Virus record (IMG/VR): IMGVR_UViG_3300036908_000165 | Coordinates: 1-60,942 of that record | Source: a virus | Taxonomy: Duplodnaviria > Caudoviricetes | DNA: 60,942 nt | Direction: 5' to 3' (one strand) | Shown here: in pieces, positions 1 through 60,942 of the stretch | How positions within the stretch are numbered: the stretch's first letter is position 1 | Layout of the letters: each line of letters opens with the position of its first letter | Program-made: the position numbers and the translations under genes | Notes under the pieces: model-generated | Seen by the model: the letters and a program-made list of their open reading frames with translations, nothing else | The model's database searches: none | Told to the model about the DNA's origin: nothing

Positions 1-357
1 ACCAATGATCGTCTTGAAGATCGCGCCGCCCGCAGCAGCCGTGATCGTCGGCGCCGTGGTGTATCCCGAACCGACGTTGGTGATCACCGCGCCGACGACG
101 CAACCGTTCTGGTTAGCGAGCCGATAGCTGACGCCGTCCGACCAAAGGAAGTCGAGGCCGCCAGCCATGAGGCCGCCGCCAATGTTGCGCCAGATACCGA
201 CAATCGGATCGTATTGCTGAACCGTCGTGTAAGGCCCGGTTCGAATCATCATGCGGCCCGCCGGAATGAGCTGAACCTGCCCGGCCTTCAGAGTAACGAC
301 GTTGGTCGCCAAGCCGCCGAGAGACGGAAGGACGCCAGGACCTGCGAAAAGCGGCAT
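1..357 (-). CDS. Structural protein (possible capsid decoration), 5' part; runs off the window start
   Basis: ATG at 357 after AGGAG, directly downstream of the capsid gene. Reads MPLFAGPGVLPSLGG...ITNVGSGYTTAPTITAAAGGAIFKTIIG and is open to position 1. Confidence 0.7.
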   Translation of the reverse strand, partial: MPLFAGPGVLPSLGGLATNVVTLKAGQVQLIPAGRMMIRTGPYTTVQQYDPIVGIWRNIGGGLMAGGLDFLWSDGVSYRLANQNGCVVGAVITNVGSGYTTAPTITAAAGGAIFKTIIG

Positions 358-370
358 TTCAAGCTCCTAT

Positions 371-1441
371 TCAGATGACACTCGGAACTGTTCCGGGAAC
401 GGCCTGCCACGCTGCGCCGGTGATGCCCGTGACCTGCGCGCCCGTGGACGGTTTGGCGCAGACGAGATCGGCGCACGAAATGAGAACGCCGACATCGGCG
501 ATCTGGCCGACGTTGATCAACGGCTCGAACCCCGAGAAGGTCATCGACGCGTATTCGGACATGTACATGCCGGTGTAGCGGCTGTTGATGAAGAACGCCT
601 GTCCGAGCGGGCAGAACGGATCGGGGAAGATCGGCGTGTCGAGCACCTTGATGCCGCGGAAGCCCGAGTTGACCACGTCGTCCTTCTCGTAGATCGAGCG
701 CGGACGAGTCTGGTACATCTCGAGGCTCATGAAGTCGGTCATCAGCTCGGCCCAGTTGGCCGGGTTCATGACGCCGAAATCGGGGGCCTCACCACCGGCG
801 CCGGACTGGATGCGCGCCAGGATCTGCGCGCAGCCGACGCGCGTCGTAACCGCGGCGCCGGTGTTGTTGATCAGCTGGCCGGACCAGAACGAACCGGGGG
901 TGCGCGGGATGCCGCCGTAGGACGGAACGTTGGTGCCGTCATCGTAGGCCTGCGACAAGCTGTCCCACATCTGTCCGTTGGCGTAGTTGTTCGAGTAGAG
1001 CGCCTGCGCGTAGGCCTGCTTGATGACGACCGCGGCGTCCGACATGACGGCGCGCAGCTTGGGGATGACGACCTCGGAACTCTGGAGAATCGACTCCATG
1101 CCGAAGAAGCCGATCGGCACCATGCCCATCTTGAGGCTGAACTGCGCGTTCTGGATCGCCGCCTGGTCGGTCGGCATCGGGAAGTTGCCGTCGAAGCCGC
1201 CCCACGAGAACTGGACGAAGGAGTTGCCCTGCACCGGAACGGTGATCTGGGAAACGCCGCCGCGCGCCGCCTTGCTGTTCGACATGAACAGGCTAAGTAA
1301 CGGATGTGATTGATAAATTTGAACGTAGCAGGTAGGCAAGAACGCCCTTCTGGTAAGTGCCGCCATCTGTGCGCCAAGCGCCCCACCGGGGGTGATGCCA
1401 GAACCCGTCAACGTCGAAACCGGAGAATTCGGGTATGCCAT
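371..1441 (-). CDS. Major capsid protein
   Basis: 356 aa, GC3-biased codons, GAAGGAG RBS, downstream of a scaffold-like gene. C-terminal GIKVLDTPIFPDPFCPLGQAFFINSRY resembles HK97-fold capsids. Confidence 0.8.
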   Translation of the reverse strand: MAYPNSPVSTLTGSGITPGGALGAQMAALTRRAFLPTCYVQIYQSHPLLSLFMSNSKAARGGVSQITVPVQGNSFVQFSWGGFDGNFPMPTDQAAIQNAQFSLKMGMVPIGFFGMESILQSSEVVIPKLRAVMSDAAVVIKQAYAQALYSNNYANGQMWDSLSQAYDDGTNVPSYGGIPRTPGSFWSGQLINNTGAAVTTRVGCAQILARIQSGAGGEAPDFGVMNPANWAELMTDFMSLEMYQTRPRSIYEKDDVVNSGFRGIKVLDTPIFPDPFCPLGQAFFINSRYTGMYMSEYASMTFSGFEPLINVGQIADVGVLISCADLVCAKPSTGAQVTGITGAAWQAVPGTVPSVI

Positions 1442-1524
1442 CACAGCACTCCTTCAAGCATGACATCGCGCCCGACGTTCTCCACGTCGAGCGCGATGAA
1501 TTTGGTGGCGGTGAGACGGGTCAT
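1441..1524 (-). CDS. 27-aa coupling peptide MTRLTATKFIALDVENVGRDVMLEGVL
   Basis: ATGA overlap with the scaffold stop and TGATG overlap with the capsid start. Confidence 0.45.
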   Translation of the reverse strand: MTRLTATKFIALDVENVGRDVMLEGVL

Positions 1525-2099
1525 TGGATGCCCAATGTCTCCCGCGTGAAACCGTCCGGGTCACGCAAGAACGCCTCGATCTGATCGTCCCGGTGCTTGT
1601 CCGGATTGCGATGCAGTTCCGCCCGAGCCTCGTCCGCGTTCTTCGTACCGAACAAGTCGAGATCCTGGCTACGCCAAGTCGGGCCGGCCGGCGCGGTCGG
1701 CGGCGTCTTGGAAGCGACCCAAGCCGCAGCGGCGTCGGCGTCGGCATAATTGCCGGTCTCTTTCATCCGGCCGACCATCTTGTCGAAGCCTTCGTCGGTC
1801 AGGTTGTATTCCTGCCGGGCTTTCGCCAGGGCGGATTCGAGATTGGCCTGCGCGGCGCGCTGCTCGCGCGCTTCCTTGTCGGCGGCGCGCGAGGCTTCCA
1901 TGTCGTCGAGACGCTTCTTCAGCGCGGCGTTCTCGGCCTGAAGCGGCGCAACGAACGGCGCCACGGTGTCGTCGATGATCTTGGCGTCGGGGAACTTCGC
2001 CTTGGCGGCGCGGCGAACCTTCTCGCCGATCTCGCCGTCGCTCCACAGCTGCTCTAACAGCTCGGCGGCGCGAATCTGAGCTTGGGTGGCTTCGGCCAT
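1521..2099 (-). CDS. Putative capsid scaffolding protein
   Basis: Start MAEATQ at 2099; helical, charged, coiled-coil; just upstream of the capsid gene. Confidence 0.6.
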   Translation of the reverse strand: MAEATQAQIRAAELLEQLWSDGEIGEKVRRAAKAKFPDAKIIDDTVAPFVAPLQAENAALKKRLDDMEASRAADKEAREQRAAQANLESALAKARQEYNLTDEGFDKMVGRMKETGNYADADAAAAWVASKTPPTAPAGPTWRSQDLDLFGTKNADEARAELHRNPDKHRDDQIEAFLRDPDGFTRETLGIQ

Positions 2100-2100
2100 T

Positions 2101-2301
2101 TTACTTGGCCCTCGGCGCCGAGCCGCGCGACCCGTCCTTGCCGACGTGGTCGATCGACTTAATTCCGCTGAGACTGCCCTTCGGCTGAGCCGACGGGCGC
2201 GCGCCGATGCCCATCGCATCGAAATCGGCGACGTATTCCATCAGGCTGCGATCGATCTTGACGTCGCCATCGTAAGGCTTGGGAAATTTTCCGCTGGTCA
2301 T
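2101..2301 (-). CDS. Small head-module protein, 66 aa
   Basis: CAGGAG RBS; abuts its neighbours. Confidence 0.6.
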   Translation of the reverse strand: MTSGKFPKPYDGDVKIDRSLMEYVADFDAMGIGARPSAQPKGSLSGIKSIDHVGKDGSRGSAPRAK

Positions 2302-2302
2302 A

Positions 2303-2704
2303 TCAAGCTCCTGGCATCGGTGGCATTGGCGAACCGCCGCCCGCGGCGGGCGGAGGTGGAGAAGCAGCGCCCGCTCCGGGCATCTGCGGGGCCGGCGCGC
2401 CGGCCTGCTTGGCGTTTCGCGCCATCTCGACGAGTTGCTGGATCATCGCGCCGGGATCGCCCTTCGCGCCGCCCTCTTTCTCAACAGCTTTGCCGATCTC
2501 GGTCAGAGCCTTGAGAACGGCGGTGTGGACGCCGGAACCCATCGGGAGCGCAGGAAGGGCTTCTTGCAACCCTTTGAGCGACAATTTCAGCTTCTCCATG
2601 CCGCTTGCCGCCGCGCCCTTCATCGGACCGGGCGCCGACGCTGGGCCAGCCACGCCCGCCTGTGGCGGGGAAGGCGGAGCGCCGGGCATCATCGGCATAG
2701 GCAT
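2303..2704 (-). CDS. Pro/Gly/Met-rich head-module protein, 133 aa
   Basis: GAGG RBS; helical core with disordered Pro-rich ends. Confidence 0.65.
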   Translation of the reverse strand: MPMPMMPGAPPSPPQAGVAGPASAPGPMKGAAASGMEKLKLSLKGLQEALPALPMGSGVHTAVLKALTEIGKAVEKEGGAKGDPGAMIQQLVEMARNAKQAGAPAPQMPGAGAASPPPPAAGGGSPMPPMPGA

Positions 2705-2725
2705 TCTGAAAAACCTCAGTGTGTT

Positions 2726-2751
2726 GGGCGGGGCGCGCGAACGCCCCGCCC
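2726..2751. other. GC hairpin GGGCGGGGCG-N6-CGCCCCGCCC
   Basis: Perfect 10-bp stem between two head genes; no clear U-tract. Confidence 0.5.
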
Positions 2752-2773
2752 GTTGTTCACGGACGACCCGGAA

Positions 2774-2812
2774 TTACTTCCGGCGGCCCTTGCGACCCTT
2801 GTGACGCGCCAT
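2774..2812 (-). CDS. 12-aa basic micropeptide MARHKGRKGRRK
   Basis: AAGGAG-N6-ATG, GC3 codons, TAA stop; first ORF of the head operon. Confidence 0.6.
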   Translation of the reverse strand: MARHKGRKGRRK

Positions 2813-2948
2813 GGGAGTCTCCTTGTTGACGAGAGGGAAGAGACTAGCCTCACCCCTACGAAACGAGAGACTACGCTGGACCAGAAGGCCGTGTCAATAT
2901 ATCATGCAAAAAAGACGAAACATATCAATACCATAGGATGATATCAAA

Positions 2949-4736
2949 ATGAAGATACCCCATGACGCCAAGCGGCTGATCCAGTTCGTCCGCGAGACCG
3001 CGTCGCACTGCATGTCGTCCCGCCAGGCGCGAATGAACCGCGGCGCCTTCTACCAGGGCTACGTCGACACCGGTTCGTCGGACGCAACGACGCCGGCGAT
3101 GTACAACAAGCTGTGGGTGTCGCTCGACGACCTCGAATCCCTTCTGTTTTCCCCCGTATCGCTGCGCTTCCACATCGGCGACCCCGACTATCCCTCGGTG
3201 ATCAACGAAGCCAAAGGCCGCGCCGCGGCCGCGCACATCCGAAACCAATACCGGCGCTGCGACGGCGACTCGATGTTCAGCCAGGCGGTCAACATCGGCT
3301 TGGTGCGCGGCAAAGGGCTCGTCAAGCAGAGCTTCGCCGGCGGGCGCCTGTCGACATGGCTGGTGCAGCCCGAGGATTTCGGCGTGCTGCGCGAGAACTA
3401 CGATCGCCTCGACGAGAACATGGGCGCCTTCAACCACTCGATGCTGGTCACGTTCGACCAATTCGTCGGCCTGGTGAAGAACCACCCCGATAAAAACGAG
3501 ATGCTGAAGAAGGTCAAAGCCTATACGCGCGACAGCGCCGGCCTGACCGACACGCGCGGCGGCACGGCGATGAACATCACCGTCGGCGGTCTCTATCCGA
3601 TGCAGGCGGCGGGACAAGGCGGACCCCAGGTAAACGGGCGCGTCGACTGGATGGGCCGCCCGCAACCACAGCTCGATCCGGCCGTCGAGCAGACGTTGAT
3701 CGAGCTCAACGAGACGTGGATCTGGGACGACCAGCGCGAAGATTGGGCGACGTTCCAGATCGTCGGCGACGACCTCTTGGTGATGGGAAAATACACGATC
3801 CAGAATGCGCTGGCGTTCGACCCGTCATCGCAAACTTCGGCGCCGTGCTTGAAGGGCGACCACCCCTATTCGACGTTCTGCCCCAATCCCGTACCGACCT
3901 ATTTCTGGGGCGCGTCCGAGGTACAGCGCCTGATCTTCCTGCAAGAGGCGATCAACGCGCGGCTCGTCGGCACGAACAAGATGCTGCGCATGCAGGAAGA
4001 CCCGACGACCAGGTTCGTCGGCTCGACCGGCGTCAACCAGCTGGCGCTGTCGAAATACAAGAAGCCGGGCGGTTACTACGTCGAAATGAACGCCAACGCC
4101 AAGATCGAGAAAGATCGCGTCGAAATTCCGCAGGACCTGTGGGCCTCACTGCACGAATACGAACGCATGTTCGACGAGATGATGGGCGTGCCGCCGATCG
4201 CCAAAGGCCACGGCGAAAAAGGCGTGCGCTCCGGCGCCCACGCCGACACGCTGGTTCGCATGTTCTCGCCGCGCTTCAAGGATCGCGCGCTGCTGATCGA
4301 ACGCGACATCGAACGCAGCGGCGCACTGACGCTCGACATGGCGCGCGTCCACGTCGCCAAGAAGCTCGTCGCCTGGGTTCCCGAGGCCGAAGCTTCGCTG
4401 CAGAACGTATCGACGCCGGAAGAAAACTTGCTGCTGACGCCGCCGGCCAAAGGCATGGTTCCGGTCTACTTCAGCTTCGACGATCTTCCCGACGACGTGA
4501 CGCTGACAGTCGACGAGCACTCGTCGTCGCCGGCGTTCTCGGCCGACGGCAAAGCGCTGATCTTCGACATGCTGAAGACCGGCCTGCTGTCGCCGATCGA
4601 GGCGGTCGAGCATCTCGACATCACCGATCCCGAAAGCGTTCAAGCCAACATCATGCGCCGCGAGATCGCCAAAGCCGAAGCCGCGCAAAAAGAAGCGCAG
4701 ATGAAACTCGCCATGCACTCAGGCGGCAAGAAATGA
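2949..4736 (+). CDS. Portal protein
   Basis: 595 aa between the terminase and head genes, strong GC3 bias. YFWGASEVQRLIFLQEAIN and FDEMMGVPPIAKGHGEKGVRSG resemble podoviral portal motifs. Confidence 0.8.
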   Translation: MKIPHDAKRLIQFVRETASHCMSSRQARMNRGAFYQGYVDTGSSDATTPAMYNKLWVSLDDLESLLFSPVSLRFHIGDPDYPSVINEAKGRAAAAHIRNQYRRCDGDSMFSQAVNIGLVRGKGLVKQSFAGGRLSTWLVQPEDFGVLRENYDRLDENMGAFNHSMLVTFDQFVGLVKNHPDKNEMLKKVKAYTRDSAGLTDTRGGTAMNITVGGLYPMQAAGQGGPQVNGRVDWMGRPQPQLDPAVEQTLIELNETWIWDDQREDWATFQIVGDDLLVMGKYTIQNALAFDPSSQTSAPCLKGDHPYSTFCPNPVPTYFWGASEVQRLIFLQEAINARLVGTNKMLRMQEDPTTRFVGSTGVNQLALSKYKKPGGYYVEMNANAKIEKDRVEIPQDLWASLHEYERMFDEMMGVPPIAKGHGEKGVRSGAHADTLVRMFSPRFKDRALLIERDIERSGALTLDMARVHVAKKLVAWVPEAEASLQNVSTPEENLLLTPPAKGMVPVYFSFDDLPDDVTLTVDEHSSSPAFSADGKALIFDMLKTGLLSPIEAVEHLDITDPESVQANIMRREIAKAEAAQKEAQMKLAMHSGGKK

Positions 4737-4774
4737 AAAACCCCACCGCGTAGGGCCGTAGTACGCGGCGGGGT
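4736..4774 (-). terminator. Intrinsic terminator between the convergent portal and terminase operon
   Basis: GC-rich stem followed by a T5 tract on the minus strand. Confidence 0.55.
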
Positions 4775-4847
4775 AGTCTGGGAGGAAACATCCGACCCGC
4801 AGGTTGGGGGACCTGTTCGGAACGGCTTGACGATAGGCCAATTCGAC

Positions 4848-5069
4848 CTAAACGTCAACCTTTCTTGCCTTTCGGCGCGCTATCCGACGCGGGGACATCA
4901 TCTCCGTTTGGTCCCTTTCCCGCTTTCTTATTGCGGCTCCGATCGCTTCGCTCAGATTGCTGATCTCGCCGCGGAACTTCACCGCCTCCGCCAGCGTCGG
5001 CACTCTGTTCTGCGCGATTGTCTTCTCGGACATGCCCTTAGTCCTGATTGGATACCGAATCTCCATCAC
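4848..5069 (-). CDS. Hypothetical basic protein
   Basis: GGAGG RBS; overlaps the upstream stop. Confidence 0.45.
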   Translation of the reverse strand: MMEIRYPIRTKGMSEKTIAQNRVPTLAEAVKFRGEISNLSEAIGAAIRKRERDQTEMMSPRRIARRKARKVDV

Positions 5070-5212
5070 TTCCCTCCCTTACGTTTCGGCGGATGCGCCC
5101 ACTCGCCAAGATTGGAGATCCGACCCGTCTTGGCGGCAGTCGTCGGAGCCCTGATCGGCGCTACAGCCTTGGCGAACGCGCCAGCGCCCTTGGTTTTCGT
5201 GATCCTCGGCAT
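5066..5212 (-). CDS. Small basic protein, 48 aa (MPRITKTKG...PKRKGGK)
   Basis: AGGGTGA RBS-like site; K/R-rich. Confidence 0.55.
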   Translation of the reverse strand: MPRITKTKGAGAFAKAVAPIRAPTTAAKTGRISNLGEWAHPPKRKGGK

Positions 5213-5216
5213 TTTG

Positions 5217-5852
5217 TCACCCTTTCTTATAGCCCTCGGCGCTCGGCCGACCGGGATTATAGCGAGCATTCTTGATCGCCACAGGCGCCGGCCTCGAGGC
5301 CGGGATGATCGCCGTCGGCTTGACCGAATTGTGCGCGTAAGCCCCGCGAATCGCCCGCTCGCCAACGGCGCGCAGCCGCGCCGAAGGAATCGTCATGCCG
5401 CGGCGGCCGTCGGCCGAGATCACCGGCGTCCTGGCGTCGGCCTTGTTGGAGAACATCGCGTCGGCCAGCGCCTGCTGGGCCTGCGGCAGCTTGGGCTCCA
5501 TCGACTCGCCCTCGCGGATATTGTCGCGCAAGTCGGTATAGTGGCCGTCTCCCATGACGATGCGCGCCGTCTCGTCGACCGCCTTGACACGAATGTTCTG
5601 GCCGATCATCGCCGGCGCGCGGCCCTCTTCGAGCATCTGGCGCAGGTTCTCGTTCTCGCGCTTAAGATCGGCTATCTGCGACGTTTCGACGCAGCGGCGA
5701 TTTGGACAAGGGGGGTCCTTCTTGGGCTCGGCCTTCAGGGTGCGAACCCAACGATGACCGCATTTCCCGCACTCGAAGGTGATTCGTTTCATCTTGGGGC
5801 CTAAAAAACGATCCGAATCAACCCACTCGGAATCGACGGGCGTGGTCGTCAT
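5217..5852 (-). CDS. Zinc-ribbon (FmdB-like) protein
   Basis: FECGKCGHRW...CPNRRC; ATGA overlap with the upstream gene. Confidence 0.65.
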   Translation of the reverse strand: MTTTPVDSEWVDSDRFLGPKMKRITFECGKCGHRWVRTLKAEPKKDPPCPNRRCVETSQIADLKRENENLRQMLEEGRAPAMIGQNIRVKAVDETARIVMGDGHYTDLRDNIREGESMEPKLPQAQQALADAMFSNKADARTPVISADGRRGMTIPSARLRAVGERAIRGAYAHNSVKPTAIIPASRPAPVAIKNARYNPGRPSAEGYKKG

Positions 5853-6238
5853 CCCCGCCACTCCCGCCAGCCCTTCGGCTCGAACGCCACCGGCTTACCA
5901 CCGGTGTTGCGCTGCGCCCAGAAGCCATAGGCTTCCCAGCGCTTGCCCGCGCCGGTTCCCGCCCAGCGTCGCGACGCCTGCCACTGCGCCACGACGCTCT
6001 GCTCGCCGTCGAGCGTCAGCAGCACCAGCGCATGGTCGTAGGGCGGCGCGCCGTAGCGCCCGCCGACTTCCGGCGGCTCCGGCACTGCATGCCAATTGCG
6101 CATCGGATCTTCGTGCTCGGCGGGCGGCAGCGCTTCGACCGGCGAATCGTCGCCAAACAGCGCATCGTCTTCCGACTGCGGCATTTTGACGCCCTCGTCA
6201 GGCGCTGCGAATTTGTAGTCTCTCGACTGCTTTGCCAT
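5849..6238 (-). CDS. Hypothetical protein
   Basis: TGATG coupling to the terminase gene. Confidence 0.6.
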   Translation of the reverse strand: MAKQSRDYKFAAPDEGVKMPQSEDDALFGDDSPVEALPPAEHEDPMRNWHAVPEPPEVGGRYGAPPYDHALVLLTLDGEQSVVAQWQASRRWAGTGAGKRWEAYGFWAQRNTGGKPVAFEPKGWREWRG

Positions 6239-8127
6239 CACACAAGCCCCAAATCAGATTTCCACTTCGGCGGTTCCGGCTCGGCGTTCGCCCGCTCCTC
6301 TTGCGTCCGCAAGAAATTGCGCACGATCGAGTTGACCGCCGTCTCCTGCTTCGTCTCTTGACCCGACTCAGCCTTCATCACCACGTCGTAAGTCAAGCCC
6401 TGAGCGATCATGTCCTTGCGGATCCACTCCGTCCAGGCGCGCGCCGCCAGCGCGGCGGCGAAGACACGATCGTCCTTCATGTTCTCGTCGGTCGACTCCG
6501 GCGCGCCGATCTCACCGTCGTTGACGACGACGTTCGACATCTCGCGCAGCAGGCCGAACGATCGGATCTCGATCTCGCGGCTGGAATAGATGCCGCGGTA
6601 GCCGTGCAACAGCTCCATCTTGGTGCGCCAGTTGGTCTCGAAATTGGCCATGTAGCTGGCGCCGGGGCTGTCGACCTTGTGGTAGAGATACCAGCGCGCC
6701 TGCGCGCCGGCGTCTTCCCAGCCGCGCGCCGCCGTCTTGACGACGTTCATCTCGGCGCCGATCAACTGACGCAGGTGTTCGAACTCGCTCATCACCAGCC
6801 GACCCGGCCCGCCGAGCTCGACGTTGCACATCGAATTGCGATAGGCGGCGCAGAGGTGGAACAGCACCCACGACGCATGCTTGGTTTCGACGTCGGCCGT
6901 AATGTACTCGGCGGCCTGCACCATCTTGTCGGCGAAGCAGCGGAACACCAGAATCGCATGGTGGTCCTTGTGGTCGTTTCGACCATAGGCCGGGTCGAAA
7001 CCGATCACGTATTGCGCGCCGTCGACCGGCTCTTCCCACACCTTGAGCTCGACGTCGTCGACGTCGTCGACCGCCGGGTCCATCGTGATCATCTTGAAGT
7101 GGAAAAAGTCGCCGTCAACCTCGTAGCGATAGCCGTCGAAGATCGGCTGATCGTCCTGCATCCGCTTCATGTCCTGGCCGATCACCGCGACCTGGAAGAA
7201 GCTGTATCCGGTCTGGACGAAGCTCTCGTCCATCGTCCACGGTTGATTCTGGCTAAGCAGATCCTGCTCGGCGCCGGCCTTCGTCTCCTTCCAGCGAATC
7301 CACGCCAACTGCTCTTGCGTGACACGGTACTGGTAGAGCTTGTTCACTTCGGCGATGTGACGACTCTCTTCGCCATTCGGCGGCGGAAGGCCGAACACCG
7401 GAAAACGCGGATCGGATCGCGCAATCCGATTATTGTCGCCGGACCACCAGCCGATGAAGAACGTCCGCTCGGTCAAGCTGTTCAAACCAGCCATGCAGCG
7501 GGTTCGCCAGTGGTTCATGCCTTTCGACGTCGACTCGTAAACGAACAGCCGATCCGGGTTGTTCTGCGCGAATCCTTCCTCGAGCGACTTGAGCCCTTCG
7601 ATGTCGCCGTAGCTGGCAATTTCAGTCAAGTGGGCGCAGGCGTAGCCCTGGCCTTCGCCCCAGGCGATCGACTTCTTCTTGGTGCCGGCGACAAGAAGGT
7701 CGAGCCGCGAACCGTTGGAGAAAGCCATCATCTGCCGGTTCGACTTGACGATGCGAAAGCTGTCGCCGAAGTAACCGTCGGGGAACGAGTTGATGTAGCC
7801 CTCGACCATCGCCCGATTAATCTCGCGGTTTTTCTCGGTGTCGGTGACGTGAACGCCGATCATGTTCGGGTGAACCGCGAGCCACAGCACGTCAACCAGC
7901 GCAACGCTGATCGTCGTGACCCCAAGCTGACGACTTTTGCTGCAGTTGAACGTGTGAATGCCATTATCGAGGCCCTCACCGACTTCGCGCAAGAACCGCC
8001 GCTGGCTCTCCCACGGAACCAGCTTTGAGCCGCGCTCATCAGCGCTCGTCGACTCCTTCGACTTGATGCGCAAGTCGTCGGAGAACTGCTCGAAAGCCTT
8101 GAGCCATTTCCTGGCGCGCGGAGCCAT
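6238..8127 (-). CDS. terL: Terminase large subunit
   Basis: Walker A-like KSRQLGVTT, Walker B-like HLTE, coupling motif EST, nuclease IGFDPA and C-terminal DDRVFA. Confidence 0.92.
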   Translation of the reverse strand: MAPRARKWLKAFEQFSDDLRIKSKESTSADERGSKLVPWESQRRFLREVGEGLDNGIHTFNCSKSRQLGVTTISVALVDVLWLAVHPNMIGVHVTDTEKNREINRAMVEGYINSFPDGYFGDSFRIVKSNRQMMAFSNGSRLDLLVAGTKKKSIAWGEGQGYACAHLTEIASYGDIEGLKSLEEGFAQNNPDRLFVYESTSKGMNHWRTRCMAGLNSLTERTFFIGWWSGDNNRIARSDPRFPVFGLPPPNGEESRHIAEVNKLYQYRVTQEQLAWIRWKETKAGAEQDLLSQNQPWTMDESFVQTGYSFFQVAVIGQDMKRMQDDQPIFDGYRYEVDGDFFHFKMITMDPAVDDVDDVELKVWEEPVDGAQYVIGFDPAYGRNDHKDHHAILVFRCFADKMVQAAEYITADVETKHASWVLFHLCAAYRNSMCNVELGGPGRLVMSEFEHLRQLIGAEMNVVKTAARGWEDAGAQARWYLYHKVDSPGASYMANFETNWRTKMELLHGYRGIYSSREIEIRSFGLLREMSNVVVNDGEIGAPESTDENMKDDRVFAAALAARAWTEWIRKDMIAQGLTYDVVMKAESGQETKQETAVNSIVRNFLRTQEERANAEPEPPKWKSDLGLV

Positions 8128-8465
8128 CAGGCAAGCCCCATCCTCTCACGCCACAAATCGTTCGCCGCCTGCTTCGCGTCGCGATCGAGCTCGCTCCACG
8201 CGACGGCCCCGGCCGGAACCGCGCCGGGATCGCCCGGCTGCACAGCTACCAGATCACCGGCGCAGTCAAATCCGGCGGCGAGAACGGCCTCCGCAACAGG
8301 CGTGTACCACGTCCACAGCGGTCGAATGCTGGCCTCGGGCTGGATGACCCATGCCGCGACATAGCCGACCTCGCGCTGCGGAATCGGACTGATGCGCGTG
8401 TCAGGGTCGATCCCGGTGACAGCGCCGGCGATGATGCGCGCCAACTTCTCGACTTTGTCGGTCAC
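8127..8465 (-). CDS. Hypothetical protein
   Basis: Stop/start coupled to terL. Confidence 0.55.
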   Translation of the reverse strand: MTDKVEKLARIIAGAVTGIDPDTRISPIPQREVGYVAAWVIQPEASIRPLWTWYTPVAEAVLAAGFDCAGDLVAVQPGDPGAVPAGAVAWSELDRDAKQAANDLWRERMGLA

Positions 8466-8722
8466 GACCGATGATCCTCCAGCAGCTTCTTCACTGCGTC
8501 GATCGTCGACATCGGGGCGTAGACCAGAAACTCGACCCCAACGCCGCCGGCCTTGATCTTCTCGCGCCGGTACGCCACCGTCTCGCCCACCACGGGCTCA
8601 TCCGGCCTTTTAGCGCCCCACGTCTCCCACCGAAACAGCTTCGTCACAACGGGCATACCGTTCTCAACCAAGCACGACCCGCCGTCGACCGGGCCACCGA
8701 TGCACACCAACTCGTCAACCAT
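8462..8722 (-). CDS. Hypothetical protein
   Basis: CIGGPVDG motif common in small phage proteins; GAGG RBS. Confidence 0.6.
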   Translation of the reverse strand: MVDELVCIGGPVDGGSCLVENGMPVVTKLFRWETWGAKRPDEPVVGETVAYRREKIKAGGVGVEFLVYAPMSTIDAVKKLLEDHRS

Positions 8723-9148
8723 TTGTCGCCTCAGCCGTTACAGTAATCTTCGTAGGACGCATAGACCTTCACGCCATTGCGCCACTCGTACTTCGGTTTC
8801 GGCCACGACATTTCAGCGCGTGCCCACGGCTCGCCCCACGACTCGCGTTGCGCACGCAGTATCGCCGCGCGCTGCTCGGGCGTCATTGCCTCAACCTCGG
8901 CCTTCGCTCGGTGCAAAAGAAGAACCGTCATCACATCCTCGCATAGAACAACCGGGCGCTCTGCTCCTCGGCCGCAACGGCTTCTTGCGCCAACATTCGC
9001 CAGCGAATCGCCGCGACGACGGCACGCTCCCTGGCGCTGACCGGATCCGGCAACGCGCACAGCATATCGGGCAGCCGACACGGATCGATCGACAGATAGC
9101 CCTGGCAAGCTATCGCAAACTCCGAGCTCATATAGTCAGGATCGAAAC

Positions 9149-9340
9149 TCACCCCGCGCCTCCCCGCTTCTCGGCCGCCGCCGGAACGCCTTTGTCGATC
9201 AGGTCGTGCGCCACGACGGTCGGCGGCCGGCCGAGTAGCTCGGCGAACGCCCACAGCCGATCGCGCAGCCTGGACGAGACGGCGATCGTGACGTGGTAGC
9301 GCTTGGCGTCGTCGCCCTTGTCGCGCCAGTGCCGCGTCAT
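9149..9340 (-). CDS. Ribbon-helix-helix DNA-binding protein
   Basis: HVTIAVSSRLRDRLWAFAELLGRPPTVVAHDLIDKG fits the RHH pattern. Confidence 0.55.
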   Translation of the reverse strand: MTRHWRDKGDDAKRYHVTIAVSSRLRDRLWAFAELLGRPPTVVAHDLIDKGVPAAAEKRGGAG

Positions 9341-9807
9341 TCGCCGTTCTCGCATGTTACCGTCGGTAGAGGCGGAAGAGGGTCGGCGGTTGTCGGCTCT
9401 CGTCGCACCGGAACGCTCGGCGCACAGGGCGACTTCGCCACCCACTCGTCGAGTCGCGCCATCGCCCGCTCGCCCTGGCGCGCGATCACGATCAACCGCT
9501 GCAGCTTCAGATGCAGGCTCTGTGCGAACCACACGTTCGCTGTTTCAAGCAAATCACGCTCGAGATCGTCGAGTTCGCTCATCCGAAAGCTCCCACACCC
9601 CAGAAAAAACAGATTGTAGACAACGCGCCGAGTCCCAGCCCGAAATCGAGCGAAACGGCCACGCCAACCGCAACGAAAGCTATGACAAGGCTCATCGCTT
9701 CCGTACTCCAAACGCCCGCGGCCGCGAGCGATTACGCAGCCAACGCATGGTTTGCGCCGCGGCGACCCAGCCGGCGAGAAACCCGACGACGGCGCCGAGG
9801 CCGAACA

Positions 9808-10083
9808 TCACTGCACGATCTCCTCGCCGACCCGGCACGGCGGCCACCAGATGTTACCACCTTCGCGCGGCTCATCGATACCGAGCCAAATCCAGTGCTC
9901 TTCACCATCTTCGCCGTAGCCGTCAAAGCGCGCCGGCTGCTCATTCTGCGACCAGTGCTCTCGGCTCGCCGCATGCGCCTCGTCGGTGAATTCACTCGGG
10001 TCAAAGCCGGGCGGCATGAAGTCGACGTCCCACGTCGGCCTCGCCCAGTAGAACGCGCCGGGCTTGAACTTCCGTTCGCTCAT
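9808..10083 (-). CDS. Hypothetical protein
   Basis: GAAGGAG RBS; TTGACA upstream at 10138-10143. Confidence 0.6.
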   Translation of the reverse strand: MSERKFKPGAFYWARPTWDVDFMPPGFDPSEFTDEAHAASREHWSQNEQPARFDGYGEDGEEHWIWLGIDEPREGGNIWWPPCRVGEEIVQ

Positions 10084-10162
10084 TGTCGCGGGCTCCTTCG
10101 CTCTGCACGCTGAAAGCTATTCGATACCACGGTATCATGTCAAGACCGAGCCTGATCCGCGT

Positions 10163-10717
10163 TCATGCCAGAACCCCATTCAAGCAGCGATAGACGGTGG
10201 CCCGCGAAATCTCGAACTTGCGAGCGGTCTTGGACGCGCCGATCGCCGTGACGGAAGCTTTGACCTTCTCAGCATCGCAAACGTGGGGCCGGCCCTTGCC
10301 GATGTATTTGCCGGCGGCCTTCGCCCGTTCGATCCCAGCCATCTGCCGCTCGCGACGGATCTCGTTCTCGAACTCGGCGAACACTCCTAGCATCGACAAG
10401 AAGGCCGAGCCGGCGGCGGTCGACGTGTCGATCTGCTGCTGGACGACGCGCAACGCCACGCCGCGCTTCTTCAAATCGTGGACGATGTTGCACAGATCGC
10501 GCGTCGAGCGCGCCAGGCGGTCAATTTTCGTCACCACCAGGTCGTCGCCGGTGCGCAGGAACTCGAGCAGCGTCTTGAGTTCGGGCCGATCGTCGACATT
10601 CCGGCCGCTGATCTTCTCCTGCCGAACGATCTCGCAACCCGCCTTCTGCAGCGCCTCGACCTGAATCGCGCAGTCCTGATCGGCGGAGCTGACGCGGGCG
10701 TATCCATACTTAGCCAT
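10163..10717 (-). CDS. Small serine recombinase (resolvase/invertase family)
   Basis: YGYARVSS, VVTKIDRLARS, FAEFENEIRRERQMAGIERAK, GRP and C-terminal HTH ISRATVYR. Confidence 0.95.
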   Translation of the reverse strand: MAKYGYARVSSADQDCAIQVEALQKAGCEIVRQEKISGRNVDDRPELKTLLEFLRTGDDLVVTKIDRLARSTRDLCNIVHDLKKRGVALRVVQQQIDTSTAAGSAFLSMLGVFAEFENEIRRERQMAGIERAKAAGKYIGKGRPHVCDAEKVKASVTAIGASKTARKFEISRATVYRCLNGVLA

Positions 10718-11252
10718 CTGAGTCCCCTTGGTTTGAGTCGCCAGAGGATCATAACAGGTTGTATCCGCAAAGCAACAACAAAGATGCGGTCGAGATACGT
10801 TTTGTTAGCACCAGGCGAGACGAATAGCCGGAATAGCGGAGCTGGCCGGCGGCTACCCGGCCAGATGCCCCGTATTTCACAGAAAATTTGGGGCGGCGGG
10901 CGAGATGGGGCACACGAATCTCGGGCGGGGCCGGTGTCCATTTTTCCTAGAAAAATCAACAATTTAGCAGAAATTGCCATCTGGCGGCCGCCCGGTCGCC
11001 TGGCGCGCCGGCGTGTCTCGAAACGGTAAACTCGCCAGCGTCGCGAGCCGACCGTCTCTTTATACGTCGCTTTAGCTGCGACACGTTGTCTCATATTAAC
11101 AATCACGACTAAGAAACAATGCGCTCGCGACGCCTGGTCGGGTCGTTCGACATAGCGAACGAATCATCCGCTATGCCGAACACCACAGCACGCTTGAGCG
11201 AAATTTTTGACAGAAAAATGGGCCGATTCGGGTTTGCAAACCGGACAAGTTG

Positions 11253-11528
11253 TTATTTTAACCGGTCCGCAAACCCACCGCGGCTCGCCGGCCGATCCGG
11301 CGCCGCTCTGTTATCAGGCGCGATTTGCGAACGCGTCGGGACGTTCGGAATAACGGATGATTCGTTCGTTATGCCGGTTGGCAGACTGTTGGCAGATACG
11401 ATTTGTTCTAGCGCCAGCCGCTTCATAAACCGATTCGCCGACAAGCCACGCGACGCTGCGAGCGCGTGCAAAGCGCGCGTTTCCGGCTGCGGGATACGAA
11501 AAATAATAGGATTCGTGCGTTTTGACAC
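11253..11528 (-). CDS. Possible RHH regulator
   Basis: IIFRIPQPETRALHALAASRGLSANRFMKRLA pattern; divergent from the early operon. Confidence 0.45.
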   Translation of the reverse strand: MSKRTNPIIFRIPQPETRALHALAASRGLSANRFMKRLALEQIVSANSLPTGITNESSVIPNVPTRSQIAPDNRAAPDRPASRGGFADRLK

Positions 11529-11590
11529 GCTATGAAACTAAGGGCGCGCTGCGTCCGGCGCAACTCTGCAAAAATATTTTCGACAAAAGC

Positions 11591-11620
11591 TTGACAAACG
11601 TCGAAACAAGGCGCAATCTC
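11591..11620 (+). promoter_or_regulatory. Sigma70-type promoter of the early operon
   Basis: TTGACA at 11591 upstream of a GAGGAG RBS and ATG 11649. Confidence 0.5.
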
Positions 11621-11648
11621 GAATCCTGGAACGAGAGGAGCCGACAAT

Positions 11649-12002
11649 ATGAGCGCGACGATCAATGTCCCGGCCTTCAAGGCTATCTGCCGCGAAATAT
11701 GCGCGAACCTGCCGGCGCTCCTGGCGGAACGCAATCCGATCTATCCCGATGAGCCGATGTTTCCCTCAGCACTCGCTGCGGTTCGCACCGAATTAGCCGA
11801 GCGCCGGAAGGAATGGGCGACGTCGGTCAAGCCGGCTAAGACGCGTCGGGATTACGAGCTCGATTTCGCCGCCGCCGCTCACCACACTCGCAGCCATGCG
11901 CAATGGGCTGCGAGTGCGGCATCGCGCAACGTCACTTGCGCCGGCGCCATCGCCAAAGCTCGCGATCGAATTACCGTTCCGCGACGGAACGCGACTCCCT
12001 AG
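11649..12002 (+). CDS. Chimeric hypothetical protein carrying a copy of the nuclease N-terminus
   Basis: GAGGAG RBS; contains AAHHTRSHAQWAASAASRNVTCAGAIA. Confidence 0.6.
   Translation: MSATINVPAFKAICREICANLPALLAERNPIYPDEPMFPSALAAVRTELAERRKEWATSVKPAKTRRDYELDFAAAAHHTRSHAQWAASAASRNVTCAGAIAKARDRITVPRRNATP
11873..11955. repeat. 83-bp inverted repeat, copy 1 (partner at 27277-27359)
   Basis: 82/83 identity by direct comparison. Confidence 0.95.
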
Positions 12003-12033
12003 ATAACCGAACGATCAAGCAAGGGAGCGAATC

Positions 12034-12459
12034 ATGGCCAAGCATCGTTGGAATTACAACGGCGACGGGAATCTGCGAGCGGGCGGCTTCTACTGGCGGG
12101 AAGACGGCGCGGAAGATTACGTCTTGGCGGTCCGCGTCACGCCATGCCCGAGCGCCGGCGGACCGTCGAATCTGTTCCATATCGAAAGCGGCTCGATCTA
12201 TTTGCCGCCCGATCCTGCCAAGCGGAAAATCGCACTCGGTTGCTGCGGCTATGCGTTCGAAACCGCGACGCGATCGGAAATCGTCGAAGCGTTCATGGTC
12301 TATGCCGGAATCGACGGTGGCGACGAAACCGTGATTCGCATCGGACCGCCCGATCCTTTTTTCATCGATCGCGGCGACGCCTGGAACCCGCAACCGGATA
12401 CGATCCTGCGCGCGAACCGATCGCTCGAACGCTACGTGCGCGATACCTTTCTCGACTGA
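12034..12459 (+). CDS. Hypothetical early protein
   Basis: GGGAG RBS; 141 aa. Confidence 0.65.
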   Translation: MAKHRWNYNGDGNLRAGGFYWREDGAEDYVLAVRVTPCPSAGGPSNLFHIESGSIYLPPDPAKRKIALGCCGYAFETATRSEIVEAFMVYAGIDGGDETVIRIGPPDPFFIDRGDAWNPQPDTILRANRSLERYVRDTFLD

Positions 12460-12807
12460 ACGCTAACCCTTGCCGCGGTTGAGCGCCGCGGCGAGATTTA
12501 GCAGTCAACCGAGCAAGAGGAGTAGACCATGCTTTACGACAATGACGAATTCGAGCGCGGCGGGCGGATCGCTCGTTTTCAGCGCCGGTCGCGCCTACTA
12601 CTACCTGGGAGATTGACGCCATGACCGCTTGGATCGATCCGCGCGCCCCGCGACGCCCCTTGCTGCGCTCGCCGGGCTTTCGCCGGCGCATGGCGCTGAG
12701 ACGCGCCGGCGCCCTTCTCATGGACGCTCTCGAGCTGGTAGCAATCGCCGCCTTTGTCGGCGGTTTACTGGCGATGCTCGAGGCTCTTTCACACTGAGGG
12801 TGAGCCG

Positions 12808-13170
12808 ATGAAAATCACCAAACGCATATTACAGGCAAAAGGCGCCTACGCCTCGCAAGTCGCGCTGTTCGCCAAAACGTTCCCGCGCGGAGCAGAAATC
12901 ACGGAAGCGGTTTGCCTTTCTGTCGCCGATAAATTCGACTGGTATTGGGCCGCGCATAATCTTCTCTCGCCTGAATCCTGTGCGAAGTACCGGCGCGTCC
13001 ACGCTCTGACCTATGCGGAGTACCAGCGCGTCCGCGCTCTGGCCTATGCGGAGTACCAGCGCGTCTGCGCTCCGGCATATGCAGAGTATCAGCGTGTCTG
13101 CGCGCTATCCTGTGAGGATCACGAGCGCGTCTGCGCTCAAACGTTCGGGCGCCTCGCCGCTTCGGAATAG
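12808..13170 (+). CDS. Protein with 11-aa tandem repeats (YAEYQRVxALA)
   Basis: About five 33-bp units at 12980-13140. Confidence 0.7.
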   Translation: MKITKRILQAKGAYASQVALFAKTFPRGAEITEAVCLSVADKFDWYWAAHNLLSPESCAKYRRVHALTYAEYQRVRALAYAEYQRVCAPAYAEYQRVCALSCEDHERVCAQTFGRLAASE

Positions 13171-13237
13171 CAGAAACCACACGCCCGCCGCCGCGCCTCT
13201 CTATCAACGCGGCGAACCTTCTGAAAAGGAGAAAACT

Positions 13238-13510
13238 ATGACGCAAGACAGGTACAAGAACGGCGTCGTTCAACGCCGCGTCGATCGTGTTCGCGTCGGC
13301 GACCTGGTCGACCTGCAAAACGACCGTTACGCCGATGCGCAAGGCTTCGAGACAGGCGAAACGGCAATCGTCGAATCGAGATTCGAATTTGCCGTCGTCG
13401 AATCGATCGAAGGCGAAACACCGCGATGCACCGTCCTGCACACATCGCAAGGCTCGTTCGGCTTTCCGCCGAGCCACTGGCTTAGTACCGACGGCGAGCA
13501 ACTCCGCTAA
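13238..13510 (+). CDS. Hypothetical protein
   Basis: AAGGAG RBS. Confidence 0.65.
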   Translation: MTQDRYKNGVVQRRVDRVRVGDLVDLQNDRYADAQGFETGETAIVESRFEFAVVESIEGETPRCTVLHTSQGSFGFPPSHWLSTDGEQLR

Positions 13511-13522
13511 AAAGGAGAAACC

Positions 13523-14179
13523 ATGTTCATCCCGAAGCCTTCGGACCGCTACCGTCCGCGCGCCGACGCCGCGCTCCTGTCGCGCCTCGTAACCGACGCT
13601 TGGCAGGACTACCAGAGCTGCATGTTCGACGCGACCGAACGCGACCGCGTCGCCGAAGTCGTCGCCAGGCGCCTCGAATCGCTCTACCCGACCGCCGACA
13701 TGGCCGTCCTGGGCCGCTACGGCGTGGCGCAGGCGCTCGACTCGATCGGTGTGCGTATGTGGAACCCTAAACAGCGCCTATGGGACCAGACGACCATCGT
13801 AGCCCTGCCACGCCCCATCCTCGCCCCGAGCAGCGAAAGGGGCCTGTACGTCGGCGGCGCTCGGCATTCCCGATCGCCGAACTACGGCGCCACGCAAGCC
13901 TGGCGCGACGCGCGGACACCCGAACAATGGGCCGAACTCGTCGCCTACCACGACGAAAACGAGCGCCGTCGCCTGCCGGAAAGCGTCGAACCATGGTTCG
14001 CTCGCATCGTCCAGGCGCGCGCCGCTTATCGCGCCGAATATGCACAAACAACTGACTTTCCTGAGAAATTTCACACAACGACGTCGCAATGGCCCCGCTG
14101 GATCGACATCGAATCGGCACACCCCATTCTCGGCGCATATGTCGCCGCGCGACGCGCTTCATTGGGGATCACAGCATGA
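13523..14179 (+). CDS. Hypothetical protein, 218 aa
   Basis: AAGGAG RBS. Confidence 0.65.
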   Translation: MFIPKPSDRYRPRADAALLSRLVTDAWQDYQSCMFDATERDRVAEVVARRLESLYPTADMAVLGRYGVAQALDSIGVRMWNPKQRLWDQTTIVALPRPILAPSSERGLYVGGARHSRSPNYGATQAWRDARTPEQWAELVAYHDENERRRLPESVEPWFARIVQARAAYRAEYAQTTDFPEKFHTTTSQWPRWIDIESAHPILGAYVAARRASLGITA

Positions 14180-14370
14180 CCGTCCGCTCCACACGCGACG
14201 CCTGGCGTAACGCCTGGCGTGACGCCCTGCCGCTTCTCGCCCAGGCGCTCTACCTGGCGGCGGCGCTGTGGGCGCTGTGGATGCTGCGAGGGTAGCACAG
14301 CGAAGCCTCTAGGACGGTCACTGGCAGGCTTGTCGGGCGCTGTGAGCAATCACAGCGCCCGAACTGCGTT

Positions 14371-14757
14371 TCAGGCATACCAAACGTCCGCGCCCTCACC
14401 TATGCCGTCCCAAGCGTGGTCAACGATCGACAACCACCGTCCGCCATGGTCGCGGCTACGCGCACAAACCCGCTCAGCGACCGCCAGCATGGCGTCGGTG
14501 CTGTGTGTCTCTTCAAACAGAAACACGCCGACGAACCGAATTGAGTATCGTACCGCCTCCTCTATCGGCCTGCGAGCAAGATCCGCAATCAACGATTGGC
14601 TGCGCGTCGGAATGTTTTTATCAAAATCGAACGGTGTTCCCATAATCGACTTAGCGCCTGCTGAGGCGTCGCGCTTGAGATCGATCGCAACCAATTTCCG
14701 CAAGAGCGCTTCGAGCGCATCCTCAGCCATGGCGATCGTATGTTTTTCCCTTGTCAT
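14371..14757 (-). CDS. Hypothetical protein (lower GC)
   Basis: 128-aa ORF; ends in WDGIG, a motif seen in small phage proteins. Confidence 0.55.
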   Translation of the reverse strand: MTREKHTIAMAEDALEALLRKLVAIDLKRDASAGAKSIMGTPFDFDKNIPTRSQSLIADLARRPIEEAVRYSIRFVGVFLFEETHSTDAMLAVAERVCARSRDHGGRWLSIVDHAWDGIGEGADVWYA

Positions 14758-14807
14758 CGGAGTGTGTCCTATCTTTATAGTGCCTTGCTATAATCTATTC
14801 TGAGCGA

Positions 14808-15060
14808 TGGAGGGGTAGGAAGGGGCCCGCCAATCCGAGGCGGGGGCCCCTTCCTACCCCCGGGGGTATAAGGGGGTAGGTAGGCAGGGGGGTAGGAAGT
14901 AAGTAAGCAGGGAGTAGGTAGGGGAGTAGGAAGGTTGTAAGCAGGTAGTAAGCATGCAACCCTAGGTTAGTAAGCAGGGGGTAGGAAGGCGGATATAACA
15001 AAACGTATATCCTATCTCAGCCGAATAGATCGCTATCCTCGGCCGTACGTTTTGTTATAG
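14808..15060. repeat. Putative replication origin with GGTAGG/GTAAGC iterons and inverted repeats
   Basis: Strong purine skew, 17-bp inverted repeat 14812-14861, at the 3' end of the primase-helicase gene. Confidence 0.6.
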
Positions 15061-17143
15061 CGATTCGTGTATGTGTTTTAGACGGCGGCCCATAGGTCTC
15101 AACCGTGATGGCGCCACGCGCGAACAACCGTTCCATTGCCTCGGCGAACTGAACTCGCCCCGCCCCGTTTGCCAGTGTGTGAGCGCTCATCATTCTCGGC
15201 GCGTAACTCGGCGCGGTCGACACATGCGACACAGATCGACCGCTGGCGGTCAGTTGCTCCAAGATCGCCATGAATGTCTCTTCAGCCGCGTGGTCTTGGT
15301 CGGCTTCTCTCGATTCGACCTCGACGCCCTCGCGCACGAACCGCCCCCTGAGCCACCTGAGCGTGTAGCGAACGCCGCGCCGCGCACGGTTCGCCTTCTT
15401 CGTCGTCAGCAGTCGGATATCAGGGTCGGCCTCGTCTTGTTCTGTTTTCCCGAACCTTCGCTCCATGTACAGCCGCGATCGAACCGAATTGTTCCACGCC
15501 GTGTTGCCGGACGTTCCGGCGCCGCTCGACATCCCGGACAGCGACGGATGCGCCAGAAGCAGAACCGTTGTGTCGAATTCCTTGCACAGGCCTTTAAGCA
15601 TTCCGACGAACTGGCGCGCGTGGACCCGCTTGATCTCGTCGCCGCCGAACAGATCGGCGAGCGTGTCGAGCACGACCAGCGTCGGCCGCACGACTTCGAT
15701 CGCCCGGCGGACACGCGCCATCATCTGCGTCGGCTTCAGCAAGCCGTCCTTGCCCGAGGGAGCCGCGATCACCGCGTCCTGGCCGTCGAGAGAAATCAGA
15801 CGAAGTCCATCGAGATCCGATAGTTTGAACGCCTGCGTCTCGCGCGTGATCGCCACCAGCCGCCGATGCAGCTCCTCGATCTCGTCCTCCGCCGTCAGGA
15901 ACAGCGCCCGCCCCTTGGCGACGGGCATGCCGAGCCAGTTGCAGCCTGCCGCGATCGACGCCGCTAATTGCAGCGCCAGAAGGCTCTTACCGGTCGCGCC
16001 GTCGCCGCCCAGCAGCGTCACGTTACGTGTCGGAATCAGATCGCGGACCAGCCACGCCTGCGCCGGCGGTTCCTTCTCCGACAAGCTCGAGGCGGCGACG
16101 AGATCCAGCTCTGGCGGCGGCTCCTCCAGCTTCGGCTCGCCGAACAGCGCGCCGGCGTCGGGATCGTTCCACATCGCCGCACGGCTGAACGTCGGGCCCT
16201 TGTGCGCCGGTTCGTGCGAGCGCGCCTCGGCTGTCTCCTGCAACCACGTCGCGCCGACCCGGTACGGGCCCCTGAGCGAGTCGTAGTCGCGCCTGACCGT
16301 CTCCTCGTCGTTCTCGCCGCCGCTCCACCGCAGCGCCCACTCCAAAGCCAGTGGCCAACCCAACTCACTGTATGGCGCCGTCGCCGCTTTGATCGCGTAC
16401 AGGACCGTTAGATAGTCGGTCCGGTCGGGATAATCGTTCGGCAAGGCCGCGACCGCCAACGACGTCCATTTGAGATCGCCTTGCAGCGTCTTCTGGTCGG
16501 GCGGCGGGCCGGCCTCGTTGATCGCCCGCCCGGCTTTTGCGTTCGGCAGCAATCGCAGCAGATCCTCGACCAGCGCGCCGAGCGCCTCGGCCGAAGCTTC
16601 GGGCAGTTCATCGAGCGGAAGTGGTCCGCGAGTCCAGTGGTATGGCTGCAGTGTTTTTGGGTGGATGCCCCAGGCGACGAACTGCCCGTAGGTTCGGAAG
16701 TCGACCTGCCCGCCATCGAACAGGATCTTCGGCTGGCGCCATCCGACAGGACACCTAACCAGGAAGAGGGCTTTAGGCGCTTGGCCTATGCGCGTCGGCG
16801 CAGGCCCGATATGCTTCTCGACCAAACCGGCGATGATCGCCGCATGCTCTTCGCTCGGCGTATCCGCATCGATCGCCAAGCGACCGTCACCGCAGATGAC
16901 GCCGACGCCACAACCCATATCACGCCATCGCTCGGTGTCCTCGCGCGTCGTTTCGCGTGTCAGCCAGCCTTTGAGGCCGGTCCACCCATCCTCGGTGCGG
17001 ACGCCGGGGACCTTGCCGAGCGTCGTCGGATCTATGCCCGAAGCGGGCGCGAGAGGCGCGCCGGGCGGCGCTATGGGAACGAGGCGCCGGTAGCCCAGCG
17101 ACCAGAACAGGCTCCACGGGTCGTTCGGGGATTGGATATTCAT
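15017..17143 (-). CDS. Prim-Pol/PriCT-2 plus AAA (RepA-like) primase-helicase
   Basis: N-terminal LAIDAD and GIHPKT; Walker A GDGATGKS; Walker B VVLDTL; LLAHPS. Confidence 0.88.
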   Translation of the reverse strand: MNIQSPNDPWSLFWSLGYRRLVPIAPPGAPLAPASGIDPTTLGKVPGVRTEDGWTGLKGWLTRETTREDTERWRDMGCGVGVICGDGRLAIDADTPSEEHAAIIAGLVEKHIGPAPTRIGQAPKALFLVRCPVGWRQPKILFDGGQVDFRTYGQFVAWGIHPKTLQPYHWTRGPLPLDELPEASAEALGALVEDLLRLLPNAKAGRAINEAGPPPDQKTLQGDLKWTSLAVAALPNDYPDRTDYLTVLYAIKAATAPYSELGWPLALEWALRWSGGENDEETVRRDYDSLRGPYRVGATWLQETAEARSHEPAHKGPTFSRAAMWNDPDAGALFGEPKLEEPPPELDLVAASSLSEKEPPAQAWLVRDLIPTRNVTLLGGDGATGKSLLALQLAASIAAGCNWLGMPVAKGRALFLTAEDEIEELHRRLVAITRETQAFKLSDLDGLRLISLDGQDAVIAAPSGKDGLLKPTQMMARVRRAIEVVRPTLVVLDTLADLFGGDEIKRVHARQFVGMLKGLCKEFDTTVLLLAHPSLSGMSSGAGTSGNTAWNNSVRSRLYMERRFGKTEQDEADPDIRLLTTKKANRARRGVRYTLRWLRGRFVREGVEVESREADQDHAAEETFMAILEQLTASGRSVSHVSTAPSYAPRMMSAHTLANGAGRVQFAEAMERLFARGAITVETYGPPSKTHTRIAITKRTAEDSDLFG

Positions 17144-17245
17144 GCCTCAACCCATAGCGTCGCGTGTTGACCCGCCATGCCGCCAATGGTAGACATATTT
17201 TGCCTCTCGCTCAGGCTTTGGCCGCTGTTCGCTCAGCTGCCATTA

Positions 17246-17282
17246 AGCCCCGTCGCTTCGCCGCGGCGGGGCTTTCACTTTT
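17246..17282 (+). terminator. Intrinsic terminator
   Basis: AGCCCCGTCGC/GCGGCGGGGCT stem followed by TTCACTTTT. Confidence 0.6.
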
Positions 17283-17311
17283 AGACTGTTTCGTGGCGGG
17301 TGCAAGCGGCC

Positions 17312-17674
17312 TCACGCCGCAGGCGGATCACGCAGCGATTCGAGAAATTCGATTTCGGCGCGCGCCGCCGCGCGAAATGCCGTGCCGTCATCCCGACGCA
17401 AGCCCCGATTACCCATGGCCAAGGCAGTCTGCCACGCTCTCAGGGCGTCCATGGCGGCGCCGTATGGTGTCTTCTTGCACCAGACCAAGCCGGTGCGCGC
17501 CATGACGGGACAGTCGTAACAGTCATTACCGTCGTCACGTTTAAACAGCATGCACAGTGCGCAGGAGCTGCAGCCGATATACACCAAGCGAGGATCGGGC
17601 GCCTGAGCAACGGCCTTCCAGTGCACGATCGACGCCTCGAGCGCTTCGCGTGTCGTTTCTTTCATGGTGGTCAC
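17312..17674 (-). CDS. Cys-rich hypothetical protein (CALC...CYDCP)
   Basis: GAGGAG RBS; putative Zn-binding. Confidence 0.6.
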   Translation of the reverse strand: MTTMKETTREALEASIVHWKAVAQAPDPRLVYIGCSSCALCMLFKRDDGNDCYDCPVMARTGLVWCKKTPYGAAMDALRAWQTALAMGNRGLRRDDGTAFRAAARAEIEFLESLRDPPAA

Positions 17675-17880
17675 TCCTCTTGCTCACGAATGGCCTCAGC
17701 CTCACGCTCGCGCCATTCGGCGGCCTCCTTTGCCTCGCGATCGCGGTCGAGGCCGAGAGAAGACAGCAGAATGTCGATGGACAGTCGCTCGCGTATTTTC
17801 CGGTTCGCTTCGGCCTGCCTGTCCCATTCTGCGGCGCCACTGGCGACGTGTTTCTCATTCTCATTCTCTGTCATCGACAT
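17671..17880 (-). CDS. Hypothetical protein
   Basis: GAGGAG RBS. Confidence 0.55.
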   Translation of the reverse strand: MSMTENENEKHVASGAAEWDRQAEANRKIRERLSIDILLSSLGLDRDREAKEAAEWREREAEAIREQEE

Positions 17881-17918
17881 CTAGCTCCTCGTGTTGGCGG
17901 TGCACGCCGCCATTCGCA

Positions 17919-18767
17919 TTACATGGCCTCGTCGAGGAAGACGACGCTGACCCCCGGCCTCGGCGCTTCGACGACCGTCACGGCTTGATAGACCGTGAAC
18001 TTCACGCCCGGCCTGATCAGGGCGAGGCGGCCGGCTTCGGCTTCGGCCGATCCGCGCCGATCGTGCTTGAAGGGCCAGAGCGCCGCGCCTCCGTCGCTGA
18101 CGACGATGAAGGTCTGCGGCTTCTCGGGGTCGACTAGCGCCGCGACCGCCGGCTTGGGCGCCTCGGCGAGCGTGATGTCGTCGAGAGAGCAACTCCAACG
18201 CGATCCGCCAAATCCACTTATGTCAACGCGGTTTCCCCCGGTCCATCCGGGGAACTCGACAATGGCGTGCCCTAGTCCCCGGTTCAGACTTATGATCTTT
18301 CCCGCGGTCAGCGGCGTGCCGTAAAGACTCGTGTTCTTCGTAACCCAATCGCCGACCTTGAATTGACGTGGCTCGGCGATTTTCACGTCGGCCCCGCGCT
18401 TGAGCGCCGTGACGAATTTGTTATGGACCCAAATCTGCCTGCCGTCATCAACGACGAGAAGACGCATATCGCGGTTCCCATCGTGGTCATCCACGGCAAC
18501 AACCAAACGGTCCTCGCCGGGCGCCAATGGCGAGTCGGCGGAAACCGTCACGGTGTCGCCGACGCTCGCCGCCTCGGCCGGCAAAATCAAGACGAGTTGC
18601 TCCGACAACATGAGATGATTCGCCCCGCCGAAATCGATGATCGGATAGCGCCCGTCGAACCCCGATACCTGGCCGACCGCGCCATTAACGAGGCCAGCGT
18701 CGCGGTCTATGCAATAGGCATAGATGAGCTTGACCCAATCGCCCTTTTTGAATTCAGGCATTTGCAA
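17919..18767 (-). CDS. Hypothetical protein with repeated SH3/KOW-like modules
   Basis: FKKGDWV, VGDTV and FKVGDWV repeats. Confidence 0.6.
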   Translation of the reverse strand: MQMPEFKKGDWVKLIYAYCIDRDAGLVNGAVGQVSGFDGRYPIIDFGGANHLMLSEQLVLILPAEAASVGDTVTVSADSPLAPGEDRLVVAVDDHDGNRDMRLLVVDDGRQIWVHNKFVTALKRGADVKIAEPRQFKVGDWVTKNTSLYGTPLTAGKIISLNRGLGHAIVEFPGWTGGNRVDISGFGGSRWSCSLDDITLAEAPKPAVAALVDPEKPQTFIVVSDGGAALWPFKHDRRGSAEAEAGRLALIRPGVKFTVYQAVTVVEAPRPGVSVVFLDEAM

Positions 18768-19262
18768 CTCTCTCTTGATGCGGCGCCGGAATTGGCGCGT
18801 TGATTGAGCGGGCGGCGCGCCACCGTTTCGCGTCGCGCCAGTTCGTCCAGGCGACGATCGCCGGCGCGATCAGGCCGAGAAGGAGAATGTCGAGGTAGGT
18901 CATTCTTCCGCTCCGATCATGCCAGGACGTACAGCGCGACGATGAGGACGCAGGCCACGAACTCGGCGAGAAGGCCGAGGGTGACGGCGGCTGAACGCAA
19001 AACCCCATAGCAGGCCAACAGGATTGCGAGAGTCATGGGGCTTCTCCTACCCATTGGAGGCGCAGATGCTGTGACGCGCATTTCCCAGCCTCGGCGTTGA
19101 ACCGGTTGACGAGAGCGTAGCACTCTTCGTCGCTCATCGACCACAGCCCGGCGATGACGCCGTCGGCAACGGATCGTGCCGCGCGCTTCGCCATGACCTC
19201 GTCATAGCGGCCGTGCATCTTGCCGAAGATATTCTCTACCGGGTAGCTATTTGCCGTCGGGC

Positions 19263-19445
19263 TCATGGTGTGCTCCTGTTCAGGGTCGCCGGATCCGGCT
19301 TGTCGAGATGCTTGCGCAACGCCGCGACGATCAGTTCGCTGCGCCGGAGATCGCCGGTTCGGCACAGGGCGTCCATCGCCTCGGCCAGGTCGACCGGCAT
19401 GCGCAGCGCCATCTGGACGCTGCGGCGCTTCTTGTTGTTCGTCAA
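19263..19445 (-). CDS. CopG/RHH-like regulator
   Basis: VQMALRMPVDLAEAMDALC...RRSELIVAALRKHL; start uncertain. Confidence 0.6.
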   Translation of the reverse strand: MTNNKKRRSVQMALRMPVDLAEAMDALCRTGDLRRSELIVAALRKHLDKPDPATLNRSTP

Positions 19446-19656
19446 TTGCACGGGTCTCGTTCCTGATTCTTCGATGATTCGTCGTTGCCGTCTCTCCGAG
19501 CTGTCAAGCCTAATAGCGGCGGCTTTCCCTGGTGACTCGGCTGTCGACCTGTTCGCCCCGGTCGTCGGTGTGCGGCTACATGCGAGGCTCCTCGGATTGT
19601 GCTTCAAGCAAATCATCGCGAGGAGACTGTCGCACAATCGAATGACAATTGTCAAA

Positions 19657-21909
19657 TCATTTTTTGGCGTATCTTTTTGCTCGATAACCGTGAGCGGTTA
19701 GGGGGAGCGTCGCCGCCCATGCAGGGAGATCGAGCATCAAGCGCTCCATCTCTTCGACCGAGCCGAACGAGCGGGGAACTTCGGCGACAGCTTCGTCGTA
19801 GACGTGCAGGACGATCGGATAGCCGGCGTCTTCGCACTTGCGCATCGCTACTCGTAAAATATCGGCTTCTGCTCCTAAGCAAATGTTTTCCATCAACAAT
19901 CCGCCATATAGGCCGTAGCGGAGCATCTTCTTCTTCGTTGAATCGTAGCCCAGCGCCGTGACTTTGGGCGACGTCGCGCCCTGGATCTGCGCTCGCCCCA
20001 CCAGCGCCAGCTTCTCCGCCTCTTCGCGATCGACGACTTCGGCTTCGCCCAGCGAAGCGTCCTCGAGCCGCGGCTTGGCCCAGACTTGATCTTTCAGCCG
20101 CGGCGCGGCGTAGGCGACGCAGCGGCCGCTCGGCAGTCGACACCAGAGGTAGCCGCTCTTGTAGAGGTAGTTGATTCGTCCCAGCGCCTGCTGCTTGACG
20201 CCCGGCTCTCGCAGCGCGCGGCGCGCCGCGTCTTCGAGGTCGCCCCAAGCCGATTCGATGTCGGCGTTGTGCTTCCGCCAGGCGTTGACGACGAGCATGC
20301 AGGCCAGCCACGCCTCTCGGCTGAGGATGTCGGTCTTCTGCCGGTCACGGCTCTTCAGGCGCTGCTCGTAGCGCTTGACGGCGCGCTCTCGCGCCGGTTC
20401 GTCGGCCGCCGACCAGACGCCGGGGTATAGGTTGTGCAGGTCTCGGCGCAGCATGTTGTAGTTCGCCGCCATCGACACCAACGCAGCAACCGAACCCTGG
20501 AAGCCGAGAGCGAGCTCGGCGACCTTGCCGATTTGTCGGCCCCAGTGTTTCTTGGTGACGACGTCGGTCGTCGTGTTGAGAATGCCGGCGGCGGTGCGGC
20601 GGTAAAGATCCGGCAGCGTCGGATCGGCGATGATCTCGCGCATCGCCTGCAGCTTCCATTTTTCGCCGGCGTACCAGGCGCAGAGCGCACCTTGGATGCC
20701 GGAGTAGTCGACGGCGACGAAGTCCTTACCGGGATCGGCGATGAGAAAGCCGCGAATCGCATCTGATACGAGGTGGGTCGGCTTGCCGAGATCGTCGCCG
20801 TACAACGTCCGCAGCATCGCCGGTTCTTCGGTGCGGAAAGCGGCGAACAGCGTCGCGGGGTCGAGATCGGCGTCGTCGAAGGCCGGTCGCGGCCGCGGCA
20901 TATTGTAGAGGTTGACGCCTCCAGCCGAAGTCCACCGTCCCGGCCCGGTCCCGTGATAAACGAAAAGTCCGCGCACTTTGCTGTCGGCGCAGACGTGAGC
21001 GAGGAACGCCTTCAACTTGCTCGTTGATGGTTTCACCGCCTCTTGCCGCAGCGTCAGCGCCTTGCGCGTCGAGTCCGGCAGGTCGTCGAGTTCGAAGGCT
21101 TCGAGGATGTCGTCTTTGGCGACGCCGTCGAGGAAGACGCCTTGAAGCGTCAACCACCGCGATAGTTTTGACGCCTGCGTGCAGGCCGTTACGTATCCGC
21201 CGGTCGTTTCGGCCATCTCGGCGTCGAGACGGGCTTTTTCCTTGTCGATCAGCCGCAACGCCGCGCGCGCCGAGGCGACGTCGATGCGCACGCCGCGCCG
21301 GTTGATCGTTTCGCTCATCCGCCACACGGCGATCTCGTCTTCCGACAGCGGGATCATCCGCGCGTCGGCTTCGCTCTCGGCGCGCACATCGTCGTCGCAG
21401 TAGCCGCGAAACTGCTCGAACCTCTCGGGATGGTCGATCGGCTCGTGGAACTTGATTCCCGTCTCGCCGGCCGTAAGCTTGCGGGGCGTGCAGAAGAACT
21501 GGATCAGCGCCTTGCCGATCTTGTCCTTCTTGACGACGAGGTCGAGCGCCTCGCCGAGCTTCTCCAAACTCGCCGGCAGGCCCAAGGCCGACGCTGCCGC
21601 CATCGTGCAGCGCCATTGGTTCAGGTCGATCTTCGGCCAGCCGTAGCGCGGCGTAAGGACCCGCTCCCACAGCAGGGCCTCGAACGAGCCGGCGTTGTGG
21701 CCGACAAATCGTCCGCCCGTCATGGCGTGGCGAGAAACCGTCGGCGGGCAGGGTTCGCTCGGTAGCCAGCGCTCGACGCAGTGCTCGCCGGTAAACTTGA
21801 ACGAGGCGCACAGCGGCGCGGTGAGCGGCGACTCGAAGTAGACGTAGGAGCCGGCGGCGCGGATGTTCACGTCGCTCTTGGTCTCGAAGTCGATGTGGAT
21901 CTCATCCAT
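19657..21909 (-). CDS. Family A DNA polymerase (phage type)
   Basis: Exonuclease IDFET, HNA, YCDDDV; polymerase VDYSGIQ, RQIGKVAELALGF, HVYDE. Confidence 0.92.
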   Translation of the reverse strand: MDEIHIDFETKSDVNIRAAGSYVYFESPLTAPLCASFKFTGEHCVERWLPSEPCPPTVSRHAMTGGRFVGHNAGSFEALLWERVLTPRYGWPKIDLNQWRCTMAAASALGLPASLEKLGEALDLVVKKDKIGKALIQFFCTPRKLTAGETGIKFHEPIDHPERFEQFRGYCDDDVRAESEADARMIPLSEDEIAVWRMSETINRRGVRIDVASARAALRLIDKEKARLDAEMAETTGGYVTACTQASKLSRWLTLQGVFLDGVAKDDILEAFELDDLPDSTRKALTLRQEAVKPSTSKLKAFLAHVCADSKVRGLFVYHGTGPGRWTSAGGVNLYNMPRPRPAFDDADLDPATLFAAFRTEEPAMLRTLYGDDLGKPTHLVSDAIRGFLIADPGKDFVAVDYSGIQGALCAWYAGEKWKLQAMREIIADPTLPDLYRRTAAGILNTTTDVVTKKHWGRQIGKVAELALGFQGSVAALVSMAANYNMLRRDLHNLYPGVWSAADEPARERAVKRYEQRLKSRDRQKTDILSREAWLACMLVVNAWRKHNADIESAWGDLEDAARRALREPGVKQQALGRINYLYKSGYLWCRLPSGRCVAYAAPRLKDQVWAKPRLEDASLGEAEVVDREEAEKLALVGRAQIQGATSPKVTALGYDSTKKKMLRYGLYGGLLMENICLGAEADILRVAMRKCEDAGYPIVLHVYDEAVAEVPRSFGSVEEMERLMLDLPAWAATLPLTAHGYRAKRYAKK

Positions 21910-22384
21910 AGGATTTTGCCAGCCAGCCGAGCTTCTTCGCGTTGACGAGCGCTTGCACGCCCGCCGGGCCCGCCGCCATCAGCGCCGTGCCGCTTCCCGG
22001 CGAGCGCCCGATCGTCCCGTCCGGCCGTTCGAACTTCACCTTCGGCGACAAGAACAGCACGGCGTCGGCGCGGTGCGCCGCCCATTGGAACCACGGCGCC
22101 GACGTCCGATCCGGCATGAGCGCAACGCCGTTGCCGTGCGCAAAGAACTTCTCCAGCCACGGTCGGATTGCGTTGCGACCGCCGAACGGCGGGTTCATCC
22201 AAATGAAATTCCTACCCCACGATGTTTCAAGGCCAAAATGCGGCAGCCACGAGTTGCACGGTGCGTGCTTCGGCCCTGAAGGCGGAGATGCGACGTCGAG
22301 GCCGAAGACGACGCCCATCGCGTCGAAGATGTATTTCGGCGTGTGCCAATCGTCGGATTTGCCGGCTGTTTCCCATCTGCTCAT
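21902..22384 (-). CDS. Phage N6-adenine DNA methyltransferase
   Basis: DDWHTP, LDVAS, WMNPPF. Confidence 0.85.
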   Translation of the reverse strand: MSRWETAGKSDDWHTPKYIFDAMGVVFGLDVASPPSGPKHAPCNSWLPHFGLETSWGRNFIWMNPPFGGRNAIRPWLEKFFAHGNGVALMPDRTSAPWFQWAAHRADAVLFLSPKVKFERPDGTIGRSPGSGTALMAAGPAGVQALVNAKKLGWLAKSYG

Positions 22385-22562
22385 CGGTGATTCCAGTACC
22401 AGCGTCGCTGCCTCTCACGATTGCAGATGCGGCAGCAGCCATCGTCGCGTCGGTCGGCGTCGCCGTGCCGGCAGGCGTTGCGCTTCCGCTCTACGGCGCG
22501 CCGCAGCGGGTCTTCCCAGGCGGCGCGGATCGCGTCGTTGCGCGCCGCCAGCGCTTCGGGCG

Positions 22563-22889
22563 TCACCGGGGCCAGCCGATCGTTCGGTAGATGATCGGCA
22601 CGCCGAGGCCCTTGGCCGCTTCGATCCCGTCTTTCATGCCGTTCGATATGCCGAGATCGTCGTAGACGGCGACGAAATCCGCCGCTTGCATCCACGCGTG
22701 GCCGGCGGCGATGCCGCGCTGGCGCTCGACCGGCACGGCGTCGTCCAGCGCGCCGGAGCCGGCGTATGTGACGTGACTCGCGAGCGGCGCTTCTCCCCGA
22801 AGCAGGCTGTCGCGCAACACGGCGCGGGCGTAGGCGAGGTTCTTGGTAACGTCGCCGGCGTAGGGCGACTCGATGATGGTGAGCTTCAT
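22563..22889 (-). CDS. Nucleoside deoxyribosyltransferase-like protein
   Basis: IIESPYAGD, PLASH, GISNGMKDGIEAA pattern. Confidence 0.55.
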   Translation of the reverse strand: MKLTIIESPYAGDVTKNLAYARAVLRDSLLRGEAPLASHVTYAGSGALDDAVPVERQRGIAAGHAWMQAADFVAVYDDLGISNGMKDGIEAAKGLGVPIIYRTIGWPR

Positions 22890-22904
22890 CCGAACAGATC
22901 CTCT

Positions 22905-24497
22905 TCAGGGGCGGCAGGCGAGCGCGGCTTCGATGAACGCCGCGGCAACCTGGGGGACGATCGAATTGCCGTAGGCGCGCAGTTTGCCCACTCGGGCGGG
23001 TATCCCATGAGCAAGAGGAAACGGGATCATGCCAGCGCGCTCCGCTTCGTATGCGAGAGCTTGTGACAGGACGGGCAGAGCGTTTGCAGATTGTCCGGCG
23101 CATTGTTGGCTGGAGTTTCGTCCCTGTGGTGGACATGCAGTTTCCGATCGGTTGCGCCGCAATTCTCGCAGGCCAGCTTCCGGTGTTTGCCAGCACGCAG
23201 ATGGTAGGTGGTCGAGGAATCGCCACCCTTCTCTCGCGAGTTCGCGCAAAAAAGCGAGCAGAACCGGCGCTTCGTAAACGCTCCGAAATCTTCTAGGCGT
23301 CCGTGGAAGCGACTGCGTTGCAAAACTGAGCCACAGGTCTCGCAGTGCTTCTCTGGTGTCGGCTTCGCTGATCTTGGCATCGGTTAACGCTTCCTCGATT
23401 TTGGAGAAACTGTCGGTGCGCAGTCGTCCCAACATTTCGGATAGCCCATCAGCCATCTGCTGTGGGCCGGGCTCAACTGGCCTGCTTTTGCCGTCCCGAC
23501 ACTCAAGCCAATCGGTTTCGGCCCAAGGGCCTCGGCTGCGTTGAGGCTGCGCCCCTCTTGAAAGTCCTCCGATCTGCGTTTCTCGTTCGCTGTCGGCGTT
23601 GCCCACGGCGCTTCCTGACTGCCGTGCGCATCCGGGAAGCCCCACTTGTTTGCCCGCGGTGTAGACCAAGCTGCCGTTCTCGGTAGGGAAACTTGCTTCC
23701 TCCCCTCGATATTTCTCGCTCCTGCCTTTGCGTCCTCCCCGTTCGGAGTCGGCCATGCCGCCTGCGCCGCTTGCCCCGACAGATGCGGCGCCCCGCTCCT
23801 GTCTCGCGCGTTCGGCCCCCCGTGGTCGCCGTCCGTCGCTTGGGGCGTTCGCCACGAGGCTGTTTTCGCCATCACCTGAAGCGACGTGATCGCCGTTCGC
23901 TTGCTCCCCGTTCCGTCGCGCTCGCCCATCCGCAGCTTCATCGCCAGATGCGCTTCGGGCGATTTGTTGTCGTCGTTCGCCACCGGCGTCGGCCACGAAC
24001 CACAATCGCTGTCGGATATGTGGAGCGCCGACGCTCGCAGCAGGCAATACGGCCGCCCCGCAGGCGTAGCCTTGTCCTTCCAGGTCAGAGAAAACAAGGT
24101 CGAGCCAGCCGTGGCCAATTGCCGCTTCAACCTGCTCGCCAAACACTCGGTCAGGTCGCGACTCTTTGATGAGCTTGAACCATGCGGGCCAAAGGTGTCG
24201 ATCATCGGCGGCGCCTTTACCTTGTCCGGCGGCGGAAAATGGCTGGCACGGGCAACTTCCGGTCCAAAGCGGGAGATCGTCGGGGATGCCGGCGAGTCGC
24301 AGGGCGTAGGCCCAGCCGGCGATTCCGCTGAAGAAGTGGCAGCGGGTGAATCCCCACAGGTCCATTGGCTGGACGTCTCGGATGTCTCGTTCGTCGACAA
24401 AGCCATCGGGAATGTGCCCCGCTTTCATCAGGTTGCGCGTCCACTGCGCGGCGAATGCGTTATTTTCGTTGTGGTAGTCGCGCGGTATTTCTTCCAT
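22905..24497 (-). CDS. C5 cytosine DNA methyltransferase, alpha-like polypeptide
   Basis: FFSGIAG, SCPCQPFS, GEQV, HIRQRLW and motif X YGNSIVPQVA. Confidence 0.9.
   Translation of the reverse strand: MEEIPRDYHNENNAFAAQWTRNLMKAGHIPDGFVDERDIRDVQPMDLWGFTRCHFFSGIAGWAYALRLAGIPDDLPLWTGSCPCQPFSAAGQGKGAADDRHLWPAWFKLIKESRPDRVFGEQVEAAIGHGWLDLVFSDLEGQGYACGAAVLPAASVGAPHIRQRLWFVADAGGERRQQIARSASGDEAADGRARRNGEQANGDHVASGDGENSLVANAPSDGRRPRGAERARQERGAASVGASGAGGMADSERGGRKGRSEKYRGEEASFPTENGSLVYTAGKQVGLPGCARQSGSAVGNADSERETQIGGLSRGAQPQRSRGPWAETDWLECRDGKSRPVEPGPQQMADGLSEMLGRLRTDSFSKIEEALTDAKISEADTREALRDLWLSFATQSLPRTPRRFRSVYEAPVLLAFLRELAREGWRFLDHLPSACWQTPEAGLRELRRNRSETACPPQGRNSSQQCAGQSANALPVLSQALAYEAERAGMIPFPLAHGIPARVGKLRAYGNSIVPQVAAAFIEAALACRP
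23027..23380 (-). CDS. HNH endonuclease nested in the MTase gene
   Basis: CENC...HVHHRDETPANNAPDNLQTLCPSCHKLSH. Confidence 0.85.
   Translation of the reverse strand: MPRSAKPTPEKHCETCGSVLQRSRFHGRLEDFGAFTKRRFCSLFCANSREKGGDSSTTYHLRAGKHRKLACENCGATDRKLHVHHRDETPANNAPDNLQTLCPSCHKLSHTKRSALA
23384..24406 (-). CDS. Alternative-frame MTase beta-like polypeptide
   Basis: Five W-x-TP repeats and motif IX-like LSPAHSRWLMGYP; exact start uncertain. Confidence 0.7.
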   Translation of the reverse strand: MALSTNETSETSSQWTCGDSPAATSSAESPAGPTPCDSPASPTISRFGPEVARASHFPPPDKVKAPPMIDTFGPHGSSSSKSRDLTECLASRLKRQLATAGSTLFSLTWKDKATPAGRPYCLLRASALHISDSDCGSWPTPVANDDNKSPEAHLAMKLRMGERDGTGSKRTAITSLQVMAKTASWRTPQATDGDHGGPNARDRSGAPHLSGQAAQAAWPTPNGEDAKAGARNIEGRKQVSLPRTAAWSTPRANKWGFPDAHGSQEAPWATPTANEKRRSEDFQEGRSLNAAEALGPKPIGLSVGTAKAGQLSPAHSRWLMGYPKCWDDCAPTVSPKSRKR

Positions 24498-24504
24498 TAT
24501 CGCC

Positions 24505-24774
24505 TCACAGCAAACCGAGTGCGGCTAAATATAGATCGAGTATTTCTTCTTCTTCGCGCCACTTCGCTTTGTCCATGGCGCGGATGCGCACAGCCTTGCG
24601 CATGATCTTCGTGTCGAAGCCATTTCCCCTGGCTTCGGCGTAGATGTCTTTGATGTCGCCGGCGACCCCCTTCTTCTCTTCCGTTAGGCGTTCGATGCGT
24701 TCGATGAACGCTTTCAATTGGCCGCCGTTCAGACTGTTGTCGCCGATCCGCGGTCCTTCGGGTTGCTTCGCCAT
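24505..24774 (-). CDS. GapR/DUF2312-family DNA-binding protein
   Basis: [44 protein letters not shown]. Confidence 0.9.
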
Positions 24775-24974
24775 CACTCAATTTCCTTCTCTGCTGCTAG
24801 CCACACGGGCATCGTCACTTCGGCGAGCTTGTGGCGCTGGCCCTTGTATTCGATTTCGATCTCGCTGCGCGGCAGCCACACGTTGATTCCGTCGTCGCGC
24901 ATCACCAGGATCGCGTTGTCGGTCGGCTCGTCGCGGACGACGCGCAGCGTGTACGTAAAGAGTTCTCTGCTCAT
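24774..24974 (-). CDS. Hypothetical protein
   Basis: VWLPRSEI...VTMPVWLA, a common small phage protein pattern. Confidence 0.6.
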
Positions 24975-25156
24975 GGAGCCTCCACAACGGTCCACGGCCA
25001 CGCTCGACAGACCGGCGTCCTTGCCGCAGCATCTTCGGCTTCCTCTACGGATGAGAAAGTAGCGATAGGCGGGTCATCGCCTTCGCCAGTGTCGATTGCG
25101 ATGATGCGGTTGCCGTTCGGATTGCGAACGAGGATGACGAAAATCACAGGAATCAT
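24971..25156 (-). CDS. Hypothetical protein
   Basis: GAGG RBS; ATGA overlap downstream. Confidence 0.55.
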   Translation of the reverse strand: MIPVIFVILVRNPNGNRIIAIDTGEGDDPPIATFSSVEEAEDAAARTPVCRAWPWTVVEAP

Positions 25157-25257
25157 GATCGCCTCGTGATTGGTGGCGGCCACACCGCTCGCTATGCGTG
25201 TCGAGTGTGACCGCCGTTTCCAGCGCCATCGCGATTTGCTGCTGCTGCTGCTGCTGC

Positions 25258-25359
25258 GTTCTAGCAGGGAACGCGGCGCGGTCCAATCGCAACCATCGCT
25301 TGAGTACAGCGCCGTAAGCGGCCGTTCTAGCAGGGAACGCGGCGCGGTCCAATCGCAAC
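25258..25359 (-). CRISPR. Mini CRISPR array, type II-C-like, no cas genes
   Basis: Two identical 36-nt repeats GTTGCGATTGGACCGCGCCGCGTTCCCTGCTAGAAC (25258-25293 and 25324-25359) around a 30-nt spacer; intergenic. Confidence 0.82.
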
Positions 25360-25386
25360 GGCTACGCTGTTACGCAGCGCCGGAAA

Positions 25387-26046
25387 TCAGAACGGGATCT
25401 CGTCATCTCCGAAAAGGCCGCCGGCGCCTTTACCGTTCTTTGTCTCTTTGGGCGCTTCGCCTTCGTCGGCGATCGTCTCGGACCACTTCTCCTTGTCGAT
25501 CGGACCGGCGCCGCCCAGCCGCTCGCCTTCGGTGTGCTTCTGGAAGCCCTGGATCCCGAAGCTGACGCCGTCGCCGCTCTTGTCGTTGTGCCAGGCGAAG
25601 CAGTTGAGAATCGCCTTGCCGTAGCAGCCGGAGTAGACGGTCGTCTCGTCTTCCTGCGCGTTCGGATCCTTCCACCACACGGCCGGCGGCCGGTCCTTGT
25701 TGGCCGACGGGCGAATGAAGAACACGTCGGGGCCCATGCCAGGATGAAGCTCGCCGCTGGTCTTGTTGCGTGCTTCCTTGCCGTCGCCGGCGAGGAAGGG
25801 ACTCTTGATCAGGCCGGCTTTGGCGTTCTCGATGCCCTTCGGGCCCCATTCGGCGACGATCGTTTCGGCGACGCGTTTCTGCAATTCGGCGCGGAACTTC
25901 TTGTCAAAGATGAGCGTGCAGCCGAACTTCGGGTCCTTGCCCTCTTCCTGGGCGCGCGCCTTGAACAGCGACTGTGCGTAGCTCAGCCGGCACAAATCGC
26001 CCTTACCGGCAGGGGCTTTGAAATCGTTAGTACGAGCTTTTGCCAT
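25387..26046 (-). CDS. ssDNA-binding protein (DUF2815-like)
   Basis: RLSYA, VYSGCY, GVSFGIQGFQK..EGERLGG and acidic DDEIPF tail. Confidence 0.85.
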   Translation of the reverse strand: MAKARTNDFKAPAGKGDLCRLSYAQSLFKARAQEEGKDPKFGCTLIFDKKFRAELQKRVAETIVAEWGPKGIENAKAGLIKSPFLAGDGKEARNKTSGELHPGMGPDVFFIRPSANKDRPPAVWWKDPNAQEDETTVYSGCYGKAILNCFAWHNDKSGDGVSFGIQGFQKHTEGERLGGAGPIDKEKWSETIADEGEAPKETKNGKGAGGLFGDDEIPF

Positions 26047-26047
26047 T

Positions 26048-27364
26048 TCAGTTCTCCAGTTTCTCATGATGCCGCTCGGTCAGGCCCTTCGCCGCCGGTC
26101 GGGACGTTTTGCCCTCAGAGACCAAATTTGTGCCTTTGACGGGCTTCTCCCACAGCACTCCTTCGAGCGCCGCAAGTTCTGCTTTACGCTTGCCGAGCGT
26201 CTTTTCGAGCTGCGCCACCGAACGCACCGAGCGCTCGAATATCTGATCGTCGGATAGTGCCAGCTTAGTCTTGATCAGCGCAGCAAGCTTTGCTTCATCT
26301 TTTTCGACGTACGCGCGGTTGCCGATCTTGTCGACAATCACCCAGCCGGGGATCTGCACGCCGCGCTCGGCGGCGTTGTGCGCGTAGCCTCTGAGCGCCT
26401 TCGCCCAGTTTTCCAGAGCCTCGAGGCCGTCGAGCCAGTGCGCCAGCTCTTCCGGCGAAGCGATCTCCGGCGCATTGCCAACGACCAGCGGCGCGTCCGT
26501 CGTCGGCTCTTCGAACCATCGCACGGCCGTGTCGCTCATGACCGACAGCGCCTCTTTGCGCCGCTTCGGGCAGATGCCTTCTGCAGGACAAAACGTGCAG
26601 CTTCCGGTCGCCAGCCACGTCTCAGCCCACGCGTCGAAAGCGATACGCCCGCCGTCGAGCGCTTCGAACGCGTCGAGCGCCAGCTTCGACGCGGTCATTT
26701 TCGAGAGCAGGTCGACGGACCAGTCGATGAGATCGGCGACGTGGATATCTTCCCACGTCGCCGATCTCATCGGCTTGCCGCCGCCGACGCGTGGCTGAAC
26801 GATTGTCGAGCGAACCACATCGACGGAGACGCCGGTCAAAGACAGCAGAAAGCCGATCGCGTAGCTGCGCGCCTGCATATTCCCAGCGGCCTTGACGACG
26901 ACGCCGCGCCCGCCCTTTAGATCGACAACCTCCAACATGCGCCAGAGCGGGAAGTAAATGCCGAAATCTCCGGTGCCGCCAGCATCGAGCGGTGGATCGA
27001 GCGAGGCGAGAGACAGATGCTGCTCGATCCAGAACTGCGCGTCCTCGCCAATCGCTGCTTTGTATTCGGCGAGCCGGCTGCGACAGTAGTCGACGTAGAC
27101 CTGCGATGTGTTCGCCATCTCCTCGTCGACGAGGAATTCAAACTTGCCGGATTTTTCAATGCCGCCGAGAAAGCTGTTCGCGTCGATGTTTCCGTGCAGG
27201 CAGCGCTCAGAAATCTGATGGCAGCACGTCCCCCACGCAGCGGCTTCGGTCTCTTTGGCCTCGCACATCGTCTCCATGGCGATGGCGCCGGCGCAAGTGA
27301 CGTTGCGCGATGTCGCACTCGCAGCCCATTGCGCATGGCTGCGAGTGTGGTGAGCGGCGTTCAT
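26048..27364 (-). CDS. DUF2800/Cas4-like PD-(D/E)XK exonuclease
   Basis: GTGD...VVDLKGG, QARSY, IVQPR, CTFCPAEGIC; located next to the SSB gene. Confidence 0.85.
   Translation of the reverse strand: MNAAHHTRSHAQWAASATSRNVTCAGAIAMETMCEAKETEAAAWGTCCHQISERCLHGNIDANSFLGGIEKSGKFEFLVDEEMANTSQVYVDYCRSRLAEYKAAIGEDAQFWIEQHLSLASLDPPLDAGGTGDFGIYFPLWRMLEVVDLKGGRGVVVKAAGNMQARSYAIGFLLSLTGVSVDVVRSTIVQPRVGGGKPMRSATWEDIHVADLIDWSVDLLSKMTASKLALDAFEALDGGRIAFDAWAETWLATGSCTFCPAEGICPKRRKEALSVMSDTAVRWFEEPTTDAPLVVGNAPEIASPEELAHWLDGLEALENWAKALRGYAHNAAERGVQIPGWVIVDKIGNRAYVEKDEAKLAALIKTKLALSDDQIFERSVRSVAQLEKTLGKRKAELAALEGVLWEKPVKGTNLVSEGKTSRPAAKGLTERHHEKLEN
27277..27359. repeat. 83-bp inverted repeat, copy 2
   Basis: Reverse complement of 11873-11955 with one mismatch. 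Confidence 0.95.
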
Positions 27365-28422
27365 GATTGCACCGCCCTCTTGAACGGGTTGTCGCGCACC
27401 GCCTCGTAGACCGCCGTCATTGCCTTGCCGTAGCCCTCGGGCGTCTGCGGAGCCGTCTTCAAACCGACAACGCCGGCGCCGAATGTCGCGACGAAGATCT
27501 TCGGCATGTCTTCCGTGGTGTAGGGCATTTTCTTGGGGTCGTCCGACACGCCGTCGTATTTCTTGCCGTAGGCCATAATAGCCTCGACCACGTCGACCTT
27601 GGTGGCGTGGACCGGCTCGGTCGGCAGATCGGCAGGCTTCGCCTGCTCGGGCGCGGCGTGGCCGTCGATCGCCGCTTCGACACGCGCAATCGCAGCGCCG
27701 ATTTCTTTCTCGGGCACTTCGATAATCGGCATGCCGACGATCGTGCGGATATTGTCGATCGACGCCTTGGCGCCGAATTTCTCGGTGTAGCGGCCGACGG
27801 CGGCACGCAGATCTTCGATCGTCGGCTTGTCGCCGGCGCGCGCCGCGGTCTCGGCGGCTTCGTCAGCGGCGTCCTCGGGGTTGATGCGCTCTTCGCCGGT
27901 CGAGATCTCCGGCTGCTCCTCGACGCCTGGGAGCAGCGGCTCGGCGGAACCCGGCGCCGGCGGCTGGACCGGGGCGGCGGCGAAATAGGCGTCGTCGGCT
28001 TCGATCTGCGCGTTGGTCCGCCGACGGCGGCCCGGTCCGGCCCTGCCGCGCTCGCGAGCGCCGTCCATCGCAGTGGGTTTAGCCGGCGCTGCGGCGGCAC
28101 GAGCAAATGCAGATTCGCTGATCGTCCCCGTTTCGTCGACAACCTCGGCTTTGATTTTGTCGGCATATTCTTGTGCGAAGCGCTCTGCCGCGCCGCTGCC
28201 TGTTGATTCGACGCCGATCGTGTCTCCCGAGGCATCGCCGGTGTCGGCGTTGCTCATTTCAGCGACGTCGAGCGCCTCTGCAATGTGATCGACGGCAGCG
28301 TTAAGGTCTTCCGGTTTCCACACATGCAGCCCACGCACGAAGCCGAGCGCCTTCATGTGCGCGACGACGCCATCTTCGTAAACGAGGCTGTCGGGGATTA
28401 TGATTTCAATTCGAATGCTCAT
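27361..28422 (-). CDS. Acidic Ala/Pro-rich replication-module protein
   Basis: Start MSIRIE overlaps the helicase stop. Confidence 0.65.
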   Translation of the reverse strand: MSIRIEIIIPDSLVYEDGVVAHMKALGFVRGLHVWKPEDLNAAVDHIAEALDVAEMSNADTGDASGDTIGVESTGSGAAERFAQEYADKIKAEVVDETGTISESAFARAAAAPAKPTAMDGARERGRAGPGRRRRTNAQIEADDAYFAAAPVQPPAPGSAEPLLPGVEEQPEISTGEERINPEDAADEAAETAARAGDKPTIEDLRAAVGRYTEKFGAKASIDNIRTIVGMPIIEVPEKEIGAAIARVEAAIDGHAAPEQAKPADLPTEPVHATKVDVVEAIMAYGKKYDGVSDDPKKMPYTTEDMPKIFVATFGAGVVGLKTAPQTPEGYGKAMTAVYEAVRDNPFKRAVQS

Positions 28423-29746
28423 CCTACCACTCCGTTGATGCTCTTCCACAAATCCAGAAGCCGCTCGGCGATCTTGTCGTCGATCGACTGGTCGATCGTC
28501 ACGGCGCGCACGAAGCAGTTGCGCGGCTTGTCGACGTTGACGATGCGTTTGCTGACCTGCTCCATCAGCCGCGGGCTGAGCGCGTACTCGACCAGCCACA
28601 TCTCGTCGGCCGGCGAGAGATCGATCGCCTCGCCGGCGGACTTGATCTGCCCCAGGAAGATGCGGTTCGACGGCGCGCGAAAGCGCTTCTCGCAAGTCTC
28701 GCGATCGGCGGGCGAGGTCGACCCGTCCAATCGGATCAGGCCGAACGACTTAAGCCCCTCTTCCAAGATGTCGCCGACGTCGCGGTGCCAATAGGCCAGC
28801 ACGACCTTCTCGAGCCCGAGACGGAACTGCTCTTTGATCGCCTCGACGACCGCTCGCGCCTTGACGACGCCCGTCTGGCGCCACAACGGGCCGAGCTCCA
28901 TCTCGAGGTCGTAGGTTTTGCCCGAAGCGGCGGCAGCGAGGATCTCGCGCTCGCGCGGCGTCGCGGCGAAGCGCTTGCGATCGGCGGCGTCGACGACCAG
29001 CGGCAGCGTCTCGCAGCGCGGCGGCTGAATGCCGACGTCCTTCTGCGTTCGCCGCAGGAACGTGCCGTCGATCCTCTGGCGCAGTTCGGCCTCGTTCCGC
29101 CCGCCCAGCACGACCGGGATGCGCTCGCCATTCGGCAGCTTTTTGCGACCCATGCGGCAGTAGCGGTCGCGGAAGTCGTTGAAGCGCGTCACGTCGGGCC
29201 AGCCGCGCCGCGCCTCGAGCAGGTCGGGAAAGCTGGCCCGTAGGCGGGCCCAGCCATTCGACAGGTCGTGCGGGAAGGGCGAGCCCGACAAATGCCACAC
29301 GCGGTCGCCTGGCTGGATGATGGCGCGCGCCGTCAGCATCTCCGCGCCGTCGTCGACCGGCGCGCCGTAGACGTGCTGCGTGCGCTTGGCGTCGGGGTTG
29401 GACGCTTCGTGGTCTTCGTCGAGGATGATCAGGTCCGGCCGCTTGCCGATCGACCGCACCACCTTGTCCAGCATACCCCAGGAAACGATGCAGACGTCCG
29501 TCGGCTGCGGCGCGTCGGCGCCGATGACGCTGACGCGGCGCGGGATCGATTGCCACGCCGGGAAGGCCCTGCGCCACACGCCGCGGCCGCTGGCCGGCGT
29601 CACCACGAGAATGCTCCTGGCGAGGATGTAATCGGCGGCCAGGATCGCCGCGCCGGTTTTCCCACGCGTGGTGAGTCCCATAAAAAGGCGCGTCGCCGCG
29701 CAGCGAGGAACAGAGCCCCGTCGAGCTGAGTTTTGAGCGGAATCAC
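28419..29746 (-). CDS. SNF2-like superfamily 2 helicase, -1 frameshift at 29657-29663
   Basis: Frame 0 from GTG 29746 gives LWDSPRVGK; the -1 frame continues TGAAI, ILDEDH, LSGSP, AGEAIDLS. Confidence 0.85.
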
Positions 29747-29991
29747 TTGCGCAGCGTCAGCTTGAATTTCTTGAGGATGCCATCGGCGATCTCCTCCGCA
29801 ACATGCCCAGAGCCGAATTCGCTAAGGTGGCCACCTGCTAGGAGTTCGCCTTGAATCTCGTCGATCACGTCGATCAGCAGCTCGCGCGACAATTCGCCGC
29901 GCCGTGACGTGAGATAGGTCCGCGCCTCTTCGTAGGTCGGGAAGAATTTGTCGCCGACCGCCCACGCTCGCTCAGGTTTCAGCATAGCCAT
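29743..29991 (-). CDS. Hypothetical protein
   Basis: GGAG RBS; stop overlaps the helicase GTG. Confidence 0.6.
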   Translation of the reverse strand: MAMLKPERAWAVGDKFFPTYEEARTYLTSRRGELSRELLIDVIDEIQGELLAGGHLSEFGSGHVAEEIADGILKKFKLTLRK

Positions 29992-30032
29992 TTCTCCGTT
30001 TATCAGGTTCGCGCGTCTCTGATAACAACTTG

Positions 30033-30527
30033 TTACGCAGCCGTCAAGCTCGATTTTAGATTGATGGCGCGGATGAATTTCTCGGCGTAATAGCGCGCCA
30101 GCAGCGCCGCCTCGGCTCGACCGTGGTCCTTCTTACGCTTGAACAGATCGGCTTGCTGCGGCCAGAGGTGGATCGCTCGTGCGCGCGACTGTTCTTTGTC
30201 GGGTGAGAGGTTGAAGTGCTTCTTCCACACCGTCGGCGTGACGAAGTGTGTCGGTATTTGATGAGCCGCCACAATACCTTGCACGACGCCGTAAGCGACG
30301 CCGAACTTGAACGTCGAGCTGACGCCCTGCTTCGGCATGGCGCCGACTCGCTCGATAATCACAACGGACGGGTGCATGATGTCGATCGCCGCAGCCATGT
30401 TGGCGGCGTCGATGTTGCCGTCGACAACCGGCGCGTCCTCTGCGGCGACCATGTCACGGTCCGGCCAGTAAAAAGCATAAGCGCCGCTGACGCCAGGGTC
30501 GATGCCGAGGATGATAGATTCTCTCAT
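30033..30527 (-). CDS. RuvC-like Holliday junction resolvase
   Basis: ILGIDPG, IERV, PTVWKK, DHGRAEAALLA. Confidence 0.85.
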   Translation of the reverse strand: MRESIILGIDPGVSGAYAFYWPDRDMVAAEDAPVVDGNIDAANMAAAIDIMHPSVVIIERVGAMPKQGVSSTFKFGVAYGVVQGIVAAHQIPTHFVTPTVWKKHFNLSPDKEQSRARAIHLWPQQADLFKRKKDHGRAEAALLARYYAEKFIRAINLKSSLTAA

Positions 30528-31071
30528 CGCAGATACTCCTCGACCGGGCCGCCGTCCATGCGGATTTCAATCGTTTTTGAATGTCTTCACTTCGCGATAA
30601 ACGACCCCTGCCTCTTCGAGCACCGTCTCGGCGAACGCGACATCATCCGCCCAGCGCGAGGGGGTGTTCTTGAACGGGATGGATACGACCTCGACGATCC
30701 CGGCTTGGATGAGCTCGACCGAGCATCGCGTGCAGGGCGCGCCACCCCAGATTGCGTTGCTGTTGTCGGTCGCCACGAAATAGAGCGCGCAGCCTTTGAC
30801 CGATGTTCCGGCGCGAGCCGCATTGAGAACGGCATTCATCTCGGCGTGGACAGTGAGGCGAAGCTTCATTTCGCGGTCGTTCAAACGTTCTGGCGTGTCG
30901 AGAACGCCGCGCGGAAAGCCGTTGAAGCCGGTGGCGCGCTTCTCTCGATCCGGGCCGACGATCACCGCACCGACTCGTGTCGAGGGGTCCTTGGACATCC
31001 GCGCTTCGTCGAAGGCGCTTTGGAGAAAATGGTTGTCCCACCGCTCGCTCATCGCAGATACTCCTCGACCG
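30523..31071. repeat. 24-bp direct repeats (30523-30546 and 31048-31071) flanking the dCMP deaminase gene
   Basis: CTCATCGCAGATACTCCTCGACCG is identical at both sites. Confidence 0.9.
30567..31052 (-). CDS. dCMP deaminase
   Basis: SKDPSTRVGAVIV, TGFNGFPRG, HAEMNA, PCTRC. Confidence 0.92.
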   Translation of the reverse strand: MSERWDNHFLQSAFDEARMSKDPSTRVGAVIVGPDREKRATGFNGFPRGVLDTPERLNDREMKLRLTVHAEMNAVLNAARAGTSVKGCALYFVATDNSNAIWGGAPCTRCSVELIQAGIVEVVSIPFKNTPSRWADDVAFAETVLEEAGVVYREVKTFKND

Positions 31072-31276
31072 CCGCGTCCTTGCCGGTGTCCAGCTTCAGC
31101 AGCCCCAGCAGCAGGGCGAAGTGCTCGGCTGGCACGCTGCCGCGGCGGAACCACTGGTTGATCGTCGGGCGCGGGATGTCGGCGTGCCCGTAATTATGTA
31201 GAAATGTCAACAGCTTATCGGGATCGCCCCACTTGTCGGTCAGGAATCGGGAGAAATCGAAAGTTGGCTGGGCCAT
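31049..31276 (-). CDS. Cro-like HTH regulator
   Basis: IPRPTINQWFRRGSVP; first gene of the replication operon. Confidence 0.6.
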   Translation of the reverse strand: MAQPTFDFSRFLTDKWGDPDKLLTFLHNYGHADIPRPTINQWFRRGSVPAEHFALLLGLLKLDTGKDAAVEEYLR

Positions 31277-31280
31277 GATC

Positions 31281-31337
31281 CGTAACAATTTGTTATTGAC
31301 AAGCCGACCCTATAACAGTACGTATTGTTATGTCAAG
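31281..31337. promoter_or_regulatory. Divergent promoters with palindromic operators
   Basis: TTGACA on both strands; palindromes TAACAATTTGTTA and ATAACAGTACGTATTGTTAT. Confidence 0.6.
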
Positions 31338-31602
31338 CACTGAGCGCATGGAGAGCGAGATGCGGGATCTGATGGAAGCCCATCGAGAAGAACTGCTCGA
31401 TGCAATGGAAGCACAGAATACGGCGCTCGCCGCCGCCCAGGTCGCCTACGCCGCAGCGATCGACAAGTCGCGGCAGAAGCTGATGACCGAGATTGAAGCA
31501 CGGTTGTCGGTGTGGAACGGCGAGCCGGCAAAGGCTCTGCCGGCTGCGCTCGATCCCGAGCTTATTTCGTCGGGAGAGAGTTCTGGATTAGCGGCGAGCT
31601 GA
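31330..31602 (+). CDS. Coiled-coil hypothetical protein
   Basis: GGAG RBS before an internal ATG; start uncertain. Confidence 0.5.
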   Translation: MSSTERMESEMRDLMEAHREELLDAMEAQNTALAAAQVAYAAAIDKSRQKLMTEIEARLSVWNGEPAKALPAALDPELISSGESSGLAAS

Positions 31603-32024
31603 CCCGGACGAAGGAGAAGCCATGAGTCGCCCAATCCCAGCTTCGGTCCTCGCCGCACTTGCCTGGGGGACGGGGGCGATGGCGCAAGCGCCAATTGGAA
31701 TTATGCTCTCTCTCAGTCTCATCGCCCTGGGAACGTATGCTGGTAGTAAGGCGTACATACTCTTTGTATTTAGCGCCGACCTCGGCGGCTTGGGCCGTAA
31801 GTTCTTTTATCTTTTGTTCGTTGCGGTCAACGCGGGTTTTTATGGATTCATACTTTTCGCGCACACGTTGTCTAACCCGTAACTTTCAAGCGTCATAATT
31901 CGCTTTCGCGCTTGACACAGTGCACGAAGATTCCTAGCCTTTTCAAGGCGATTAAGGAGCGTGGGGATGACCGGCCCGACCTTATTTCGTCGGGGGAGAG
32001 TTCTGGATTAGCGGCGAGCTGACC
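31561..32024. repeat. 44-bp direct repeats (31561-31604 and 31981-32024)
   Basis: 43/44 identity; flank a lower-GC insert. Confidence 0.92.
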
Positions 32025-32788
32025 TGGGCGCGAAGGTTCTCGAACCGCGTCTCCAACGAGCGCACCGTGTCGACGATCGACCACCCGGTGTGAATCTGCG
32101 CCTCGGTTGCGTTCTCGGCACGCGCCAGCGCATCGAGGCGATCTTCCAGGGCCTTGTTGCTGGCAGCAATCTCCGGGCGCTTGATCTGGTCTGCGGCGAC
32201 AACCCCTAAGTTATCCTCTATCCTCTTCATATCGCGCTGATTGTACTCATGCCGAATCGCGATCTCGCCGTCGATCCGCTTTTCGTATTCGAGCTGCGCG
32301 ACCATCGGCCATTCGTCACGGCGAAGCGCCGCGAGTTCGCTATCCAAGGTATCGAACCTCTTGGCGTCATTGGCGTGCTGCGCGACCGCCGAGAGAATCG
32401 GCTGCATCACTTCGTCGACATGCCTGATATCGCTTTTTCGCTCGATCGACTCCGCGACAATCATCGTCTCGATGCGGGCAACGTTCGAGTTTTCTTCCGA
32501 CTTCGTGTAAGCCCAAAAACTCCCGGCGATAGCGAACGAAGTCAGCACCAACCCGATGATCGAACGCCAGTCGGTCGGCTTGGCCGCCTGTAGGGTAATC
32601 CGGTTCCCGAGGTCTTTTGCCAGCCCCTCGAAAGCCTCTCGATTCTCGCGTCTCAGCGTGGCGACGTCGCTTGCGACCGTATGGAACGCATCTTCCATGG
32701 TGGTGACGCGCTGCGTCAGGATGCCGAAGTCCGTGTGGAGCTGGCCCGAAGGAGGCGCGGCGCGAGGTTTTATTTTGGATGTCGTCAT
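31982..32788 (-). CDS. Single-TM coiled-coil protein
   Basis: TM segment IIGLVLTSFAIAGSFW; end of the lysis operon. Confidence 0.6.
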   Translation of the reverse strand: MTTSKIKPRAAPPSGQLHTDFGILTQRVTTMEDAFHTVASDVATLRRENREAFEGLAKDLGNRITLQAAKPTDWRSIIGLVLTSFAIAGSFWAYTKSEENSNVARIETMIVAESIERKSDIRHVDEVMQPILSAVAQHANDAKRFDTLDSELAALRRDEWPMVAQLEYEKRIDGEIAIRHEYNQRDMKRIEDNLGVVAADQIKRPEIAASNKALEDRLDALARAENATEAQIHTGWSIVDTVRSLETRFENLRAQVSSPLIQNSPPTK

Positions 32789-33026
32789 CAGGCGCTTACC
32801 CCGGCCAGTCCTTGTCTATCGCGCGATGGTCGAACCACCAATCGCAGAAATACCACGCCGCAACGAGTGCGAGTACGCCAACGATCGTTCCGATAACCGA
32901 GGCGCAAATCTCCTCCAGCATCTCAACCTCGCCATATCGTGAGCAGCGCCACGAACACGACCACTGCAACCCCGGTCACGACAGCAGCAACGACCGCTAT
33001 GTGTTCGTCGCGAGGCGCATGGATCG

Positions 33027-33851
33027 TCATCGCGCATCCGGGCTTTCGCCTTCCAGGGCCGCCGTCTTGATCGTACCCCCCATACCGACGAGATCGGCTA
33101 CGAGCGCGTTGAAATCGAATCCGTTTGGAGCTTTCAACGACGCTCGGTTCAGCACTTCCCGGCTGATGACGCTGAACAACTGACCGCCAGACGATGCGAC
33201 GGCATACTTGGCGATAGCGCCGTAGGTGATCGACCCGTTCATCCCCCACGTCTCGACGCCGACACCATCGGCGTCCCACGACGCCGAGCCGAAGCAGTGA
33301 CCCTGATTCGGGTTCTGATCCCCCGCCACATCCCAAACGAATCCCGGTGCGTTTGCCAACCGAGGCCAGTCGTCAGGCAACGCCACGCCAAACATCAGGT
33401 TTTCGAACAAGTAAATCGCGGCCATGATCTCTTGCTTGTTAGTCGCGTCAACCGACAGGACGCCGGCAATCTTGTGCTCCGGCGTTACAAATCCGGTGGA
33501 CAGCCAATAATCCAGCGCCGTGTTTTCGTCGCACCCGTTATCGGTGGCCGAATTGGCCGGATCGTAGCCGCCGATCGCCGAGTACATCGAGACGATGTCT
33601 TGATCGTCGAAGATCGTAGGCGTCCCGTTGGCGTTCCCGGTGAAGACGCCGATCGCGTGGGCCATCCACGCGATGACGCAATCGCCGAGATTATCGTTGA
33701 GGTACATTTGTGCCAGAGCCGGCGATGCCAACGCCCGGTAATCTCCCGATGACGGGGCAGCCGGAAAGGCGAGCGTTTGATAATCACCGAACCTCATGCA
33801 CATTTTTGGCGCGACCATCTTGCGCCGGCCGAATCTGTAGGAAAACGACAT
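33027..33851 (-). CDS. Papain-like (C1-type) cysteine peptidase
   Basis: LNDNLGDCVIA, GHCF, ETWG. Confidence 0.65.
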   Translation of the reverse strand: MSFSYRFGRRKMVAPKMCMRFGDYQTLAFPAAPSSGDYRALASPALAQMYLNDNLGDCVIAWMAHAIGVFTGNANGTPTIFDDQDIVSMYSAIGGYDPANSATDNGCDENTALDYWLSTGFVTPEHKIAGVLSVDATNKQEIMAAIYLFENLMFGVALPDDWPRLANAPGFVWDVAGDQNPNQGHCFGSASWDADGVGVETWGMNGSITYGAIAKYAVASSGGQLFSVISREVLNRASLKAPNGFDFNALVADLVGMGGTIKTAALEGESPDAR

Positions 33852-33852
33852 T

Positions 33853-34185
33853 TCAGATCCCCGTCATCGGTGGCGCGGCGGGATAGTTCGCCGCCGCGAT
33901 GAAATCCGTCCACGCCTTGTAGTCGGCCGCCGAGGTCCACGGATACGCCTTCGTTCCGTTCTCCGGCCACGCATCGGCGAGCGTCACGGTGAGGGCATTC
34001 GTCGTCCAAACGACCGTAACTTCGGGTGTCTCGAACATCACCGACGACAGCGTGCATGTCATCCGCGATGCGCCGACTTGGACACCCGACGCCTCATAGG
34101 ACTCCCCATCGACGGTCAGGACGGCCGTGCCGGGGCCGTCCTGGTTGATCGACACTCCATCCATGCTGAACGACGCATAGGTCAT
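33853..34185 (-). CDS. Hypothetical protein
   Basis: GGAGG RBS. Confidence 0.55.
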   Translation of the reverse strand: MTYASFSMDGVSINQDGPGTAVLTVDGESYEASGVQVGASRMTCTLSSVMFETPEVTVVWTTNALTVTLADAWPENGTKAYPWTSAADYKAWTDFIAAANYPAAPPMTGI

Positions 34186-34189
34186 GGAT

Positions 34190-34396
34190 TCAGCCTCCTC
34201 GAATTGCTTGAACGACGATCCAAATTAAGAGGCCGATGGCGCACAGGATTGAAAGGGGCGCGCCCCAAAAGAACGTGACCCACCAGCCGGTAGGAGGCGG
34301 TCCATCCGACATCATTGCCGCAGTCAAGGAGAGCAACCAGAAGCCGCCCCCGGCCCACAGAGCAACATCCAGTACGATCAAGAGCGCGTCGCGCAT
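34190..34396 (-). CDS. Two-TM membrane protein
   Basis: Two hydrophobic segments; GGAG RBS. Confidence 0.55.
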   Translation of the reverse strand: MRDALLIVLDVALWAGGGFWLLSLTAAMMSDGPPPTGWWVTFFWGAPLSILCAIGLLIWIVVQAIRGG

Positions 34397-34454
34397 GTTT
34401 TGTCTCCACAGTCGCCCCGGCGCACTTCACGCCGGGGCGTGAACGCCTGCTACG

Positions 34455-34823
34455 TCAGCTTCCGTAGGGACCGAAGTGGAACGGCGCCGACACCTTCATT
34501 CTTTCGCCGGTGCGCTTCATGGCGGCCGTCTGCGCCGCAACCGTCACCGTGCCCGATCCGCCGATGTTCGAAATCCCGGCGACGACATTGGCCACGTCGT
34601 TTGCAAACGTCGGACAGTCGTTGGTGACGTCGGTGATGATGCCGCCGACCACGGAATTGATCGCCGTACCGTCAGGCAGCAGTCCCGAGACGGTCGCCAC
34701 CGCTTGCGCGCCCGCGCCGAGTACGGTGCAGCCGGCGAGAATGTTTGCCGCCACTTGCGTCGAGGTGCATCCGGCGAGCAAGATGGCCGCCGAGGTGGCT
34801 GATGCGAGGAGTATCTTTTTCAT
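34455..34823 (-). CDS. Lipoprotein (possible spanin)
   Basis: MKK signal with LAGC lipobox; in the lysis cluster. Confidence 0.6.
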   Translation of the reverse strand: MKKILLASATSAAILLAGCTSTQVAANILAGCTVLGAGAQAVATVSGLLPDGTAINSVVGGIITDVTNDCPTFANDVANVVAGISNIGGSGTVTVAAQTAAMKRTGERMKVSAPFHFGPYGS

Positions 34824-34836
34824 TTTGTTGTTCCTT

Positions 34837-35175
34837 TCACGGTTGATGCGCGGCAACTGCCGCTACTGCATCGGCTTTGACGGCCGATATGTCTTTAGGC
34901 GTCGCTGTCGAAGGCAGGTTGGCGACAGCCTGCGCCGCTACCACAACGGGTGGATCGGGGGGTGCGAGAGCCCCCGGCTGGCTGGAAGACAGAAAGTTCC
35001 CGGCGCTGTTCAGGCCGCCGTAAACCATGAAGATCAGGGCGGCGGTTTGCACAATGTCCTTCGCGGCGCCGGCCGGAACATAATCCGGGAACGCCGCCAC
35101 GCCGACTGTTCCGATGACGCCGCATACCGCGATCGCGAGATTGACAGCGCCTTTTACGTTCGGGTCTATCTGCAT
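34837..35175 (-). CDS. Holin-like membrane protein
   Basis: Start MQIDPN, two TM segments, near the endolysin. Confidence 0.55.
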   Translation of the reverse strand: MQIDPNVKGAVNLAIAVCGVIGTVGVAAFPDYVPAGAAKDIVQTAALIFMVYGGLNSAGNFLSSSQPGALAPPDPPVVVAAQAVANLPSTATPKDISAVKADAVAAVAAHQP

Positions 35176-35177
35176 TG

Positions 35178-35348
35178 TCAGAATCTCCCTCCAAAGAGAT
35201 ACAAGATAACAACGACAAGTAAGATCACACCAATGATCCCCACGCCGCCGTGGCCCATGCCGTACCCGTAACTTCCGCCCCAATACGGAGCGCCGATGCC
35301 CCCGCCGAACAGCAGCACCAGCACGATGATCAGCAGAATTAAAAACAT
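35178..35348 (-). CDS. DUF3309-like small membrane protein
   Basis: MFLILLIIVLVLLFGGGIGAPYWGGSYGYG...ILYLFGGRF; GGAGG RBS; below the ORF-track cutoff. Confidence 0.7.
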   Translation of the reverse strand: MFLILLIIVLVLLFGGGIGAPYWGGSYGYGMGHGGVGIIGVILLVVVILYLFGGRF

Positions 35349-35472
35349 CTGAGCCTCCTACATATTCTTTGCCAAAATCCAGAACACATATACCACAACC
35401 GCGAGGGTCAGCCACCCCATCGCCGAATTGCCAGAGACGGAATCGGCAGCGGATTTGATCATGGCGCGGGAG

Positions 35473-35688
35473 TCACGGTAGGCGCAAGCCTCGCGTGTCT
35501 TTTAAAGTCTTCATCATGATGCGGCGCAACACCTTTTGCTGCTGGACCCCGTGCTCTTCGTTCTCGTTTAGCCCCCACCTGACCGTGCGCTCCGGGATGC
35601 CCAGAACCAGACCTATCTCGTGAGGAAACATTCCCCGGTCCCGCATTGCCCGCGCTTCATTTGGCCATGCGACGGGCAACGGGGTCAT
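35473..35688 (-). CDS. Small HTH protein
   Basis: GMFPHEIGLVLGIPERTVRW. Confidence 0.55.
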   Translation of the reverse strand: MTPLPVAWPNEARAMRDRGMFPHEIGLVLGIPERTVRWGLNENEEHGVQQQKVLRRIMMKTLKDTRGLRLP

Positions 35689-36296
35689 TGGGGTACTCCC
35701 TTGATTTCGGCGATGCGCGCCGTCACGAGCCCAAGCGCCCATGCGTTCGTCACGAGATTGCCTGGGCATGCATGATGGTCTGCAATGCAATCGCGATGGA
35801 AAGCCACCGCCGTCTCTGGATTCCAGCCGAACCGCACGCACAGCGCCGCGATGATGTTGGCCGACGCCTGCATCGACGCGAGCCCTTGGCCGTTCGACGG
35901 GTCGTCGCCGCCGGTAGTGAAATTCCCGATCGTCTCGACGCCGTAGTAGTTTTCGTTACGGCAAGAATCGTGGACGCCATCCGAATTCACGTCGCAGAGC
36001 ACCCACGACCATCCGTCGGGAGTGCCCATAAAATGCGGCCCCGAGTGCCATCCCATATTCTTGTAATAGGGATCGAGGCCGGCGCCGTAGTTGATCCGCG
36101 TCGTCGGCGACCACGTATTCCAGAGCCCGAGACTGGGGCTTCCGGTGTTGTGCCAGACGACGCCCACCGGCGCCCACATGCGTCCCGCGTAGGATGTTCC
36201 GGCCGGGGCCGGTTTGAAGTTCGTCTTCTGGATCGCCGAGATGTATTTCACCATGGCGTCGGCGTCGAGCCGAAGAACGGGGTTGATGAAGCTCAT
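35685..36296 (-). CDS. Endolysin, N-acetylmuramoyl-L-alanine amidase
   Basis: VWHNT, GPHF, GVE, FHRD...ACPG. Confidence 0.85.
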   Translation of the reverse strand: MSFINPVLRLDADAMVKYISAIQKTNFKPAPAGTSYAGRMWAPVGVVWHNTGSPSLGLWNTWSPTTRINYGAGLDPYYKNMGWHSGPHFMGTPDGWSWVLCDVNSDGVHDSCRNENYYGVETIGNFTTGGDDPSNGQGLASMQASANIIAALCVRFGWNPETAVAFHRDCIADHHACPGNLVTNAWALGLVTARIAEIKGVPQ

Positions 36297-36327
36297 GGCA
36301 GTTCAGTCTCCCGGAGGTGATCTCGCG

Positions 36328-38436
36328 TCACTGTAGACGCTCCAACGTCACATCATATTTGACCGTCGGCGTGCCGGTCACGCTTGTCGCGACAAGCGCC
36401 CATTGAACCGCCGTTGCCGCATCGGCATGAAGGGTCTCACAAGTTTGCTGGGCGGCGCCCAAATGGGTGTATTGCGGCGTGGCCGCAATGGCCGCCGTAA
36501 CGGTGTCGTTTTGTGAGTTCCCATTCGCCGTATATGAGGCCCATCCCTGAAAAGTTCCGGCTGTTCCGGCCACGGTCATCTCAAGAAAGAAACACATCCT
36601 GTAAGTTCCACCGCCCGGCGGCGCAGTGATAAGCGTCGAATAGCTGGTCCCCGCCGTTCCGCTGTACGATCCTTGGTTAACGCTCGCCACAGCTTCGACG
36701 ATTCTATTAAACGTTCCGGCTCCGCTTTTTTCGGCCATATAGGTCGGCGGCGCGCTTCCGGGGGTCCAATTCGATGACACCTCATTGTCGCTGAGGACGA
36801 CGTTGACGCTTGCGCTATCGTTGTAAATCCCGGCGGTTGCAGCCCCCGCGATCGCGTTGTCGCCGACGCGCCAAGTCTCGTTGACGTAATAGGCGTTGGA
36901 CGCATTCTCGAAGTCGATACCATATGTCCCAAGCCCCTGGGCATGCGTCGAGTTTAGCGACAGATTGCAATCGTTGTGCTCTATGGCGCCCTCGCCATAA
37001 GCCGGAAGGCCAGTGTTGGTCGTCGCCACAACAATACAACGCTGCGCAGAAGTGTTGACCGGAGCACCGATAGGTGGAGAATAGGCATTCTGAAATAGAT
37101 TATCGTGAATGTGGACTTTGAAGTGACCTTCTGCCGTGTCGTTAGCAATCTTAATGCCAACCGGCATAAGTTCAAAATAGTTGTTGTGAACTTCGGTTAC
37201 ATCTGGATTACTTAGATATAGACCCCCCACATTGCTTGCAAAGAACTGGTTAAGGTCAATCTCCATGTTGCCATAGTTATATGCAATGACTTCCCATGAA
37301 GTGAACCCTCCAAATAGGTTATTATGAAGCTTACCTTGAAAGCCCGCCGCTGGCGTATCGAAGATAATAGCGTTTGCGGCAGTCCACCCCCCAGAAAAGA
37401 CATTATCTTCAATATCCGAAGGGCCATTGATGCCGTGGAAATGGATGATCGACGTTGCCGCCGCTGTCTCGATGAATGCAAGATGCTGAAAACTTACATC
37501 ATAGGTGTAGTTGGCCGGGTTGCCTCCGGATTCAATTAAAAATTCATCTCCAGTTCCCGTATAACGTAGCGCTGATCCACCGGCTGTTGTACTTAAAGGC
37601 GCTTGTGGCGAAATGCCTTCAACACGAACGAATCCTGTGATGTTTAGAGTGGATGCGTGTGAACAAATATGTCCATTTGGAATTATTATTTGGCCCGCGC
37701 TTGAGGTGCTTTGTGTTTGCGCCGCGTTTATAGCTGCTTGAAGTGCCGCACTGTCGTCTGTTGAACCATCACACACGGCATTATATGGCGGCGACATTGG
37801 GTTGATGGGCGGGAAACCGCTGGCACCGGGCTCAAAGTCGCTGTTCGTCGGATTCCATGTCGGAACTTGCCCGGCCGTGTAGGTCGCGCTAGGCTTGTAA
37901 GCGAGGCCCTGAACCTTGGCGGCGTTCCCTACTGTGAGGCCCGAGGCCGTCCCTGTCAGGTTGGTCGCGACGCCGTCGAGCGGCGTCCCGAGTGCGCCGC
38001 CGTTGACGACCGGCGCGCCAGCCGAGCCGATAGCGATTTGCAGCGCCGCCTCAACACCAGCTCCGGCCGGGAAATGCTGCGCCACGCCGGCCCCACCCGT
38101 CCCACCGTAGAGTTGCGAGGTCGTCAGGCTGGGAAGCGCCGTTTGAAGCGGCGCCAACGAGTCGGCGAGGACGCCGTTGTTGTCCCACAGCACGCCGCCG
38201 TTCGTCGATGGAACGAGTGGCGTTTGGCCAGGCGCAATCGGTACGAGCGGCGCAATAGCGTCGCCAAGCTGCGTCACCGTCATCTTCTTGGAGACGCCGC
38301 CTTGGACAACATAGAGCAATTCACTGCCGGCGAGCGGCGTCGATACCTGCGGGCAGGTCGTCAGCGTGCCGCACTGCTGCGCCGCGGCGGGCGACGCGAT
38401 CAAAACAGCGACGAGAGCGATCTTCAGTCGGACCAC
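36328..38436 (-). CDS. Tailspike-like beta-helix protein with signal peptide
   Basis: CDGSTDDSAALQAAINAA pectate-lyase-type cap; Asn ladders; low-GC core. Confidence 0.75.
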   Translation of the reverse strand: MVRLKIALVAVLIASPAAAQQCGTLTTCPQVSTPLAGSELLYVVQGGVSKKMTVTQLGDAIAPLVPIAPGQTPLVPSTNGGVLWDNNGVLADSLAPLQTALPSLTTSQLYGGTGGAGVAQHFPAGAGVEAALQIAIGSAGAPVVNGGALGTPLDGVATNLTGTASGLTVGNAAKVQGLAYKPSATYTAGQVPTWNPTNSDFEPGASGFPPINPMSPPYNAVCDGSTDDSAALQAAINAAQTQSTSSAGQIIIPNGHICSHASTLNITGFVRVEGISPQAPLSTTAGGSALRYTGTGDEFLIESGGNPANYTYDVSFQHLAFIETAAATSIIHFHGINGPSDIEDNVFSGGWTAANAIIFDTPAAGFQGKLHNNLFGGFTSWEVIAYNYGNMEIDLNQFFASNVGGLYLSNPDVTEVHNNYFELMPVGIKIANDTAEGHFKVHIHDNLFQNAYSPPIGAPVNTSAQRCIVVATTNTGLPAYGEGAIEHNDCNLSLNSTHAQGLGTYGIDFENASNAYYVNETWRVGDNAIAGAATAGIYNDSASVNVVLSDNEVSSNWTPGSAPPTYMAEKSGAGTFNRIVEAVASVNQGSYSGTAGTSYSTLITAPPGGGTYRMCFFLEMTVAGTAGTFQGWASYTANGNSQNDTVTAAIAATPQYTHLGAAQQTCETLHADAATAVQWALVATSVTGTPTVKYDVTLERLQ

Positions 38437-38798
38437 AGGTAGCCTCCTACGCCGCCTTCAAGATGTAGTGGACAGTTGTTTTTCTCGAACAGGAACAGCG
38501 CGTGGTAGCTCGGCAGGACCGCGGAGTTGTAGAGCGCGACCGGATCTCTCGTGGCTCGAAACGCTTGGATTACGCCGAACGGCACGCCGGCGAACATCAT
38601 TATTACGGACCCGGAAGCGACGTAGAGCATCTGTGCCGCCTGGTCGTAGCCGACCGAAGAAATCGTGCTGAACGAGACAATCTGGTTGGGAAACTGGATC
38701 GTCCAACCGGCGTCGATCGACGGGCACGGCTCGGCCGGCGGGACCGCCGCGGCGGGCGTCGAGGTGAACAAAGCGAGCATGAGAGCGAGCCGACGCAT
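38424..38798 (-). CDS. KTSC-like protein with signal peptide
   Basis: STISSVGYDQAAQMLYV...FAGVP; MRRLALMLALF...AAA. Confidence 0.6.
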   Translation of the reverse strand: MRRLALMLALFTSTPAAAVPPAEPCPSIDAGWTIQFPNQIVSFSTISSVGYDQAAQMLYVASGSVIMMFAGVPFGVIQAFRATRDPVALYNSAVLPSYHALFLFEKNNCPLHLEGGVGGYLWSD

Positions 38799-38799
38799 T

Positions 38800-40257
38800 T
38801 CAATACCTCAACTGCGCGGAAAGCTGCTGCGTCTGGCCAGTGCCGATGCCAGACCCGTAGAATGTCTCGGTTGCGGTAAAACTCGTGTATTCGAGCGCCT
38901 GAAAATAATTCAAACCGACGTTGCCGTAACCGATGACGGTCGCGACTTCCGCCGCGACAGCAATTCCACTGGGCGTCATGCCGAGCGTCCCCAGGAATGG
39001 CGTCGAGACGCTATTGTAACCGATGCCGACTTGCGTGTATTGCGTCGAGCTTTGCGTACCAAAACAGGTGTAGATGACTTCAAACACATCTTCGGCCTGT
39101 CCTATAACGAACGTGAGCCGGTTGTTATTGCTCGCGTCGGCTGCGCGCCACGCGGCGGTCGCATAGGTCCAGCTCGCCTTACTATCCTGCGCCGTCAGGA
39201 CAACTGGCACGCGGTTGTATTGGTTCCACAGGCCAAGCCCCGCGCCGTTCGTCGGACCGCCGCTCGCCGCCGCGGGCTGCGGGTTGAATGTCACCGTCGC
39301 CGCGCCGGCGTCGCAAGCGATCGTACCGACGTAGAAGCCGTAGCCGGCAGCGGGGCCGTTGGTGATCGGCAGCGAGTTGACCAAGAAGCCTTGCACGCGA
39401 CTCAGGTTGAGCGAGCGAGCCGTGCTGCTCGTCCATGCCGGACCGCGCGACAGCGTCGCGACACCGGCCTTGAACCAGACGAACATGTCGTAAAGACCGC
39501 CGGCGACCGCGGCGGCGGGCGAGTTCACCGTGTCGCTGAGAACCTGGCTGATCTCGGGGAAAGTCGTCGAGCTCCACGCCGAGCCGCTCCACTGCGGCAC
39601 GGTAGCGCCGTTGAAAGGCGTCCAAATAAGTCCGCTGGCTCCGATCACGGCGCTTGCCAGCACCGGCACGCCGCTCGTCAGCGTCAGGCGGCCGTTTGGC
39701 GGCTGGGCGACGCCGGTTCCGGCGAGCGGCTGCCAGCCTGAAGCGCCGTAGCCCTCGAATGCGGCAAGCGTCGTGTTGTAGCGGATCGCGCCATTCGCCA
39801 CGCTGTTGCGCTGGCCCGTCGTGCCGGCGGGAACAACGATCTCGCCGGTTCCCGACATCGACAGGTCAGCGGCGAAAGCCGCGGCGCCGGTGACGGCCAG
39901 CGTGCCGCCGACGGATAGATTCCCGCCGAATGTTCCGTTACCCGAGACGCTCAGGCTGGCGAAGTTCCCCGGCGAGTTCGATCCCGGAGGCAACAACAGC
40001 CACGCGCCGCTGGCGCCGGTCGGCTCGATGACCGTCGAACCATTGTCGGTGGCCGTGCTCGTTGAATTGTACCAAAACCAGCCTTGCAGGCCATCGCCCT
40101 CGGAGGATCCCCCGAGCACGAACACTGCCATGTCGTCGAGCGCGGTGAAGGTGCGCAGTTGGGCGAAGTTCCGGACGACCTGGACGTAGGTGTTCAGCTG
40201 ATCCGCGTCGACCGAGCCTTGACCTTGCTGAGCGACTGTGGGGAGCGGAGGAGCCAT
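38800..40257 (-). CDS. Tail fibre protein
   Basis: PAGTTGQR, IRYNTTLAAFEGY and GRLTLTSGVPV fibre motifs. Confidence 0.75.
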   Translation of the reverse strand: MAPPLPTVAQQGQGSVDADQLNTYVQVVRNFAQLRTFTALDDMAVFVLGGSSEGDGLQGWFWYNSTSTATDNGSTVIEPTGASGAWLLLPPGSNSPGNFASLSVSGNGTFGGNLSVGGTLAVTGAAAFAADLSMSGTGEIVVPAGTTGQRNSVANGAIRYNTTLAAFEGYGASGWQPLAGTGVAQPPNGRLTLTSGVPVLASAVIGASGLIWTPFNGATVPQWSGSAWSSTTFPEISQVLSDTVNSPAAAVAGGLYDMFVWFKAGVATLSRGPAWTSSTARSLNLSRVQGFLVNSLPITNGPAAGYGFYVGTIACDAGAATVTFNPQPAAASGGPTNGAGLGLWNQYNRVPVVLTAQDSKASWTYATAAWRAADASNNNRLTFVIGQAEDVFEVIYTCFGTQSSTQYTQVGIGYNSVSTPFLGTLGMTPSGIAVAAEVATVIGYGNVGLNYFQALEYTSFTATETFYGSGIGTGQTQQLSAQLRY

Positions 40258-40258
40258 A

Positions 40259-40819
40259 TCACACCATGAACCACTTCTCGACGCCGGCGACGTACTGCCA
40301 CGTCGCGGGCGAAGCGGCGCCGAGCGTCGTAATCGGCGCGAGAATTGTTTGGCCGCTCGGCGCTACGAGCGTCAGCGCCGTAATCGTCTGGCTCGACGAC
40401 AGCGTCAGCATTTGACCGTCGATCGGCGCCGCCGGAAAGGTGATTGTTCCGGCGGCGAGCGTGCCGACAGGGTCGAGCAGCAGCGACGTGACGCCGTTAG
40501 CGACCTGGATCGCGAAGCCGGTGACAGGCGTCTGGTAGGAGTAGGTCGTCCCCAGCTTCAACCACGCGCCTTGGATAGCGCCGGTCGGAACGATGACCGT
40601 CGCGCCGTTGTCGGTGGCGAGGCTGGCGGCGCTGTACCAGAAGCGGCCACCCAGCCCATCGCCCGGCGTCGCGCCGCCCTGCACGTCGGCCAGCATGCCG
40701 GTGAGGCCGGTGAAGGTGCGCAGCTGCGCGAAGTTCGTCACCGTCTGGACGAACGTGTTCAGGTTGTCGCCCGAGACGACAGCAAAACCTTGAGCGAAGA
40801 CGGTAGGCAGCGGGTTCAT
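40259..40819 (-). CDS. Short tail fibre paralog
   Basis: N-terminal domain shared with 38800-40257 (LNTxVQxVxNFAQLRTFT). Confidence 0.7.
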   Translation of the reverse strand: MNPLPTVFAQGFAVVSGDNLNTFVQTVTNFAQLRTFTGLTGMLADVQGGATPGDGLGGRFWYSAASLATDNGATVIVPTGAIQGAWLKLGTTYSYQTPVTGFAIQVANGVTSLLLDPVGTLAAGTITFPAAPIDGQMLTLSSSQTITALTLVAPSGQTILAPITTLGAASPATWQYVAGVEKWFMV

Positions 40820-40945
40820 TTTTCTACCCTATCACAAGTCAGCCGCTTTTGTCTGTTCAACCGCCTCACCCCTCCATCATCGGCGCGCGGTCCGCCGCCT
40901 CCAGGAAGATGGCGAGGCAGAGGGTGATTGAAATGGCGACCCAGA

Positions 40946-42574
40946 TCATTTCACGCCGTATCCTGTTATATAGTATGGGAAGGATGATCCTATCCACGTG
41001 TTGAATGTTGAATCGGGCCCACCACTTCCATTTCCTAATAAATTGACATTTCCTGATACGGTCGGCACCGCCGATCCGGCCTGTGCTGAATAGAAACTAA
41101 AATAGAAACAGCCGCTCGGGTCAACCCAATTCCCAGACATATTCGTGTTTGTGTAATTTAACCCTGCGTCACCCGCAATAATCGATCCGCACGTTGCATC
41201 GTCAGCAGCGGGGTATAAGAGAGGCGCCGCATTGGAAATAAATACGTTTCCAACAAAATTTCCATTAGTTAATGTTTGTCCTGAGTACGTCGCCTGATTG
41301 CGGGTCAGCATCGATGTACCGCCATATTCATTGGAATTTAGGACTTCCGTATTATACGAAATATCCATATAGCCTTGGACATTAGCACCAGAGAAATTCG
41401 CGAATTGCGGGTCTCCATGCTCTATCGCGGAATTTAAGGTTCCTGGCGCGACGGCATTCGATTGAGTCAACGCATATACACCGACACCGTTGGTCGCCCC
41501 CGAGGTTTGACTGGAAATAAATGTGTTCGAGTATTCTGCCCCCGTTAAGGTTGGCGATGTCACCTTAGAGTGTGTTGTCCCAGGTACGATCCCTTGCGCG
41601 ATCGATGTCACAGTCAGCACATTTCCCACGACGCCATCATAGGTTCCCCCGCCCATCCCGTCATCAATGAATCCAGTGAATATACCCTGTAGCTGACCCA
41701 TCCCCTGTTCGTAGTTGTATCTCCACATTAACGACCCATATCCCGGCGAACTCCAATACGATTGGATCGTGTCAATAAACTCGTTGTATATAACGCATGC
41801 AGAATAAGATGTTGTGCACGGCCCAACTTGACTCAATAGACTAGACGGGTTGATCGCGGTCCAAAATATCATGCTTAACGCGCCGGGGTATAACGCGAGC
41901 CTCGCTATAGAGTTGCCATTAACGAGATTATTGCAGAATATCACCGGGCCACTACCGCCGAAAAACACAAAGTAATATTGATTTACCAAAGCGCAGTCCG
42001 AGTTCCATTTGAATATATTGTTGTGTACGTATTGTGTCCCGGTCACCGACGATGTAAAACTCAATACTACACAATTTTTGCCGCTGCTGCATACACCCCC
42101 AGCAAAGCTCGCACAACTGAAATCAAAACCGTTAAACTCCACACTGGCCGTGCCGGAGCATGTCAACGTGGAAGTTGAACTATTGTAGGCACAATGCGCC
42201 GGCAGGTTGCCACTGACGGTCGGATCGAGGAGCGTCGTCGGCGTTACACCGTTGGGGAGTGTGCTTGCATCAATTCCAACGGGGTAATCAACACCAGGGA
42301 CGTTTTGCGTCGGCCGCGTGATATAGATTTGACCGTTTTGTCTCGCGCAACCTAACTGGCCGGCCGTGCATGTTGCAGTGAAGAAATTTGGGTACTGATA
42401 AGTTCCAGTACTTGCAACCGGAGCACCAGGACATCCATCCGGCAGGGCGGTCCCGTAGGGGCACGCAGATCCAGACGAACCATGAAACGCGGCCATCGGT
42501 GATGGGCTCGTGAACACAAAGGCGATGAATATGAGAAGTCCCGGCGCGAGACTTGCGATGATACGATTCATCAT
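40946..42574 (-). CDS. Cys-rich, low-GC exported/receptor-binding-like protein
   Basis: Signal-like N-terminus; beta-rich S/T/N/G composition. Confidence 0.6.
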   Translation of the reverse strand: MMNRIIASLAPGLLIFIAFVFTSPSPMAAFHGSSGSACPYGTALPDGCPGAPVASTGTYQYPNFFTATCTAGQLGCARQNGQIYITRPTQNVPGVDYPVGIDASTLPNGVTPTTLLDPTVSGNLPAHCAYNSSTSTLTCSGTASVEFNGFDFSCASFAGGVCSSGKNCVVLSFTSSVTGTQYVHNNIFKWNSDCALVNQYYFVFFGGSGPVIFCNNLVNGNSIARLALYPGALSMIFWTAINPSSLLSQVGPCTTSYSACVIYNEFIDTIQSYWSSPGYGSLMWRYNYEQGMGQLQGIFTGFIDDGMGGGTYDGVVGNVLTVTSIAQGIVPGTTHSKVTSPTLTGAEYSNTFISSQTSGATNGVGVYALTQSNAVAPGTLNSAIEHGDPQFANFSGANVQGYMDISYNTEVLNSNEYGGTSMLTRNQATYSGQTLTNGNFVGNVFISNAAPLLYPAADDATCGSIIAGDAGLNYTNTNMSGNWVDPSGCFYFSFYSAQAGSAVPTVSGNVNLLGNGSGGPDSTFNTWIGSSFPYYITGYGVK

Positions 42575-44268
42575 GGGACCGTCACCACGATAGATGTTTT
42601 GTAGAAGGCCGCGATCGAGGTCGTACCCGCATTCTGCGATGTTGTGATGTCTGCGGAGGTCGGACCAGCGGCCACGCTGGAATTTGCAATTATCGCCGTG
42701 TCGGTCAGATCGTAGCAGGCGAACGCATTACCAAGGCCTCCGATGGTGATTCCACTCGATGCGGTGCTGGTTATGCCACATGTTGGCGGTGTTCCCGTCG
42801 CCGCCGATGCCTGAAACAATTGTGTTCGGGTATCGCCGGACGGAGCGGCAGTGTCGATCGCTGACCAAAGGTCTTTGATGTGCATTCCTATCGGGACGAC
42901 GCCCTCGCCAGCCGACTGCGTTGTAGAGTTGCTCATTGCTCCTTCAATGAGCGCGTATCGCGCTGCGATCAGCGTAGGTAGCGTGGTCCAGCTACCGAGC
43001 ATAATAGCGTTGTAGGCTGCGCTTGGCGTATATCGGGCAGATGCTGTTATAGCTTGCGCAGTCGGCGTGCCGTAGGGATAGAATGATAATGACACCGTAT
43101 CGCTAGCGTGTACCGTTACGGAAGATGTCAATACGTCATTGCATGATTTGGATGCACTGTAGATTACGCATGTACATGCTGTTAAGATCGTCGCCTGCAC
43201 GCCGCCGGCAACTGCGGATGTACATGTTGCCCCGCCACCTATTGGCGTGATAGCGCCATTCACGTAGAGCAGAACGGCATAACCCTTACTTGATGCTGGT
43301 GCATTTCCGGCTATCGCATATATCCGGTCGATCGCACCAACCGTCGCACCGGCAGTCGGACCGGGAATAATTGATGACACCAATGCTTCAGTGGTGTTAG
43401 GACCACTTGTGAAACCTACCCAATTCTGCGCACCGTTGGGGGCCGTCGCACCACTAAAGAATATCCCGCTTGTCCCATCTGGCGTGTGCAACACAAACGA
43501 CGCCGAACCACCCGCCACTGCGCCAGGCGATGAACTGTTGGGATCAGTCTTAAGAACAACTAGGTCCCCAGCCGTCACTGTGAGGGGACTATCCGCAGTG
43601 TCGTTGCAATAAGTTCCCGCCACAGTTATTGGACAATTTGTTATGCCGCCTATGCTTGTTGAGGCCGTCACGTTAAGTAGAGAGTTAATGTATTCCATAG
43701 CGCCAGTCAACGTAGCTGGCTCATTTACAGTGAGATTGCGTATCGTGCCACTAACCGGCATTGGTACTTCTGAGACCGATTCGGCAGTACTCCACGATTG
43801 ACCGCTCGGTGCTAGATAGCTTATTGCACTTGTGCTAGGCTGTGTATGCCCACCCATCACCACAGGTGTGTCCATGCCGGTGCCGGTGATCGTCTCTGGC
43901 TGCGTGTACGGGGAACCAGACGCCCCGGCGATCGTCGCGATGATGTTTATGCTGTAGGTACGCGAAAGAAGGACGCCCTGGGTTTCCAGATTTGCCGTTG
44001 CGACTTGAAAGGACGCTTGGTCGGTTCCGCTGATCGTCCACGTAGGACTGGCACACGATCCGGTAGTGCTGGCCGACATAGCGCTGACGACCGTACCGCT
44101 CGCCGCGAGCCCGGCAAACGAGGCGGCGCCGCTCGGACTGACGCTAACGATTACGCAGGAGCCGGCAACGGCCGGAGAACCAAGTCCCGCCCCCGTCAGC
44201 GCAAGCTGAGCGAGCGCGGGCGTCGCGAGAAGGCATAATGCGGCTAGGAGATAGCGCAAGGGGTGCAT
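42571..44268 (-). CDS. Cys-rich exported/structural protein
   Basis: MHPLRYLLAALCLLATPALA-Q signal peptide; cadherin/Ig-like segment. Confidence 0.6.
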   Translation of the reverse strand: MHPLRYLLAALCLLATPALAQLALTGAGLGSPAVAGSCVIVSVSPSGAASFAGLAASGTVVSAMSASTTGSCASPTWTISGTDQASFQVATANLETQGVLLSRTYSINIIATIAGASGSPYTQPETITGTGMDTPVVMGGHTQPSTSAISYLAPSGQSWSTAESVSEVPMPVSGTIRNLTVNEPATLTGAMEYINSLLNVTASTSIGGITNCPITVAGTYCNDTADSPLTVTAGDLVVLKTDPNSSSPGAVAGGSASFVLHTPDGTSGIFFSGATAPNGAQNWVGFTSGPNTTEALVSSIIPGPTAGATVGAIDRIYAIAGNAPASSKGYAVLLYVNGAITPIGGGATCTSAVAGGVQATILTACTCVIYSASKSCNDVLTSSVTVHASDTVSLSFYPYGTPTAQAITASARYTPSAAYNAIMLGSWTTLPTLIAARYALIEGAMSNSTTQSAGEGVVPIGMHIKDLWSAIDTAAPSGDTRTQLFQASAATGTPPTCGITSTASSGITIGGLGNAFACYDLTDTAIIANSSVAAGPTSADITTSQNAGTTSIAAFYKTSIVVTVP

Positions 44269-44279
44269 GGGGTTATGCC

Positions 44280-45254
44280 TCAAAACTGCGTGTACCAATA
44301 GTCAATGTCGACGCCGCCAGTGCCGGTCGATTTGATGCACATGCCGTGACCAGAAGTACCCTTGAAGCCGTTGAAGAACGGCGACATCTCGACTTCGCCA
44401 GTGTTGGCCGCTTCGGTCGCGATGCCCGTCAACTGAGAACCGAGGTTGCTGCAATTAGCGTTGGCGTCCGCCTCGTCCTCGAAATACCACGTCGCGACGC
44501 CCGCGGCCCGAGCGCGCCAACCGCAGAAATAAATCGTCTGCGAAGCGACGCCCTGAATGGCGAGCGTGTCGGTCGCCGACGTGATGTGCTTGAACGTGTG
44601 CTGGTCGCACTGGACCAAGCCCGCCGAATAGCCGCCCGTTGCGCCGGACTCCTTGGCAAGCACCTGGACGCCGTTGGCAGGAGCCGCGGCACCGGTCGCC
44701 CCGAGGCCCCAGCTCGCCGACGTCGTCGGATTGACTGTAACCGCTGTCGGCGGCGTCAGCGTCGTGATCTGCGCCGCCGTGAGAACGACCGGAGCGGAAT
44801 TGGCGGCGAGTTGCTGACCAAGCGCGTAAGTCGCGCCGCCGATCTGCGTCTCGTTGAAACTCCAAGGACCGCCGATCTGATCGACGCCTCCGATGTCGAC
44901 GCCGGTTCCGGATTGGGCCGCGAGTGGATTCTTGGCGACGGTGTAGATGCCCTTCTCGACCGAGATCAGCGTCGCGTTGCCGGAGCCGCTCCACGCCGCA
45001 TCAGCAGTCGTGCCGAGATCAACGATCGAGCCTGTGGCGTATGCGCCGGCAACGGCTGTGACCGCGCCGCCCCCGCCTCCACCCCCACCGCTACTGCAAA
45101 GGTCCCCGGTCAGATTCATCGTGATAGGGAACGACTGTCCTGCCACCAGGGTCTGGTTGCCGCACGAGGCGACCGTGTAGGCCGACATCGTCTGTGCCTG
45201 CGCCGATGCGCATAGACAAGCCGCTGCGAAAGCGGCGAACAGGATTCTCTTCAT
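44280..45254 (-). CDS. Exported/structural protein
   Basis: MKRILFAAFAAACLCASAQA-Q; ATGA overlap with the upstream gene. Confidence 0.65.
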   Translation of the reverse strand: MKRILFAAFAAACLCASAQAQTMSAYTVASCGNQTLVAGQSFPITMNLTGDLCSSGGGGGGGGAVTAVAGAYATGSIVDLGTTADAAWSGSGNATLISVEKGIYTVAKNPLAAQSGTGVDIGGVDQIGGPWSFNETQIGGATYALGQQLAANSAPVVLTAAQITTLTPPTAVTVNPTTSASWGLGATGAAAPANGVQVLAKESGATGGYSAGLVQCDQHTFKHITSATDTLAIQGVASQTIYFCGWRARAAGVATWYFEDEADANANCSNLGSQLTGIATEAANTGEVEMSPFFNGFKGTSGHGMCIKSTGTGGVDIDYWYTQF

Positions 45255-45892
45255 GTCATCCACCTGCAAAGGAAAGCCTGGCCGGTCGTCGCGCCGAACA
45301 CCGCGATCGCGTCGGTGAAGCACGACGTGCCGTTGAGCAGATACGGCGCGCTGGCCGCCGACAGCAGCATCCCCGACGTCGCCGACGGAACCGCGCAGCC
45401 ATAGGGGTCGAGATCGCTGTTCATGATGAAGACGTAGGGCGCGATCGCGTAGCCGGCGCCGGGATCGTCGATGACGATCGACGAGATGGACAGATTCGGC
45501 GCCGAGCCGGTCATCACGCAGTGGGCGCATGCGACGCGTCCGGCGACGATCGACGAGTTGGGCCCGTCGCCGCCCGGCTGGTTGAGCCCGAGGAAAGCCG
45601 TGTTGCCGGAATAACCGCCGCCGGCGAAGCGCACGACCGGCGGCTTGGAGAAGTTGAAGCCGGCGTTCGTCACGGCGATCGACGTGATCGCGCCGCTGGT
45701 GATCGTCGCAGCCGCGCGCGCCGAGCCGAAATCGAACCACAGCGGCCCCGCCGACACATTCTGCAGCATCAGGAAGGAGCGCGACGGCGTCACCGGCAGG
45801 ATCAACTGCGGCGTGCCGCCCGCTACGATCGCGCCGTCCGCGGTGAAGAGAGGATGGCGTTTGGCTTGGTTGCCTGAGCCCACAAGTTGCAT
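45251..45892 (-). CDS. Structural protein with TNxGxxY repeats
   Basis: AAGGA RBS; ITSIAVTNAGFNFSKPP. Confidence 0.65.
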   Translation of the reverse strand: MQLVGSGNQAKRHPLFTADGAIVAGGTPQLILPVTPSRSFLMLQNVSAGPLWFDFGSARAAATITSGAITSIAVTNAGFNFSKPPVVRFAGGGYSGNTAFLGLNQPGGDGPNSSIVAGRVACAHCVMTGSAPNLSISSIVIDDPGAGYAIAPYVFIMNSDLDPYGCAVPSATSGMLLSAASAPYLLNGTSCFTDAIAVFGATTGQAFLCRWMT

Positions 45893-45955
45893 CGGATTTT
45901 GTCCTTTTCGCCTTTAGAGGGCTTGACAGCTTTCAATACTATAGTATGGATACGC

Positions 45956-46285
45956 CTACGCTCGGCGGCGGGTCTCCAAGTAGGCGACGGGGAGAATCGT
46001 GAAGGCGGACCCGGCAAGCAGGACGTAGAGCGAGAACATCGTCTGGCTGAGCATCGCCATGACGGCGAGAACGAACGAAAAGAGCAGGGCGAGCAGGAGC
46101 AGCGCGCGGGCGCTCAGCACGTAGGCGAGAGCCTTGAAGGCGGCAACCATTGCGTCATGCGTCGAAGAGTCCGGTTCCGCCGGCGGGATCTGGGGCGCCG
46201 GGCTCGGCGGGTTCGGAACTGCTCTCGGCCGCTGGGGGACGTCCTCGACGCTTAGGCGTCTCACTGAACTGTCGCTTGATGTCAT
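45956..46285 (-). CDS. Two-TM membrane protein
   Basis: Hydrophobic C-terminal half; overlaps 46155-46481. Confidence 0.5.
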   Translation of the reverse strand: MTSSDSSVRRLSVEDVPQRPRAVPNPPSPAPQIPPAEPDSSTHDAMVAAFKALAYVLSARALLLLALLFSFVLAVMAMLSQTMFSLYVLLAGSAFTILPVAYLETRRRA

Positions 46286-46481
46286 CGAACTTGGTCTTCC
46301 CTCGCTCCGGCGGCTTCAGCACATTACGCGTCTTGGCCCAGTCGACCACCGCCTGGAACGCCTTGACGCGGTCCGCGAGCTCGACTTTCGCCGGCTCGGC
46401 GCCCTCCACCTTAGCACCGAACCCGGCGGCGTCCAACAGGCTGGCGGCCGCGGCGTCGATCGTGTCGAGAAGGTCGATCAT
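46155..46481 (-). CDS. Hypothetical protein
   Basis: ATGA overlap; GC3 bias. Confidence 0.55.
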   Translation of the reverse strand: MIDLLDTIDAAAASLLDAAGFGAKVEGAEPAKVELADRVKAFQAVVDWAKTRNVLKPPERGKTKFDDIKRQFSETPKRRGRPPAAESSSEPAEPGAPDPAGGTGLFDA

Positions 46482-46816
46482 TGTCGGTCACGATAGACGG
46501 CCCCAGGATCTTCAATAAGCGCATTTAGCCGGCGCTTCACACGTTCGAGTATCGAAAACAACATATACGCATACCACACAGCTTTTTTCGGAGTGCCTAA
46601 TATTCCGCTAATGTGATTAAGCACTTCATCCTGTATCAACACTATGGCGTCTGAATCTAAATTGGCCGAATCTGCATTCAACGTGCCAACTACGCTCACA
46701 AAAAGCGAGCATGTTTTTTGTTCTAAGATACCACTATCGAGTTTTTCCCACCCCTCTAAGTCCATTACGCTTATGATTTTACCAGTTTTTGTTTTTACCG
46801 AGAATAATTCTTTCAT
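46478..46816 (-). CDS. AT-rich moron-like gene
   Basis: AGGAG RBS; composition differs from neighbours. Confidence 0.6.
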   Translation of the reverse strand: MKELFSVKTKTGKIISVMDLEGWEKLDSGILEQKTCSLFVSVVGTLNADSANLDSDAIVLIQDEVLNHISGILGTPKKAVWYAYMLFSILERVKRRLNALIEDPGAVYRDRQ

Positions 46817-46840
46817 AGCGGCCTACTCCTATATAATCTG

Positions 46841-49696
46841 TTACTGTAAACTGCGACGATGCTGAATATACTGACCGAGCCCCAACGACTCTCCACCTGC
46901 AGCGACAGCTAAAGCAGCCGCAATCCAAGCGGCAAATTTTCGAGCACTCTCATGGTCCATGTTCTTCTTCTCGGCCTCACGAGCGTCGCTGAAAAACTTC
47001 TGGTACTGGGCCTCGCTGATCGAGCCGCGATCGTACAGCTTCTTGGCCGTCGACTCGGCGGCTGAGACGATCTGTTTCGGCGTGTTCTTCGGCTCGTTCA
47101 TTTCTATCTCGAGCCGGCGGATGGCGCTGCGCGCCGCAGTTGCCTTGGCCTTCATCGAAGCCAGGTCAGTGATATTTTGCTGCGTCTTCTTGAACCCCGG
47201 CTTGTCCGCGGCGCTCGCAGAACGCAATTCTTCGGCCTTGCCGGCTTCCGTCTCGGCTGTTTCTTCCGCCGCTTTCAGGCCGTCTCGCATCGCCTTGTAT
47301 TCCGGCATGAGCCCGGACTTCTCCAAGGTGATTCGTTTGTTTTTGATAAGCTGATCGAGAGCTTTCGAATCAGGGGTCTTCGGCAGATCGAAATCAAGCG
47401 CCCGCTTGACGGTCTCTTTCAAATCGGGCTTGACGGAGATCAACCGCTCCAGCGCCTTGCCGCCTTCTTCCGTCTGATCCGTGATCAGGTTCTTGATTTT
47501 GACGGCATCCGTCACGGGTTCGCCGGAATAAAGATCGGACTCAGCGGCCTTGGCGAGCTTGCCCTTGCGCTCGTAGATGTCCACGTCGCGAGACAAGTCG
47601 GCGTACTTCATTCGAGCCGTTTTCAGATCGGGATGCACGGTCTCCATATGCTCGACAAACTCGTTTCGAATGTCGATCAATTCATGCTTGACCTGCGACG
47701 TCGAGCCTTCGATTGCGGTATTGAGATTCTCGACGAAATCCCGCCCACGCTCTATAGAAACACTGCTAACCGTCGGGCCGCCTTTAACGACTGGCTTCGT
47801 GGCTAGCTTCGATTTCAGCGACCCGAGATCGACATCGAAGCGCTTCTCGATATCCGCGATCCTGCTTATCGCCGCCTTCGTATCGATGGACGGGAGCCCA
47901 TGATCCGACTTGACTGCGGCGTCGAAGCCTGAATCGGCGCGTCGCTTGTCTTTAGCCGCCTTCACGTCCTTAGCCATCACCTCTGAAGCTTCGGCTCCAA
48001 GCTTCTCGGGTGGCGTCGTCGGGCGCGCCGCGATCTCGGAGACCTTTGCCTGCCTGGCAGTTTCCGCCTCCGCCGCCTTCTTCTCTTGCGCGACTGTCGA
48101 CGACTCCTCGCCTGCCGCCTGCGTCTTGGCGTTCAGCTTGTCGATTTGCGCGATCTTCGCCGTCCGCTCCTTCTCGGACAGAAACTTGCCGGTCTCGGCA
48201 TTGACACCCTCGCGCAACTCTTTTGAAAGGCGCTCGGCTTCGCCGCCCCAGATATCGCTGACCTCCTTGGCGGCCCAGCCATAACCTTTCTTCACAAGGC
48301 TGGTGGCGCTGGGAATAACCGCTGCGCCGGCGCCGCCCATGACTCCGGTAGCCGCGATGTCTGTCAGCTTCTTCTCGGCACGATTCGTCGGATCGGTTTC
48401 ACCTGTTGGTTGAGCCGCGCCAAACAGGCCGCTCCAACCAGCAGCCTCGGCGATCTTTCCGGCCCACGGCGCAGCTTCGGTGAAAGCCTTGACGCCAGCG
48501 CCTGCCGCCTCGGCGCCCTTAGCAAGTGGCAGCGACTGTACGAGCGCTCCGCCGATCGACTGACCAATAGGTGCGCCGACGCCCTCGAGAGTTTTGTCCG
48601 CTTCGGCGGCGCCTTGTCCGATAGCTCCCGGCACGTTCTCCGCAACACCCAACACACCTTGTGTGGCGCCGGAAGCGACGCCCTTGCCAAGATCCTCTCT
48701 CGCCTGAAAGAACCGGCCGGGTGACGCAGCTTCCCAGAAGCTCAGCGGCTTTTCGCTGGCGTCAGGCGACTTCCCATATGGATTGTTCTTGCCGACATCC
48801 TGCGCGTAAGCCTCTTGCGGATCGAACGGAACCATCTTAGCGCCCGGCGGAAGCGGCGGAGCCTCAGACGCTGCGGCCTTCGTGTCCCCGTCCATCGGAA
48901 CAAGCTTGGCTCCAGGCGGAAGCGGCGGCGCCGAAGCGTCGTTCGTCGCGTCTGAAATCGCATCGGAAGCGACCTGAGGTTGAGAATTTTCGACGGATTT
49001 CGTCTGAGTGGCGTCGAAAGCCGTTCCGTCGAAGTCCTTAGTCATCATTCCGTAGATCTGGCTCAGATTCCTCGGCTGGTTCGGATCGCCGCCGTGAAAG
49101 AAGATCGTCGGATTGTATTTTGCTTCGAGCGGAAACAGCGCCGCGGCGTTGGTCGTCGGCTCAACCTGCATCGCTTTCAGAAATTTCGGGCCGCCCGCGG
49201 TCCCAAGGAAGTGCATCATGTAGAGGTTGGACGGCGTCGGATCGAACCCCTCTTTCTGCAGGACGCGCGAATTGTCGGCGGTCAGTGCCTTCATCGCCTG
49301 ATCCTGCTTGTCGCCGTTCCAGATATCCTCGGGCCGCAGCCCCAGCTCAGGATGCGCGGCGGCGACGCCCAGCCACGTCCGCTGCGTGAACTGGTAGCGG
49401 CCGAACGCCGTGCCGTTGCCGGCCATGTCGTTGCCGCCGCTCTCGCGCCGGCGCACGGTCGCCATATAGTCGCCGCCCGCCGGCTGCGCACCGGCGGGAG
49501 AGCCGCTCGCCGCCGGCTGCGGACCGGCGAGAGCGCCGCCGGCCGCCGGCGCGTTGAAGTAGCCCGGATGCGTCTCGGGCGTGATCTTGCCGGGCTTCAC
49601 CGCAGGCTGGGGAGCGGCCTCCGGGGGCGGCGCAAGAACCGTCGGCGCCCAAGGCGTCGTTTGGTCGAGCGCAGTGCTGTCATCCAAGAGGCTCAT
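46841..49696 (-). CDS. Internal virion/ejection protein with lysozyme-like domain
   Basis: RESGGND, AFGRYQFTQRTW, LYMMHFLG; 951 aa. Confidence 0.75.
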   Translation of the reverse strand: MSLLDDSTALDQTTPWAPTVLAPPPEAAPQPAVKPGKITPETHPGYFNAPAAGGALAGPQPAASGSPAGAQPAGGDYMATVRRRESGGNDMAGNGTAFGRYQFTQRTWLGVAAAHPELGLRPEDIWNGDKQDQAMKALTADNSRVLQKEGFDPTPSNLYMMHFLGTAGGPKFLKAMQVEPTTNAAALFPLEAKYNPTIFFHGGDPNQPRNLSQIYGMMTKDFDGTAFDATQTKSVENSQPQVASDAISDATNDASAPPLPPGAKLVPMDGDTKAAASEAPPLPPGAKMVPFDPQEAYAQDVGKNNPYGKSPDASEKPLSFWEAASPGRFFQAREDLGKGVASGATQGVLGVAENVPGAIGQGAAEADKTLEGVGAPIGQSIGGALVQSLPLAKGAEAAGAGVKAFTEAAPWAGKIAEAAGWSGLFGAAQPTGETDPTNRAEKKLTDIAATGVMGGAGAAVIPSATSLVKKGYGWAAKEVSDIWGGEAERLSKELREGVNAETGKFLSEKERTAKIAQIDKLNAKTQAAGEESSTVAQEKKAAEAETARQAKVSEIAARPTTPPEKLGAEASEVMAKDVKAAKDKRRADSGFDAAVKSDHGLPSIDTKAAISRIADIEKRFDVDLGSLKSKLATKPVVKGGPTVSSVSIERGRDFVENLNTAIEGSTSQVKHELIDIRNEFVEHMETVHPDLKTARMKYADLSRDVDIYERKGKLAKAAESDLYSGEPVTDAVKIKNLITDQTEEGGKALERLISVKPDLKETVKRALDFDLPKTPDSKALDQLIKNKRITLEKSGLMPEYKAMRDGLKAAEETAETEAGKAEELRSASAADKPGFKKTQQNITDLASMKAKATAARSAIRRLEIEMNEPKNTPKQIVSAAESTAKKLYDRGSISEAQYQKFFSDAREAEKKNMDHESARKFAAWIAAALAVAAGGESLGLGQYIQHRRSLQ

Positions 49697-49711
49697 TTTA
49701 GATCACGCTAG

Positions 49712-49843
49712 TTGACATCGAGCTTGATACCATGGTATGTAATAGCCGAGGCCGAGAAGGAGTGCAAAATCCGAAGAACGGCAGTTCTGGCTGACACGTA
49801 GCGCCAGCAGGCACGAGATTCCTTTGCAGGAGTCTCGTGCCTG
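49712..49843 (+). ncRNA. Candidate small RNA unit (promoter to hairpin)
   Basis: TTGACA at 49712; about 100 nt without a good ORF; strong hairpin 49809-49842. Confidence 0.35.
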
Positions 49844-49941
49844 ACGACCGCGCCATCCAAGAGGTTCATTTTAGTTCACCGCCCTTGACACTTAATCCAT
49901 ACCATGGTATCAAATCAACCCGACCAAGCACGGGGGTTAAA

Positions 49942-50235
49942 ATGGCGCTACGCTGGCAAAAATTTCACCACGGCATAACAATCTACCAACTTGTCTCGGA
50001 CACACGCTTTGAAGATGATAGCGCGCTCGTAGCTCTGATAGTGAAAAATTCAGAAGGCAGGTATGAAGCGAGTATCTACGTAGCTGGTGGCAGCAGAACA
50101 TCGTTCAAGCTCCTACGCGATTCAAAAGAGTGGGTGGAAAAAATGGTTAAGATTTTCTCCAAAGAATGTTTCGGGTCTGACGACATCGCTATTATTGACG
50201 ACATCGAATGGGCACCTCACCGAGCCGCCTCTTAA
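49942..50235 (+). CDS. Antisense-oriented moron gene with its own promoter
   Basis: TTGACA at 49885; AT-rich; 97 aa. Confidence 0.6.
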   Translation: MALRWQKFHHGITIYQLVSDTRFEDDSALVALIVKNSEGRYEASIYVAGGSRTSFKLLRDSKEWVEKMVKIFSKECFGSDDIAIIDDIEWAPHRAAS

Positions 50236-50261
50236 AAACAAAGCGCTGTCATCCAGCAGGC

Positions 50262-52184
50262 TCATTGCGCCGCGACCCCTTTAACCCACTGGTTATTAAC
50301 CAGCCACATGTAGCTACCGTCAGCAAGTTGCGCCTTGCTCGTGGCGCCCGGCGGCGCTTTCAAAGCGCCCTGCGGCGCGCCGCCAACCGCGGGCGCGGCG
50401 CCCGGCGGAGCATCATATGTAACCTTGCCCTTTAACTCCGGCATCGGCGGCGCGGGCCGCCCAGCGAGCAACGCCGACACCCGCTGGCGATCCCACTGAA
50501 CATATGGCTCGGCGACGGAACCTTTATCAGGATCGATGAACAGCTTTCGCATCGTATCGGCAGGAATGCCAGTCATGTCAGCAGCAGAAGTGTAGTGACT
50601 GAATTGCGTCGTGTAACCAGCGACTTGGCCGCCGAGAAGCTCTCTTACCGCATGAATGATGTCCAGCAGCGATTCCTTACCGCGAGATGGGTCGAACATC
50701 GCAGACAGCTTCTCGCGTTCGTCCACCGATAGATTTCCAGCGCCGGAGATCGCCTTAGCGATCTCGTTGCCGACAATATCGCCCTTGACCTGCTCTTCGG
50801 CCAAGTCGCTGTTGTTGATTTGGTTGGCGATTCCGACAAACGCCTTATTAAACAGGCGAATATCCGAGCCGTTCGGCAACGCCATGACCGCCGCCTCCAT
50901 CGAATCGAGATGGTTCACGGCGACCGTCAGATAGCGGATGCCTTTGGCGGACGGACCGGCTGCGGCGTCGAGGCGCTGCTTCTTTGCCGCGTCGTACCAC
51001 TGAGCGCTGAAACCGTCCTTGCCCTCTTCCTCGGCGATCTTGAAAGCGCGCGAATTTGTCTGCGCAAAAGTATTGTTGCGCGCGGTTACGGCAGCCGGAT
51101 ACATCTGCATCTTCAGCCCGACCATCAGGTGCGCATTCTCTTCGATCTGCTCGGGCGTGAGCGGCTGTGTTCGCGCGCCACCCTTCTCCGCGATCTTCAA
51201 GCGATCCTCTGCGACCTTTTGACGCGCCTCGTCGGCCTTGGCCTTCTCCTCCGACTGCTTGCCTTGCATGTCGATCTTGGCGGCGGCTTCCTTGGATTTC
51301 TCGACGAGTGCGGCCTGATCGTGTTCGATCTTCTCCCGAAGAGCGAGAAACTTCGGCTCCGCAGGATCGGCGTCGACCAACATCTCAGCCTTAGTGAGCG
51401 GATCCGCTTTGACAAAATCTGGATTGGCGGCTAGGGCCATAGCCGCAATCTTGCCGGCGTACTTTTTGTCAATCTCGTCCTCTCTGACCTTCGTCTGCTC
51501 GTCATGCCAATTCATCATATCTTCATGCTTCGCCCAGCCGATCACGCCGTTCTGTTCCATCACTTCCAACGCCACTTTGTCTTTGAACGCCGTGCCGAAA
51601 GCCGTGATGCGCGCGCGATAATCCGCCGTCTCTTCTTTGGTCAAATCGGTGTTGTTCCTGATTCGGTCCTTAACCGATTCGAGCACATCCTTGTAAGCGT
51701 CGCGTTGGTATTCGTAGAGCTTATGCGACTGGTCGACCGCATCCTTGTACTGCTCATAAGAATGCTTCGCCTTATCGGCGTCTTGCTCTTTGAAAGCCTT
51801 CATCACAGCAGCGCCGGCGTTCATCGCCGTCGTCATCGGCGTGCGCGTGAAGTGCGAAGCCAACATGGCGAAACCCATCGCCAACGAACCCCACGCTTCA
51901 AGCGGAGTCGTCTCTTTCGGCGGCGCATATGGCGGCTGCGGCTTGTAGGCTGGCGGTACATTCTTAGCGGAGAAATCGTCCTCGATCCGCTGATTGTCGG
52001 CCTTGGCCTTCTCCAGCTTCGCGTCGTGCTCCGCCGTCGCCGCGTCGATCTTGCTGCTGAATTCCTCGAAACCCTTGTCCAAGTCGGTGTGCAAATCGGC
52101 AAGCGGGCTCGGCTGCGACGAGAGCGCCGCAGCGGCGCTACCGGAAGAGAACGGGTCGGCGGCGAGCGGAAAAGCGGTCGGCAT
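50262..52184 (-). CDS. Internal virion/ejection protein
   Basis: 640-aa helical, charged protein in the ejection cluster. Confidence 0.6.
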   Translation of the reverse strand: MPTAFPLAADPFSSGSAAAALSSQPSPLADLHTDLDKGFEEFSSKIDAATAEHDAKLEKAKADNQRIEDDFSAKNVPPAYKPQPPYAPPKETTPLEAWGSLAMGFAMLASHFTRTPMTTAMNAGAAVMKAFKEQDADKAKHSYEQYKDAVDQSHKLYEYQRDAYKDVLESVKDRIRNNTDLTKEETADYRARITAFGTAFKDKVALEVMEQNGVIGWAKHEDMMNWHDEQTKVREDEIDKKYAGKIAAMALAANPDFVKADPLTKAEMLVDADPAEPKFLALREKIEHDQAALVEKSKEAAAKIDMQGKQSEEKAKADEARQKVAEDRLKIAEKGGARTQPLTPEQIEENAHLMVGLKMQMYPAAVTARNNTFAQTNSRAFKIAEEEGKDGFSAQWYDAAKKQRLDAAAGPSAKGIRYLTVAVNHLDSMEAAVMALPNGSDIRLFNKAFVGIANQINNSDLAEEQVKGDIVGNEIAKAISGAGNLSVDEREKLSAMFDPSRGKESLLDIIHAVRELLGGQVAGYTTQFSHYTSAADMTGIPADTMRKLFIDPDKGSVAEPYVQWDRQRVSALLAGRPAPPMPELKGKVTYDAPPGAAPAVGGAPQGALKAPPGATSKAQLADGSYMWLVNNQWVKGVAAQ

Positions 52185-52187
52185 CGA

Positions 52188-52397
52188 TCACCCCGTTGCT
52201 GTCGGCGCAGACTTGAGGCCCATGCCGGCCAAATCACCAGTGGTGTTAGCTGCTAATTTATCTAGCCTGTCCCTGTACCATTTCCTGTACAGGTCGAGCA
52301 CATCGCTATTCGACAAAACAAACTCAGCTAGTTCATCTTGCCTAATTTTAACATTCGCTGGTAAATTGTACCAGTCCAGAGGAATCTTAGCGGTCAT
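52188..52397 (-). CDS. AT-rich inserted ORF ending in the duplicated tail
   Basis: Ends in AGMGLKSAPTATG, as does 52688-53902. Confidence 0.55.
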   Translation of the reverse strand: MTAKIPLDWYNLPANVKIRQDELAEFVLSNSDVLDLYRKWYRDRLDKLAANTTGDLAGMGLKSAPTATG

Positions 52398-52404
52398 GCA
52401 TCAC

Positions 52405-52671
52405 CTAGTCTCTTTTATCTTCTTGAATCATCACGCCGTTGCACATGAAAAGATGTGCATCTTTTCTAATCCCGTTCACTTCACAAAACACATCTCTTAT
52501 GTGTGCGTATTGGTCGGTAGACAAAAGAAGCGTCGGCACCGAATCTTTTTCGATAAGTCCTGCCGAATCAAAAGTTTCCCATAGCCTCGCACAAAACGTT
52601 TCCGCGGACCTGACCAACGTCGCTTTCGCGACCTTTAGCGATAATGCGCGAAACTCTGCAAAAACGTCCAT
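52405..52671 (-). CDS. AT-rich inserted ORF
   Basis: CAGGAG RBS. Confidence 0.6.
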   Translation of the reverse strand: MDVFAEFRALSLKVAKATLVRSAETFCARLWETFDSAGLIEKDSVPTLLLSTDQYAHIRDVFCEVNGIRKDAHLFMCNGVMIQEDKRD

Positions 52672-52687
52672 TCTACTCGCTCCTGTG

Positions 52688-53902
52688 TCACCCCGTAGCT
52701 GTCGGCGCAGACTTGAGCCCCATGCCGGCCATCGCGCCGGCGAAATTGGCGATCGAAGTCGACAGCGCCGCGTCCTGCTTGACCGAAGCGTCCATCAGGC
52801 CCTGATAAAGCTGCGCCGAGAATTCGTTCTCGCTGATGCCTTGTTGAAGCAGGTTCGACGCAATCTGCGCGCCCTGGCTGACCGTCGTGGCGTTCAGATT
52901 CGCCAGATCCTGAGCTTCCGCGCTCGATCCGGTCTGGCCGCGCGAAGCGTACTGCGAACGAATTGTCGCTGCGGCCGAAGAATTTGCTGAGGCGAGGCCC
53001 GCCGAAACGCCGGGCGGCAGCGTGCCGGAAGTCAAGTAGGACTGAAGTTCCTGGCCCTGTGCCGACATCTGCGCCGCCTCGGCGCTGACTTGGCCCTGGT
53101 AAGCGGGCTTCTTGTCTCCTTGCAAAACTGACGACGCCAAGCCGCCGGCGCTCAGCGCCATCGGCCCATAGGATTTCAGCATGCCAAGCACACCAGCGTC
53201 GGTCGGCGGCGGCGCCGGCGGCGCTGCCGGCGGCGGCGCTGCCGGCGCTGCAGCGCCCGGCGCCGCGGCGAGGCCCGTCGGCGCGCTCGACGCCCCGAGC
53301 GCCGAGTCGGCCGTGGATCCGGTCAAGCCACCGCCACCGCCGGCGCCGGTCAGCGATGAATCACCAAGGCCAAACTCGCCGGTAGCGCTCGGCGCCGCCG
53401 CGGCGCCGGCAGGCGCAGCAGCGCCGGCAGCCGAGCCGGCCGGAGCGCCCGCGCCCGGCACGGCGCCTGTGGCGGCCGTCGTCGGCGCCACCGTGCCCGA
53501 CGCCGTGGAAGCTCCCGCAGCCGGCATGTCGGCGGCGGTCGCAGTCGAACCGGGAACGCCGGCGCCCAGCGCGCCTGCCGCGCCAGTGAAATCCGCCGCC
53601 GGCGTCGCCGCCAGCGAAGCAAACGAACCGCCGATATCGGCGGAGGAGAGACCACCCGCCGTCGCGGCGGCGTCGAGCTCCGGCGCCGCGGCAGTGAGCA
53701 TCGCATCTGTCGTCGCACTGTCGGCGGCAATCGTGCCGAGCGCCGCGGTCGTCGCCGCGTCAGCGCCGCCCGCCGCAACCGCGCCGCCCGCCGTAGCCAA
53801 GCCGGCGTCGGCCGCGCCAGCCGCGCCGGCGCCAAGCGCCGCGCCAGCGCCGCCGATGCTGTCCGTGATGGCCGCAATAAGCGGAACCGAAATGCATCCC
53901 AT
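52688..53902 (-). CDS. Ala/Gly-rich ejection (pilot) protein
   Basis: MGC start, low complexity, follows the GNAT-like gene as in podoviruses. Confidence 0.65.
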   Translation of the reverse strand: MGCISVPLIAAITDSIGGAGAALGAGAAGAADAGLATAGGAVAAGGADAATTAALGTIAADSATTDAMLTAAAPELDAAATAGGLSSADIGGSFASLAATPAADFTGAAGALGAGVPGSTATAADMPAAGASTASGTVAPTTAATGAVPGAGAPAGSAAGAAAPAGAAAAPSATGEFGLGDSSLTGAGGGGGLTGSTADSALGASSAPTGLAAAPGAAAPAAPPPAAPPAPPPTDAGVLGMLKSYGPMALSAGGLASSVLQGDKKPAYQGQVSAEAAQMSAQGQELQSYLTSGTLPPGVSAGLASANSSAAATIRSQYASRGQTGSSAEAQDLANLNATTVSQGAQIASNLLQQGISENEFSAQLYQGLMDASVKQDAALSTSIANFAGAMAGMGLKSAPTATG

Positions 53903-53904
53903 CG

Positions 53905-54375
53905 TCAGTCTCTCAGCCAGAGATAGTACTCGTGCTTGATCAGCACCGCTTTGAGCCGCCTGAACCATACTCCAAGACGAGCCCCGCGGCCAAGCATCCG
54001 GTGGTGCATCAGCGCGTAGTCGGCCCCCGCCATCTTAAGCCCCGGAAGCGAAAAAGTCAGCATCCGATAGCCGAGGCCGGCGAACCGAGGATCGATGTAG
54101 ATCGCACCCTGGTTCGCCACGATCAGCCCCTTCGATTCGATATCGGGCATCAGGCTCCACGAGCAATAGCCGACCAGGCGACCGCCGACCCGCGCCCCGG
54201 CCACACGAAGCACGCCGGCCTTCTCTGCGTCGATCATCGCCTGCTCGTCGATCTTGCACGGCCTTTTCTCGGCGAGAACGCCCTCGACCTCGTTGAAATG
54301 CGCTTTCGCCAATGCTTCGCCTTCGGGCCACGCCGATGCCCACGTCTCCCATGCGATAACCACTGGATCAGGCAT
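53905..54375 (-). CDS. GNAT-fold protein
   Basis: GRLVGY, IYIDPRFAGLGYRML. Confidence 0.65.
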   Translation of the reverse strand: MPDPVVIAWETWASAWPEGEALAKAHFNEVEGVLAEKRPCKIDEQAMIDAEKAGVLRVAGARVGGRLVGYCSWSLMPDIESKGLIVANQGAIYIDPRFAGLGYRMLTFSLPGLKMAGADYALMHHRMLGRGARLGVWFRRLKAVLIKHEYYLWLRD

Positions 54376-54943
54376 GAAGACCGACCAAAAAGTGCGCTTC
54401 CACCACCCTCTTCATCGCGGCTATCCGTTCTTGATTCACGGCCACCTCTCGCAGTTCACGCATGAAGTCGACCTGGATGTCGACCGACGCCAGTCGCGCG
54501 TCCCATTCCTGATCCCAAGCGCAGCCTAGGCAGTGCTCGAACACGCGACGACGATTCCTCGCCTCGCACAGATCGCGAAAAGTCACCGACAGCACGCCCG
54601 GTTCCTTTTCGAGCTCGTCGAGAACGGCCGCACGCGCTTCCAGATCGCCTTCGCGAGGAGCGACCCCGAACCGCGCCAAGCTCAGCTTCACGTCTTCGAT
54701 CGACCGCCGCACGACTGCGATAGGCGCGTCTGGAAATCTCTCGCGAAACAGCCGCCAGCCCATCATCGCACCCGTTTCGACCGTACCGGACAGCCCCTCG
54801 TCGAAGTTACGAAAAAACCCTTCGATCGAATCGCTTCTCGCTGCGATGTCGTGGCCCACCAGGAAGCGACCGTCGTAAGACAAATAGCGCGACATCCATG
54901 CCGTTCGGCTTCGAGGAAGAGCGAAGACGACGAACGGCTGCAT
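54368..54943 (-). CDS. Sulfotransferase-like P-loop protein
   Basis: FVVFALPRSRTAW, VVRR..DV..SL. Confidence 0.55.
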   Translation of the reverse strand: MQPFVVFALPRSRTAWMSRYLSYDGRFLVGHDIAARSDSIEGFFRNFDEGLSGTVETGAMMGWRLFRERFPDAPIAVVRRSIEDVKLSLARFGVAPREGDLEARAAVLDELEKEPGVLSVTFRDLCEARNRRRVFEHCLGCAWDQEWDARLASVDIQVDFMRELREVAVNQERIAAMKRVVEAHFLVGLHA

Positions 54944-54948
54944 AGTGC

Positions 54949-55191
54949 CTACTTACCCTCTGGACGAGTGTCTAATTTGGCGTCGATAAGGAGAGCCGCC
55001 ACGTCATCGACATGCAGACAATCAACCATACACGCGTAGTCGTTCGGCGGTTGAATCGCAGCGATATTGCCGTTGCAATAGTCGTTACCGGGAATAGCGC
55101 TGTGAAGCACGCCAAAGGCAACGATCCTACCGCTTTCCAACTTCACGATTTTGTCGCCATTTTGAGCTTCACGCCCATTACGATAATGCAT
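54949..55191 (-). CDS. Hypothetical protein (MHYRNGREA...)
   Basis: GAGGAG RBS. Confidence 0.65.
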   Translation of the reverse strand: MHYRNGREAQNGDKIVKLESGRIVAFGVLHSAIPGNDYCNGNIAAIQPPNDYACMVDCLHVDDVAALLIDAKLDTRPEGK

Positions 55192-55231
55192 GTTAGCACT
55201 CCTCTAAACAACCTGAGACCATCAGGCGTGG

Positions 55232-55564
55232 TCAAATCTCCAGTTTCAGTTCGGCCTGCTGGTGCTCTTGATAATGAAGCCGCACCCACGCCTCGAACTG
55301 CTGCTTGTCGCTGAAATCGACGTCCTGCAAGTCGCCGCTTTGCAATCCGAGAACGCCGTTCATGTCGCCGTGGAGCTGCGAATTGTTCTGCAAGAAATTT
55401 CCGAGCAAATTGGAATCGATCGGGTCGACCTGATAATCGCTCAGGTCGACGCTGTATTTTGTCTTGATCGCCGCGCGGATGCGGTCGTGGCTGTTGCGAT
55501 GGTCCCACGAAAACCGATTCCAGCCGTCTGGAGTTTCAGGCAGGTTTTCGAGCGCCGGCAGCAT
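55232..55564 (-). CDS. His-patterned tail-module protein
   Basis: Three HxxxH-like units; GGGAG RBS. Confidence 0.6.
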   Translation of the reverse strand: MLPALENLPETPDGWNRFSWDHRNSHDRIRAAIKTKYSVDLSDYQVDPIDSNLLGNFLQNNSQLHGDMNGVLGLQSGDLQDVDFSDKQQFEAWVRLHYQEHQQAELKLEI

Positions 55565-55565
55565 C

Positions 55566-55772
55566 TCACTCCCCAGTTCGATTGCTGCGCCCTGCCGGCC
55601 GCGTCGGACCGGGCTCAACCTGCGGAGATGTCCACGGCTCGTCTTTATTCCACCCTTCCCCCCGCCAGTGTGCAGTGCCGTTGGCCGTCTGCGCCGTGAA
55701 TCCGTTAGGATTCTCGCCGCGAGCGATCAGCTTTTCAAAGTCCATCTTGACGCCCTTAGTGCGCATGGCCAT
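55566..55772 (-). CDS. Small hypothetical protein
   Basis: GAGGAG RBS; MAMRTKG start. Confidence 0.55.
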   Translation of the reverse strand: MAMRTKGVKMDFEKLIARGENPNGFTAQTANGTAHWRGEGWNKDEPWTSPQVEPGPTRPAGRSNRTGE

Positions 55773-55783
55773 GGGGTTTCTCC

Positions 55784-58333
55784 TCACGCGAAGAACGCGT
55801 CTTGCTCGGTGTAGCCTATCACGAGATCGGCCAGGGTGAAATCTAGGCTGTTGCTGGCAAAGCGCAAGCCCATGGAGAAGAAGGCGTTGCCCTGGATCGA
55901 CGTGCCCCAGACGTTCCAAGCCGGCGGCGGAGACGCCATGGCGACCTGGTTGAGGAACGGCGCCGACACACCTTCCGGCACGGTGACAGCGAAGCCGTTG
56001 ATCGCGCCGCCGCCCATGCCGGAGATCGTCGCCGTCAACGCGCCGCTGATTCCGACCTCGCCGGCGGAGTTGTCCTGCGCCTGCATCCAGACACCTTGCG
56101 CCGCCTTTTCGATGAAGATGCGATCGGACCCGTAGAGCTTCGTGTCGAACCGCTTCTGCAACGCCGATGACGGTGCAGCGAACAGCGGATAGATCGACGA
56201 CCCATCGGACCCGTAGGCGGCGTAGACGCTGCCCTGCTTCTGCGTCGCAATGAAACTGAGATCGACGGTCTGCGTGGTGACGACCCAGTCCTTTTCGTTC
56301 CACGTCGCCATGACGTTGCGCGTCGCGCCCGTGTCGGGATCGACGACCGTCATCAGCAGCATGTAGTGCTTGATGTTGAAGATCGTCGCGATCGCCGAGC
56401 ACGGCGTCACCGCGCCCGCCGTCGGCGGGAAGATCGCATTGGTGAACAACTGATCGAGCTTGCCGCTGATCTTGGTCGCCGCGCCGCCGTAGAGCCCGTA
56501 GATCCCGGCTCGATTGGCAAAAATCGTCGAACGGCTGAAATCCTGCAACGAATCACGCCACGCGCAACCCGCCTGCGGATCGACGTTCTGGTAGTTGAAC
56601 GTCGTCGTCGACGGACTGCCCGACGTGTTGACGTTGGAAATGACGCTGACCGAACCATTGCCGAGTGCGTAGAGATAGCCCGAAGACTGGCGAACCTGTG
56701 TGTACTGAATGTCGAGAAAGGCGTCGGTGTTGATCGCGCTGACGCCGCCATCCGAAGTGGCGAAATCAGTAAATGAGCCTGGCGCAGACGCCTGCCAATT
56801 GCCACCGGGCGGCAGCGCCGAATACGGCGACGGCGCCGGATCAAAAATCCATATCCGCGACAGGTAGGTCTCCATCACCGAACCGCTGACGCCAAACGGC
56901 ATCAGCGTCAGCGTCGCCGCGGCGGCGTTGTTGGCGCCGGGTTGAACGATAATCGCAGGCGCCGTCGTGTAGTACTGACCGACAGCCGACACTTCAACCG
57001 AACCGATCGACGTCGGCGCGTACAAAACCGTGGCGCCGGCGCCTGAACCGCCGCCGCCGGTGAACGTAACTTGGATCGGCCCCGTGTAACCAGAGCCGAC
57101 GTTCGTCAACGTGACGTGGCCCACCGCGTCGCCACTAAGAACCGCCGTCGCCGCGGCGCCTGAGCCGCCACCGCCAACGAACGCTATCGTCGGCGCTGAA
57201 GTGTAGCCGGAGCCGCCTGCCGTCAGATTCACCGAGGCAACGCTCGTTGCGGTGAGCACCGCGATCGCAACAGCGCCTGCGCCTGCGCCGCCGATGATCT
57301 CCAGCAGCGGAACCGACGTGAAGTTGCTGCCGCCGTTGGCGACTGCAATGCTGACGACGCCAGACGGAACCAGAACCGCGCTCGCCTGGGCGCCGACGCC
57401 GTCGCCAACGATGAGCACGCCTGGCGCTGTCGTGTAGCCGGAGCCGATGTTGGTCATCACGACCGCCGTAATAGCCCCGCCGACGATCGTCGCCGTCGCT
57501 ATCGCGCCGGAACCGCCACCGCCGCCAGTGAACTGAACGCTGGCAAACGTGTAGCCCGAACCGGGAACCGTGATCGTCACGCCGGCGACAGACGTCGCGG
57601 TTAACGCGGCGACGAGAACCGGCGACGTATCGGACCCGCCGCCGCTGAACGCCACCTGGACGACGTCACCCGGTTCGTAACCCGAGCCGGGGTTGGTGAT
57701 GTTCATCTCGACGACCTGGCCGCCGAGAATGACCGGCGTGATCGCGATGCCCGAGCCAAAACCGCCGTAAACCGTCAGATTCGGCAGCGACGAATAGGCG
57801 GCGCCGCCCGAAGTGATGTTGACGCCGGCCGGCGCAACCGTTCCGGCCGAATAGAGCAGCACGCCATCCCACGCCCAGTAATCGTTCTGCGTGTTGCGAT
57901 TGCTGATGACCAGGTACTGCGTGCCCCACTGCCGTGCGTAGGGCAAATAGCCGGTCGAAGCCTGGTAAAACACGCCGGGCGGGCCGATCTGCGTCTGCGC
58001 CAGCGTCGACATGCTGACCTGAACGGCCGAGCCGTCGGAAAGAAAAACCGCGCAATAATAGACGATTCCGATGTTGAAGAAGCACTTCCAGACGATCGTC
58101 AGGCCACCCGGCGCCGTGAAGATCGGCGCGCCTTTGTCCCACACCGTGCGCAGGTTGCCGTCGCCCAGTCGAACGAAATTCTCCAGCCACAGAAACTCGT
58201 TGTCGGCGACAGCGATCGGCGACGCCTGAACGTTCATTCCGCCGAACGGAAATGGGGAGTAGGTTTTGAATCCATCCGGCAGGCCGAGCGATTGCTGAGC
58301 CTTCGACGAAATCTGGCCGCGCGGATCAGGCAT
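55784..58333 (-). CDS. Tail nozzle/tubular-B-like protein with inserted GSGYTxAP repeats
   Basis: 849 aa; FGGMN start motif; lies between the adaptor and ejection genes. Confidence 0.65.
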   Translation of the reverse strand: MPDPRGQISSKAQQSLGLPDGFKTYSPFPFGGMNVQASPIAVADNEFLWLENFVRLGDGNLRTVWDKGAPIFTAPGGLTIVWKCFFNIGIVYYCAVFLSDGSAVQVSMSTLAQTQIGPPGVFYQASTGYLPYARQWGTQYLVISNRNTQNDYWAWDGVLLYSAGTVAPAGVNITSGGAAYSSLPNLTVYGGFGSGIAITPVILGGQVVEMNITNPGSGYEPGDVVQVAFSGGGSDTSPVLVAALTATSVAGVTITVPGSGYTFASVQFTGGGGGSGAIATATIVGGAITAVVMTNIGSGYTTAPGVLIVGDGVGAQASAVLVPSGVVSIAVANGGSNFTSVPLLEIIGGAGAGAVAIAVLTATSVASVNLTAGGSGYTSAPTIAFVGGGGSGAAATAVLSGDAVGHVTLTNVGSGYTGPIQVTFTGGGGSGAGATVLYAPTSIGSVEVSAVGQYYTTAPAIIVQPGANNAAAATLTLMPFGVSGSVMETYLSRIWIFDPAPSPYSALPPGGNWQASAPGSFTDFATSDGGVSAINTDAFLDIQYTQVRQSSGYLYALGNGSVSVISNVNTSGSPSTTTFNYQNVDPQAGCAWRDSLQDFSRSTIFANRAGIYGLYGGAATKISGKLDQLFTNAIFPPTAGAVTPCSAIATIFNIKHYMLLMTVVDPDTGATRNVMATWNEKDWVVTTQTVDLSFIATQKQGSVYAAYGSDGSSIYPLFAAPSSALQKRFDTKLYGSDRIFIEKAAQGVWMQAQDNSAGEVGISGALTATISGMGGGAINGFAVTVPEGVSAPFLNQVAMASPPPAWNVWGTSIQGNAFFSMGLRFASNSLDFTLADLVIGYTEQDAFFA

Positions 58334-58601
58334 TGCGCGCCTCCGCGGCGGCGCGCTCGGCGTCCAGCACCTTCTGGAACGCCTCTTGCGTGCGGGCGAT
58401 CGTCATCGTGCTGGCGACGATCGCAGCGCGCTGCGCCTCACGAATCTTCTCTGTTCCGGGCTGTGAACCGAGATCGATCAGCGTGTCGAGCAGCAGCGCC
58501 AGCGTCGCCGTGCGCACCGGCGTCTCGATACGCGCCGGGTCGAGCCCGTCGCGGATCACGCGGGCCTGGGCGACAGTGGAGGCGATGCGGTCATGCGGCA
58601 T
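58326..58601 (-). CDS. Hypothetical protein
   Basis: Start MPHDRI; overlaps the nozzle start. Confidence 0.5.
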   Translation of the reverse strand: MPHDRIASTVAQARVIRDGLDPARIETPVRTATLALLLDTLIDLGSQPGTEKIREAQRAAIVASTMTIARTQEAFQKVLDAERAAAEARNA

Positions 58602-58605
58602 TGTG

Positions 58606-58995
58606 TCACGACTTTCGCTTTCGCCTATTTTTCCTCGCCTCGACCATCCGTCGCTCGTAGTCCTTCTCCGCTTCTTCCTCGGCGATTCTCTCTTTCTCAT
58701 CTTGCACATAGCGAAACGCCGCAACGAGAGGCTGAATCAACCGCTGCGGAACGCCAAGAGACTCAAATCGGCTATAGAGACTATTTTCCAACACGAAGAT
58801 TTCATCGAGGCTAAGAACACCTCTGTTCTCGTCCAACCCAATCTTGAGATTCAGCGCCGTAGACCACGCTTTCTTAACACTCTCATCCGAGCCAAGATGC
58901 TCAAGCACCTCAGCTTTGACATGATCGTAGAAATTGATCACCAAGCCATTGGGGCGTGTGAACGTCGACATAACAGGAAGCGATTCTTTTACCAT
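58606..58995 (-). CDS. AT-rich hypothetical protein
   Basis: AGGAG RBS. Confidence 0.6.
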   Translation of the reverse strand: MVKESLPVMSTFTRPNGLVINFYDHVKAEVLEHLGSDESVKKAWSTALNLKIGLDENRGVLSLDEIFVLENSLYSRFESLGVPQRLIQPLVAAFRYVQDEKERIAEEEAEKDYERRMVEARKNRRKRKS

Positions 58996-59004
58996 AACAC
59001 ACTC

Positions 59005-59211
59005 CTAACTAACAGCATGATTGACGGGGACGGTCATATCGGAGAAAAAAGTTTTAACCTCGTGGGGACTAAAAGTATTATTATGCAGTTCAAAGATTTT
59101 TGTGAAAATTTGTGTCCAAAACTTCACATGGGGTTGTTCGAACGCGGGAATATATGGGGCGCCGTCGTTAACGGCAAACATGCGTCCATAATTCTCTACA
59201 GCCTGTACCAT
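59005..59211 (-). CDS. AT-rich hypothetical protein
   Basis: 68-aa ORF; weak RBS. Confidence 0.4.
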   Translation of the reverse strand: MVQAVENYGRMFAVNDGAPYIPAFEQPHVKFWTQIFTKIFELHNNTFSPHEVKTFFSDMTVPVNHAVS

Positions 59212-59278
59212 GATAAGACACCGTGCTTGGCTAGAAAATCACGTGCTGCTACCGCTCTGTACTGCAAACACATATATT

Positions 59279-60079
59279 CTACAGATAAGAACTATAGTAT
59301 GACTTGACCTTGCCGCCGTCCACGGCGACGCGCGCGACACCTATGCCATCGGCAAACTGACTCTCCATCGCCTGCGCCTGAGCGTAGCGGCCACGCGCCA
59401 TGAACGAGAACTTGGCGGCGCCGAACATCAGAGCGTCCCGAAACGCGCTGGGAATGACGTCGAAATCATCGTCGGTGTTCAGGTTCTTCGGCGTGCAGAT
59501 CGCGTCGAGCTCCATCTCGGTCGCCTGAGACGGCGCAGGATACACCCAAATCTCGCCCTGGGGTCCGTCGTTGTAGACCGACCACAGCACCGGCCACGAC
59601 GTGTTCAGCACCGAGTAAGCGCGCGCATAGGCCTGGAGATCGTCCCACGGCATCCAGTCGAGTTGCGGCCGCGTCGTGCCGCCCCAGTTGACCGCCAGCG
59701 CAACTGCGTCGATCACTTCGTCGCAGCCGGCGTACTGAGCCTGGAGAGCGGGGTTGAAGAAGCCGACGAACGGATAGCGCTCGACGTTGGCGATCGTCAT
59801 CATCGCGTTCTGCACCGCGCCATACGACCCCGACAACGCCTGCGGAAAAGCGCCGGGCAGCGCGCCGGGCTGCATCGCGCCAGGAATCGCATAGCCGGGC
59901 TGCGCGCTCGCGCCGAACGCCGACTGACCCGTCACCAGCCGACGAATGCACGCCGTGCGCTTGGCGCAGTCACGCCTCGCCTGGTTTACCCAGCGGGTTA
60001 GCTGCGGCTTCGACGTGAAGCTGTAGTTGGGGTCGTTTAAAAGTTGGGACGTGTCGTTGAGGATCTGGGATAGCGACAT
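59279..60079 (-). CDS. Head-tail adaptor (tubular-A-like)
   Basis: LTRWVNQARRD, IWVYPAPSQ, IPSAFRDALMFGAA. Confidence 0.7.
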   Translation of the reverse strand: MSLSQILNDTSQLLNDPNYSFTSKPQLTRWVNQARRDCAKRTACIRRLVTGQSAFGASAQPGYAIPGAMQPGALPGAFPQALSGSYGAVQNAMMTIANVERYPFVGFFNPALQAQYAGCDEVIDAVALAVNWGGTTRPQLDWMPWDDLQAYARAYSVLNTSWPVLWSVYNDGPQGEIWVYPAPSQATEMELDAICTPKNLNTDDDFDVIPSAFRDALMFGAAKFSFMARGRYAQAQAMESQFADGIGVARVAVDGGKVKSYYSSYL

Positions 60080-60091
60080 GAGCCACCAATG

Positions 60092-60123
60092 AAAAACCCG
60101 CGCCCGCTGTTCGCAGGCGCGGG
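60092..60123 (-). terminator. Intrinsic terminator after the head operon
   Basis: CCCGCGCC...GGCGCGGG followed by TTTTT on the minus strand. Confidence 0.75.
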
Positions 60124-60147
60124 CCCTGAAACACCGTCAGCGTCGTG

Positions 60148-60423
60148 TCAGGCCTTGAGCGGGTCGACCGGAGCGACCGGCGTCTTGACGTTCAAAACCT
60201 CGACCGGGAACTTGGCCGTGAACGGCGCACCCGCCGTCGTGAAGCCGTAGCAGACGGCGACGAGAGACTCTTCGACGAAAGTGGCGCCCGGCGTCATCGG
60301 CGAAATCACGCCCAGGGAATCGGCCGTCGCGAAGCCAATGACCGTGAGGTCCGGGCTTCCCGACTTGAGATTGACGACGTCGCCAATCGAAACTGCTTTG
60401 AACTTCGTGACAATTTGGGTCAT
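60148..60423 (-). CDS. DUF2158/YodC-like protein
   Basis: IGDVVNLKSGSPDLTV; CAGGAG RBS. Confidence 0.7.
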   Translation of the reverse strand: MTQIVTKFKAVSIGDVVNLKSGSPDLTVIGFATADSLGVISPMTPGATFVEESLVAVCYGFTTAGAPFTAKFPVEVLNVKTPVAPVDPLKA

Positions 60424-60466
60424 GTGCGTAACTCCTGTTGAACTAACCACCTCGGCCGGCCGCCGA

Positions 60467-60942
60467 TCAGAACTGCATCATATACGTGTCGTCGGATGCA
60501 AAATAGCCCATCGTCGCCAGCGCCGTAACCAGCGCACCCGCCGCCGGGCCAGCGGGAGCGTTGACGATCATCAGCGGCGTGCCGGTGTAGATACCGCCGT
60601 CGCGAACCACCCACGAACCATACGCCGGCAACGTGCCGCCCGACTCCGTCGCCGTCAGGAAAGCCTGACGCGTCCTGACCAAATTGGCCTGAATTGCGGT
60701 GTTGAGCACGGTGGAGTTGGCAGCGGTCGGCTGATCGACGCCGGTCGCAGTAACCTGCGTGGCGTTGGAGCCGCCGATGCCCGACGTACCGTTGCCGTAG
60801 GTGCCGGACTGCAGGCCGACGATCGACCAATCCATGATCGCCGTGACAGCCGCCGAACCAAGCGCCGACGACAGGGTCAGCGCCGGAATCGACGTCGCCG
60901 AACCGGCAGTGAAGGCGATCGGATTGCCGTGGTCGAGGCAGA
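60467..60942 (-). CDS. 3' part of a structural protein, probably the gene starting at 357
   Basis: Frame is open to the window end; G/T/A-rich like 1-357. Confidence 0.6.
   Translation of the reverse strand, partial: CLDHGNPIAFTAGSATSIPALTLSSALGSAAVTAIMDWSIVGLQSGTYGNGTSGIGGSNATQVTATGVDQPTAANSTVLNTAIQANLVRTRQAFLTATESGGTLPAYGSWVVRDGGIYTGTPLMIVNAPAGPAAGALVTALATMGYFASDDTYMMQF

Follow-up and report, generated by a model that had tools for sequence, protein, structure and literature searches.

A 1.6-kb phage locus most likely encoding two nested halves of a cytosine methyltransferase and an HNH endonuclease

RESULTS

Organization of the locus

The window, that is the whole stretch of 60,942 nt analysed here, comes from a peat phage, and a sequencing-run search found the stretch in peat and permafrost metagenomes. 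The ORF list gives three frames on its minus strand, at 22905..24497 (530 aa), 23384..24406 (340 aa) and 23027..23380 (117 aa), which we call alpha, beta and the HNH gene. Beta is +1 relative to alpha, since 24497-24406 = 91 = 3x30+1, and the HNH gene and a short ORF after it share this +1 frame, since 23384, 23027 and 22886 are all 2 modulo 3. The beta ORF (23384-24406) is located entirely within the alpha ORF (22905-24497), and the same nesting is found in relatives. The beta stop TAA (23386-23384) is followed by CCG and then by the HNH ATG at 23380, while motif X (YGNSIVPQV), which ends the 530-aa frame, lies downstream of the HNH gene. The ORF coordinates match the initial annotation, which had described an open methyltransferase frame of 530 codons, a W-x-T-P protein and an HNH nuclease in its +1 frame, and motif X in last position. 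This 1.6-kb stretch most likely encodes three proteins from two frames, two halves of a cytosine methylase and an HNH nuclease, and neither the alpha/beta nor the alpha/HNH overlap looks accidental. The main features are as follows.

22905..24497, minus strand: ORF alpha, 530 aa, C5-methyltransferase large-domain polypeptide (ORF, Pfam, PHROG and M.HhaI profile match)
23988..24497, minus strand: catalytic part of alpha with motifs I, IV (PCQ), VI (GEQV) and VIII (IRQRLWF) (translation and M.HhaI alignment)
23384..24406, minus strand: ORF beta, +1 frame, 340 aa from the first ATG, putative small-domain subunit
23996..24169, minus strand: dual-coded zone 1, where motifs V-VIII of alpha overlap the N-terminal helix and hairpin of beta; the beta residues are within the predicted interface
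23486..23995, minus strand: W-x-T-P repeat region of beta, putative target-recognition domain; stop-free spacer in alpha
23387..23464, minus strand: upstream (U) copy of the overlap of motifs IX and X; beta reads HSRWLMGYPKCWDDCAPT plus a tail (motif IX, C-terminus)
23012..23452, minus strand: cassette of 441 nt in LMG-to-LMG register, its exact ends ambiguous within a repeat of ~51-60 nt
23034..23444, minus strand: loop of alpha (residues 352-488) without stops, read in the frame that is -1 to the cassette
23390..23395, minus strand: Shine-Dalgarno-like AGGAAG, 9 nt 5' of the HNH ATG, inside the last codons of beta
23027..23380, minus strand: HNH endonuclease gene, 117 aa, in the beta frame, 3 nt past the beta stop (PF01844, phrog_1271)
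22962..23024, minus strand: downstream (D) copy of the IX/X overlap; alpha reads PFPLAHGIPARVGKLRAYGNS and the beta frame is degraded (RFLLLMGYPPEWANCAPT)
22908..22973, minus strand: C-terminus of alpha with motif X (YGNSIVPQV...), as translated; predicted contact with beta

Along alpha the order is motifs I-VIII, a spacer that is off-frame to beta, a loop that is off-frame to the HNH gene, and motif X. No megablast match to positions 15000-35000 revealed a close relative among phages, and no indels were found at the frame junctions in the sequencing runs examined. Metatranscriptome runs contained small parts of the stretch in three cases, none spanning the cassette; contigs from RNA libraries covered only 24204-24571 and 22745-22904, leaving the cassette uncovered, and these may be DNA carry-over. 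A Dam-like methylase, the second methylase of this phage, is located near the locus.

Alpha carries the catalytic motifs

Alpha belongs to phrog_363 (E 5e-71). Its Pfam DNA_methylase match (PF00145, E 6.7e-16) is confined to aa 71-169 and ends at position 160 of the 324 of the profile. The alpha family profile matches residues 3-176 of M.HhaI (E 5e-22), with the FxGxG, PCQ, E.V and R.R columns aligned. The GN motif lies on alpha and the LMGxP motif in the +1 frame, so that IX and X do not share one chain after the recognition domain, as they would in a single-chain C5 enzyme. As judged by these motifs, the predicted enzyme would function like the PF00145 C5 methyltransferases, yet it is not a single-chain member.

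Selection differs along the chain. Over the first ~105 codons of alpha, position 3 varies most, as expected where selection acts on alpha alone. The middle of alpha is weakly conserved (amino-acid identity 0.18-0.25) and the conserved repeats of that region sit in the +1 frame. Conservation returns ~35 codons 5' of motif X with the block CRDGK.RPVEPG, which overlaps the conserved GQLNP..SRWLMG of beta.

Beta is a putative small-domain subunit

Beta belongs to phrog_1008 (E 4.5e-30), and tblastn matched it in 232 phage records; it had no match in Pfam and NCBIfam. A search of its profile against PDB sequences gave nothing meaningful (best E 0.53, an unrelated peptidase). Folded alone, beta reaches a mean pLDDT of 57, with the repeats below 50 and residues 11-60 at 71-89 per 10-residue block. 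No single conserved start column was found among 69 loci; instead, start-type codons in adjacent columns cluster near 24205 (TTG in 43/69 loci, ATG in 28/69). The functional start of beta is likely the ATG at 24205, which would give a protein of 273 aa.

We call the end of beta 'motif IX' because of an LMGxP..W motif recognized by eye, its position and its predicted contact with motif X, there being no profile match. The initial annotation had proposed a 'beta-like' subunit with a motif IX-like end. This description is too narrow, since beta carries the whole putative recognition domain in addition to that end.

The alpha and beta frames are both under selection

Beta relatives were found in 443 of 596 candidate viral stretches. 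Among 84 sequences examined, including loci of 43-50% GC, the alpha frame (frame A) was open from PCQ to the GN motif and the +1 frame (frame B) was also open in 83, while the third frame was broken (10-156 codons). In 62 of 70 unique loci, exactly 41 nt separate motif IX in frame B from motif X in frame A.

Over the beta repeats, alpha was stop-free in 64/64 related viral loci, compared to 2.0 expected; this test was not blind, the 64 loci having been preselected for an open frame A (only L005 failed). The control frame C was open over the repeats in 0/64, with 7.8 stops observed for 6.9 expected. For the window itself, synonymous shuffles of the repeat region gave a mean of 3.0 alpha stops and left alpha open in 2.4% of cases; the observed number is 0. 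Stops of the alpha frame in close relatives, which the initial annotation had named as an outcome that would speak against it, were looked for, and the result did not go against it.

Codon positions give a consistent picture. In zone 1, all three positions are about equally conserved (0.55-0.75). In the repeat region, conservation is lowest at position 3 of beta, and beta has an amino-acid identity of 0.26-0.35, against 0.18-0.25 for alpha. Two codon choices that are synonymous in alpha are fixed in its motif VI: Phe is TTT in 52/52 loci (54/226 elsewhere) and Val is GTT in 52/52 (64/258 elsewhere), so that a Leu TTG is kept in beta. As read from the sequences, codon-position patterns and alpha-synonymous choices show that protein-level selection acts on beta. 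The proposal that alpha and beta are made from overlapping frames is supported by the recurrent nesting, the 83 of 84 doubly open sequences, the avoidance of stops, the dual-coding codon patterns and the alpha-synonymous selection.

Predicted association of alpha and beta

The predicted alpha-beta complex scored 0.88, compared to 0.27 for the best of 3 controls. The mark used was reached by 58/80 solved complexes and 2/110 mismatched pairs, and is a rough guide here, where our own alignments were used. At least 43% of contacts agreed between prediction runs, with a partner pLDDT of at least 52, and the lowest expected error was between alpha residues 504-516 and beta residues 250-256. This model supports binding of alpha to beta, although the pass may be due to likeness with solved single-chain C5 methyltransferases.

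A sister architecture, in which a beta-like sequence and the alpha C-terminus are found in one chain, was counted as fusion evidence. In L112, which represents it, one ORF has motifs I-VIII and a second ORF the recognition region together with IX and X. In split C5 methyltransferases such as M.AquI, the catalytic motifs and the recognition/IX part are on different polypeptides, and L112 is closer to such a split. The enzyme of the window differs from such a split in that its two genes are not adjacent but nested over ~1 kb, with motif X remaining on the catalytic chain.

Position and conservation of the HNH gene

The HNH protein matches PF01844 (E 3.7e-7, 30.6 bits for a cutoff of 21.4). Residues C13, C16, C41, C45, C71, C74, H84, H85, N93, N97, C102, C105, H106 and H110 are invariant in three homologues. 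The HNH frame is the selected one, as judged by codon positions (p3 0.46 versus p1 0.62 and p2 0.66). Shine-Dalgarno-like sites resembling that of the window, AAGGAA and AAGG, are present in L002 and L003. Of 37 listed loci with an upstream beta ORF (three duplicates included), 33 have the first HNH start 0-6 nt past the beta stop, and in L090, L091, L104 and L105 the HNH is fused to beta. By tblastn, 67 records were matched, no Mycobacterium phage among them. The record of the window holds a single HNH copy, and a search of genome contigs gave 119 pattern matches, 0 of which were confirmed. Distant HNH relatives adjoin terminase in Brucella phages.

Alpha stays open across the HNH gene

Loci were then considered blind to the host frame: 65 were found by HNH similarity alone, giving 57 unique ORFs. 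The host frame was stop-free across the HNH in 56/57, compared to 0.3 expected, and frame C in 0/57; the exception, L103, has 4 host-frame stops. Synonymous shuffles of the HNH ORF of the window gave a mean of 4.7 stops in the 530-aa frame, with 0/3000 open and 0 stops observed. Amino-acid identity over the HNH is 0.33 for the shadow (alpha-frame) reading and 0.52 for the HNH itself, and no residue of the alpha loop 352-488 lies within the confident predicted interface. Pfam identified nothing on the host frames of 23 'other' HNH loci; PHROGs then identified these host frames.

No Rfam intron match was found at E <= 1 in 22000-25500, the only match being sRNA-like (25074-25130), and Pfam gave no intein or Hint domain at E <= 0.1. 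Together with the 56 of 57 stop-free loci, this agrees with the earlier proposal of an HNH inserted without intron or intein into a host frame kept free of stops. That the cassette is nonetheless removed before the protein functions, as an unrecognized intron in RNA or an intein-like element in protein, is extremely improbable: the repeat between insert start and post-insert sequence does recall intron guide pairing, which the authors describing the ShiLan domain also weighed (PMC11855218), but a spliced intron needs neither a stop-free host frame nor the insert length divisible by 3 that is found in 32/32 loci, and neither the Rfam nor the Pfam search supports removal.

The cassette and its duplicated IX/X overlap

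The distance from motif IX to motif X is 482 nt in the window and 41 nt in 62 HNH-less loci. The mapping against HNH-less homologues that the initial annotation had proposed gives an insertion of 441 nt by this distance, although its exact ends are ambiguous. The cassette has a GC content of 0.565-0.59, versus 0.62-0.70 for the flanks.

The two copies of the IX/X overlap decay reciprocally. The U copy reads as a degenerate PQQMADG... in the alpha frame, and its identity to the HNH-less consensus is 0.75 in the beta frame and 0.29 in the alpha frame. The corresponding values for the D copy are 0.81 (alpha frame) and 0.60 (beta frame). Of 32 loci, all 32 preserve the alpha reading better in the D copy, and only 23 preserve the beta reading better in the U copy.

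Distribution is patchy. The cassette is present in 0/80 loci selected by beta, and a tree built from 106 catalytic domains requires at least 19 changes of the HNH state, 7 of which are forced by starred branches. L048 (HNH-less) and L097 (with HNH) show no difference in the first ~740 nt and diverge thereafter. As an exact comparison of filled and empty alleles, this best pair had to be set aside, being a mosaic in which the whole 3' part with the recognition region differs. No close empty allele of the window was found: its nearest tree rows are HNH-less, with a top identity of 69% over 115 columns. In sequencing run X6, summed depth was lower over the cassette region; a DNA contig of that run joins 23012 to 23601 (588 nt skipped; side 30) and may come from an HNH-less relative, but is too weak as evidence. 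In Staphylococcus phage CUB-EPI_14, a methylase of the ordinary single-chain type hides a related HNH at the equivalent site.

DISCUSSION

A probable two-polypeptide methyltransferase invaded by an HNH cassette

We think it probable that the locus encodes an orphan phage C5 methyltransferase, made of two polypeptides from nested frames, which was invaded by a mobile HNH cassette. Alpha would be the catalytic large domain, with motifs I-VIII at its N-terminus and X at its C-terminus, and its middle need only avoid stops. Beta would be the small domain, in which an N-terminal helix-hairpin part is followed by the recognition region with its W-P-T-P repeats and by motif IX. Alpha and beta would assemble as one enzyme, motif IX of beta packing on motif X of alpha. 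The cassette would have entered the beta frame just 5' of the host IX/X overlap, a second copy of which was brought or retained. With this second copy, beta would end normally on the upstream copy, while alpha would be read through the cassette as a loop of 137 residues and resume its own reading on the downstream copy. Since the HNH start lies 3 nt past the beta stop and has its own Shine-Dalgarno-like site, the nuclease is probably made by reinitiation or coupling. We infer that all three proteins are made, that alpha binds beta, that the loop is tolerated and that the HNH homes into empty alleles.

It is unlikely that the HNH is instead a working partner of the methylase, such as a restriction-like or packaging nuclease with expression tied to beta, rather than selfish. 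Such a partnership would suit the HNH position directly past the beta stop in most loci and the four fusions to beta, as well as the HNH-methylase association in 56 loci of two gene architectures and the terminase-adjacent distant relatives of Brucella phages. A mobile element, however, fits the absence from all 80 beta-selected loci, the at least 19 gains or losses, the identical catalytic domains with and without HNH, the HNH GC below that of the flanks and the CUB-EPI_14 nuclease in a single-chain methylase.

A single polypeptide could also be made by two programmed frameshifts, +1 near motif VIII and -1 between IX and X, the open frames being by-products. Reading A, then B, then A does give the canonical motif order (I-VIII, recognition region, IX, X), and the fixed 41 nt from IX to X (62/70 loci) would amount to an ordinary spacing after a -1 shift. 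We nevertheless consider frameshifting very unlikely. No X_XXY_YYZ heptamer is found in the IX-X interval (0/62 loci), and homopolymers before the first W-P-T-P do not exceed 5 nt. Frameshifting needs no 140-250 open alpha codons, yet 64/64 loci keep them open where 2 are expected, and it leaves unexplained both the overlap of CRDGK.RPVEPG with GQLNP..SRWLMG and a duplication that serves each frame separately.

We give as little credence to an inactive or decaying methylase, with a non-functional beta or read-through alpha and open frames left over as relics. Decay would be compatible with the second, Dam-like methylase nearby and with the statement of the ShiLan authors (PMC11855218) that related systems can do without the methylase. 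Stop avoidance and frame-specific conservation nonetheless persist across lineages 30-50% apart in sequence, and the relic reading is disfavoured because relics would gain stops, as in frame C.

Comparison with known systems

Both halves of the favoured explanation, the nested two-polypeptide methyltransferase and the invading HNH, have precedents. M.EcoHK31I of E. coli (YGGCCR) is a natural alpha/beta C5 methyltransferase whose activity needs both polypeptides (PMC2836561). As described there, these come from overlapping frames, and the precedent invoked by the initial annotation holds as it was stated. Compared by description, the two systems are alike in that the beta ORF is nested in alpha, which carries motifs I-VIII and X (PMC2836561). 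The recognition domain, in contrast, belongs to alpha in M.EcoHK31I, as that source describes it, and putatively to beta here, where the middle of alpha is merely a spacer. Beta of the window also differs from its counterpart described in that paper by an N-part of ~60 residues that overlaps motifs V-VIII of alpha. The enzyme of the window is carried by a phage, and no restriction partner was seen. For the nested two-subunit family as a whole (443/596 stretches), a literature search gave no description beyond M.EcoHK31I.

The ShiLan domain is an out-of-frame HNH hidden in mycobacteriophage DNA methylases, described by Arsenault, Gosselin and Gogarten 2025 (PMC11855218) and Gosselin et al. 2023 (PMC9957025). 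The likeness is in the arrangement as described in these papers. In both cases a phage methylase ORF contains an HNH gene in another frame and is itself free of stops, neither intron nor intein signatures are seen, the insert begins with residues similar to those that follow the insertion site, and the distribution is patchy. The parasitism of a gene by an HNH without splicing, as proposed in the initial annotation, is supported as an interpretation but is not new, having been published in 2025 as the ShiLan domain (PMC11855218).

Unlike in ShiLan as described, the host gene here is itself dual-coded, and the repeat therefore has a visible job, one copy per frame. The main text, legends and tables of the ShiLan paper make no mention of a second methylase frame (PMC11855218). 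That paper left translation of the HNH open and suggested leaderless GTG starts; the HNH of the window is in the beta frame, 3 nt past a stop and with a Shine-Dalgarno-like site, a candidate route of translation, and measures 117 aa versus 195 aa for the ShiLan protein described. Like the intron-borne or free-standing HNH homing endonucleases of the I-HmuI type, which the same paper names (PMC11855218), it is small, with zinc-binding cysteines, in a conserved phage gene and patchily distributed; unlike them, it has no surrounding intron, and the host protein would retain the insert as a translated loop. Both tricks, the nesting of M.EcoHK31I and the hidden HNH of ShiLan, are already known, and the present locus combines them.

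Implications

The locus illustrates how dense phage coding can be, with two further genes inside one 1.6-kb ORF, and how a selfish nuclease would have invaded a gene that was dual-coded already, with both products left intact. Answers to two open questions of the ShiLan work suggest themselves here. The repeat at the insert start would provide one copy for each reading frame, and the nuclease would owe its translation to a Shine-Dalgarno-like site and to the adjoining stop of the ORF that precedes it in frame. It also bears on annotation, since gene callers report one frame only or treat these genes as hypothetical or broken. The annotation of phage phiKX1 has three hypothetical proteins in this region, and in PHROGs the two frames are two separate 'DNA methyltransferase' families.

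More tentatively, and as a possibility we would not bet on, the cassette may be a homing element specialized for dual-coded DNA, which targets the IX/X overlap, carries a spare copy of it and borrows the ribosomes of beta to be translated itself. Because it is constrained by two proteins, the IX/X overlap is the best conserved DNA in the gene (identity 0.71-0.89 at each of the three codon positions), and with a spare copy in such an element each subunit would read its own copy after invasion. In a bolder version, if true, methylation by alpha and beta would block cleavage by the HNH, which would make of the three genes a self-protecting, addiction-like unit.

Anatomy of the methylase locus

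The IMG/VR virus record is complete (60,942 bp) and the methylase/HNH locus sits in its replication module, next to a GapR-like gene, a DUF7768 gene, a Dam-like N6 methylase, a family A polymerase and an Enc34-type ssDNA-binding protein. The initial annotation described here a C5-methyltransferase ORF (alpha), a second ORF nested in it (beta) and an HNH gene, in two frames; ORF listing, coordinates and Pfam searches showed this anatomy to be right in every detail:

22905-24497, minus strand, alpha, ORF of 530 aa
23384-24406, minus strand, beta, ORF of 340 aa
23027-23380, minus strand, HNH ORF, 117 aa

As judged from the coordinates, the beta frame is +1 to alpha and is shared by the HNH ORF; at their junction, the TAA of beta is followed by CCG and then by the HNH ATG. 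The Pfam match to C5 DNA methylases is confined to alpha residues 71-169 (profile positions 58-160 of 324), the 117-aa ORF matches an HNH domain above threshold, and no Pfam match was obtained for beta, which carries W-P-T-P-type repeats and a C-terminal LMGYP..W block. The C-terminal end of alpha, past the HNH gene, is a GN-type motif X. The three-ORF layout is common to Komagataeibacter phage phiKX1 and contig L003.

Several other features were observed around these genes. The Dam-like N6-adenine methylase gene (window 21902-22384, minus strand; PF05869, E 3.5e-10) is located 520 nt downstream, which places two DNA methylases in one phage module. Beyond the stop of HNH, the beta frame is open for 42 further codons from a TTG (window 22886-23014, minus strand), ending 3 nt within the next gene (ATG at 22889). 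Alignment to M.HhaI showed that about 50 conserved residues precede motif I (alpha residues 1-50, window 24348-24497), and that the alpha family is without some 36 residues found in M.HhaI between motifs I and IV; judging by this alignment, the leading residues may be a relocated segment. At window about 25170-25360, a peptide stretch recurs in the translations of overlapping ORFs, together with consecutive glutamine codons. This suggests that the DNA there, intergenic or within a small gene, holds a short direct repeat.

Nested methylase frames in relatives

A scan of viral contigs with a beta-protein alignment confirmed 443 of 596 candidate stretches. We compared the best 80 of these (the beta-selected loci), the window and three loci obtained earlier. 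Between the PCQ and GN motifs, frame A (that of alpha) is uninterrupted in each of them but L005. Frame B (that of beta) has 220-430 open codons, apart from L065 (split) and L025 (237 codons). The third frame is fragmented into pieces of 10-156 codons. This pattern persists at only 43-50% GC. GN in frame A lies exactly 41 nt from LMGxP in frame B in 62 of the 70 unique loci, with small extra inserts in five of the exceptions and an HNH gene in three. Both full-length frames are also open in Burkholderia phage BcepC6B gp33, without an HNH gene, and in PHROGs the two frames form separate families, each labelled DNA methyltransferase. Nesting of the two methylase frames is a trait of the family.

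Selection on both methylase frames

When the beta repeat region is shuffled synonymously, 3.5 alpha stops are expected on average. Alpha is open across the beta repeats in 64/64 loci, against 2.0 expected, in a set pre-filtered for an open frame A and hence not blind; the control frame behaved as expected. A codon-position conservation analysis divided the methylase gene into five zones.

Zones of the methylase gene by codon-position conservation
Zone 1: alpha-only N-terminus; position 3 variable
Zone 2: dual-coded, over alpha motifs V-VIII; all codon positions alike
Zone 3: repeat zone; beta-dominated
Zone 4: overlap read as motif IX (beta) and motif X region (alpha), strongly dual-coded; identity 0.71-0.89 at all positions
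Zone 5: tail; alpha-only

In alpha motif VI, Phe is encoded by TTT and Val by GTT, each in 52/52 loci, while usage of these codons elsewhere in the same genes is 24-25%. Both choices preserve Leu TTG codons of beta, two in all. As judged from such codon patterns, the beta protein sequence is under selection at alpha-silent sites.

How the methylase may work

In M.HhaI, the large domain comprises motifs I-VIII plus X, and the small domain the recognition region and motif IX. Alignment of the alpha profile to M.HhaI is limited to residues 3-176, and the beta profile gave no match among sequences of solved structures. The alpha/beta split most likely follows this large/small domain division.

We predicted a complex between alpha (530 aa) and beta started at its internal ATG (273 aa), using custom alignments. 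It scored 0.88, against 0.27 for the best control; this mark is reached by 58/80 solved complexes and 2/110 mismatched pairs, counts that are rough because of the custom alignments. At least 43% of contacts agreed between runs, with a partner pLDDT of at least 52. The closest contacts join alpha motif X (residues 509-516) to the beta LMG block (250-256), and alpha 145-163 to the beta N-terminal hairpin. The prediction supports alpha-beta binding without showing it, and may reflect likeness to solved single-chain methylases, since alpha and beta together amount to a split enzyme. Folded alone, beta is confident only in its N-terminal helix and hairpin. Its 'motif IX' and 'recognition domain' are putative, assigned by motif, position and prediction.

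Alternatively, frameshifting could produce a single chain. This is unlikely: a slippery heptamer was found in the IX-X interval in 0/62 loci, and frameshifting explains neither the long open frames nor the conserved alpha block upstream of motif X. A functional link between the pieces of the split enzyme is indicated by a sister architecture, seen in L112 and 22 further loci, in which one chain combines beta-like sequence with the C-terminal part of alpha and the catalytic part lies in another frame:

L112 1233..2105, catalytic ORF (motifs I-VIII)
L112 1249..2658, ORF with recognition region, IX, loop and X, +1 frame
L112 2102..2563, HNH gene, +2 frame

All three frames are in use in L112:1233-2658. 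No stop interrupts the host frame across the HNH gene in 22/23 of these loci.

The HNH cassette

A scan with an HNH alignment gave 65 viral loci, from which 57 unique HNH ORFs were tested, leaving out three duplicates, four beta-HNH fused ORFs and one weak match. The host frame, one base behind HNH, is stop-free in 56/57 (0.3 expected) and the remaining frame in 0/57; this test is fair because the loci were picked by HNH similarity alone. None of 3000 shuffles of the window HNH left alpha open. Within HNH, identity is 0.46 at codon position 3 versus 0.62 and 0.66 at positions 1 and 2, and amino-acid identity is 0.52 versus 0.33 for the alpha shadow reading. By these measures protein selection is acting on the HNH frame, and the 137-residue alpha loop would therefore be a spacer. 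No residue of this loop falls within the confident predicted interface. The insert (441 nt in the window) is a multiple of three in 32/32 loci. Its GC content is 0.565-0.59 (window 23000-23500), with 0.62-0.70 in the methylase on either side.

Beta stop and HNH start codon are 0-6 nt apart in 33 of the 37 listed loci with an upstream beta ORF (three duplicates included), and AGGAAG lies 9 nt ahead of the HNH ATG in the window. This spacing and motif make it plausible that HNH translation is coupled to beta. In L090, L091, L104 and L105, the beta-frame ORF continues stop-free into the HNH gene (442-550 aa), an arrangement that would yield a beta-HNH fusion rather than two proteins.

On either side of the cassette lies a diverged copy of the IX/X overlap. 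The upstream copy has kept its beta reading (HSRWLMGYP..., identity 0.75 to the HNH-less consensus) and lost its alpha reading (0.29). In the downstream copy, the alpha reading is kept (PFPLAHG...RAYGN, 0.81) and the beta reading degraded (0.60), several such copies having stops in the beta frame. The alpha reading is better downstream in 32/32 loci and the beta reading better upstream in 23/32. In effect, the dual-coded overlap has come apart into two copies, each coding in a single frame. A study on the ShiLan domain, a hidden out-of-frame HNH of mycobacteriophage methylases, mentions the same kind of repeat, which its authors could not explain (PMC11855218).

Distribution and mobility of the HNH gene

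The cassette is present in 0/80 beta-selected loci. In a FastTree phylogeny of 106 catalytic domains, of which 39 come with HNH, presence or absence of the gene changes at least 19 times, seven changes being forced by well-supported branches; HNH labels shuffled on the same tree gave 31.6 changes on average. The first ~740 nt of the methylase are 100% identical between L048:1443-2893, without HNH, and L097:420-2128, with HNH. Complete divergence follows over what remains of the recognition region and over the cassette, before the two are alike again for ~60 nt at motif X. The pair looks like a mosaic produced by within-gene recombination. Staphylococcus phage CUB-EPI_14 hides a 37%-identical HNH at the corresponding site of an ordinary single-chain methylase, immediately ahead of motif IX:

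L150:442-2247, gp45 C5 methylase, 601 aa, annotated as one gene
L150 1601..2083, hidden HNH ORF, 160 aa, +1 frame of the methylase, absent from the record annotation

In one DNA sequencing run (X6), single contigs join across window 22755-22849 (93 nt skipped) and 23012-23601 (588 nt skipped). On weak evidence, they may represent alleles that vary within the peat population, one possibly cassette-less.

Relation to known systems

The alpha/beta C5 methyltransferase M.EcoHK31I has motif IX on a beta chain encoded wholly in another frame of alpha, while alpha carries motifs I-VIII, X and the recognition domain (PMC2836561). The present enzyme would work similarly, with the difference that its putative recognition region is on beta. 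A hidden HNH whose host frame is free of stops was described in 2025 for mycobacteriophage methylases (PMC11855218; see also PMC9957025); the portions available mention no second methylase frame. Our literature search, with supplements outside its scope, found no description of the nested phage methylase family.

RNA-library contigs reach only the 5' end of the methylase gene and the next gene, and the three proteins are predicted products; nuclease activity, target and homing of HNH are putative. The three-gene arrangement is real and selected. It newly combines two known kinds, with a mechanistic twist: a subfunctionalised repeat and a plausible coupling of HNH to beta.

Follow-up and report, generated by a model that had tools for sequence, protein, structure and literature searches.

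The window, by which we mean the whole stretch of DNA analysed here, is a complete virus record of 60,942 bp with a G+C content of 61%, and most genes are encoded on the minus strand. That it is a tailed phage follows from the record type and from the presence of a major head protein, a large terminase and virion proteins. Its replication module encodes an SNF2-type helicase, a DUF2800 exonuclease, an Enc34/Gp2.5-type ssDNA-binding protein (SSB), a GapR-like protein, a C5 methyltransferase, a family A polymerase and a primase-helicase. We found no tyrosine integrase in the record, which together with the phage's own polymerase and primase would suggest that it is probably virulent.

Within this module, downstream of the SSB gene, lie two identical 36-nt repeats (25258-25293 and 25324-25359, 100% identity), spaced 66 nt from start to start on the minus strand. 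The sequence of the repeat on that strand is GTTGCGATTGGACCGCGCCGCGTTCCCTGCTAGAAC. The features of the locus, in the direction of transcription, are the following.

25387..26067, minus strand: SSB gene, upstream of the array; Enc34/Gp2.5-type, with Pfam and PHROG matches.
25360..25386, minus strand: gap of 27 nt that separates repeat 1 from the SSB stop; no predicted terminator.
25324..25359, minus strand: repeat 1, first in the direction of transcription; 36 nt, identical to the host type II-C repeat.
25294..25323, minus strand: spacer, 30 nt, GGCCGCTTACGGCGCTGTACTCAAGCGATG; no target found.
25258..25293, minus strand: repeat 2, identical to repeat 1; would supply the repeat part of the spacer crRNA.
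25222..25257, minus strand: tail of 36 nt, (GCA)7 followed by AATCGCGATGGCGCT; delimited by alignment with relatives.
25175..25215, minus strand: hairpin with 11-nt arms downstream of the insertion; conserved, also in repeat-less relatives.
24971..25183, minus strand: small ORF of 70 aa from a GTG (61 aa from the ATG at 25157); no family match.
24774-25001: next small ORF, 75 aa; absent from the sister phage described below, together with the 70-aa ORF.

The first-pass annotation, made from the letters of the window, had reported two identical 36-nt repeats around a 30-nt spacer, and our coordinates and letters agree with it. It had placed them in an intergenic region 27 nt past the SSB stop, a placement that also held; the ORF ending in DDEIPF matched Pfam Enc34_ssDNA-bd (3.6e-21) and PHROG 112, the Gp2.5-like SSB family. 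A third copy of the repeat is absent from the window at up to 3 mismatches (0 matches expected, 100 shuffles), and the spacer, as had been claimed, has no second match in the window at the same threshold. The claim that the window holds no cas genes stands for Cas9 (TIGR01865) and Cas1 (PF01867), neither of which was found in profile searches of the complete record. An Rfam search over 24000-27000, with E values up to 10, assigned the repeats to no credible family, CRISPR-DR included. The GenBank phage collection held nothing resembling the mini-array locus, and the Pfam and PHROG matches beside the array included no Acr-like family.

An open frame runs through both repeats (25074-25358, minus strand), and we rejected it as a gene; its TTG start lies inside repeat 1, its Arg-rich tail overlaps the next ORF and the GC3-based gene map skipped it. 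Translation of the region as a repeat peptide, named beforehand as an observation that would count against a CRISPR element, does not hold at this locus. The same repeat is nonetheless translated in frame inside the polymerase of another phage, described below.

An exact match to the 36-mer was sought in one genome per prokaryotic species. It was found in four MAGs, titled as two uncultured Alphaproteobacteria, one uncultured proteobacterium and one Acidocella sp., and in all four it forms an array, with 10, 2, 2 and 22 repeats. Spacers in these arrays are 28-32 nt long, 18 of the 32 being 30 nt. The contig that carries the array also carries a Cas9 above the TIGR01865 cut-off in every one of the four MAGs. 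In the MAG titled Acidocella sp. (L011) the array, cas2, cas1 and cas9 (1087 aa) are contiguous and the order tracrRNA / cas9-cas1-cas2 / array is intact, cas1 and cas2 being confirmed by Pfam. Csn2 was found in none of the four MAGs, in a search whose control was also silent, and Cas4 in one, on a different contig from the array. The presence of cas9, cas1 and cas2, with no Csn2 match and Cas4 only elsewhere in one MAG, points to the gene content of subtype II-C. The best PDB matches of the L011 Cas9 were Cas9 chains of 1055-1154 aa (E 2e-53 to 1e-40), which we take to be II-C orthologues, whereas Cas9/Csn1 chains of 1368 aa matched at only E 3e-6.

The remaining three MAGs have a split or shortened cas9 frame (L010 4879-7510; L012 4921-7644; L030 10300-13500), which may reflect assembly error or decay of the locus. 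Their Cas9 pieces are 66-84% identical to the intact Cas9 in the longer aligned stretches. In one of these three MAGs the array abuts cas9 with no cas1-cas2 between them, and the repeats are still perfect. When 401 genomes sampled from the family of the Acidocella-titled MAG were searched at up to 3 mismatches, the repeat was present in one, and that one was the MAG itself.

Upstream of cas9, in divergent orientation, all four MAGs contain a conserved element of about 85 nt. Its parts are, in order, an anti-repeat, an AAGG segment and a GC terminator hairpin with a T-run, and by this anatomy the element is the predicted tracrRNA; in L011 it spans about 4938-5022, beside cas9 at 1626-4889. Over the last 21 nt of the repeat the anti-repeat is perfectly complementary in three MAGs, and the Acidocella-titled one shows two changes; pairing with the first 15 nt of the repeat is imperfect. 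The predicted repeat:anti-repeat duplex has an energy of -63.5 kcal/mol, compared with a mean of -27.6 kcal/mol (sd 3.7, best -38.4) for 200 shuffled repeats. Because the tail of this element follows the anti-repeat, the crRNA sense must be GTTGCG...AGAAC, which is the coding (minus) strand of the phage. The crRNA-sense strand is also the strand of the flanking phage genes.

The type II-C assignment of the repeat made in the first-pass annotation was thus supported, with arrays beside cas9 in all four MAGs and a cognate tracrRNA. So was its expectation that the repeat would point to hosts, since identical array repeats occur in all four alphaproteobacterial MAGs, and the search for similar repeats beside cas9 loci, an empty result of which was to have told against the proposal, found them. 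The phage carries one spacer between host-identical repeats and no Cas9 or Cas1 matches, as expected of a viral mini-CRISPR array. This makes the element an orphan virus-borne fragment and not a CRISPR-Cas locus. We conclude that the element is a genuine cas-less type II-C array fragment in a phage replication module.

Comparison with related phages revealed how the element is built into this site. Two repeat-less relatives gave, by intergenic alignment, the ancestral junction ...GCGTAGCC|GGA(A/G)ACGGCGG. A sister phage (L004/L022; SSB 90% identical) carries one repeat at the identical site and has 66 nt more than these relatives, that is the repeat (36) and a further 30 nt. The window has 138 nt more (25222-25359), consisting of repeat, spacer, repeat and the 36-nt tail (2 x 66 + 6). 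The tail is the 30 nt of the sister with two more GCA triplets, the (GCA)7 that lies directly after repeat 2 (25237-25257) being (GCA)5 in the sister, a length-variable microsatellite. It is possible that the tail is a second spacer that lacks its closing repeat; an exact scan with 21 of its 36 nt found the sister phage only. The insertions are thus unit-sized, the element coming in repeat-plus-spacer steps as a piece of an array would. Window and sister differ by exactly one spacer-plus-repeat unit, and from the alignment this difference would fit, in either direction, gain by spacer integration or loss by recombination between repeats.

Metagenomic assemblies added further variants. A DNA contig of run X6 lacks a net 138 nt at the insertion site. 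One from run X4 contains the end of the SSB gene and repeat 1, followed by about 60 letters unlike the window, and, judging from its equal depth, probably then rejoins the arrangement seen in the sister phage. In the sister (joint 24774->25162) and in contigs of two DNA runs, the two small ORFs of 70 and 75 aa (24775-25161) are replaced by 8 nt, so that this interval appears to be a variable accessory spot beside the repeat.

Repeats are known to break short-read assemblies, and contigs end around 25231-25264, as would be expected had reads from a host array been misjoined into the phage contig. The independently assembled sister phage has the repeat at the same site, however, and an RNA-library contig from a different study (run X18, record 2) covers 25297-25498 with 0 differences, running from the 3' end of the SSB gene through repeat 1 into 27 nt of the spacer. 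Three DNA runs contain 97-98% of the sampled words of the stretch, although these may be its source samples. An assembly artefact therefore has an almost negligible chance of being the explanation. The public DNA runs that contain the stretch are labelled as peat or permafrost metagenomes, and in roughly 15 of them at least half of its sampled words are present.

The exact 36-mer also occurs in seven other viral contigs, in all seven as a single copy without a spacer, and in three contexts. The first context is that of the sister phage. The second is a phage represented by five contigs (L003, L005-L008), where a lone repeat lies between lysis genes and a 143-aa ORF; a search for repeat-less relatives of this phage returned the same five contigs only. 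No second repeat is present within 100 bp in either of these phages, whose copies are therefore solitary repeats, whereas the two repeats of the window lie 30 nt apart. In the third phage (about 51% G+C; L042, also L009 and L033) the repeat lies in frame in the gene for a family A DNA polymerase (L042:12638-14581, repeat at 12736-12771), where it inserts LRLDRAAFPART between the conserved PWRVAQ and KAWATS motifs. The 12 inserted residues are absent from 38 of the 40 closest homologues, and the other two have unrelated insertions at this position. Within the polymerase's 90% cluster the insert is present in all six members that include the N-terminus, one of which was seen on 44 contigs. The third phage has a second locus (L042:4637-4734, equal to L033:1707-1804) composed of a partial repeat, 26 nt and a full repeat. 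The partial repeat is exact only in its 3' 21 nt, the part that pairs perfectly with the tracrRNA, and the full repeat has one C-to-T change; each is followed by AAGGTCG, and a 96-aa ORF lies just downstream.

Metagenome contigs with the repeat showed the same three phage contexts and one short host-type array. The locus connects at least three phage lineages with the genomes of four uncultured alphaproteobacteria from peat. Single spacer-less copies in three contexts suggest that the repeat itself, and not a particular spacer, is what has been retained. Among SSB-related loci the repeat was present in one of the seven examined, that of the sister phage; an eighth, which ends inside the gene, was left out. 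We also observed AAGG 0-3 nt after the repeat in three of four phage contexts (GAAGG, TGGAAGG, AAGG), in a post hoc comparison of L009, L007, L042 and the window; the ancestral flank at the window site is GGAAAC. The AAGG flank could be a PAM remnant or a target-site preference.

These comparisons bear on whether the element does anything at all. Recombination or templated repair, for example after a Cas9 cut, could have brought a piece of a host array into the phage genome, where it has had no function since. Such a scar would account for the unit-sized steps of +66 nt in the sister and +138 nt in the window, for the X6 contig without the net 138 nt, for the rarity of the repeat among relatives (1/7) and for a spacer with no target found. 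It sits poorly with an exact 36-mer unchanged in three unrelated phage backgrounds, with its fixation in frame in an essential polymerase gene (6/6 cluster members, one on 44 contigs) and with the second locus of the third phage, where a partial and a full repeat occur. Drift does not predict repeated unmutated retention, though a very recent capture could mimic it. We regard a functionless scar as distinctly improbable.

No minus-strand terminator was predicted between the SSB stop and the array. The 3' end of the repeat, GCTAGAAC, fits the -10 consensus of the alphaproteobacterial (Caulobacter) RpoD, GCtANAWC, and TTGGACC lies 14 nt upstream. The accessible text of PMC8144410 gives the Caulobacter RpoD consensus as this -10 element with a -35 of TTGaCgS; the stricter -35 pattern TTGNCNS is not matched at the repeat. 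The window contains 8 occurrences of the -10 motif by itself, where chance would give about 10. A scan for E. coli-type promoters found none at the repeats. The first-pass annotation had set the end of the repeat beside the extended -10 promoter of Neisseria II-C repeats; the end agrees with the RpoD -10 consensus (as given in the part of PMC8144410 consulted) and not with the E. coli-type extended -10 element. At the level of motifs, the 3' end of the repeat may contain a promoter. According to the sections of PMC12080349 available, II-C repeats contain promoters, and it is at the last repeat that new spacers are added.

It could be that phages keep the repeat as a portable promoter, its 3' end serving as a host RpoD promoter for downstream genes. 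The fit of GCTAGAAC and TTGGACC to the RpoD elements (PMC8144410, in part), the promoter-bearing II-C repeats reported in the seen portion of PMC12080349 and the intergenic contexts, with a gene start from about 20 nt (the second locus of the third phage) to 100 nt past the repeat, are what this idea can draw on. TTGNCNS is unmatched, though, and the -10 motif is no more frequent than chance (8 vs about 10). One copy lies inside a coding sequence, where a promoter is needless. Moreover, about 30 nt would suffice for a promoter and changes would be tolerated, yet all 36 nt are invariant, including the tracrRNA-pairing 5' part. Retention as a promoter thus appears highly improbable.

RNA libraries gave additional coverage of the locus. 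Besides the X18 contig, a fragment from a second RNA library covers 25326-25461 with adapters at both ends. Another RNA-library contig has the repeat between foreign sequence, indicating that some other array with this repeat is represented in that library. All of this RNA-library support consists of assembled contigs, which do not convey RNA ends, strand or processing and may derive from DNA carry-over. The predicted fold of the 241-nt RNA spanning the locus is no more stable than those of shuffled sequences (z = -1.11).

The annotation had offered three functions, namely an attack on a competing phage, silencing of a host gene and an RNA decoy, and had proposed a search of the spacer against viral and host sequences. 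We ran this search and found no target in viruses, metagenomes or the four MAGs. Exact scans gave no match in IMG/VR for the 30-mer or for either of its terminal 20-mers (5' and 3'), and none among JGI metagenome contigs for the 3' 24-mer. Neither the four host MAGs nor 10 related or co-occurring virus records had a match when up to 3 mismatches were allowed, and every hit in the GenBank phage collection had E >= 0.6. The collection scans were by exact match, which diverged targets would escape, so these are weak negatives.

Another possible use for such an array would be as a weapon between phages, in which a single crRNA directs host Cas9 at a competing phage or plasmid and the single-repeat forms are collapsed arrays. 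The canonical repeat-spacer-repeat structure, the perfect repeats and a spacer length equal to the host mode (30 nt, 18/32) all suit this explanation, and the candidate hosts have a cognate tracrRNA and Cas9. That the sister phage differs at the site by exactly one spacer-plus-repeat unit suits it as well. Most viral mini-array spacers target related viruses, according to the part of the review PMC11656645 seen, and targeting has been demonstrated for archaeal virus mini-arrays. Against it, the protospacer was found in none of the window, IMG/VR, JGI, the 10 virus records and the GenBank phages, the collection scans being exact-match. On balance we consider the inter-phage weapon somewhat unlikely.

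We also compared the five guides that lie upstream of phage repeats with host cas loci of about 75-95 kb, and observed no 3'-anchored match of at least 10 nt. The longest match in these loci was 9 nt, none fell in the tracrRNA-cas9 intergenic region and their number was at chance. Silencing of the cas9 promoter in the style of viral scaRNAs, which we had considered as a candidate, is therefore unsupported. In the opposite direction, the 32 spacers of the four MAGs gave no match longer than 14 nt to the window and 15 viral loci, bar one 20-nt stretch with 2 mismatches. The 22-repeat host array gave one chance-level hit to a GenBank phage (E 1e-2) and no plasmid hit.

The reading we prefer, tentatively and with a probability of about 0.45, is that RNA of the phage repeat pairs with the host tracrRNA and occupies or redirects host Cas9, acting as a decoy with the guide as an extra. 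It starts from four observations, namely that the repeat is identical to that of the hosts, that it pairs with a cognate tracrRNA, that its strand is fixed and that Cas9 and Cas1 matches are absent; beyond these we infer transcription, Cas9 loading and a benefit to the phage. Transcripts of the minus-strand phage genes would extend from the SSB gene into the array, and promoters embedded in the repeats could contribute, as in other II-C arrays. Each repeat RNA would pair with host tracrRNA, and the duplex would load into host Cas9. Repeat 2 would yield a normal crRNA carrying the 30-nt spacer, and repeat 1 an 'extraneous' crRNA guided by the 3' UTR of the phage itself (the 27-nt gap). The main effect would be sequestration, with repeat RNAs from the replicating phage soaking up tracrRNA and Cas9 and diluting the protective crRNAs of the host. 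With its programmable guide, the spacer crRNA could in addition cut a competitor, though this would be a secondary effect.

Sequestration is favoured by the spacer-less single repeat being the common form across phage lineages, and by the invariance of all 36 nt, the tracrRNA-pairing part included. Fixation of the repeat in the polymerase cluster of the third phage (6/6) also supports it, and related decoys are documented in the accessible portions of PMC10651486 and of a preprint (10.64898/2026.06.01.729453). What weighs most against it is timing, since host Cas9 that already carries a matching crRNA lies beyond the reach of a decoy produced only once the phage DNA has entered the cell. For a probably virulent phage with a late decoy, a benefit would need cooperative or repeated infection. 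Other points count against a decoy as well. The window is repeat-spacer-repeat, which is a mini-array by the SRUFinder rule as it appears in the text of PMC10651486 available, and the role of mini-arrays reviewed in the corresponding part of PMC11656645 is inter-virus targeting. The element is rare, in one of the seven SSB-related loci, and no match to this phage, of the kind that targeting by Cas9 would leave, was seen among the 32 host spacers.

A bolder idea, which we rate as a long shot, is that the phage repeat serves for exclusion and homing guided by Cas9. Read-through of flank and repeat would give a crRNA guided by the sequence just upstream of the insertion, with which host Cas9 would cut this locus in co-infecting relatives whose allele has no repeat. 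The carrier would be immune because the repeat replaced the PAM. Repair from the carrier would copy the repeat in, and the element would spread like a homing endonuclease gene, without the gene. If true, homing would explain the exact 36-mer insertions at unrelated sites and the unit-sized growth at the window, the position of the repeat right after the conserved ALQPWRVAQ codons of the polymerase, and the post hoc AAGG flank in three of four contexts.

Returning to the decoy that we prefer, its components resemble several known systems. Viral mini-arrays and solitary repeats are already established, as the consulted parts of PMC11656645 and PMC10651486 make clear. Viral mini-CRISPR arrays are described, in the former, from the archaeal portogloboviruses SPV1/SPV2 and from a bioinformatic survey. 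Like those (PMC11656645, same sections), the element has one spacer, host-identical repeats and no cas genes, and would need a host effector. Unlike the archaeal mini-arrays, it is of type II-C, so that host tracrRNA is also needed, its host is alphaproteobacterial and the searches above gave its spacer no match in a related virus. A solitary repeat can work as an RNA anti-CRISPR (Racr), which was tested for types I-C, I-E, I-F and V-A and found bioinformatically for type II too, in the portion of PMC10651486 available. The phage element shares with Racr an exact mimicry of the host repeat, single-unit forms in the sister and two other phages, and the proposed sequestration. In Racr, however, Cas6, Cas5 or Cas12a binds the repeat hairpin directly, whereas a type II repeat must first pair with tracrRNA (PMC10651486, as far as its accessible text goes). 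The window copy further differs from Racr in being a mini-array by the rule given there (PMC10651486, in part) and in having no recognised acr gene beside it.

Viral scaRNAs or vsgRNAs are proposed to sequester tracrRNA and Cas9, with tested examples from the II-A systems of Streptococcus and Lactobacillus, in the seen part of the preprint 10.64898/2026.06.01.729453. Here too, a phage guide-plus-repeat is complementary to the anti-repeat of host tracrRNA and sequestration of tracrRNA and Cas9 is proposed. The viral scaRNAs share a short guide to the cas9 promoter, according to the same part of 10.64898/2026.06.01.729453, whereas none of the five phage guides here matches over at least 10 nt; and the scaRNA element is repeat-like, where here a full array repeat is present. 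Repeat 1 follows the SSB gene at a distance of 27 nt without an intervening predicted terminator, a position like that of the II-C extraneous crRNA (ecrRNA) in the excerpts of PMC12080349, in which the first repeat after a transcribed gene gives rise to a non-immune crRNA that occupies Cas9. That source, in the same excerpts (PMC12080349), treats ecrRNA as a suppressed liability in hosts; in the phage it would be a useful product.

In the literature as far as it was accessible to us, supplementary tables apart, we found no prior report of this element or of a tested type II-C phage mini-array. The tested phage RNA inhibitors of Cas9 that we found in those sources were sgRNA- or scaRNA-like only, mostly II-A and from Firmicutes. 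The locus provides a natural, sequence-defined II-C case, with MAG Cas9, tracrRNA and arrays, a one-unit sister phage and two further repeat-bearing phages. It is suited to asking whether a bare type II repeat can act as an RNA anti-CRISPR via tracrRNA, whether a phage repeat can serve for spacer gain and how exact host repeats enter phage genomes.

Two minor features of the same module lie away from the array. A near-perfect 23-nt inverted repeat with an 8-nt loop is present at 26722-26775, in the DUF2800 exonuclease gene, and its only Rfam matches, to microRNAs, were spurious. An HNH endonuclease-like ORF of 117 aa (23027-23380, minus strand) occupies another frame within the C5 methyltransferase ORF region (22905-24497), and may be a homing-endonuclease insertion or part of a split methylase.

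Follow-up and report, generated by a model that had tools for sequence, protein, structure and literature searches.

Textbook assembly of tailed phages is wholly cytoplasmic. Does this hold for a phage in which five of the seven proteins of the tail-fibre region start with a secretion signal? The question arises from the window analyzed here, a 60.9-kb stretch of DNA (60,942 nt) that constitutes the complete genome of an uncultured short-tailed phage from peat, for which we found no cultured relative. The five leader-bearing proteins (A, B, E, F, and G) are encoded between the ejection-protein genes and the endolysin gene, with the leaderless D and C in between. Their secretion signals suggest that host-recognition parts of this phage fold outside the cytoplasm, the compartment in which the remainder of the particle is assembled.

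All genes of the module lie on the minus strand. Directly upstream of G, gene H (45251..45892) encodes a leaderless, conserved tail-module protein of 213 aa whose PHROG matches are repeat domains of virion structural proteins; it is 54-86% identical in the related loci L003, L006, and L008 and 90% identical in L004, and served as lineage marker across the loci of relatives. G (44280..45254; 324 aa), F (42571..44268; 565 aa), and E (40946..42574; 542 aa) follow, with leaders that span approximately residues 1-18/20 (45195-45254), residues 1-20 (44209-44268), and a longer stretch of ~28 residues (42491-42574), respectively. Next come the leaderless D (40259..40819; 186 aa) and C (38800..40257; 485 aa), and then B (38424..38798; 124 aa), with a leader at residues 1-18 (38745-38798), and A (36328..38436; 702 aa), with a leader at residues 1-19 (38380-38436). 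Genes overlap by 4 nt at H/G and F/E and by 13 nt at B/A, and are separated by 11 nt at G-F, 1 nt at both D-C and C-B, 31 nt between A and the endolysin gene, and 126 nt at E-D. Translational coupling, which the sequence-only reading had claimed for this gene set, thus holds at every junction (overlaps or gaps of at most 31 nt) except E-D. The endolysin (35685..36296, minus strand; Pfam Amidase_2, E 2e-10; PHROG endolysin match) opens a lysis block that also includes small membrane proteins and a lipoprotein (34455-34823) with the lipobox LLAGC. The endolysin itself has no leader, so its release would be holin-dependent.

In place of SignalP, a leader rule of our own was run over every six-frame ORF of 45 aa or more in the window. 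It asks for a basic n-region, then a hydrophobic core free of charges, and finally small residues at -3 and -1; the lipobox of the lysis-block lipoprotein was recognized by the same rule. A (5.6), B (4.9), G (4.6), and F (4.5) presented all the elements of a cleavable Sec/SPase I signal peptide, so that cleavage is predicted for these four, whereas E scored 3.7, with an uncharged core of ~17 residues and a poorly suited proline at -3. Nonetheless, the predicted mature start of E, AFHGSSG, is common to a relative (P0030) whose textbook leader ends in ASA. Besides A, B, F, G, and their alternative starts, scores of at least 4.5 were reached by just one 54-aa internal start (4.6), which lies within a 109-aa transmembrane gene. 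Similarly, the rule flagged A and G and none of the other 60 among 62 mutually non-overlapping ORFs, a rough selection made greedily with filters that left out E, F, and B. The longest uninterrupted hydrophobic runs in the five leaders (8-13 residues) are too short for membrane anchors, and the scan retrieved no lipobox in any of the five proteins; a pattern match in G (AACLC) falls within the h-region, and its candidacy as a lipoprotein was rejected. Even with leaders on 10% of all genes, the probability that five of seven neighboring genes carry one would, by our own arithmetic, be below 1e-3.

The assigned starts are consistent with these leaders. A initiates at a GTG and its N-terminus reads MVRLK...AAA followed by QQ; that of F reads MHPLRY...ALA followed by Q, and that of G begins with MKRIL. 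The starts of F (44268) and G (45254) are internal to longer ORFs (42571-44298 and 44280-45740, respectively). Shine-Dalgarno-like motifs lie 7-14 nt 5' of the A (AGGAGG), B (GAGG), F (GAGG), and G (AGGTGG) starts, while E is preceded by a weak GGTGA as its only ribosome-binding motif. True starts downstream of the hydrophobic segments, an objection that had been anticipated, are disfavored by these motifs and by the F homologs, which align upstream of the internal start picked by the database gene call.

Leaders are also retained in relatives. Among 1812 candidates we recovered 19 relatives of the A N-terminal domain, all with a hydrophobic leader by eye and 18 of them by the rule; leaders were likewise present in 5/5 relatives of F, 3/3 of E, and all 39 aligned rows of the B family. 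When 50 B-family representatives were scored, the rule flagged 36, seven more had leaders that fail its strict form, and seven started without one; the latter, which may be truncated gene calls, were the sole exception to leader retention among homologs. Loci L003, L004, L006, L008, and L011 have leader-bearing genes in the same slots. Across relatives the leader sequences diverge and yet the leader itself is kept, which is the behavior of a targeting signal rather than of a structural helix. Collectively, leader retention in homologs and ribosome-binding motifs at the starts provide good support for these N-termini as genuine export signals. All five Sec-type N-termini claimed by the sequence-only reading were confirmed at their stated positions, as was the interleaving of two signal-less fibre genes, and on this sequence evidence A, B, E, F, and G are very probably exported by the host Sec machinery.

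The mature leader-bearing chains are, as had been noted for most of them, Cys-rich: 6 residues in G, 10 in F, 15 in E, 2 in B, and 8 in A amount to 1.1-2.8% of residues, versus 0-0.5% in leaderless virion proteins (none in the 951-aa and 640-aa proteins and in D, 0.2% in a 426-aa protein, 0.4% in C, and 0.5% in an 849-aa protein). Mature Cys counts are even in four of the five window proteins and in 16/19 A-family members (binomial tail 0.002, for proteins that are not independent of one another). Against this, even counts occur in 3/5 relatives of F, 2/3 of E, and 33/50 of B, and cytoplasm-built virions may also carry disulfides, which can form in released virions; the virion of phage Milano does so, and the excerpted account of it describes no export step (PMC10811340). 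This, together with the odd count in E, weakens the argument, and we regard the cysteines as modest evidence for periplasmic folding.

What, then, are these proteins? The architecture of A comprises the leader, a conserved N-domain of ~100 aa that starts with QQCGTLTTC, a beta-helix (approximately residues 218-560), and a C-terminal domain. Beta_helix and Pect-lyase stayed under their own thresholds, while A matches Pfam NosD with 26.5 bits (cut-off 23.6) and a PHROG tail spike protein at 5e-5; these matches bear out the tailspike-type beta-helix of the sequence-only reading and identify A, at the level of sequence comparison, as a beta-helix tailspike-type protein. In its relatives conservation is confined to the first 57-103 residues, beyond which the C-termini are replaced; family members carry the beta-helix domains PF13229, PF05048, or PF12708, along with PF09206 and PF13884, the endosialidase-type intramolecular chaperone of phage fibres. 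A sequence search with the A N-domain among solved structures returned no match. The smaller B has 73 representative relatives at E<=1e-3, in whose alignment (39 rows) C25 is invariant and C109 is present in at least 90%. Of these 39 members, 34 match Pfam KTSC (PF13619) at E<=0.01, while B itself stays at 19.5 bits, under the cut-off of 25; the family profile matches the KTSC structure 7x8c of the PDB (E 2.3e-6). B, in which Cys25 and Cys109 are a conserved pair, is therefore predicted to be an exported protein with a KTSC domain. We know of no function for KTSC. The likeness to known KTSC-domain proteins (PDB 7x8c and 4rgi) is limited to the core at residues 37-94: the B family differs from them in its leader, in the N-to-C cysteine pair, and in that B is, within the peat-phage lineage, always paired with a leader-bearing spike gene, being located upstream of the A homolog in L003, L006, L008, and L011.

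The two leaderless fibres resemble known podovirus spikes and fibres more directly. The N-terminal 87 aa of D, which precede a small C-terminal domain, are 63% identical to C, and the D-family profile matches residues 25-114 of the 'particle-associated glycoside hydrolase' PDB 6c72 (E 9.8e-6), so both D and C are predicted to carry an N-domain of particle-binding type. C, a conserved tail fibre or spike with PHROG virion-protein matches, aligns over residues 176-469 with a protein of Pseudanabaena phage Pam5 that is annotated as its tail spike (E 1e-18). A shares with podovirus spikes the beta-helix body and the combination of a conserved N-terminus with a swapped C-terminus. However, known podovirus spikes are leaderless and fold in the cytoplasm, whereas A, E, F, and G each carry a leader, and the N-domains of these four matched none of the known anchor domains. 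Nor did the C-terminal part of C resemble that of any protein with a leader.

G, F, and E are best explained as further variable fibre-, spike-, or lectin-type proteins. F, in which an Ig-like insert separates the leader from a conserved ~440-aa core, found no match in Pfam, PHROG, PDB sequences, or the Atlas. An Atlas feature search with E pointed to beta-helix families (scores 0.81-0.85), a lead according to which E is possibly a second beta-helix protein. The first 55 residues of G are 65% identical to those of a 229-aa leader-bearing protein in the same position of L004, the rest being unrelated; G has no match in Pfam or PHROG. In that same locus, a 517-aa leader-bearing protein matches the PHROG 'tail protein' (E 1.4e-16). 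With their beta-helix, conserved N-termini, and swapped C-termini, A, G, F, and E (with B) look like receptor-binding proteins.

Relatives further reveal that the leader-bearing genes behave as cassettes. Full-length C shares 60-64% identity with its counterparts in L003 and L006; since this fibre is conserved and the leader-bearing proteins vary, host-range-type diversification falls on the latter. In L016, whose H is 77% identical, the order H-D-C is followed by just a 100-aa leader-bearing protein, and L005 has no gene between H and D. A close relative thus lacks any large leader-bearing protein, which marks these genes as optional. The leader rule detected no leader-bearing gene downstream of the H-like gene in L019-L024, six loci that are more distant. 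Independent peat and permafrost DNA runs contained contigs that match A and E-F-G exactly, with a 4-7 times higher summed depth over B-C-D. Contigs from these runs diverge at ~38158, the end of the conserved N-domain of A, and at 40813-40818, just upstream of D. Both the depth difference and the divergence points are as expected from cassette exchange at module borders. A further 16 DNA runs, drawn from 14 studies, contained the module, which is common in peat and permafrost.

The sequence-only reading knew of no characterized system of this kind. Indeed, we found no description in the literature of an export route for tail spikes, but one database record qualifies the claim. The cultured short-tailed Cellulophaga phage phi18:3 (NC_021794, Pachyviridae) encodes three large, consecutive proteins, gp085-087, directly upstream of its endolysin, with the N-termini MKNKITIIMILMSISFGYS, MKKTIYILSILLLTISGVSA, and MKHTFSIVLFFILSIGLNA, each followed by Q, which conform to Sec-type leaders. 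The record annotates all three as virion structural/tail proteins 'based on experimental MS/MS proteomics analysis', and is silent on leader cleavage. Their N-terminal parts are common to PHROGs named tail fiber protein or pectate lyase, so a conserved N-terminus is joined to a variable body there too. The resemblance to the peat phage is one of leader, position, and build only: gp085-087 belong to PHROG families different from those of A-G, share no PHROG match with them, and are not their homologs. The host of phi18:3 belongs to the Bacteroidota, and virion presence is documented there by MS/MS, whereas the peat-phage proteins are known from genes alone. The source paper is reportedly Holmfeldt et al. 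2013.

Other known phage proteins with export signals compare less well. T5 Llp and Cor are leader-bearing non-virion products of genes in tail regions, and for proteins of this type expression is from the prophage or at an early stage of infection. According to the excerpted source, lambda Lom is likewise encoded by a leader-bearing accessory gene of the tail region (PMC12309495). All have in common with the peat phage that genes with export signals sit among tail or fibre genes; they are, however, single small outer-membrane proteins or lipoproteins, unlike five late-gene-coupled proteins of 124-702 aa. An assignment of A, B, E, F, and G to this class was rejected on the basis of the missing lipobox, their size, and their beta-helix or KTSC content. 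Sec- or SAR-exported endolysins, as covered in excerpts of two sources (PMC8878798, PMC8951688), exemplify late phage proteins that pass through Sec before lysis; these are lysis enzymes, whereas the endolysin of the peat phage is leaderless.

How the exported proteins act can be read in several ways. We judge the chance that they afterwards join the virus particle to be about even. Host Sec would move A, B, E, F, and G, made late from an operon common to the leaderless fibres and the lysis genes, to the periplasm, where signal peptidase I would trim them and they would fold, probably with disulfide bonds, B acting as a small KTSC-domain partner of A. The particle, with D and C as its basal fibre set, would meanwhile be assembled in the cytoplasm, the exported spikes waiting in the periplasm as optional, exchangeable receptor-binding cassettes. 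When holin lesions and lysis have joined the two compartments, the spikes may then dock by way of their conserved N-domains, which is the step we infer above all. The modular, fibre-like build and the phi18:3 precedent make us lean towards such receptor-binding parts. Against this, we identified no leaderless docking partner, and attachment after lysis must contend with dilution. That the hydrophobic N-termini serve no export at all, the proteins folding in the cytoplasm, assembling as usual, and retaining the helix as a structural or membrane-active element, is very unlikely. It would agree with the textbook, with disulfides arising in released virions (as excerpted in PMC10811340), and with the long, atypical leader of E. 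But in four of the five, a basic n-region leads into a hydrophobic core of 8-13 residues and on to A-x-A before Q, the pattern recurs in dozens of relatives with differing leader sequences, and it is precisely D and C, the fibres with a recognizable particle-binding domain, that start without it.

The sequence-only reading had offered two options, an export of receptor-binding parts and secreted proteins that serve exclusion or modify the surface; the export signals common to both stood, and the evidence does not decide between them. Proteins that are exported and never join the particle, acting as free or envelope-bound periplasmic enzymes or lectins, are a possible if doubtful alternative. 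Working from inside the cell, they might break down or shield the receptor glycan, blocking superinfection or the sticking of progeny to debris, or might loosen capsule or matrix at release, and B would be a chaperone or inhibitor of A. The dispensability of the large proteins in a close relative and the lack of a docking partner in our searches keep this option alive, as do the conserved, genuine-looking leaders and the NosD/beta-helix domain of A, which occurs in periplasmic bacterial proteins too. Lom and the Sec-type endolysins, as excerpted in the sources given above, are precedents for leader-bearing non-virion genes in tail regions and for exported late phage enzymes. Exclusion proteins usually require early expression, however, and these genes are late and coupled to fibre and lysis genes. 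Free enzymes would have no obvious need for a conserved N-domain of 60-100 residues with swapped C-termini, or for fibre-type modules. Moreover, if C alone set the host range and the enzymes matched its receptor, it would be odd for C to be conserved while they vary, with no C-terminal similarity between them, and the leader-bearing proteins of phi18:3 were detected in virions. Display on the infected-cell surface, as adhesins that hold neighboring host cells or matrix near the burst, would suit fibre-like modular proteins with leaders and would make them akin to the surface fibres that bacteria build from phage-fibre modules. This is hardly probable: we saw no signal for outer-membrane translocation or anchoring (no lipobox, beta-barrel-type domain, or C-terminal sorting motif), and no secretion-system gene among the window proteins scanned.

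Returning to export followed by attachment, we tentatively propose, at somewhat less than even confidence, that a lineage of tailed phages divides the building of its particle between two compartments. Head, tail, and basal fibres would assemble in the cytoplasm, and the variable receptor-binding spikes, exported by Sec and then oxidized and trimerized in the periplasm, would be attached only as holin lesions merge the compartments. With the same reserve, lysis would then be the last step of assembly, and infectivity would depend on the host disulfide machinery as a host factor. Proteins that instead remained free in the envelope would represent a large, diverse, and little-studied set of phage-made periplasmic glycan-binding or -cutting proteins. 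Should the two-compartment idea be true, for which cultured Cellulophaga phages offer a bench system, annotation pipelines that count a leader against a 'structural protein' call would mislabel such spikes, and their expression for biotechnology would need periplasmic routes. Receptor-binding proteins might then bear disulfides and, in other hosts, glycans from which cytoplasmic folding bars them, and lysis timing, Sec, signal peptidase, and DsbA would become determinants of phage infectivity.

In the window, all five of the Sec-type signal peptides (leaders) that the sequence-only reading had claimed for tail-module genes were found in place, at the N-termini of the proteins designated A (702 aa), B (124 aa), E (542 aa), F (565 aa) and G (324 aa). 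In A, B, F and G, a basic start gives way to a core of 8-13 hydrophobic residues and then to an A-x-A site with Q or V in the next position, and Shine-Dalgarno-like motifs lie upstream of these four starts; the E leader has a longer core and ends in P-M-A. Leaders were scored with our own rule, which asks for a basic n-region, an uncharged hydrophobic core and small residues at -1 and -3. By this rule, no other large gene in the genome has such an N-terminus except that of one lipoprotein, a comparison based in part on a rough non-overlapping gene set whose filters dropped E, F and B. The translational coupling proposed for the module held in that neighbouring genes overlap or are separated by 1-11 nt, and broke down between E and D, where the gap is 126 nt. 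The mature chains of A, B, E, F and G contain 8, 2, 15, 10 and 6 Cys, respectively; the leaderless virion proteins of the window are almost devoid of this residue. The DNA encoding the leaders of A (38380-38411) and B (38745-38776) is 81% alike (repeat family D13), and the two may have a common origin. Tat export of B seems unlikely: an RR pair is present, but B has a short, hydrophobic h-region and lacks the consensus.

Homologs of these proteins retain the leaders. A query with the first 130 residues of A retrieved a family of 19 proteins among 1812 candidates, every one of them with a hydrophobic leader; the rule flags 18, and the remaining member lacks a basic residue, perhaps due to its called start. 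Since at least four different types of N-domain come after these leaders, the leader is not merely carried along with one conserved domain. Leaders are likewise present in all five relatives of F, and hydrophobic N-termini in all three of E, one of which displays a textbook leader ending in ASA and continuing with AFHGSSG, the very residues that directly follow E's own leader. The B family comprises 73 representative relatives at E<=1e-3, and its 39 aligned rows all show a leader and two conserved Cys, one near each end. When 50 B representatives were scored, the rule flagged 36, a further 7 had leaders outside its strict terms, and 7 started leaderless, which may reflect either wrong start calls or true leaderless forms. 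The database gene call for the window's F (P0022) begins 190 residues downstream of the F start; the relatives of F align upstream of the P0022 start, directly behind their own leaders, which upholds the longer gene. Thus, of the findings that the sequence-only reading had named as counting against it, that is, missing cleavage signals, true starts downstream or homologs without leaders, none clearly emerged, with the caveat of the B family. In addition, the hydrophobic cores are too short to serve as membrane anchors. On this evidence, the leaders are very probably working export signals.

As for what would be exported, the leader-bearing proteins are predicted to be of tailspike or fibre type. 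The β-helix recognized from the sequence was borne out for A, a predicted tailspike-type β-helix protein for which Pfam NosD passes its cut-off and two related families fall short of theirs. E, for which there are Atlas leads only (0.81-0.85), may be a second β-helix protein. B is a KTSC-domain protein, as revealed by a Pfam match in 34 of 39 family members and by PDB 7x8c (E 2.3e-6), and differs from plain KTSC proteins in its additional leader and Cys clamp. Its gene overlaps that of A by 13 nt, and wherever a relative encodes an A homolog (loci L003, L006, L008 and L011), B lies upstream of it. Some members of the B family (P0032, P0048, P0065, P0066, P0085, P0091 and P0092) repeat the KTSC unit or a C-terminal 'NCP..LQE.GGYIW' motif, and the B query aligns to 5-8 stretches in each of three long proteins (740-1802 aa). 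Neither G (Pfam, PHROG) nor F (Pfam, PHROG, Atlas) gave a match, profiles of F and A against PDB sequences retrieved chance-level matches only, and pattern scans of viral contigs with E and G yielded none. Among the leaderless proteins of the module, D (186 aa) and C (485 aa) share an N-terminal domain of ~90 residues that matches the N-terminal part of 6c72, a 'particle-associated glycoside hydrolase' (E 9.8e-6), and the body of C finds a match in the Pam5 tail spike (Pseudanabaena phage; 1e-18); by these matches, both are ordinary leaderless fibres.

The window is a complete virus record of 60,942 bases (completeness rating 100%) from a tailed phage, with a major head protein (371-1444), a large terminase (6238-8127), an SU10-type adaptor (59279-60079; Pfam 7e-13), no tRNA genes, and a replication block encoding a family-A polymerase, a primase-helicase, DUF2800, an SNF2 helicase and a C5 methylase. 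Its tail end runs entirely on the minus strand in the order 951-aa protein, three small genes, H, G, F, E, D, C, B, A, Amidase_2 endolysin, small membrane proteins and lipoprotein, and scans for promoters and terminators revealed no signal that exceeded shuffled controls and could divide the module. The 951-aa protein (46841-49696, minus strand), which has neither Cys nor a family match and is conserved in L004, L005 and L006, is a probable ejection protein, lytic transglycosylase-like in its N-terminal part and hydrophobic at its C-terminal end as judged by eye. Elsewhere in the genome, an 83-nt inverted repeat (11873-11955 and 27277-27359, 99% complementary) flanks 15.3 kb of the replication module. 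Its right arm coincides with the start of the DUF2800 gene (5' end), and 1.2 kb beyond its left arm lies a Gin/Hin-type serine invertase gene (10163-10717, minus strand; Pfam Resolvase 2e-43); the repeat could delimit an invertible segment, or reflect a partial duplication or a chimeric assembly. A 33-nt head-to-tail unit at 12977-13141, listed as four 66-nt copies that overlap at a spacing of 33 nt and are 68-100% alike, has an iteron-like look and may mark an origin. Two direct repeat pairs sit at gene borders, one of 56 nt (31555-31610 and 31975-32030, 93%) and one of 44 nt (52188-52231 and 52688-52731, 95%), the latter copying the 3' end of a 426-aa gene just upstream of a 640-aa gene.

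Six viral contigs from relatives and a fragment from one MAG allowed us to compare the module. H (213 aa, leaderless), D and C are conserved throughout, whereas the leader-bearing genes vary. A shares only its first 57-103 residues with its relatives, the bodies being different (702, 933, 788 and 859 aa); G has only its first 55 residues in common with an L004 protein; and E and F are absent from all of the contigs and the MAG fragment. The same slots are occupied by other leader-bearing proteins, namely of 410 aa in L006, 179 and 210 aa in L003, 229 and 517 aa in L004, and 491 and 678 aa in L008, of which the 517-aa one matches PHROG 'tail protein'; ten leader-bearing proteins of relatives had no Pfam match above cut-off. 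Small leader-bearing proteins of 205, 122 and 100 aa were noted between fibre and lysis genes (L003, 12628-13624; L016, 12702-13004). In L016, a close relative, H-D-C is followed only by the 100-aa protein, L005 has no gene between H and D, and in six loci that are more distant yet have an H-like gene the rule flagged no leader-bearing gene, while it did find one in L018. The large leader-bearing proteins are therefore not structurally necessary and are a trait of one sub-lineage: on this comparison, the leader-bearing genes behave as cassettes, and the large proteins are add-ons to a basal fibre set. The G+C content of A, E and F (0.54-0.56 at 36328-38000 and 40946-44268, versus about 0.60-0.65 elsewhere in the genome), together with GC3 below GC2 in E and F, suggests recently acquired cassettes.

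Searches of a phage collection at the DNA and protein levels with the module, A, H, B and the A N-domain revealed no cultured relatives beyond chance-level matches. Capsid identity reaches 37% to uncultured phages and 22-25% to phages of Myxococcus, TM7, Stenotrophomonas and Bradyrhizobium. As to the host, the sole genome match comes from a Bryobacterales MAG into which 2.6 kb of a related phage had been binned, and H was not found elsewhere in this MAG; among 301 genomes sampled from the phylum of this MAG, the B profile matched three, the MAG itself and two with the KTSC core only.

With regard to the fate of the exported proteins, we hold the chances about even that they join the particle. 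This reading draws on their fibre or spike character, on their tight coupling to fibre and lysis genes, on a host-range-like diversification seen in them and not in C, and on the conserved N-terminus with a swapped C-terminus, a hallmark of virion-docking parts. It also has a precedent in the cultured Cellulophaga phage phi18:3, where three consecutive genes just upstream of the endolysin carry Sec-type leaders; their products are annotated as virion/tail proteins by MS/MS proteomics (GenBank record). Full-text literature searches returned no description of tailed-phage fibres or tailspikes that bear Sec leaders; the paper behind the phi18:3 annotation may comment on those of phi18:3. With the window's endolysin leaderless, lysis would proceed via holin lesions, and periplasmic spikes could then meet cytoplasmic particles.

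The points listed for attachment weigh against the proteins staying free in the envelope, a possible fate to which we give distinctly less credence. In its favor, relatives can do without the large leader-bearing proteins, no partner for docking was identified, and exported phage proteins near tail or lysis genes are known, such as lambda Lom near tail genes (PMC12309495) and Sec endolysins (PMC8878798, PMC8951688). Cys counts, even in four of the five window proteins and 16 of 19 A relatives and mixed in other families, support export only modestly, since the virion of phage Milano carries many disulfides with no export step described (PMC10811340). It is very improbable that the leaders go unused, and surface display is rated a shade lower still. 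Another idea, that the fibre's binding domain is copied in a leader-bearing protein that masks the receptor, was discarded, as none of these proteins resembles the C body.

Besides two runs that may be the source of the window DNA and are left out of the count, the module occurs (at least half of the sampled words) in 16 further DNA runs from 14 studies of peat and permafrost. In two independent DNA runs, long contigs cover A and E-F-G without a single difference, and the summed contig depth over B-C-D is 4-7 times higher. Contigs depart from the window at two places: near 38158, where the conserved N-domain of A ends, and at 40813-40818, immediately upstream of D. This fits co-occurring strains that have a common core and exchange cassettes at module borders, a consistent reading rather than a measurement, as the depth figures are per contig. 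In two RNA libraries, contigs cover A, B, C, D and G in part, which is not proof of transcription, as DNA carry-over is possible; the uncovered parts are uninformative. The signal peptides first noticed in a single genome thus extend to a phage sub-lineage that is common in peat.
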